Source of the DNA: a virus
Taxonomy: Duplodnaviria > Caudoviricetes
Direction: 5' to 3' (one strand)
IMG/VR virus record: IMGVR_UViG_3300032216_001521
Location: 1-24,316 of that record
Length of the DNA: 24,316 nucleotides
Shown here: positions 1-24,316 of the stretch, one piece after another
Layout: each line of letters begins with the position of its first letter
Numbering within the stretch: the stretch's first letter is position 1
Made by a program: the position numbers and the translations under genes
The notes under the pieces: model-generated
What the model was told of the DNA's origin: nothing
Seen by the model: the letters and a program-made list of their open reading frames with translations, nothing else
The model's database searches: none

Positions 1-49
1 ATTTGGTGGTAAAAAGGCTCCACCAGCAGCACCACAACCGTTGATATGA
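1..49 (+). CDS. 3' end of an upstream gene (partial, ...FGGKKAPPAAPQPLI*)
   Basis: Open frame from base 2 to TGA 47-49, overlapping the next ATG (ATGA). Confidence 0.55.
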   Translation, partial: FGGKKAPPAAPQPLI

Positions 50-165
50 AAAACGTAGAATCATTTTTAACCAAACACCGCGTATGGCTAGAACTGTTGA
101 GAACCATAACAGCCGTAACGGTGTTAACTATCCAATTAGTGATTCTTACACACGTAGCAAAGTAA
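46..165 (+). CDS. small hydrophobic protein, 39 aa (MKNVESFLTKHRVWLELLRTITAVTVLTIQLVILTHVAK)
   Basis: Hand-translated and absent from the ORF track. ATGA coupling with the upstream stop; one C-terminal hydrophobic stretch; fills the gap before ORF 176. Confidence 0.6.
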   Translation: MKNVESFLTKHRVWLELLRTITAVTVLTIQLVILTHVAK

Positions 166-175
166 AGGAAACAAC

Positions 176-379
176 ATGAAACAACTCGTAGCATTATTAG
201 TATTGGTAGTGGCCGGCACAGCGTTTGCAGAAGCCGAAAAGAAAGAAGTATGTCATGATCGAGTGGACAAAGCTGGTAAGCCGGTCCTAGACAAGAAAAC
301 CGGAAAGCCTGCACAAGATTGCAAAGTAATCAAGGTACACAAGAAACTCGAAGGTACCGAGATACCAGTAAAGAAATAA
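176..379 (+). CDS. small secreted/periplasmic Lys-rich protein, 67 aa
   Basis: AAGGA SD; Sec signal peptide (MKQLVALLVLVVAGTAFA|E); two Cys. Confidence 0.8.
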   Translation: MKQLVALLVLVVAGTAFAEAEKKEVCHDRVDKAGKPVLDKKTGKPAQDCKVIKVHKKLEGTEIPVKK

Positions 380-386
380 TAAACCA

Positions 387-415
387 TTGACCTTCTAGTA
401 AATATATACTATACT
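387..415 (+). promoter_or_regulatory. sigma70-type promoter for dnaJ-clpA
   Basis: TTGACC (387-392), 17-nt spacer, TATACT (410-415). The spacer also contains GTAAATA, a late-box variant. Confidence 0.7.
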
Positions 416-435
416 AGTGTATATGGAAGGTATCA

Positions 436-1293
436 ATGAAAGATTATTTTAATATTTTAGGCGTAGATCGATCTGCGTCTGAAGATGAAATTAAAAAAGC
501 CTATAGAGGGCTAGCCATGAAACACCACCCAGATCGCGGTGGTGATTCCAGTAAGTTTCAAGAAATCGAAGAAGCCTATAGAGTATTGTCTGATCCCAAT
601 CAGCGTCAGCAATGGGAGCATCAATCTAGGCATCCATTTAATGGTGGCGGCCAACCGGGCGGTGGATTCCATTTCAACTTTGGCGGCGGTGGAATGGACA
701 TGAATGATCTATTCCGTAACTTTCACAACGGTGATCCATTTGATATTTTTAAACAGCAGCAGCGCCGTAATCGCGATCTAAGAATTGCCATACAGCTGGA
801 TCTAGCCAGCACATTAGAAAAACAAAATAAGACCATTAGCGTACAGCATCTAAATGGTCAGCGTCACGAATTAAATGTAGAAATTCCACGTGGTGCCAGA
901 GCCGGCATGCAAATGAAGTACAGCGGACATGGCGATAGATCCAATCCTGGCATTGAACCTGGTGACTTGTATATTGAATTTCAAATACAGCCGCACACTG
1001 AATTCCAAGTTGATGGTATAGATCTAGTTAAGAATGTGCTGCTGGATTGCTTAGATGCTATCACTGGAACCGAAGTGCTGATTAATGGATTAGATGGTAG
1101 ACAGTTCAGCTGGAACATACCAGCAGGCACACAAACAGGTGCTAGATTTAAAATATCCGGACAAGGGCTCTGGCATTTAGAGCACCCTGTTCGCGGCAAC
1201 ATAATTGCTGTGGTCACTGTGGTTGTCCCAACCGGACTAACTCAAGAGCAGAAGGCAGCAGTTGAAGAGCTCAAAACTAAAATTAAACAATAA
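436..1293 (+). CDS. dnaJ: DnaJ class II (CbpA-like) co-chaperone
   Basis: J-domain (DYFNILGV...IKKAYR.LAMKHHPDR, HPD motif), G/F-rich linker, C-terminal peptide-binding domains (GDLYI, G.GL), no Zn finger. Confidence 0.95.
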   Translation: MKDYFNILGVDRSASEDEIKKAYRGLAMKHHPDRGGDSSKFQEIEEAYRVLSDPNQRQQWEHQSRHPFNGGGQPGGGFHFNFGGGGMDMNDLFRNFHNGDPFDIFKQQQRRNRDLRIAIQLDLASTLEKQNKTISVQHLNGQRHELNVEIPRGARAGMQMKYSGHGDRSNPGIEPGDLYIEFQIQPHTEFQVDGIDLVKNVLLDCLDAITGTEVLINGLDGRQFSWNIPAGTQTGARFKISGQGLWHLEHPVRGNIIAVVTVVVPTGLTQEQKAAVEELKTKIKQ

Positions 1294-1301
1294 GGTAATA
1301 C

Positions 1302-3575
1302 ATGATAGTCCCCAATCCCGAAATTGAATTGGTAGTAAATGGTGCCACTGAACTGGCTAAGAAATATAATCATGAGTATGTGACTCTTGAGCATTTGTTT
1401 GCTGGCATGGTACAGTTTGAACCATTTAGGAACATATTGATCAAGTTTGGTGTTGATATCGAGGGACTGGATCGAGACATAACAGACTACTTGGAAAAAC
1501 TGAGTTTTATAGTCAGACCCAATACCGAAGGCGATCATCCAAAGAAAACACATTCTCTAGAGCGACTATTTAATCGTGCAGCCACACAGGTACTGTTCAG
1601 TGGACGTAATAATATCCTATTAATTGATATTTTCATGTGCATGACCAAGGAGACTAACAGTCATGCCAGTTATTTCATACTCAAATACGGTGTTGACCGA
1701 CAGGCATTTGTGAGTTTTTATACCAAAAACTATCAAGAAACTGTGGGTCGCAAAACAGCCCTTGTGCATCAAGCAGATGCAGTATTGGAAGAATACTGTA
1801 CAGACTTAAATCAAAGAGCACGTGAAAATAAGATCGATCCCATCATTGGTAGAGAGTTTGAAATTGACGAGATCAGTCAAGTCTTGGCCAAGCGCAACAA
1901 GAGCAACGTGTTGCTGGTGGGAGACCCTGGTGTAGGCAAAACTGCCATTGCGGAAGGACTAGCACGTAATATCGTCAATGGCTTGGTGCCAGACTACCTC
2001 AAGAGCTATACTGTCTACAACTTGGACATAGGTAGCTTGCTGGCAGGCAGTAAGTATCGCGGCGAATTTGAAGAAAAGCTCAAGGATGTTATCAATGCCT
2101 TGGGCGTTAAAGGAAAAACCATCTTGTTCATTGACGAGGCACACCAAATGCGTGGTGCTGGATCCGGTAGCCAAAGCAGCGTGGATTTTGCCAACATGAT
2201 TAAACCGGCGCTGACCAAGGGCACTATCAAGGTTATCGCGTCAACTACCTGGGAAGAATACACACAGAGTTTTGAAAAGGATCGCGCACTCATGCGCAGG
2301 TTCTATAGGCTCACTGTAGAGGAGCCCACCCCGGCAGTGGCACGCGATATCCTACGCGGCTTGAAATCGCACTTTGAAGAATTCCACTTGGGCAAGATCA
2401 GCGACGATGCTATTGATGCTGCCGTAGAACTCAGTGTGCGCTACCAGACTGATAAGAAACTGCCCGATAAAGCCATTGACTTAGTTGATACAGCAGCGGC
2501 CAAATTGAAGATTGCCGGTGGCGAGTTTACAGTACAACGCAGCAACATTATTGATGTATTGAGTAGACTGACCAAGATACCAATTGACCAAATTGGCACT
2601 GAAGCTACTGCCAGTCTTGCCGGTTTGGAATCTAATGTCAAAGAAAAGCTATACGGTCAAGACACAGTGGTTGACAGTGTGCTGGAAAAGATCTATGTGG
2701 CCAAAGCTGGACTCAAGAGTCTTAACAAGCCAATTGGTAACTTCCTGTTCCTAGGACCCACTGGTACTGGCAAGACCGAGTTGGCCAAACTGCTGGCAGA
2801 GAATCTCAGCATGAAACTGCTGCGCTATGACATGAGCGAGTATCAAGAGCGTCACAGCATTGCCAAATTGATTGGTGCTCCACCGGGCTACGTGGGCTAT
2901 GAAGATGGCAACCTAGCCGGCGGTGTGTTGATTTCTGCACTGGAAAAGAGTCCCAACAGCATCATTCTGTTTGATGAGATCGAAAAAGCACATCCCGATG
3001 TTAGCAACCTACTGCTACAGGTCATGGACGAGGGATTTATCACTGCCAGTAATGGTAAGAAAGCAGATGCACGTAACTGTATCGTGATACTGACCAGCAA
3101 CTTGGGTGCATCTGACAACGAACGCAACAACATTGGTTTTGGACGCGACTTTGAAAAGACTGACGAGGATACTCGCGCAGTCAAAGAGTTCTTCAAGCCC
3201 GAGTTCCGTAATAGACTGGATGCTATTTGTAAATTCAATCGACTAGACAGATTCAGCATGAAGAAGATTGTTGCCAAGTTCCTAGCCGAAATGAATGACC
3301 TGTTAGTGGAAAAACAGATACGCATGCGATTCAGCGAAGCCCTAGTTGAGCACTTGGTAGAAAAGGGATTTGACAGCAAAATGGGCGCACGACCCTTGGC
3401 TAAAACCATAAATGATTTGATCAAAGTGCCCGTAAGCAAGCGAATACTGTTTGACAATATTGCGCCAGGGTCTATAATAGCAGTAGACGCAGTTGACGGT
3501 GCTGTTGTATTTGACACCATCGTGCCTGCAGAACTACTGATTGCTAGTACATATGATCAATTACCCATGGCGTGA
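1302..3575 (+). CDS. clpA: ClpA-like Hsp100 AAA+ unfoldase
   Basis: Clp N-domain (HEYVTLEHL); Walker A GDPGVGKT and GPTGTGKT; Walker B LFIDE and LFDEIEKAHPD; pore loops KYRGEFE and PPGYVGY; IGF ClpP-docking loop; 757 aa with no ClpB middle coiled coil. Confidence 0.93.
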   Translation: MIVPNPEIELVVNGATELAKKYNHEYVTLEHLFAGMVQFEPFRNILIKFGVDIEGLDRDITDYLEKLSFIVRPNTEGDHPKKTHSLERLFNRAATQVLFSGRNNILLIDIFMCMTKETNSHASYFILKYGVDRQAFVSFYTKNYQETVGRKTALVHQADAVLEEYCTDLNQRARENKIDPIIGREFEIDEISQVLAKRNKSNVLLVGDPGVGKTAIAEGLARNIVNGLVPDYLKSYTVYNLDIGSLLAGSKYRGEFEEKLKDVINALGVKGKTILFIDEAHQMRGAGSGSQSSVDFANMIKPALTKGTIKVIASTTWEEYTQSFEKDRALMRRFYRLTVEEPTPAVARDILRGLKSHFEEFHLGKISDDAIDAAVELSVRYQTDKKLPDKAIDLVDTAAAKLKIAGGEFTVQRSNIIDVLSRLTKIPIDQIGTEATASLAGLESNVKEKLYGQDTVVDSVLEKIYVAKAGLKSLNKPIGNFLFLGPTGTGKTELAKLLAENLSMKLLRYDMSEYQERHSIAKLIGAPPGYVGYEDGNLAGGVLISALEKSPNSIILFDEIEKAHPDVSNLLLQVMDEGFITASNGKKADARNCIVILTSNLGASDNERNNIGFGRDFEKTDEDTRAVKEFFKPEFRNRLDAICKFNRLDRFSMKKIVAKFLAEMNDLLVEKQIRMRFSEALVEHLVEKGFDSKMGARPLAKTINDLIKVPVSKRILFDNIAPGSIIAVDAVDGAVVFDTIVPAELLIASTYDQLPMA

Positions 3576-4281
3576 CGTCAACCCATGTGTCGATTTTGTT
3601 GACACCAGAAAGAAGTTTTTCAATAAATTCTGCTATGCCGCGGTATACAAGTGCCCAGGCGGTCGTATTATACGGCTAGCAAAAAGCGTAGACGATATTG
3701 GGCCAATGGCTCAACGTCGTTACGATAGCGATCAATTGATGGCCAAGCACTCGATATGGAATCGTGATCACTATCTCAATCCCGGTGATATTGATCAACA
3801 ACAAATATTGGCTTTTTTTGATATCAAGCATAACAAATCGTCAAATATCTGTGTAAGGATAGAAGAACCATTTGTCAGGGTATATGGCGAAACAGAACAA
3901 GAGCTGTACGAGCTTGCCAATAACGAATTGGCACAATGGAGGAGCAAGTTGCTTGAGCTGCACCGGCCGGCAGATGCTGTCTCTAAGGCAGCATTGGACT
4001 GTGGCAGTATTGTGATGAAAAATCATAACGGATACCGTTATAAGTTTATACTGCGTGATGGCTGCTACATGGAAGAAAACAAACTGGCCCTAGCCAACTA
4101 TCTCGATCAATTGGGCGACTTGGTAAAGGTATCAAAAACTGTACGCCTGAGTCTAAACCGCGACAGCAAGTACATGTGGCGCGCCTGGTTCTACAGCAAC
4201 GATTATCATATCAAAACCATGATTGATATCATTGCGCCGGGCGCGGTATCAAATATTCACGAGGTCACTTCCAGCAAATAA
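3553..4281 (+). CDS. hypothetical protein (~242 aa)
   Basis: Long ORF in operon orientation; ATG 3553 preferred over TTG 3541; no motif recognised. Confidence 0.75.
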   Translation: MINYPWRDVNPCVDFVDTRKKFFNKFCYAAVYKCPGGRIIRLAKSVDDIGPMAQRRYDSDQLMAKHSIWNRDHYLNPGDIDQQQILAFFDIKHNKSSNICVRIEEPFVRVYGETEQELYELANNELAQWRSKLLELHRPADAVSKAALDCGSIVMKNHNGYRYKFILRDGCYMEENKLALANYLDQLGDLVKVSKTVRLSLNRDSKYMWRAWFYSNDYHIKTMIDIIAPGAVSNIHEVTSSK

Positions 4282-4284
4282 ATA
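4278..4284 (+). promoter_or_regulatory. late-type promoter box ATAAATA
   Basis: Matches the T4 late consensus TATAAATA at 7/8; overlaps the TAA stop of the upstream gene; 20 nt before ATG 4305. Confidence 0.6.
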
Positions 4285-4304
4285 TCTATATCAAAGGAAC
4301 AGCA

Positions 4305-4472
4305 ATGGCAAAAATCATAGAAGATGTATTAGTTATCAAATTTAGCTCACTGGTCAAAGACGGTGCAGCCGAACAGACTACTTGTATTAGCGGAGACCTA
4401 ATAGCCGCACTCGAGCAAGTGGCCCAGGAACTGGTAGGTACCGGTGTCGTAGTCGAAGTAGTAAGCGAATAA
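4305..4472 (+). CDS. small hypothetical protein, 55 aa (MAKIIEDVLVIKFSSLVKDG...ALEQVAQELVGTGVVVEVVSE)
   Basis: Hand-translated and absent from the track; AAGGA SD; fills the intergenic gap. Confidence 0.8.
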   Translation: MAKIIEDVLVIKFSSLVKDGAAEQTTCISGDLIAALEQVAQELVGTGVVVEVVSE

Positions 4473-4495
4473 TCAATTAACCTAGAAAGCAATCA

Positions 4496-5350
4496 ATGAC
4501 CGAAGAAACCAACAACCCCATCGATCTCCCAGGAACCAGTGCCACAGACGTGGTACAAAAGATCCAGGACTTAATGAAAAAGCAGGCTGGCGGCAATAAC
4601 GCCCAACAACAGCAGGCACAACAGGGCCCTCCTTACGATTTCAGTAAGATACACATCCACATTGGTATCCCCTGCTACGGTGGCATGTGCAGTGAGCCTA
4701 CTATGACCAGCTTGTTGCGTTTTATCCTAATGGCACAGCGCAGTGGCCTAAACTGGAGCCTAGACACCATGGTCAACGAGAGCTTGATCACTCGTGGGCG
4801 CAACAACTTGATGGCCAAGATGATGACCAATGAAAAGGCCACTCACTTCATGTTCATTGATGCTGACATCCGTTTCCAACCTGAGAGCATTTTCCAGATG
4901 CTGGCTTACGAAAAAGACGTCATTGGCGGCTTGTACCCTAAGAAAAGTATCCCCAGCAACTATGTTATCAACTTGTTGCCACAAACCAAGATCCAAGGCG
5001 ATATCTTTACAGTAGACACCATGGGCACTGGCTTCTTGATCTTCAAGCGTAGTGTGTATGAGCGATTGATTGCTGCACACCCTGAGAGCAAGTATGTGGA
5101 CGATGTGGGCTTGGGCAAGCAGTACGAGCCCATGATGTACGCTATTTTTGACACTGCCATTGACGAAAAAGGTCACTATCTCAGTGAAGATTGGCTATTC
5201 TGCCGACGCTGGCAAACCATTGGTGGCGAGATCTGGGCGCACAGCAAGACCCTGTTGAACCACGTGGGACACTATGAATACCTAGGCGACTTGAGCAAGA
5301 TGCCTGACTTCAGCAAGGCTGCACCAGTTCCGGAAACGGCGCCTGCTTAA
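4496..5350 (+). CDS. glycosyltransferase-like protein (GT-A fold)
   Basis: HIGIPCYGG start, ESLITRGRN, DxD motif in HFMFIDADI, GTGF, YLSEDWLFCRRW, HVG. Confidence 0.8.
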   Translation: MTEETNNPIDLPGTSATDVVQKIQDLMKKQAGGNNAQQQQAQQGPPYDFSKIHIHIGIPCYGGMCSEPTMTSLLRFILMAQRSGLNWSLDTMVNESLITRGRNNLMAKMMTNEKATHFMFIDADIRFQPESIFQMLAYEKDVIGGLYPKKSIPSNYVINLLPQTKIQGDIFTVDTMGTGFLIFKRSVYERLIAAHPESKYVDDVGLGKQYEPMMYAIFDTAIDEKGHYLSEDWLFCRRWQTIGGEIWAHSKTLLNHVGHYEYLGDLSKMPDFSKAAPVPETAPA

Positions 5351-5361
5351 ATCAAATAATA

Positions 5362-5369
5362 CATAAATA
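5362..5369 (+). promoter_or_regulatory. late-type promoter box CATAAATA
   Basis: Intergenic, 19 nt before ATG 5389. Confidence 0.65.
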
Positions 5370-5388
5370 CAGCAATAACCTTTACTAT

Positions 5389-6021
5389 ATGTTTATTGCT
5401 GAATTATTTGAAGATACCCATGAAACCGAAGACGTCCTGGTAATCTATCCAGGGCGTTTTCAGCCTTTTCATAAAGGACATTTTGCCGTTTACAACAGGC
5501 TGGTCCGACTATACGGACGTGACCGTGTGTTTATTGCTACCAGCAACAAGGTAGAACCTCCCCGCAGTCCATTTAGTTTTAGCGATAAAGCACAGTTCAT
5601 GGCCCTGACTGGGGTACACCTAGACCGTGTAATAGAGAGTAGCCAGCCCTATCGTGCCATAGAAATAGTAGGCCGGTACGATCCTGCTAGAACACGATTG
5701 ATTTTTGCAGTAAGCGAAAAAGACATGGCCGAAGATCCTAGATTCTCCAGCTGGGTCAAGAAGGATGGCACACCTGCTTACTTCCAACCCATGCCCCGAG
5801 ACAATCAGCCCATGACCACACTAGATCATCATGCCTATATACTCACAGTACCCACAGTAGAATTCACTGTATTAGGCGAACCTATGCAAAGTGCTACACA
5901 GATACGTGCTCGATTTGCAGCCAGCGATGCTAACACACAAAAACGCATAGTACAGGACCTGTTTGGCGGCTATAATGATGCTGTCATGGCCATTATGCAG
6001 CACAAACTTGCAGGCGTATAA
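5389..6021 (+). CDS. cytidylyltransferase-like (HIGH-family) nucleotidyltransferase, NMNAT-like
   Basis: YPGRFQPFHKGH (HxGH motif), SPFSF, and SATQIR (KMSKS-equivalent). Confidence 0.8.
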   Translation: MFIAELFEDTHETEDVLVIYPGRFQPFHKGHFAVYNRLVRLYGRDRVFIATSNKVEPPRSPFSFSDKAQFMALTGVHLDRVIESSQPYRAIEIVGRYDPARTRLIFAVSEKDMAEDPRFSSWVKKDGTPAYFQPMPRDNQPMTTLDHHAYILTVPTVEFTVLGEPMQSATQIRARFAASDANTQKRIVQDLFGGYNDAVMAIMQHKLAGV

Positions 6022-6024
6022 ATA
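6017..6024 (+). promoter_or_regulatory. late promoter TATAAATA
   Basis: Exact T4 late consensus; contains the upstream TAA stop. Confidence 0.75.
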
Positions 6025-6043
6025 TTACTAACCCATTAAAATT

Positions 6044-6433
6044 ATGAAAAAATCCGACTTTGTTAAAGAAAACCTGGTGCTGCAAGACAATGGCATGCAG
6101 AGAGATCACGAAGTGCAGATGGCACGTGAAGAGTGCTATCACATTGCCAGCAACGCAATCGCGCTACACAAGCTGTTAAAGACTGTTAGCGAATCACATG
6201 GCCTAGATGGTTGGGTAGCTGAGAAAATCACTCTAGCCAACGACTATGTTAACACAGTCAAAGAATACTTAGAATACGAATTAAAAACCGGAAGCCCCAG
6301 TAGTGTTGCTACCTTAGGTGAAGATGGTGGCATGGGCGGCGTGTCTGCTGGTGCTACCACTGCTTCGAGCATTGCAGCAGCACCTCCCCGCAGCCTATTC
6401 CCTAAAAAAACGATTAAAAGGAAAATGAAATGA
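6044..6433 (+). CDS. hypothetical phage protein (DHEVQMAR...GWVAEKITLANDY helical module)
   Basis: ORF downstream of a late box, ATGA-coupled to the next gene. Confidence 0.8.
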   Translation: MKKSDFVKENLVLQDNGMQRDHEVQMAREECYHIASNAIALHKLLKTVSESHGLDGWVAEKITLANDYVNTVKEYLEYELKTGSPSSVATLGEDGGMGGVSAGATTASSIAAAPPRSLFPKKTIKRKMK

Positions 6434-8184
6434 GCAACAACAGCGACATGATTCGAATGCTGCGACTGGTAGAAGGTCAGCAGTTTGCAGGCTTACCAGA
6501 ACAACAGCCAGGCGACCAAGTGCGTGGCACAGAACGGGCTGTTAAGAAAGGCGATCCACAACCATTCCACAATCGTTTAGTTGGCGAAGAAATCAGCTTG
6601 GAAGATAAACTGGCCAAGAAGTATCAGGACATGAAGGACCTGCATGGCAAGGAAGTATCTGAGATGGACAAATCGCAAACACCCCCAGGCCGTGATGGCG
6701 ATCCTCGTCCTGGTCCAGAACGTGTAGCAACGCCAATAACACCAGAAAAAATGGTCAACCACGCGCTTGATACACTTTCCAAATCAATGGCTAAAAAAGA
6801 TGACAAGAAAAAAGATGTGTCAGAAGAACAAATCAATGAGTATGTCCCGGGCGACCTCGGAGTATACATAGCCGCTGCATTTGCAGCCGGTAAAGCCGGG
6901 GAAGCTGCTTACGACTGGGCAAAACAAAAATGGAAAGAGCATCAATTAAAGAACTCGGCCAAAGGCTCTAATTACAGTATGGCGGAAGGCGCCAACCGAG
7001 TTGATTCAATTGTCACTGACGCAGTAAAATTTATGAAAGGTTCAACAGTGAGTGATGCTGTACTAGCACTAAAGAGAGTGTTAGGCGATAGAGCATATAA
7101 TGAGCGCCGCGGCTTTTATAGTTTCTATGTTGATCAAATTCTTGATATGTATAATCAACAAGGCTTGGCGGAAGGCAACATGCCACAGTCAGTAATCCGA
7201 AGCAAACAAAAGTATGCTGACATGACTGACCAAGAATTCCATGCTGCACACAAGAATAAATCCGCTGAAGAATTACAGGCCATGGCTCAGCGTCATGGCT
7301 ACGGCAAAGGCAGCAATCACTATGTAGCCAAACACAAAAAAGGCGCAACAGTGACCGAAGGGCAAGAAGAAATTGAATACATCTGTTCAGGTTGCAGCGG
7401 ATCGGGCGAAGGCCCACACGAAGGTACTACCTGCAGAACCTGCCATGGTAGTGGTGTAGAAATGGGTTATGCAGATGAGCCAGCACACGATCACGATCAT
7501 GAAGAAGAATTAGATGAGTTATCAATCAATACTTTAAACAGAGTGCATGGTGCCGCGGTGCGGGATGCTGACAATTACACACGCGATGGTGATGAAGTGC
7601 GAGCACAGAAACGATATGACCTTGCAGGTAGAGCAAGCAATCAAGCCGAATTAAAAAAGAGAGCAGCAGGATTACCCCCATCCGGTCAACATGAATTAGA
7701 CGAAGATCAAAATGAAAATCCCATGTATGATGCTGCGCTACGCAGGATCATGATGCGTCACATGGACCTAATAGAAAAGTACGGTCTTGATCGTTTGCTG
7801 GATGCTGTGCGCGATGTCACAGACAGCATGCACTACGGACCAGACGATGAAATTGGTACCAGTGATGTCAGTGCCGTAATGGTTAATGTGATGAATCAAT
7901 TGAAGTCGTCGGACCATACTATCGATGAGGAAAACATACCAGCCGGTAATATCAATGCCAGCGGGTCACCAACAGTATCCAGTGGTCCTGCTCCAGTATC
8001 CGCTGGTGGCACTGCACCAACTACACCTAGCTCAACTGCGCCGGCCCCGGCAGCAACCACTGCACCTACCCCGCCCGGACAGCAGCCGCCCATGACACCA
8101 GAAGAGTTGGCAGCATTGAATAAAATCAAAGCCAATGCTGGCTTAAAGGCCCAGTACGATAGACTGATGCAACAGGCACACTAG
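6430..8184 (+). CDS. modular polyprotein 1 (584 aa), putative head-packaged protein; contains a CxxCxGxG x2 Zn finger and a Pro/Thr-rich tail
   Basis: Short segments separated by hydrophobic-x-E motifs (LVE, VGE, VSE, INE, MAEG, GLAEG, VTE, LDE, IDE). Confidence 0.8.
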   Translation: MSNNSDMIRMLRLVEGQQFAGLPEQQPGDQVRGTERAVKKGDPQPFHNRLVGEEISLEDKLAKKYQDMKDLHGKEVSEMDKSQTPPGRDGDPRPGPERVATPITPEKMVNHALDTLSKSMAKKDDKKKDVSEEQINEYVPGDLGVYIAAAFAAGKAGEAAYDWAKQKWKEHQLKNSAKGSNYSMAEGANRVDSIVTDAVKFMKGSTVSDAVLALKRVLGDRAYNERRGFYSFYVDQILDMYNQQGLAEGNMPQSVIRSKQKYADMTDQEFHAAHKNKSAEELQAMAQRHGYGKGSNHYVAKHKKGATVTEGQEEIEYICSGCSGSGEGPHEGTTCRTCHGSGVEMGYADEPAHDHDHEEELDELSINTLNRVHGAAVRDADNYTRDGDEVRAQKRYDLAGRASNQAELKKRAAGLPPSGQHELDEDQNENPMYDAALRRIMMRHMDLIEKYGLDRLLDAVRDVTDSMHYGPDDEIGTSDVSAVMVNVMNQLKSSDHTIDEENIPAGNINASGSPTVSSGPAPVSAGGTAPTTPSSTAPAPAATTAPTPPGQQPPMTPEELAALNKIKANAGLKAQYDRLMQQAH

Positions 8185-8194
8185 AAAGTATACC

Positions 8195-11100
8195 ATGCGT
8201 TTATTTGATGTTTTTTCCTACAACGACCAATTAATAACCGAGTCGGCCGTAACACAATTTGCCAGTGCGGCACATGAAGAATGGCGTAGAAACTTTGACC
8301 CCACAGGTGCCAAGCCCAGGATTAAAAAGAACAGCGACGGCACTGAGGGCGACATTAATGTGCCGTTCAATAAACTGCATCCCGACTGGCAACGAGAAAA
8401 CCTAGCCGCTGGTCAGGCAGCTGAACAGGCTGTGAAAAAATTTCCCAATGACATTGAAAAGGCCGCAGAGTATATCCATATTGAATGGATGAAACGTAAT
8501 CCTAAAGCTGATTACAATGCTGCACAGCATGTGCCATACGATGCTTTGCCCGAAGATGAAAAAGAAAAAGACCGTGTGCATGTTCGTACCATGATGCAAC
8601 TGATGGGACATCGTCCCGAGCAAGGTGTGGCGGAAGGCTTGAATGAATTTGCTCAGGGATCGGGTGGCGGTGAATCGGGACGTTGGTACACGGATGACCA
8701 AATGACTGACATAGTAGGCGATGGATGGTGGCAAGACATGGATGTCAGCGAACATACATTTTGGATACTTGATTCAGAAGTGCCAAAAGAATACATGATC
8801 CAACAAGCACAAGCCTGGTTGGATGACCAAGGCTATAGTGTTCAAGTACTGAATTGTCGAGTAAATGATGATGACATGGATTGGTTCATTGAAGGCAGTT
8901 TCCATAATCCTGGCTTTGCTAAAAAAGGTGTGGCGGAAGGCATACTAGGTTCAGATCCAAATCGTGGACAGAAAGTTCCTGGGTGGGCCAAGGGAGGTAT
9001 CATAGGAAAGATAGGTCGCAAGTTAGATCCAGCCTGGAGTGATATCCAAATGACTGTTCCTCAGCACCTACTATCTAAGCAATCTAGTGTACCTGCTGCA
9101 AAATCACCAGCCGCTAAAGACATGCCCAAAGCCGCGGCGGTTACTCCTACTAGAGCGATTCCACAGAGCGTAGGAACCAAACCATCACTGCCGGTGACGA
9201 AGAATGTTGTAAAAACAATAGCAGATAAGCCAGGCGTGGAGGAGGCTGCACAAGGGCATACCATTGAAGCACACGGTATTCGTGGCATGGATCGTCGCAC
9301 CTGGCACAAGACTTTTCGGAACTCGGACCAAATGACGGCCTGGGCCGAAAAGTATGATGCAGAGATTCTAGGCACCCGTAATCTAGAACAAGCACAGCAC
9401 GGTAACTTATCTCCTGCTGAGCAAGGCGTAGACGAAACTGCTAAATTACGCGACAAGCGTGATAGATTCAAAAGCATACACAAGCCGGACCTGGTGGAAA
9501 CAGAACCAACACATCGCATTGGTGTTACTGTAACTGACCCCAATCACCCCATGGTCGGCAAGCGAGGCGAAACTGTTCAGAAGAGTATACGTGTAAAACA
9601 CACAGACCGTGATGCGGCAATCGCTAGAGCTGTCGCACACTATCGTCGCAAAGGATATAAGGTACATGACCATCACTACATGGGCACTGTTGATCAAGAT
9701 GTCGCAGAAGGCGACTTTGGTCCAGCAGCCACTGCCGCAATACAACAGGGGAAAAGCCCAAGCGATGTTGCATATGCCGCCACTAAGGACGTACAAAATA
9801 CAGCACGATCATTAAAAATTCAGCAAGATGTTGCCAACGGCGATGATCCTACATTGACCAATGCTGGCAACGCTGCACGCCGTGCTGGTAATACTTCGGT
9901 AGAAGAGGCGCAAGGTGTAGCGGAGAACGACACTGCTAAAGATGTTAACAAGTTCTTTAATAATGTTTACGATCCTGTTTTCACTAATCTACAGCGAGTA
10001 GCATTACTTGCTATGCAAGGTAGACAACAGGAAGCATCTGGACAGTTACGTTCAGTAATCAAAGATGCCGATCCCGCAGTACAAAAACGAATTATCGATG
10101 CTGTAAACAGTATCAAACCTGTGACAATCAATGGCAAGATAGCCGATTCCAGCACCATAGACAAGAGCAAACAGCATCAAGATTGGATCATCAACACATT
10201 TATTCCTTGGGTACAATCTCAATTGGGCGAGCACAGTATAGACGAATCTAATGTGTTCACTGATGCCAGAATGAATGCTATCAAAGCAGACCAAGACACA
10301 TTTGTAGTACACGGTAAAAAATATCCAGTAACCGGTGACACTACAGATGAAAAACAAGCAGGGTTTAACGAAGATTGGAACAAGGTCAATCATCATGATC
10401 GCACCAACGGACTCAGTCAAAAAGCAGTCAATGCTTATCGTAGAGAGCACCCTGGTAGTAAATTGAAAACTGCTGTCACTACCAAGCCCAGTAAACTCAA
10501 GCCCGGTAGCAAAGCTGCCAAGCGCCGCAAGAGTTTCTGTGCTAGAATGTCGGGTAACAAAGGGCCAATGAAGAAGCCCAATGGCAAGCCCACACCTAAA
10601 GCCCTGGCACTGCGTAGATGGCACTGCGAGAGTGTTGAAGAAATGCAACAGATGATTGCACGTGGCGAGCAGATGATTGCTGAAATGAAACAGCAGCATC
10701 TCGGTGAAGAGTGGAGCCAAAAATACAAGAACAGTATCAATTGTAGTCATCCCAAGGGATTCAGCCAGAAGGCCCATTGTGCTGGCAAGCGCAAGCACAA
10801 CGAATCAATTGAGATGGAAATGGTGTGCGAAGACTGTGGCATGTGTCAGTCACATGGCAATCTAAATGAGATCAAGAAGGGTGAAAAAGATTCAAATGGC
10901 TACACTCGTTGCTGGCCAGGCAAACATGCAGTAGGTACTAAGAAAGGTAAGAATGGCGGCCAGGTTCGCAACTGTAAACCTAATGAAGGTGTGGCGGAAG
11001 GCAAGGGTCTAGCCAAGAAGGTAAAAGTTGTCAAAGGCGAACACGCTGGTAAGACAGGTTGGATTAGAGAAATTAAGCACGGTGCCTTTAAAGGTGCCCC

Positions 11101-12052
11101 AAAAACCTATTACATTGATTTAGACGATGGCGGGCAAGCCAACAATCTACCTGCTACAGCATTACGTTTGGTTAAAGAGCAAGGTGTGGCGGAAGCCGGT
11201 ACCAGTGCCGCAGTTAGATTGGGCCGTGCTATTGAACGCACACAAGGTAAAACAGCAGCCAGTCAGGCACGATCAGTCATCCCATCAAGCATTCCTAAAA
11301 AAGAAGAGCCCAAGAAGGATGAGAAGAAAGTTGATGAAGCGTTTTCATTACCCACAATGGACGATGTCAAGGCCAAACTGCTAAAAATAAAAGCCGCACT
11401 GGGTCAAGAAGCCGACGAAACTAAACAAATGTTTGGTACCTATGTAAAACATTCTCGTGGTCAAGCCAGCGACCAAGAAATGGCGGCAGCCAACGAACAA
11501 CTTAAAGATGTACTAAGAGGCGTGGGCATGGGAGTATTTGCGCTAGTGCCTGGGCACATAATCACAGTTCCACTGTTATTTGGTCTTGCTAAAAAGTACA
11601 ACATACAACTATTGCCCAGTGCATTTAGAAGTGAGCCTGCCCCACAGGCACAACCTGTAGCAGAAGGAATACAAGTCGGTGATGGATTCATCATCGAGTG
11701 CGGCGACAGTGCCATTGAAACTGTAGTGCTAGGTGACTATCATGATGGCATACTAATTGAGTTTGATCATACTGCCACCTTCATGTTAATTGATCATGGC
11801 ATCACACTAACCGAAGCCGAGTATCAAGGACACAACGTACCACTGGGCAAGCCCATGCAGGGCGATGTCAAGAAAAGCAAAGTCTACGTTAAAAAGCCCA
11901 ACGGCAATGTAGTCAAAGTCAATTTTGGCGACAAGAACATGACTATCAAAAAGCACTTGCCCAAGCACAGAAAAAGCTATAGAGCTAGACACCACTGTGA
12001 GAACCCTGGACCCAAGTGGAAAGCCAATTACTGGAGTTGCCGTGCTTGGTAA
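8195..12052 (+). CDS. modular polyprotein 2 (1285 aa): RyR-like repeats, unknown modules, basic Cys-rich modules, KOW/SH3-like, LETM1-like, C-terminal basic Cys/Trp module
   Basis: Single ORF; domains bounded by GVAE-type linkers; motifs HEEW...VPFNKL and HIEW...VPYDALPEDEKEKDR, VKVVKGEHAGKTGWI, QLKDVLR...VPG...LLPSAF. Confidence 0.88.
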   Translation: MRLFDVFSYNDQLITESAVTQFASAAHEEWRRNFDPTGAKPRIKKNSDGTEGDINVPFNKLHPDWQRENLAAGQAAEQAVKKFPNDIEKAAEYIHIEWMKRNPKADYNAAQHVPYDALPEDEKEKDRVHVRTMMQLMGHRPEQGVAEGLNEFAQGSGGGESGRWYTDDQMTDIVGDGWWQDMDVSEHTFWILDSEVPKEYMIQQAQAWLDDQGYSVQVLNCRVNDDDMDWFIEGSFHNPGFAKKGVAEGILGSDPNRGQKVPGWAKGGIIGKIGRKLDPAWSDIQMTVPQHLLSKQSSVPAAKSPAAKDMPKAAAVTPTRAIPQSVGTKPSLPVTKNVVKTIADKPGVEEAAQGHTIEAHGIRGMDRRTWHKTFRNSDQMTAWAEKYDAEILGTRNLEQAQHGNLSPAEQGVDETAKLRDKRDRFKSIHKPDLVETEPTHRIGVTVTDPNHPMVGKRGETVQKSIRVKHTDRDAAIARAVAHYRRKGYKVHDHHYMGTVDQDVAEGDFGPAATAAIQQGKSPSDVAYAATKDVQNTARSLKIQQDVANGDDPTLTNAGNAARRAGNTSVEEAQGVAENDTAKDVNKFFNNVYDPVFTNLQRVALLAMQGRQQEASGQLRSVIKDADPAVQKRIIDAVNSIKPVTINGKIADSSTIDKSKQHQDWIINTFIPWVQSQLGEHSIDESNVFTDARMNAIKADQDTFVVHGKKYPVTGDTTDEKQAGFNEDWNKVNHHDRTNGLSQKAVNAYRREHPGSKLKTAVTTKPSKLKPGSKAAKRRKSFCARMSGNKGPMKKPNGKPTPKALALRRWHCESVEEMQQMIARGEQMIAEMKQQHLGEEWSQKYKNSINCSHPKGFSQKAHCAGKRKHNESIEMEMVCEDCGMCQSHGNLNEIKKGEKDSNGYTRCWPGKHAVGTKKGKNGGQVRNCKPNEGVAEGKGLAKKVKVVKGEHAGKTGWIREIKHGAFKGAPKTYYIDLDDGGQANNLPATALRLVKEQGVAEAGTSAAVRLGRAIERTQGKTAASQARSVIPSSIPKKEEPKKDEKKVDEAFSLPTMDDVKAKLLKIKAALGQEADETKQMFGTYVKHSRGQASDQEMAAANEQLKDVLRGVGMGVFALVPGHIITVPLLFGLAKKYNIQLLPSAFRSEPAPQAQPVAEGIQVGDGFIIECGDSAIETVVLGDYHDGILIEFDHTATFMLIDHGITLTEAEYQGHNVPLGKPMQGDVKKSKVYVKKPNGNVVKVNFGDKNMTIKKHLPKHRKSYRARHHCENPGPKWKANYWSCRAW

Positions 12053-12056
12053 GCAG

Positions 12057-12064
12057 GATAAATA
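12057..12064 (+). promoter_or_regulatory. late-type promoter box GATAAATA
   Basis: Intergenic, only 5 nt before ATG 12070. Confidence 0.65.
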
Positions 12065-12069
12065 ACACT

Positions 12070-12537
12070 ATGGAAGAACTACAAAAAGCCGCTAAAATTG
12101 GATTTGCCAGTGAATTCAGTTTCTACTTGAAAGCACACAATTTCCACTGGAACATCGAAGGAATTCACTTCCAAGAATTACACTCGCTATTTGAAACCAT
12201 CTATGATGAAGTTTACGGTAGCATAGACCCTTTCGCAGAAAACATACGCAAGCTCAATGCCTATACACCAGCTAGTCTGGCACGTTTTAGTATGTTAAGT
12301 ACTATTGACGATGAAAACGAAATGTTAGGCCCAACAGAAATGTTGCAGGAATTGCTCGACGATTCCGATAAGATGGTGCGTGTACTCAAGATGATTTACG
12401 ATATCGCCGAACGTGAAGGCGAACATGGTTTCAGCAACTTCCTAGCTGAACGCATGGATGCACACCGTAAACACAGCTGGCAACTGCGAGCCAGTTTAAA
12501 AACTCGTGATCATGAGCCTCCTGCCCTGGAGGCGTAA
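12070..12537 (+). CDS. dps: Dps / ferritin-like DNA-protecting protein (155 aa)
   Basis: KAHNFHWNIEGIHFQELHSLFETIY...IDPFAENIR ferroxidase signature and H.KH.WQLRA C-terminus. Start moved to ATG 12070 because the track's GTG 12016 lies inside the upstream gene. Confidence 0.93.
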   Translation: MEELQKAAKIGFASEFSFYLKAHNFHWNIEGIHFQELHSLFETIYDEVYGSIDPFAENIRKLNAYTPASLARFSMLSTIDDENEMLGPTEMLQELLDDSDKMVRVLKMIYDIAEREGEHGFSNFLAERMDAHRKHSWQLRASLKTRDHEPPALEA

Positions 12538-15218
12538 TGAGACTACACGACTTTGATAGTGTATATGAAAACATGGACCACAGCAAGGATGGCCGGGCTG
12601 TGCCTGAGCTCAAGGCCGCGCTAACTGCACACAGCAAAGAAATACAATCGGCTACAGACGATCAAGTCTATGACATAATTGATCGTATGATGACTCGCAT
12701 TGCCAAGAGTCATGGCATCAGCGGACAAAAACTACACGACATGTGGGTTGACAAGTATGGTCAAATACCCGACACCTGGGTAATGAAAATCAAAGAAAAC
12801 TTAGAAAAAGGTGTGACCGAAGAATTCACCAACTACCAAGGGCTTAGAACTCCTAAAAATGAACCTGGGGTGAATTTATTTCCAGGTAAGGACATAGTAG
12901 GTCGTCGTGTATATCATTGTACTAATAATCTCGAAGCAATCAAAAAAAGCGGTGGATTAAAACCCAGGCGTGATGCTACAGGCGAACGAGAGTACGGTCG
13001 TTTGAGCACAGATAAGCATCCATTCATTCCTGTAATAGGTGTTTGGTTTAGTGTAGGCAAACCAGACTGGGTTGGCAAGCACTGTTTGAGTTTTGTTATA
13101 GAACCCACAGATCAAGTATACGTGGCCTACACCAACACCAAGGGATTGTATCCAAATGTTGTTTTAAATCCCATCGCATTAGATAGATTGACCGTAGAAG
13201 ATCAGCAAGGTGTGGCGGAGGCCACAGGCGATAAGCGATTTGATAGTATGATGGGACAGATCCAGCGAGAGCCCACTATCCCCGACTCACAAATGCCGCC
13301 AACTGATGTACGAGATCTACATGCCTGGGCAGTAAAAAACAACAAGCCATATCATAAAATCTTTGCCGGGTGGGCCATGAGAGAAGGATACAAGTCTGTT
13401 GCACCAGCATTGCAGAAAGCTGGCAATTTGGATAGTGATGCTTTAGATTACTGGACCCCCGATGTTTGGAAACTGTGGTATGGTCCTGATGCAGAAATGC
13501 CCCGTCACTGGAGCAAACAGCGTGTGCCCGATGAATTGAGAGATTATCTTGAAACTGTGTTCGATGCATACGATCGCATAGTGTTTGATTGGCCCACAGA
13601 ATATCGTCAGATCAAAGAACAAGGTGTGGCGGAAGGCTCACTAAACGAATTTGCTGTTGAACCATCAGATGGCGGAGATGACGATGAATATGATTTACTA
13701 GTTAAATTAGTCAAAATGTGGTGGACGGGTAATGAACAGCAACATTTTAAGGCAGAAAAAACATTAGCATCAATGGGAATTTCTATTGAAGAAAATGATC
13801 CAGATATCATTCTACACAGAGGTAAACAATTCCTCACATTCCCTATGGATGATTTCCAGCAAGGTGTGGCGGAGGGCTCCAGTGATACTATCTACCCTAA
13901 CGCAGAAGTAATCAAAAGTAAGAACGGTAAGCCGGTAGGTGAGATTTATCAAGACGGTAACAGTTGGGGTTGCTTCCACTATCGTGCTGATCGTGGATAT
14001 GATCTTATTGATAGTAGAGAAGAAGCCATTGAAGCACTCAAAGACTTACATCAGGAAACAGGTCGCAGTCGTCCAGACTATACTATCAAAGGTGTGGCGG
14101 AGGCGTTTGATACCCCACTTCCAATAACATGGGAAAAGGGTATGCACGGTGATGTTGATGCACTTGCCAAATTACCCGATGGATCAAATTTAAGCATTAT
14201 GTTTAATAAACAAGATAATATTAAACCCGATGACAAGACATGGATGGTTGAATTTTATAGAAACAACAGTCAAGAAGTAACAGGTGAGGGTGACGCACAA
14301 AAAGTATTTTCTACTGTGTTAGTTGCTATTCAACAATTTATTAAAAAATACAAACCACTAAAAATCTATTTCTCAGCAAGCAAAGAAATGGATCCAGGTA
14401 TAAATTATGGCCCAGATGATGTTGTGCCTAATCCCGAAAGTCGTGCCAAGCTATATGATAGAATGGTACTGCGTTATGCTAAATCTTGGGGATATAAGTT
14501 TTTCCGTGCTGATAACGGTTCTTCTGTTGTATATCAATTGTCTAGGATGAAATCAAATGTAGCGGAAGCAGAAGCAGCCACCAAGAACAGCAATGCAATC
14601 TGGCGCCAACTCAAAGCAGCTGGTTATCAATATGTTGCCAGTGGTGCTGACGCCACTGTATGGGCCAAGGATGAAAGCCATGTGATCAAGATATTGATGC
14701 CAGAAGACTTGGGCAACAAGGCAGAACAGGTATTCCGCAAGTTTTATGAAACAGCTATCAAACACCAAGATCTAGCATGCCTGCCAAAATTCAATGAAGT
14801 CAACACCATCGACATCAATGGTAAGGACTATCTTCAAATTGAGATGGAGAGGCTACAGCCCATTGAAAAAGGCACTTTCACAGAAGGTGTTGTTTGGTTC
14901 TTCAGTGACTATTGTCAGGCACAATCATCATGGGATCAAGTGGATCATGCCCTGGGATTATCCACTACCTGGGATTGGTATCCGTACGCCAAGGGTTCAA
15001 AGAATCTTGCTGCACAGTGCAGCAAGCAATGGCAAGATTTAATGTACAATAAACGATCCTACGCTATGTACAAACAGCTATATAATGTAATGAAGCTATT
15101 GTATACAACAGGTACGATTAATCGTTATGGATGGGATTTGCACACAGCCAATGTCATGCAACGGGGCAACGGGCAGCCGGTGATCATTGATCCGTGGTTC
15201 AGTGAAGGAACATCATGA
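12537..15218 (+). CDS. modular polyprotein 3 (893 aa): helical module, ADP-ribosyltransferase-like module, three unknown modules, a repeated alpha/beta domain, C-terminal protein kinase-like domain
   Basis: Six GV(A/T)E/NVAE junctions; YHCT...I...GLKP...GVWFS; ASGADATVW, VIK, WDLHTANVM, IIDP. Confidence 0.88.
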   Translation: MRLHDFDSVYENMDHSKDGRAVPELKAALTAHSKEIQSATDDQVYDIIDRMMTRIAKSHGISGQKLHDMWVDKYGQIPDTWVMKIKENLEKGVTEEFTNYQGLRTPKNEPGVNLFPGKDIVGRRVYHCTNNLEAIKKSGGLKPRRDATGEREYGRLSTDKHPFIPVIGVWFSVGKPDWVGKHCLSFVIEPTDQVYVAYTNTKGLYPNVVLNPIALDRLTVEDQQGVAEATGDKRFDSMMGQIQREPTIPDSQMPPTDVRDLHAWAVKNNKPYHKIFAGWAMREGYKSVAPALQKAGNLDSDALDYWTPDVWKLWYGPDAEMPRHWSKQRVPDELRDYLETVFDAYDRIVFDWPTEYRQIKEQGVAEGSLNEFAVEPSDGGDDDEYDLLVKLVKMWWTGNEQQHFKAEKTLASMGISIEENDPDIILHRGKQFLTFPMDDFQQGVAEGSSDTIYPNAEVIKSKNGKPVGEIYQDGNSWGCFHYRADRGYDLIDSREEAIEALKDLHQETGRSRPDYTIKGVAEAFDTPLPITWEKGMHGDVDALAKLPDGSNLSIMFNKQDNIKPDDKTWMVEFYRNNSQEVTGEGDAQKVFSTVLVAIQQFIKKYKPLKIYFSASKEMDPGINYGPDDVVPNPESRAKLYDRMVLRYAKSWGYKFFRADNGSSVVYQLSRMKSNVAEAEAATKNSNAIWRQLKAAGYQYVASGADATVWAKDESHVIKILMPEDLGNKAEQVFRKFYETAIKHQDLACLPKFNEVNTIDINGKDYLQIEMERLQPIEKGTFTEGVVWFFSDYCQAQSSWDQVDHALGLSTTWDWYPYAKGSKNLAAQCSKQWQDLMYNKRSYAMYKQLYNVMKLLYTTGTINRYGWDLHTANVMQRGNGQPVIIDPWFSEGTS

Positions 15219-16123
15219 CATGTTTAGTATTAACTCTAACAAATGGATTGACACAAAAAGAAATATACTTTGACATATTTGAGACCGGCATTGCAAAAAA
15301 ATGGGCTGTTGAAGTTGGTAAAAACTACACCATTTATGAGAGTGATAGATTTGTAAATTGGACAAATAATAAAAAAAATAAAGATTACTACATCACTGAG
15401 TTGAATAAGCAAATGCAGGTAGTAGACAGTTACTGCCCAACTATTATACCTTTCTTTTTCCAACCAGATCAAATAAATCAAACCACATTTAATATTCTAC
15501 ATAAGTTCTTTGAAGACACAAGAGGACCAATTGAGGATCCTCCAGAGTTTTACAAAACAGCACCACGTGAGGTACAGGAAGCAGTTAACAGATTCAATGT
15601 AATGATACACGAATTTGAAAGCTGCGTGTTTAACGAGCGGTTGAATAATGAACATCCGCAATCTAGAGTAGTTGTAACATTTAACAACCGAGTGAGACAT
15701 GGGTTGACTGATGATGATTACAAACATTTTACCATGAAGTGGATATTTGGTAACGTGTATGTCAACTACTGCGAAGTTGGTAAAGCCATACTCGACGTCA
15801 TCAAAGATAAAGATACGCATGTCGGCACTGATAACATTAGACCGCAACGCCATTACAGTGCCGATTTTCAAGTCAAGTTTGCTCCTACAATAAGTGACAG
15901 AGAATATGCTAGAAGAATGTATTGGTTTGACTCAGAGTATGCCAATAAAAAAGATTTCTTTGAAAGTCTAGGGTTCCCGTATAATGATAAATTATCACTG
16001 GGATCCATTCCGGTCGCCAGTCTAAATCGAGACCGCAGTGGATTTGTGGGCCTGTCTGATTTTGAAATAATAACCAGTTTAGGTGACTTTGACTCTGTAT
16101 TCAAAACAGAAATCAAAGAATAA
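15215..16123 (+). CDS. hypothetical protein (302 aa), AT-rich
   Basis: Long ORF, ATGA-coupled; no motif recognised. Confidence 0.8.
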   Translation: MTCLVLTLTNGLTQKEIYFDIFETGIAKKWAVEVGKNYTIYESDRFVNWTNNKKNKDYYITELNKQMQVVDSYCPTIIPFFFQPDQINQTTFNILHKFFEDTRGPIEDPPEFYKTAPREVQEAVNRFNVMIHEFESCVFNERLNNEHPQSRVVVTFNNRVRHGLTDDDYKHFTMKWIFGNVYVNYCEVGKAILDVIKDKDTHVGTDNIRPQRHYSADFQVKFAPTISDREYARRMYWFDSEYANKKDFFESLGFPYNDKLSLGSIPVASLNRDRSGFVGLSDFEIITSLGDFDSVFKTEIKE

Positions 16124-16126
16124 ATA
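16119..16126 (+). promoter_or_regulatory. late-type promoter box AATAAATA
   Basis: Overlaps the upstream TAA; 9 nt before ATG 16136. Confidence 0.65.
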
Positions 16127-16135
16127 CTATAGATT

Positions 16136-16927
16136 ATGAGAGCAAAAGAATTTTTAACTGAATTATTTCAAAGTCATAGCGGCTATGAAATAACCTCGGT
16201 GCCGTATGGTGATACGGTACAGAACGGACAGCTTAAATACGTCTTTGTTACCGATCCTGATGATAAAAATGAATATGGACGTCAAGGTGAAGTAGTAATC
16301 AAGCAAATCAAAGATGCCAATGTAGATTTAATCTTTGTAGAGTTTAATATTGAAGGCAGTACTGATACATCGGGATTAGGTGATCAATTCAAAATTTTAG
16401 GTGCAGTGGTAAAAGCAGTTAATAGATATTGTAGAATATACAAGCCCAAATATATTGTATTTGAAACAGAGGATCCTAAAAAGTTAAGCATGTACAAAGC
16501 AATGGTGCGTAGACAAGTGTTCCCAGGATATCAAACTATTGTACAAAGTTTGGATGATTACAATAAACTTATAGCAACTGACAAGGAACTTACTAAACAA
16601 ATTGGACCTAGACTTGCTGGGTTTGCTGATGAGATGGTGATGTTACAAAGAACAGAAGGTGCCGATAATATAAAACCACCAGAAGTAAAAGGCCAGTATG
16701 TAATTTATGGCCTGAACAAATATAGAGGTAAAGTATTTCATAGATTAGATGCACCGTCAGATGGCAAAGCACTACAGTTTGCCCGTGAATGGATAGAACA
16801 AAACTCAGCGAGATTGGGCGAACGTTGGGGGCTTGACAGAGGTAGACACTGGGACCTGGCAAAAGACCCACATGGTGAGTTTGCCCCTGCCCCGGCAGGT
16901 CAATATTCAGTAGTTGGACAAAACTAA
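16136..16927 (+). CDS. putative head-packaged protein with CTS-like N-terminus (MRAKEFLTE); paralog of 16929 and of a module in 12537
   Basis: Shared motif F...(T/S)G.GD...(V/I)(L/F).(T/A)V..A(I/V)..(Y/F)...Y(K/R)P..I.F......Y..M. Confidence 0.85.
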   Translation: MRAKEFLTELFQSHSGYEITSVPYGDTVQNGQLKYVFVTDPDDKNEYGRQGEVVIKQIKDANVDLIFVEFNIEGSTDTSGLGDQFKILGAVVKAVNRYCRIYKPKYIVFETEDPKKLSMYKAMVRRQVFPGYQTIVQSLDDYNKLIATDKELTKQIGPRLAGFADEMVMLQRTEGADNIKPPEVKGQYVIYGLNKYRGKVFHRLDAPSDGKALQFAREWIEQNSARLGERWGLDRGRHWDLAKDPHGEFAPAPAGQYSVVGQN

Positions 16928-16928
16928 C

Positions 16929-17384
16929 ATGAGAGCACAAGAATTGACAGAACTGTTTGATGCCAAAACAGCATTCCCATTGCAATGGGATAACCAGTTT
17001 GCCAGCAGTGGTGAGGTACACGCAGAAGCGTATGATGCAGATGGTAGAACCATTGACATATCATTTACTCCATTGGATAATGGAGAAGCAATTGAAATTG
17101 TATTTAGTCGTGGCGGTAGCTACGACTTGACTGGTCGTGGCGATGCAGCAAGAGTCCTGTCCACAGTGGTCAAGGCTATCGGCATGTACTTGCAAAAGTA
17201 TCGGCCGTCTTATATTGCATTCAGCGCCAAGTCTACTGGTGGCAGGGCAGGTACGTACTCGGCAATGATTCGTCGTCTTGCTGGTAGCTACACTCTATTG
17301 ACTCCACAAGAATATCCCGAAGAAGTAGGTCGTTTCTTAGATTTCCTTGGCAGTGACAAACCTTTTATATTGGCAAGATCATGA
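16929..17384 (+). CDS. putative head-packaged protein with CTS-like N-terminus (MRAQELTE)
   Basis: ATG 16929 follows the upstream TAA; same domain as 16136. Confidence 0.85.
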   Translation: MRAQELTELFDAKTAFPLQWDNQFASSGEVHAEAYDADGRTIDISFTPLDNGEAIEIVFSRGGSYDLTGRGDAARVLSTVVKAIGMYLQKYRPSYIAFSAKSTGGRAGTYSAMIRRLAGSYTLLTPQEYPEEVGRFLDFLGSDKPFILARS

Positions 17385-18988
17385 GAGCACAAGAATTTAT
17401 TGCAGAATCAATCAAGCTAGACAACAATGATGCTGCTCGAGCATTCATTGAACGAGTGTATGCACGGTATCCTTCTCGCTGGGATAACAATCATGTTATG
17501 GTTTGGGGCGAAGGTGATGAACAACAGTTTGCCATGTTTGAATTGACACCCAGTTTTAGTCGGCGCGGTGCGGTTGAAGTCAAGTGGTTCCAAGCATATC
17601 CATTGCGTCAAGGTGTTGGCTCACGTGCCATGCAGGAACTACAAGCCATGGCTCGAGAAGATGGTATTAGTCTTACCTTGTTCCCTTGGGACAAAGGTAA
17701 AGTAAGTCAAAGTAAACTAACAAAGTTCTATCGAGGCCAAGGCTTTCGGCCTGCTGTCAAGGGCAGCAAGAACATGCAATGGGATCCTAGTATAAATGAA
17801 GGATTACGTGTTGATGTGCCCAACGAAGAATGGTTGCAAGACGCAATTGACTATGCTGTAAGCAAAAGCCCCGATCGCAACGGTTTACCTTACATGGGCA
17901 AGACCACTGCCACTGTTAGGGAAGTTGATGTTCCGGTTAGCTTACTAAGACGAATACCAGGTATGCGCCATGAGCAATCAAACGTGAGATACCACGATCT
18001 TGATGCTATCATGAAAATAATGAGCGACACCGGTAAACTACCACTACACTCACATACTGGACAAGAGTACAAACCATTTATCAATGTAGCATACGATGGC
18101 AGCGCATGGGTCAACGAAGGTAATCACAGGATCATGGCCGCGGCACGATTAGGATGGGAGTCATTGCCAATAGAGATCAGTTACTTTGATGGTGGTGAGC
18201 GCATTGAGTCGGGACCAATGTATCCCAGCAAAATTGGCCTAGGTGAGCCGCTTGAAGAATTCAGTGATGTTGATCTCGAAGAAGATTGGCGCAATTGGGT
18301 AGCTGCTGGCGCACTGGGATTAGGTGCCATGGGCGGAGCGCAAGCTTCTATGCAACATGCTGCTCCAGTTAGCAAACCAGCAATAGTGCAACCAGCACAG
18401 GCACAGAAAGCAGCACCAGCTGCAACACAGGCAGCTCCAGCACAGAAAGCGGCAGCACAGCAGACACAGCAGACAGCACCTGTGCAGGCCCTGGACGCCA
18501 CGGAAAAGTATCTAGCCAGTGTAGCAGGTCAGGCCGGTATCAAGGGCACTGAACTGGCACAGTTCCTAGCACAAGTAAAACACGAGAGCTGGGACTTTAC
18601 TAAAATGGATGAAAAAGGCAGTGCCAAATACTTTAAACACAAATATGATCCGCAGTTCGCACCAAAGACTGCAAAAATAATCGGTAACACCAAAGTGGGC
18701 GACGGAGAACGATATCATGGTAGGGGCTATATACAGCTGACTGGTCGCGACAACTATCGCATGGCAGGAGCAGCATTAGGAATCGACTTGTTAAATAGCC
18801 CGCAGTTGGCTGCAGACCCCGCAACCGCAGCCAAGATAGCAGTATGGTTTTGGCAAGCTAGGACTAAAAATATCGCAGACTTTTCGGATACCAAATCAGT
18901 AACTCATAAAATCAATCCTGCACTACATGGACTAGAAAGCAGACAGGAAAATTTTGCCGAGTATGCAAAAATGTTACGCACAGCCTAA
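17381..18988 (+). CDS. fusion: GNAT acetyltransferase + ParB/Srx-like domain + GH19 lysozyme-like hydrolase, CTS-like N-terminus
   Basis: GNAT RQGVGS and LTKFYRGQGF; ParB-N VNEGNHRIMAAARLG; GH19 AQFLAQVKHES, YHGRGYIQLTGRDNY, AVWFW, VTHKIN. Confidence 0.88.
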   Translation: MRAQEFIAESIKLDNNDAARAFIERVYARYPSRWDNNHVMVWGEGDEQQFAMFELTPSFSRRGAVEVKWFQAYPLRQGVGSRAMQELQAMAREDGISLTLFPWDKGKVSQSKLTKFYRGQGFRPAVKGSKNMQWDPSINEGLRVDVPNEEWLQDAIDYAVSKSPDRNGLPYMGKTTATVREVDVPVSLLRRIPGMRHEQSNVRYHDLDAIMKIMSDTGKLPLHSHTGQEYKPFINVAYDGSAWVNEGNHRIMAAARLGWESLPIEISYFDGGERIESGPMYPSKIGLGEPLEEFSDVDLEEDWRNWVAAGALGLGAMGGAQASMQHAAPVSKPAIVQPAQAQKAAPAATQAAPAQKAAAQQTQQTAPVQALDATEKYLASVAGQAGIKGTELAQFLAQVKHESWDFTKMDEKGSAKYFKHKYDPQFAPKTAKIIGNTKVGDGERYHGRGYIQLTGRDNYRMAGAALGIDLLNSPQLAADPATAAKIAVWFWQARTKNIADFSDTKSVTHKINPALHGLESRQENFAEYAKMLRTA

Positions 18989-18990
18989 CA

Positions 18991-18998
18991 CATAAATA
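18991..18998 (+). promoter_or_regulatory. late-type promoter box CATAAATA
   Basis: Intergenic, 20 nt before ATG 19019. Confidence 0.65.
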
Positions 18999-19018
18999 TA
19001 ACATACTAGGAATTTACC

Positions 19019-20434
19019 ATGAGATTTCACGAATTTATCGCAGAAGCAGCAGCAACAAAAACACTGGGTGGTTTTACAGTAACGCCAGTTCACATCAGTG
19101 GGGAAGAAACTGTAAGGGAAAATGCAGAAGAACTCCATGTGGGCGATCCAGTTACAGTCACCGGCAATGTGGAATTCAATGGCAGCACTGGAGAAATCGT
19201 AGAATTTGGGCGTGACAAACGTTTTGTCGTAGTTGACCTATACAATCATGGACGTCAGAGTTTCCACAGCAGCGATATCGAATACAATGACTATGCCGAC
19301 AGCGACGAAGAAGAGGCCCGGGCATACGACAGTGATCCTGCTGCAAGAGACTGGAGTCTAGAAGAAGCGCTCAAGCTCAATGCTCCACAGAAGTCTTGGT
19401 CTAGACAAGACATGCAGGATTACTTGACCCGTATCAAAACTGGTACAAAAACCAAACAAGATAGATTCAAGCCCATCATACACGGCAGCAATGTCAAGGC
19501 CATTACCAAAGATGGCGGCGGCGAAGAATGGGACTTGGAAGACCTAAAACGCCAAATCACCACACCGCCCAGAGCCATTTTGGGATCCAATGCCAAGATG
19601 AGCAAGAGCAAAAAAGAAGGCGCTATCACATACGACTTGACTTTGCCGGCACTGAGCGGCATTGTTGTAGATGAAGAGACTGGCGAGTTTGTAGAGATTA
19701 CCACATGCCCAGGCGCTGGCGAATGCCAACTGTTCTGCTATGCTCGTAAGGGTGGCTATGTCATGTTCCCTGCTGCTTCTATGAGCGCAGCACAAGCCTT
19801 GAACTTCTTGGTCAATCATCCCCAAGACTACATGCAGATGTTTGACAGTGAAGTCAAACGCACCAAGGCACTAGCAGACAAGAACGGTATCAAGCTGTTG
19901 GTACGCATACACGATGCTGGTGACTTCTTCAGCAAGGAATACTGGGAACTGAGCAAGCAGGTACAGGAAAACAATCCAGACGTGCGCTTCTACTTCTACA
20001 GCAAGATGGGTGATCCAGTAACTGACCCCACTACACCTGCCAACACACTGCCCAACTTCAGTGACGGTGGTGCCAAGAGCCGCGAAGTTAAAAAGGTCGA
20101 GTTCCACAGGAACGCTGGCAAGAACCTTAAAGGTGCGCCAACTATTCCCAAGGACATGTTCCGGGACTTGTTTGTTACCGATGCCAAAGGCAAGTATGTC
20201 AAGGACGAGCAAGGCCGCACACAGGTCAAGAGCCCAGCTGCATGGGCCGGATTCAAACAGAAGCTGGCTGCCAAATACAGCATTGACCCCGAAAGCATCA
20301 TCACATACGATCAAATGAACAAGATTCCCGAAGGCCCACAGCCCAAATGGAATGTGGTGGTATTCCCGGCCGGGCACGGCGACCTAGGTGCCACACGCCT
20401 GGATGTACAAAATCAATTTTTGATGTTCCACTAG
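19019..20434 (+). CDS. Gp88-like (putative Fe-S / radical-SAM-related) protein with CTS-like N-terminus and an SH3/KOW-like module
   Basis: TCPGAGECQLFCYARKG, VRIHDAGDFFS, FYFYSK; N-terminus MRFHEFIAE. Confidence 0.75.
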   Translation: MRFHEFIAEAAATKTLGGFTVTPVHISGEETVRENAEELHVGDPVTVTGNVEFNGSTGEIVEFGRDKRFVVVDLYNHGRQSFHSSDIEYNDYADSDEEEARAYDSDPAARDWSLEEALKLNAPQKSWSRQDMQDYLTRIKTGTKTKQDRFKPIIHGSNVKAITKDGGGEEWDLEDLKRQITTPPRAILGSNAKMSKSKKEGAITYDLTLPALSGIVVDEETGEFVEITTCPGAGECQLFCYARKGGYVMFPAASMSAAQALNFLVNHPQDYMQMFDSEVKRTKALADKNGIKLLVRIHDAGDFFSKEYWELSKQVQENNPDVRFYFYSKMGDPVTDPTTPANTLPNFSDGGAKSREVKKVEFHRNAGKNLKGAPTIPKDMFRDLFVTDAKGKYVKDEQGRTQVKSPAAWAGFKQKLAAKYSIDPESIITYDQMNKIPEGPQPKWNVVVFPAGHGDLGATRLDVQNQFLMFH

Positions 20435-20435
20435 C

Positions 20436-20804
20436 ATGAGACTGCGTGAATTTGCCGAATCCAAACTACCCGACTACATACGGGAGTTTTTGCCGCATGT
20501 TCAACGGGAATTAAAACTACACGAATTTCCCAAGATCGAACTGTGCCGTCGCTTGCCTGGTGATTCTACACAAAGCAGTTTTGGTATGTACAAGACTGAT
20601 GAGAATTGCATATATCTTGTAGCAGTGGATCGTAACCCAGTAGACATCCTGCGCACACTGGCACATGAACTAACACACTACAAACAAGACCAACAGGGCT
20701 TGCTAGATCAAGACAGTGGTCACACTGGTAGCCGAGCCGAAAACGATGCCAACGCACAAGCCGGCATCATCATGCGCAACTACGGCAAGCGACACAAATT
20801 CTAG
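20436..20804 (+). CDS. small HExxH zinc metallopeptidase-like protein with CTS-like N-terminus
   Basis: ILRTLAHELTHYKQ plus a downstream E..ANA.AG third-ligand helix. Confidence 0.8.
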   Translation: MRLREFAESKLPDYIREFLPHVQRELKLHEFPKIELCRRLPGDSTQSSFGMYKTDENCIYLVAVDRNPVDILRTLAHELTHYKQDQQGLLDQDSGHTGSRAENDANAQAGIIMRNYGKRHKF

Positions 20805-20809
20805 TCGTG

Positions 20810-20832
20810 AAAAAGCCCAGTTGCCTGGGCTT
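20810..20832 (-). terminator. rho-independent terminator between convergent genes
   Basis: 8-bp stem AAGCCCAG/CTGGGCTT. The minus strand has a GCAA tetraloop followed by a U run. Confidence 0.8.
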
Positions 20833-20845
20833 CAGAGTAATTTAA

Positions 20846-21124
20846 TTACTTCTTGGTAGTGGTAGCTGTAGCACCTGCATTAACAAATGCGTACATCTTT
20901 TCAGCTGTCTCCATGATCTTGTCTAGACCTGGAAATTCTGGCATGTCCACTTTAGTAATGACTTGGCCAGTTTTTTCGTCCTTGGCAACTGACATTTCCC
21001 AGCCGCGGAACTTAGAGTGATATTCTTCACTGACTAGACCTTTGGCCATATCTAGAATATCTGTACGGATTTCGTATCCGGTTTTGTTGAATTTAACTTC
21101 GGGAAGTTTTGGTGTTGTTGACAT
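20846..21124 (-). CDS. hypothetical protein, 92 aa (MSTTPKLPEVKFNKTGYEIRTDIL...)
   Basis: AAGGAG SD at 21131-21136 before ATG 21124; the track's longer start overlaps the neighbour. Confidence 0.85.
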   Translation of the reverse strand: MSTTPKLPEVKFNKTGYEIRTDILDMAKGLVSEEYHSKFRGWEMSVAKDEKTGQVITKVDMPEFPGLDKIMETAEKMYAFVNAGATATTTKK

Positions 21125-21152
21125 AATAATCTCCTTGTGTGTGTATGTCGTT

Positions 21153-21431
21153 TTAGGCACGAGCCTGCTTGCTCGTAGAAGCCACAGCCTGGGCTTCTTC
21201 ATTCTTAGGAAACCATTTGTCAGAAATGGCATCCATGGAATACTTGGCGATGTCAGTGAAGTTGTGTGCCAACATTTTGGCAAACTCGGTCTGAGCATCA
21301 ATATAATCGTGTGCTGCCTTGTTCAGTGTGGGATCAGTGATGATCTTGTCTGTTAGGCCTCGCTTGGTTTCTTGGAACGCTTCGATATGTGCTTCGAGCG
21401 TTAGGTATGGTGCGAACATTTTATTAAACAT
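21153..21431 (-). CDS. phasin-like amphipathic helical protein (92 aa)
   Basis: AGGAG SD; small Ala-rich helical protein (AAHDYIDAQTEFAK). Phasin resemblance is by eye, supported by the nearby PhaR-like box. Confidence 0.55.
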   Translation of the reverse strand: MFNKMFAPYLTLEAHIEAFQETKRGLTDKIITDPTLNKAAHDYIDAQTEFAKMLAHNFTDIAKYSMDAISDKWFPKNEEAQAVASTSKQARA

Positions 21432-21478
21432 TTTTATCTCCTGTGTGTTGGTGTGTAACAGTAACGGTACTGTATTAT

Positions 21479-21486
21479 TATTTATA
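21479..21486 (-). promoter_or_regulatory. late promoter TATAAATA (minus strand)
   Basis: The + strand reads TATTTATA; lies upstream of ORF 21431. Confidence 0.7.
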
Positions 21487-21505
21487 TTGCAAGTCGCATG
21501 AGCGA

Positions 21506-21640
21506 TTAAATCCAGCCTTTGAAGTCTTGCATCATCATGCGTTTAGCGCCTTCATGATCGCCACTGCGTGCCATGTGTGACGCAGCACGCACACGGCCCA
21601 CTTCACCTAAAAAGTTATAGATCGATTTTAATAATTTCAT
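21506..21640 (-). CDS. small hypothetical protein, 44 aa (MKLLKSIYNFLGEVGRVRAASHMARSGDHEGAKRMMMQDFKGWI)
   Basis: Hand-translated; ATGA-coupled to the 21813 ORF. Confidence 0.75.
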   Translation of the reverse strand: MKLLKSIYNFLGEVGRVRAASHMARSGDHEGAKRMMMQDFKGWI

Positions 21641-21813
21641 ACCCATCCTCTGCGCGAATTGGTTAATTCAAATTGACGAGTAAGACGATCCACATCGCAG
21701 GTGTTCTGCGGTTCGTTTCTAACAATGTATTCCTCTAGTGCCGAACTGTAAGTTTGTGGCTTACTGAAATTCTGAAACAACTTGTGGAAGTATTCAGCTA
21801 TTTGGTTTAACAT
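21637..21813 (-). CDS. small protein, 58 aa, DUF3563-like (MLNQIAEYFHKLFQNF...ALEEYIVRNEPQNTCDVDRLTRQFE...)
   Basis: Hand-translated; AGGAG SD; family resemblance is tentative. Confidence 0.75.
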   Translation of the reverse strand: MLNQIAEYFHKLFQNFSKPQTYSSALEEYIVRNEPQNTCDVDRLTRQFELTNSRRGWV

Positions 21814-21862
21814 ATTTTCTCCTGTGTATTTAAACTGTAGAGACTCATGGTTTCTACTTAGT

Positions 21863-21870
21863 TATTTATC
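21863..21870 (-). promoter_or_regulatory. late-type promoter box GATAAATA (minus strand)
   Basis: The + strand reads TATTTATC; lies upstream of ORF 21813. Confidence 0.6.
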
Positions 21871-21886
21871 CATTGTAACAGGAATG

Positions 21887-21903
21887 ATGTTGCAATGCAA
21901 CAT
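21887..21903. promoter_or_regulatory. perfect palindrome ATGTTGCA-A-TGCAACAT, PhaR-like operator
   Basis: 8-bp arms with a 1-nt centre; the TGC-N3-GCA core resembles described PhaR boxes. Confidence 0.6.
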
Positions 21904-21914
21904 TTTTTATTCAG

Positions 21915-21962
21915 CAGATCGCCCAATATCGGGCATCACAGATCGCCCAATATTGGGCATCA
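21915..21962. repeat. tandem 24-bp duplication, each copy with palindrome GCCCAATATYGGGC
   Basis: CAGATCGCCCAATATCGGGCATCA (21915-21938) and CAGATCGCCCAATATTGGGCATCA (21939-21962), 1 mismatch. Confidence 0.92.
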
Positions 21963-21967
21963 AGCCA

Positions 21968-21996
21968 TTGCTTTATGCAATCGCTTAGTATATAAT
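21968..21996 (+). promoter_or_regulatory. sigma70-type promoter
   Basis: TTGCTT (21968-21973), 17-nt spacer, TATAAT (21991-21996). Confidence 0.75.
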
Positions 21997-22017
21997 CAGT
22001 TTTTACTGGAGAATCCT

Positions 22018-22278
22018 ATGACTGCAAAAATGTTTAGCGGCGAACAAAAAGCCAAACTGACCCAATTGGTTAATGAAGGTATGCGTACCATGATGGAAAT
22101 TGAAGACCTGTCTGCAGGTTTGAGCGATACCGTCAAAGCGGTAGCAGAAGAACTAGAAGTCAAGCCCGGTGTGCTCAAGAAGGCAATTCGTATTGCACAC
22201 AAGGCCAGCCTAGGCGAAACCAATCGTGATCACGAAGACCTCAACACCATTCTTGAAACTGTGGGCAAGACCCTTTGA
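22018..22278 (+). CDS. small dsDNA-binding protein (T4 DsbA / GapR-like), 86 aa
   Basis: GGAG SD before ATG 22018; helical pattern L..TVKAVAEELEVKPGVLKKAIRIAHK; upstream of the DNA polymerase. Confidence 0.7.
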   Translation: MTAKMFSGEQKAKLTQLVNEGMRTMMEIEDLSAGLSDTVKAVAEELEVKPGVLKKAIRIAHKASLGETNRDHEDLNTILETVGKTL

Positions 22279-22565
22279 TTCCCTTCTTCAAAGATATTTT
22301 CGGGTGGATACAAGATGACTATCGAACTGCGCCTGGCCGTTTTGTCGTGGAAATTGCAGCTTGGGCGATTAGCATCGGCTGTTCGATTACAATGGCGCTC
22401 ACTGTACCTAACCCGCCTATGGTTGTCCTTTATCCTATATGGATCAGCGGCTGCTGTATGTATGCTTGGGCTAGTTATACTCGTGGAAGTTTCGGCATGT
22501 TGGCTAACTACGTCCTGCTGGTCACAATTGACAGCATTGGGCTAACAAGAATGCTATGGTCATGA
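22275..22565 (+). CDS. small membrane protein (~3 TM)
   Basis: Three hydrophobic segments; TTGA overlap with the upstream stop. Confidence 0.75.
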   Translation: MIPFFKDIFGWIQDDYRTAPGRFVVEIAAWAISIGCSITMALTVPNPPMVVLYPIWISGCCMYAWASYTRGSFGMLANYVLLVTIDSIGLTRMLWS

Positions 22566-23038
22566 AACCCATTACCGAAATAAACATACCGTTTGATAAA
22601 CAGCAACTGCTAGCAGAAGCAAATTTAATCAAACAGTATGCTTCGGGATACACAGACAATAGATACCCCAACTTGAATCTGAGCAAGTGGCTGATTCGAA
22701 AACATTCAAGCGAGTATATCAGCAATCTAATAAAATTTTTAGAAGTTGATGGTGACCCTAGATTTTATTGGTTAGAGCCCAACGCGATTATTCCTGAACA
22801 TGTAGATAATGGTACCAAGTGTTCAATAAATTTTATTCTAACAGACACGCCAGCACCAGTTACTATATTAGGTGAAAATTTTACCTACACTGTGGGGGTG
22901 TTGGACACGACAAAACGGCACGGGGTAAAGAACGGTCCTGTAGAAAGAATATTATTTAAAATTAGCATTTTTAATGAAGACTATGAATCTGTAGTAACCA
23001 AGTTGCTGGCAAGATTTAACGCTGGTATAACTAGTTGA
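22562..23038 (+). CDS. 2OG-Fe(II) oxygenase-like cupin
   Basis: HxD (IPEHVD), distal His (KRHGVKN), downstream Arg (ERILF); ATGA-coupled start at 22562. Confidence 0.7.
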   Translation: MKPITEINIPFDKQQLLAEANLIKQYASGYTDNRYPNLNLSKWLIRKHSSEYISNLIKFLEVDGDPRFYWLEPNAIIPEHVDNGTKCSINFILTDTPAPVTILGENFTYTVGVLDTTKRHGVKNGPVERILFKISIFNEDYESVVTKLLARFNAGITS

Positions 23039-23039
23039 A

Positions 23040-23047
23040 TATAAATA
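23040..23047 (+). promoter_or_regulatory. TATAAATA box upstream of DNA polymerase
   Basis: Exact consensus, intergenic. Confidence 0.6.
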
Positions 23048-23060
23048 TTGCACAGGTATC

Positions 23061-23112
23061 GTCTACCTTAACGGACATGTATCACGGTATGCCGGCCATA
23101 AGCGGTAAGGAG
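23061..23112 (+). promoter_or_regulatory. twin hairpins with 8-nt loops abutting the polymerase SD (candidate translational operator)
   Basis: GTCT-ACCTTAAC-GGAC (23061-23076), TGCCG-GCCATAAG-CGGTA (23090-23107), then AGGAG. Confidence 0.5.
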
Positions 23113-23117
23113 CAATT

Positions 23118-24316
23118 ATGAGTTATGTAGACTGTCTATTAGACAGAGCCAAAGATAGGATACACGTGGTAGAACGTGTACGAGGCCAAAGGGTATATCA
23201 AGAATATCCAGCCAAGTATGTATTCTATTACAACGATCCACGCGGCAAGTTCCGCACCATCTACGATACACCAGTATCGAGATTCAGCACACACAACAGC
23301 AAAGAGTTCCATAAGGAACTAAAAACCAATAACAAAAAAGACATATGGGAGAGTGACATCAACCCAGTGTTTCGCTGCCTTGAAGAAAACTATCTAGGAC
23401 GTGAAAGTCCTAAATTGCAGACAGCATTTTTTGACATTGAGGTTGACTTTGATCCCGTGTTGGGTTTCAGCAAGCCCGAAGATCCATTCAATGCCATCAC
23501 TGCTATATCAGTTTACCTAGACTGGTTGGATCGCATGGTCACACTGGCAGTACCGCCCAAGAGCATGAGTTGGGCAACTGCGCAGGAAATTTGCAGTCGT
23601 TATGACAACTGTTTCTTGTTTGAGCGCGAGCAGGACTTGTTGGATACTTTCTTGAGCTTAATCGAAGATGCTGATATCCTCAGCGGATGGAATAGTGAAG
23701 GATTTGATATTCCTTATACTGTTATGCGCATACAGCGTGTACTCAGCAAGGATGACACACGCAGGTTCTGCTTGTGGGGGCAATTTCCCAAGCCCAGGAC
23801 CTTTGAACGATTTGGTGCAGAGAACATTACATTTGACTTGATTGGTCGAGTGCATATGGACTATATGCAACTGTATCGCAAATACACCTATGAAGAACGA
23901 CACAGCTATAGCCTAGACGCTATTAGCGAATATGAACTAGACGAGCGTAAGACACAGTACGAAGGTACCTTGGACCAACTGTACAACAAAGACTTTCCTA
24001 CGTTTATCGAATACAACAGACAAGACACCATGCTGTTGGCCAAACTGGATAAGAAACTGCGTTTCTTGGACTTGGCTAACGAACTAGCACACGATAATAC
24101 CGTGTTGCTGGCGACCACCATGGGCGCAGTGGCTGTTACTGAGCAGGCCATTATCAATGAAGCGCATCAGCAAGGTTTAATAGTTCAAAATAGGAAAAAC
24201 AGAGATGAATCTAACGACACGCAAGCAGCAGGTGCCTACGTTGCTTACCCCAAAAAAGGCATGCACGACTGGATTGGTGCGATTGACATCAACTCGCTCT
24301 ATCCCTCGGCTATTCG
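23118..24316 (+). CDS. polB: family B DNA polymerase (5' part, runs off the window)
   Basis: Hand-translated (MSYVDCLLDR...): ExoI FFDIEVD, ExoII SGWNSEGFDIPY, ExoIII YNRQD, GAYV..P, motif A DINSLYPS; AGGAG SD. Confidence 0.96.
   Translation, partial: MSYVDCLLDRAKDRIHVVERVRGQRVYQEYPAKYVFYYNDPRGKFRTIYDTPVSRFSTHNSKEFHKELKTNNKKDIWESDINPVFRCLEENYLGRESPKLQTAFFDIEVDFDPVLGFSKPEDPFNAITAISVYLDWLDRMVTLAVPPKSMSWATAQEICSRYDNCFLFEREQDLLDTFLSLIEDADILSGWNSEGFDIPYTVMRIQRVLSKDDTRRFCLWGQFPKPRTFERFGAENITFDLIGRVHMDYMQLYRKYTYEERHSYSLDAISEYELDERKTQYEGTLDQLYNKDFPTFIEYNRQDTMLLAKLDKKLRFLDLANELAHDNTVLLATTMGAVAVTEQAIINEAHQQGLIVQNRKNRDESNDTQAAGAYVAYPKKGMHDWIGAIDINSLYPSAI

Follow-up and report, generated by a model that had tools for sequence, protein, structure and literature searches.

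The window, a 24,316-nucleotide stretch of viral DNA, is a piece of a T4-like jumbo phage of about 350 kb. In its polyprotein genes a 13-bp repeat, AAGGTGTGGCGGA, marks the joints between protein modules. In close relatives these modules have been gained or lost, they occur in a different order or in another gene, and some are duplicated from repeat to repeat, always in frame. In addition, synonymous sites outside the repeat are near saturation among the relatives and the DNA of the repeat is fixed across phages. We consider it somewhat probable that the repeat is a joint with a dual code, which would serve as a short homology for the phage's own T4-type recombination and at the same time as a cut site for the prohead protease.

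The repeat and the polyproteins

The exact 13-mer occurs eight times in the window, at 8622, 8925, 10986, 11181, 13207, 13621, 13861 and 14089, always on the + strand, and all copies encode x-G-V-A-E in frame; the - strand contains no match with up to 3 mismatches. Allowing at most 2 mismatches, 11 matches were counted against 0.34 expected, a number that none of 100 shuffles reached. An earlier note made from the letters of this DNA had listed these eight positions, the strand and the single codon phase, and all were recovered, as were its spacings of 303, 195, 414, 240 and 228 bp. It had assigned the repeat to three polyproteins. This holds for the ORFs 8195-12052 and 12537-15218, over which the exact copies split four and four, whereas the third ORF (6430-8184) contains decayed copies only, with 2 or 3 mismatches. 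Its count of about nine decayed copies was a fair estimate: ten were found in frame (6812, 6974, 7160, 9231, 9423, 9696, 9912, 11652, 12808 and 14554; 1 to 4 mismatches), and all ten retain the final hydrophobic-x-Glu. A match with 3 mismatches at 13713 is out of frame.

All features described here are located on the + strand. Polyprotein 1 (6430-8184, 584 aa) consists of modules with hydrophobic-x-Glu linkers and has its three decayed repeats within 6812-7172; its modules 6995-7139 and 7168-7506 occupy different places or a different gene in the relative L132. Polyprotein 2 (8195-12052, 1285 aa) begins with a stretch similar to a T4 head tag and comprises about 16 modules, including DUF6321, weak RyR-like and KOW-like ones. 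Polyprotein 3 (12537-15218, 893 aa) contains a DUF6934-like module and a C-terminal kinase-like module (phrog_15752 kinase, E 9e-9; Pfam Kinase-PolyVal, E 0.0037, under the cut-off). For its 133-codon module at 12822-13217 there is a weak lead to an ADP-ribosyltransferase-like fold, with feature scores of 0.90-0.91 to Arr/PARP/ART clusters and recognition under threshold; in L131 this module sits further downstream. Many unrelated domains share one polypeptide, and the architecture of the window polyproteins varies in comparison with L131 and L132. The Pfam cut-off was passed by 1 of 30 window modules, and most modules have no Pfam family.

A Dps/ferritin-like gene (12070-12537) lies between the polyproteins and was used as anchor for fetching relatives. 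The run 6044-12052 is preceded by TATAAATA at 6017-6024, which is similar to the T4 late-promoter consensus. Dps and polyprotein 3 follow a 1-mismatch copy at 12057, and across the window such matches are no more frequent than expected by chance. Five adjoining genes (16136-20804) have head-tag-like starts of 8-9 residues ending in hydrophobic-x-Glu or similar, and two of them are stand-alone relatives of the DUF6934-like module. Judged by eye, the resemblance to head tags is clear in the ORFs 16136, 17381 and 19019 and looser, over a longer start, in the three polyproteins.

Module exchange at the repeat

Within polyprotein 2 breakpoints were found at the exact repeats 8622-8634 (QGVAE; against L131, L132, X2 and X4), 8925-8937 (KGVAE; L132 and L103), 10986-10998 (EGVAE; L131 and X4) and 11181-11193 (QGVAE; L131 and L132). 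Each of the three decayed repeats within 9231-9708 coincides with a homology end against relatives, and at the decayed repeat 11652-11664 (QPVAE, 4 mismatches) homology restarts at 11663-11678 in L131, L132 and X4. The 1-mismatch repeat at 9912-9924 (QGVAE) was identified as a sequence match. In L131 and L132 the final modules of this polyprotein are retained, but its internal content and order differ.

In polyprotein 3 the 2-mismatch repeat 12808-12820 (KGVTE) is the left edge of a 399-bp module that is missing from this position in L131 and X6. Breakpoints in L131, L162, X4 and X6 map to 13207-13219 (QGVAE), and the neighbours differ at 13621-13633 (QGVAE; L131, L162, X1, X3, X6 and X8) and upstream of 14089-14101 (KGVAE; L131, X2, X3 and X6). 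From the repeat 13861-13873 (QGVAE) the module 13861-14101 extends repeat-to-repeat in L036, L091 and L180. The decayed repeat 14554-14566 (SNVAE, 4 mismatches) lies 5' of the kinase-like module. As the earlier note had remarked, some cassettes are AT-richer: the GC content is 38.3% for 13621-13861 and 37.0% for 14089-14554 versus 42-48% for their neighbours, which is a description only. The contigs of run X1 span 10986, 11181, 12808, 13207, 13621, 13861 and 14089 with zero differences, a support that is not independent because X1 is possibly the source sample of the window; for 8622 and 8925 no bridging X1 piece was among the matches listed.

The claim that domain-sized cassettes are lost, gained and swapped in frame at the repeat was borne out. 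Comparison of L131 and L132 (97% Dps identity) and of contigs from X4 and X6 revealed precise module loss, reordering and transfer between genes. In L063 a module with the repeat on both sides is present in two genes with 99.4% identity and four different neighbours. In the breakpoint check proposed earlier, 368 of 876 internal homology ends fall at the repeat against a null mean of 62 and a maximum of 90, counted over 211 sequences, 130 of them chosen by the motif, with phylogenetic dependence among the counts remaining. The peak of left homology ends is at offset 0 and that of right ends at +14 to +16. Sequence to the left of the repeat tracks the upstream module, sequence from +15 onward tracks the downstream module, and variants within the repeat track neither. 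Among 722 distinct repeat sites, 384 pairs have only one flank in common and 19 pairs both. The repeat is joined to one and the same module end at varying codon offsets, and each of the 23 shifts observed is divisible by 3. Decay is commoner at stable junctions (14/27 sites with 3 mismatches versus 33/333). Alternative junctions without any repeat account for about 30% (76/237 and 53/182).

We find it scarcely credible that the shuffling is only apparent, produced by contigs mis-joined at the repeat during assembly. Such an artefact would fit the excess of matches close to contig ends (19 of 78 at a distance of up to 300 bp, with 3.3 expected), and it is conceivable that the 167-bp duplicate in L063 was resolved incorrectly. 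However, the Logan index is built on 31-letter words, which exceed the 13-21 bp of the repeat, and Logan contigs from separate runs show the window junctions as well as alternative junctions, for which the earlier note had proposed a search. The common modules are 5-25% divergent between contexts, the frame is open in 304 of 305 copies, and contig ends near the repeat are also consistent with strain diversity at these sites.

Constraint on the repeat and its possible roles

In the window eight of nine GVAE peptides are coded GGT GTG GCG, codons with window fractions of 0.38, 0.25 and 0.09, respectively. The codon test set consisted of 80 loci picked by the Dps protein anchor and not by the motif; here the same coding was used for 74 of 117 GVAE peptides, with 0.64% expected. 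This agrees with the earlier statement that these codons are fixed beyond selection on the peptide. The codon 5' of GVAE in the anchor loci was CAA 72 times and CAG once. Altogether 37 of the 80 loci contain 70 exact copies, with 0 on the opposite strand, and among the more distant loci that were measured the Dps anchor had a four-fold-site identity of 0.26-0.55. The GVAE frame holds for 304/305 exact copies, and all 146 spacings within ORFs are divisible by 3, with a median of 78 codons. Identical domain order, breakpoints unrelated to the repeat and background codon use had been named as outcomes that speak against the proposal; none of the three was found.

Selection on the peptide only, with DNA identity left over from duplications and breakpoints at linkers since only whole-domain rearrangements survive, is very unlikely, and the synonymous test largely refuted it. 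Linkers of the types LNE, LDE, VDE and IAE have mixed codons, whereas GVAE is fixed, and it keeps its DNA identity where synonymous sites are near saturation. The residue before Gly differs (Q, E, K), yet the last two bases of its codon remain AA. This explanation is favoured by an excess of homology ends at hydrophobic-x-Glu linkers other than the repeat (228 versus 133 +/- 10); selection for whole domains therefore explains part of the breakpoint pattern. Furthermore, polyproteins built from the same modules, with hydrophobic-x-Glu at the joints, occur without the repeat in two cultured cyanophages, S-SRM01 and P-TIM68.

What the earlier note overlooked is the hydrophobic-x-Glu end of the peptide, which resembles the cut site of a T4-type prohead protease; this resemblance probably accounts for the look of the junctions at the protein level. 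T4 gp21 cleaves after L/I-x-E (PMC9026906), and the Val at P3 of GVAE falls outside the motif quoted there. The window is a 24-kb fragment without head genes. A gp21-family protease (PF03420) is encoded by eight of nine relatives, gp23 likewise by 8/9, and the scaffolds of the relatives are rich in hydrophobic-x-Glu. Within the modules, [LIV]xE was not significantly depleted (81 versus 90.5 +/- 9). Because relatives encode this protease and GVAE resembles its site, the polyproteins are likely packaged into the head and cut into separate effectors.

According to the dual-code reading, the polyproteins would be expressed late and carry a head tag, the gp21-family protease would cut after Glu, and the small effectors would be injected separately. 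Crossovers between perfect copies, within one genome or between co-infecting genomes, would renew the junctions, driven by UvsX/UvsY/gp46-47 or by template switching. Exchange with every member of the shared pool would be open to a perfect copy but closed to a decayed one, so that one consensus would persist against AT drift. New modules would be gained more rarely, via microhomology at one of the two repeat ends. Against the homology step stands that 13-21 bp is short for UvsX-type recombination. Homology alone also leaves unexplained why there is one universal G-rich consensus rather than lineage variants: the variants show hardly any clustering by locus (p 0.02 and 0.22 at positions 7 and 10, respectively), and the consensus coding ranks 19th of 64 synonymous codings by melting temperature. 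Nor does homology predict that the Glu codon GAG is commoner if the next codon is not Gly (23/85 versus 13/186 families; background 0.10-0.14).

Alternatively, the 13-mer may be read by a new sequence-specific phage factor that drives exchange, either a recombinase or a nuclease that nicks or cuts the DNA and in this way feeds the T4 machinery, with the role of the protease unchanged. We regard this as possible but doubtful, and the same applies to the bolder reading of a dedicated recombination system in jumbo phages whose 13-bp target also codes the head-protease site and which would maintain a clade-wide, in-frame library of effector domains. A factor of this kind would fit a consensus that is the same across phages of 36-47% GC despite near-saturated synonymous sites, homology ends stacked precisely at base 0, repeat variants inherited with neither flank, and the in-frame codon offsets. 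There is also a precedent in T6, in which anti-defence genes are amplified in a UvsX/UvsY-dependent manner through the action of a homing endonuclease (PMC13096335). A candidate is a stand-alone GIY-YIG protein (PF19835), found in 9/9 uncultured relatives and over the cut-off in 0/5 cultured jumbo relatives without the repeat; but 492 records of cultured phages, mainly cyanophages, contain relatives of it, and it is present in the complete relative G010, which has no repeat copy at up to 1 mismatch. Also against a specific factor, the repeat of 13-21 bp lacks inverted symmetry, both in sequence and in the fold of the 22-mer, and its conservation tapers from -4 to +16 without a sharp edge.

The earlier note had seen no recombinase in the window, and none of the 20 ORFs scanned matched a recombinase family. 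Its idea of an integron-like integration site with a recombinase of its own was not upheld: tyrosine recombinase (PF00589) was found in 0/9 relatives and serine recombinase (PF00239), IS110 (PF01548) and reverse transcriptase (PF00078) in 0/5 near-complete relatives each, which also counts against a specific factor, and the same cassettes are elsewhere joined via repeat-free linkers. In G002, where the recombination set was looked up, RecA/UvsX, UvsY, a helicase, an SMC/phosphoesterase pair and SSB are encoded. Pfam was run on 143 of the 350 ORFs of G002, so that a factor of unknown fold may still be encoded there.

A further explanation, that the G-rich strand of the repeat is a structural hot spot at which exchanges begin, by stalled replication or favoured strand invasion, is unlikely. 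The four GG runs (GG-TGT-GG-C-GG-A(A)-GG) could form a two-tetrad quadruplex or be a preferred pairing sequence. Third-position Gs, fixed in the Val and Ala codons, make GG runs 2 and 3, the GAG preference occurs mostly where the next codon supplies no fourth run, and ViennaRNA, with quadruplexes allowed, folds the 22-mer as a quadruplex. Yet the predicted stability is just -1.4 kcal/mol, the fourth run is missing from 76 of 323 exact copies, and the fixed T and AA positions are left unexplained. RecA-family proteins prefer GT-rich DNA, a preference that our literature search did not return.

With a joint of this type phages could build and rebuild multi-effector cargo proteins with the frame intact, and one sequence is apparently both a DNA exchange point and a protease site. 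The old idea of linker-mediated modular evolution becomes testable at the scale of domains. The repeat can also guide searches: the 17-mer is present in about 1,100 viral stretches, and about 570 distinct downstream module starts were present in the sample examined. This provides a library, with defined boundaries, of small candidate injected proteins for anti-defence or host takeover that can be tested individually.

Comparison with known systems

Our literature search found no description of such a repeat. Integrons consist of the tyrosine recombinase IntI, palindromic hairpin attC sites and cassettes that are separate genes and are excised as circles. The window shares with them an array of mobile cassettes whose order changes and which pass between genomes at a repeated site. 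In contrast, tyrosine recombinase is absent (0/9 relatives, 20 window ORFs), the repeat is neither palindromic nor attC-like, and the cassettes are in-frame domains of one ORF instead of genes. Identity with an integron was rejected because near-complete relatives yielded no tyrosine or serine recombinase, IS110 or reverse transcriptase, and on account of the roughly 30% of repeat-free alternative junctions.

Polyvalent proteins of phages and conjugative elements are long, contain many effector-like domains and are predicted to be packaged and injected (PMC5512222). Our polyproteins resemble them in their many unrelated domains and the stand-alone module copies nearby, and differ in that most modules have no Pfam match; the weak Kinase-PolyVal and ART-like matches suggest that some effector domains may also be shared. 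The passages concerned name no conserved DNA linker ('linker' has 0 occurrences in them) and merely suggest recombinational variability as possible (PMC5512222).

The T4 proteins IPI-III and Alt have a capsid targeting sequence, are processed by gp21 and, in the case of the IPs, come from polymorphic loci (PMC9026906, PMC3012670, PMC12373910; for the internal proteins also Repoila 1994, as described in PMC2839356). Common to both are a gp21-family protease (here in relatives), small diverse cargo and repeat-associated variability; the targeting peptide of the T4 proteins, about 10 residues long with L/I-x-E at its end, may have a counterpart in the short head-tag-like starts ending in hydrophobic-x-Glu. 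Each IP is encoded by a small gene of its own, with a separate tag and promoter, whereas here one putative tag heads many chained modules, the shuffling repeat is an internal joint, and packaging and cleavage are predicted.

A parallel in mechanism may be the promoter-early stem-loops (PeSLs), at which modules of the T4-like phages RB49/phi1, PST and nt-1 are shuffled (PMC2839356, PMC4122927) by means of a repeat and without an integrase; the authors likewise draw the comparison with integrons and leave room for a helper protein (PMC2839356). In both cases unrelated accessory cassettes of a T4-like phage are exchanged at a short conserved repeat, breakpoints of insertion, deletion and replacement fall at the repeat, and a T4-type recombination set (here that of G002) is present without integrase. 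PeSLs are described as intergenic promoter-terminator elements, composed of a sigma70-like promoter and a stem-loop, that move whole genes and form mini-circles; the repeat described here, in contrast, measures 13-21 bp, is coding and in frame, encodes a peptide and moves domains.

A coding repeat conserved at the DNA level

The 13-mer AAGGTGTGGCGGA occurs in eight exact copies on the + strand of the window (8622, 8925, 10986, 11181, 13207, 13621, 13861 and 14089), as the earlier note had claimed, and each is read in frame as x-Gly-Val-Ala-Glu. At up to 2 mismatches we counted 11 matches versus 0.34 expected, and the - strand contained no match at up to 3 mismatches. The assignment of the repeat to three polyproteins holds for exact copies in two of them, with four copies each in ORFs 8195-12052 and 12537-15218, whereas ORF 6430-8184 contains decayed copies only. 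Ten decayed in-frame copies in the window kept the hydrophobic-x-Glu ending.

To avoid selection by the motif itself, we fetched related loci with the protein sequence of the ferritin-like gene Dps (12070-12537) and used the best 80 of 219. In these loci GGT GTG GCG codes for 74 of 117 distinct GVAE peptides versus 0.64% expected, which confirmed the proposed synonymous fixation in loci not chosen by the motif. For the preceding Gln, CAA was used in 72 cases and CAG in one. Every one of the 70 exact copies was located on the coding strand. The repeat was the sole dominant one, and the 10-12-mers of these loci contained no second, alternative repeat of other lineages. Among motif-chosen loci, query excluded, 86 of 117 copies used GGT GTG GCG, and codons were mixed at LNE, LDE, VDE and IAE linkers. 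The GVAE frame holds 304 of 305 exact copies. Four-fold-site identity of Dps was 0.26-0.55 in 17 more distant loci (19 of the 80 were measured), and therefore inheritance of the region as a whole does not account for the identity of the repeat. Selection on the peptide only is an unlikely explanation of the repeat. A structured RNA was rejected (no Rfam matches), as was Shine-Dalgarno-like pausing, by the reasoning that a pausing signal should have GGA, the better pairing partner, where GGT is fixed.

A 17-mer search of viral sequences gave an estimate of about 1,100 stretches. In prokaryote genomes, 596 billion bases yielded about 160 such stretches (about 70 expected, calculated with equal base frequencies), and all 80 among the matches listed were single copies and taxonomically scattered, so a host-genome repeat was rejected. 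Since the record consists of the 24-kb window itself, the genome-wide count proposed in the earlier note was done in relatives. At up to 1 mismatch these carried 5, 5, 7, 3, 1 and 1, 0, 2, 1, 0 copies, mostly clustered; one complete uncultured relative had none. We therefore rejected a Chi-like or uptake signal spread over the genome. The exact repeat was absent from all five cultured jumbo relatives searched (RsoM2USA, Phosso, Paride, Vibrio 2.275.O and XaC1). The cultured cyanophages S-SRM01 (QPX48171; L629:7504-9333) and P-TIM68 (AIR93437; L628:7981-9264) encode polyproteins in which the same modules are linked by hydrophobic-x-Glu joints; the DNA repeat is absent from these polyproteins. 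The repeat is real and widespread in this phage clade.

Module exchange at the repeat

The related loci L131 and L132 encode a Dps 97% identical to that of the window, yet the content and order of their polyproteins differ. L131 shows modules 12808-13207 and 13207-13621 in swapped order, and in L132 the polyprotein 1 module 6995-7139 is located inside the polyprotein 2 ortholog. A contig of sequencing run X6 lacks exactly 399 bases (12808 to 13207) and a contig of run X4 lacks 654 (13203 to 13857). Seven window junctions were bridged without differences by contigs of run X1, which is possibly the source sample. We consider it unlikely that the shuffling is an artefact of assembly. Internal homology in 211 sequences ended at the repeat in 368 of 876 cases (null mean 62, maximum 90 in 500 draws), with the left-end peak at its first base and the right-end peak at +14 to +16. 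Together with the rearrangements this bore out the expectation that breakpoints map to the repeat. After merging of identical windows, 722 distinct repeat sites shared flanks in 195 pairs upstream only, 189 downstream only and 19 on both sides, all counts of this paragraph being without phylogenetic independence. Of the flank families with at least 2 members, 81 of 92 and 82 of 91 had more than one partner. At a flank identity of at least 95% the opposite side was unrelated versus shared in 29 versus 10 and 26 versus 9 cases. One module of locus L063 is present in two genes at 99.4% identity, with the repeat at both ends and four different neighbours.

An excess of homology ends was likewise seen at hydrophobic-x-Glu linkers of other sequence (228 versus 133 +/- 10), and X4 showed a 183-base in-frame loss between two ELDE linkers. 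Module ends that have an exact repeat in one phage and another neighbour elsewhere gave 237 and 182 cases. The partner carried an exact copy in 113 and 84 of these and a decayed or codon-shifted copy in 48 and 45; it lacked the repeat in 76 and 53. Therefore the repeat is the main joint but not the sole one, and its attachment to modules was repeated. The idea of a cassette joint stands in that homology breaks concentrate there, but not for the alternative junctions without any repeat.

A short module in L017 (2654-2816 and 3974-4065) is present in several copies, some in tandem and others dispersed, and decayed repeats flank each of them. The first module of polyprotein 2 (8240-8632) is RyR-repeat-like (Pfam E 4e-4, under cut-off), and L132 contains a divergent module of similar make at this position. 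In L001-L080, 19 of 78 matches were no more than 300 bp away from the end of a contig versus 3.3 expected; assemblies tend to break in module arrays, so these genes are probably under-sampled.

Candidate routes of exchange

The integron-like site suggested in the earlier note found no support as one with its own recombinase, and membership of the integrons is rejected: tyrosine recombinases were detected in 0 of 9 relatives, and serine recombinases, IS110 and reverse transcriptases in 0 of 5 each. Bases left of the repeat track the upstream module and bases from +15 the downstream module; variants inside the repeat track neither flank, so that a fixed crossover point within it is not resolvable. 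Stable junctions were more often decayed, and conservation declines gradually from -4 to +16 (for lineage clustering, variants were grouped by locus instead of contig). This pattern fits short-homology exchange between perfect copies, which we favour with moderate confidence: perfect copies would exchange through T4-type recombination machinery, and decayed copies would drop out. The near-complete relative G002 (L211-L228; rated 99% complete) encodes RecA/UvsX, UvsY, a UvsW-type helicase, an SMC/phosphoesterase pair and SSB (Pfam on 143 of 350 ORFs, PHROGs on 20).

A sequence-specific factor that reads the repeat would better explain one universal consensus, and we regard it as a tentative, distinctly less probable alternative. 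The only candidate is a stand-alone GIY-YIG protein of 142 aa (L211:5324-5749 in G002), near gp46/47-like genes and present once in each of the 9 uncultured relatives, but many cultured T4-like phages encode it too. The label of its PHROG family, 'NAD synthetase', is apparently a mis-annotation, and no solved-structure relatives were found. A link to the target of T4 EndoII was dropped because the supposed consensus of that target was absent from the part of PMC2764454 consulted. More doubtful still is a G-run structure formed by the repeat: Glu is coded by GAG instead of GAA mostly in copies whose next codon does not supply a fourth GG run, an odd point that speaks for it, but the predicted fold is weak.

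Probable head cargo and related systems

The window encodes DnaJ (436-1293), ClpA, Dps, a family 19 glycoside hydrolase and a family B DNA polymerase, the latter 80-84% identical to polymerases of uncultured records of 208-357 kb and 40-51% to those of cultured jumbo phages (Phosso, Paride/PA5oct and Atu_ph07 among them). Sites resembling TATAAATA, the T4 late promoter consensus, are located directly upstream of ORFs 4496, 5389, 6044, 12070, 16136, 19019 and 23118, their total in the window being not above chance. The only matches of a conserved ORF of 242 aa directly after ClpA (3553-4278) were viral clusters without a name; L173 and L207 have similar ORFs behind their ClpA genes. The ORF of 302 aa at 15215-16123 (36% GC, no Pfam or PHROG matches) is missing here in L131, whose homology to the window jumps from 15218 to 16136. 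The following gene run (16136-20804) has head-tag-like starts of 8-9 residues and comprises two DUF6934-like genes, a family 19 glycoside hydrolase fusion, a Gp88-like and a metallopeptidase-like gene; its ORFs 17381 and 19019 look modular too.

According to PMC9026906, T4 gp21 cleaves after L/I-x-E. It fragments scaffold proteins; internal proteins lose a 10-residue targeting peptide to it and are later ejected (PMC9026906, PMC5694885, PMC3012670 and PMC10052503). The restriction system that is blocked differs between Ip1, Ip2 and Ip3 (PMC12373910). The gp21 and gp23 families were each found in 8 of 9 relatives, and in G002 both had no match, possibly because the ends of its record are incomplete. 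In the relatives, [LIVM]-x-E is abundant in scaffold and capsid proteins, and short tag-like peptides open many ORFs of the window. From these features and the gp21 rule we infer that the polyproteins are probably head cargo, cleaved into modules at VAE. GVAE has Val at P3, and the quoted T4 motif has L/I. Such sites were not significantly depleted inside modules (81 versus 90.5 +/- 9; control enzymes 117 versus 104 +/- 9). A DUF6321 module passed the Pfam cut-off; RyR, KOW, DnaJ zinc finger, DUF6934 and Kinase-PolyVal matches stayed below it, among them a module of 52 aa (7360-7515) with the DnaJ-type CxxCxGxG pattern (E 4e-4). One module gave a weak ADP-ribosyltransferase-like lead, and most had no assignment.

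We found no description of the repeat in the literature searched ('GVAE' with phage included), which comprised mainly open journals and main texts. Repeat-mediated modular shuffling works alike in the promoter-early stem-loop (PeSL) system (PMC2839356 and PMC4122927). The repeat here is coding, with neither promoter nor stem-loop, and membership of PeSL was therefore rejected. The probable packaging of head cargo resembles that of the T4 internal proteins, and the architecture resembles that of polyvalent proteins (PMC5512222 and PMC7824862). Taken together, the repeat is a joint of modular shuffling, in frame and with a likely double code, combined here with probable internal-protein-like packaging and polyvalent-like architecture.
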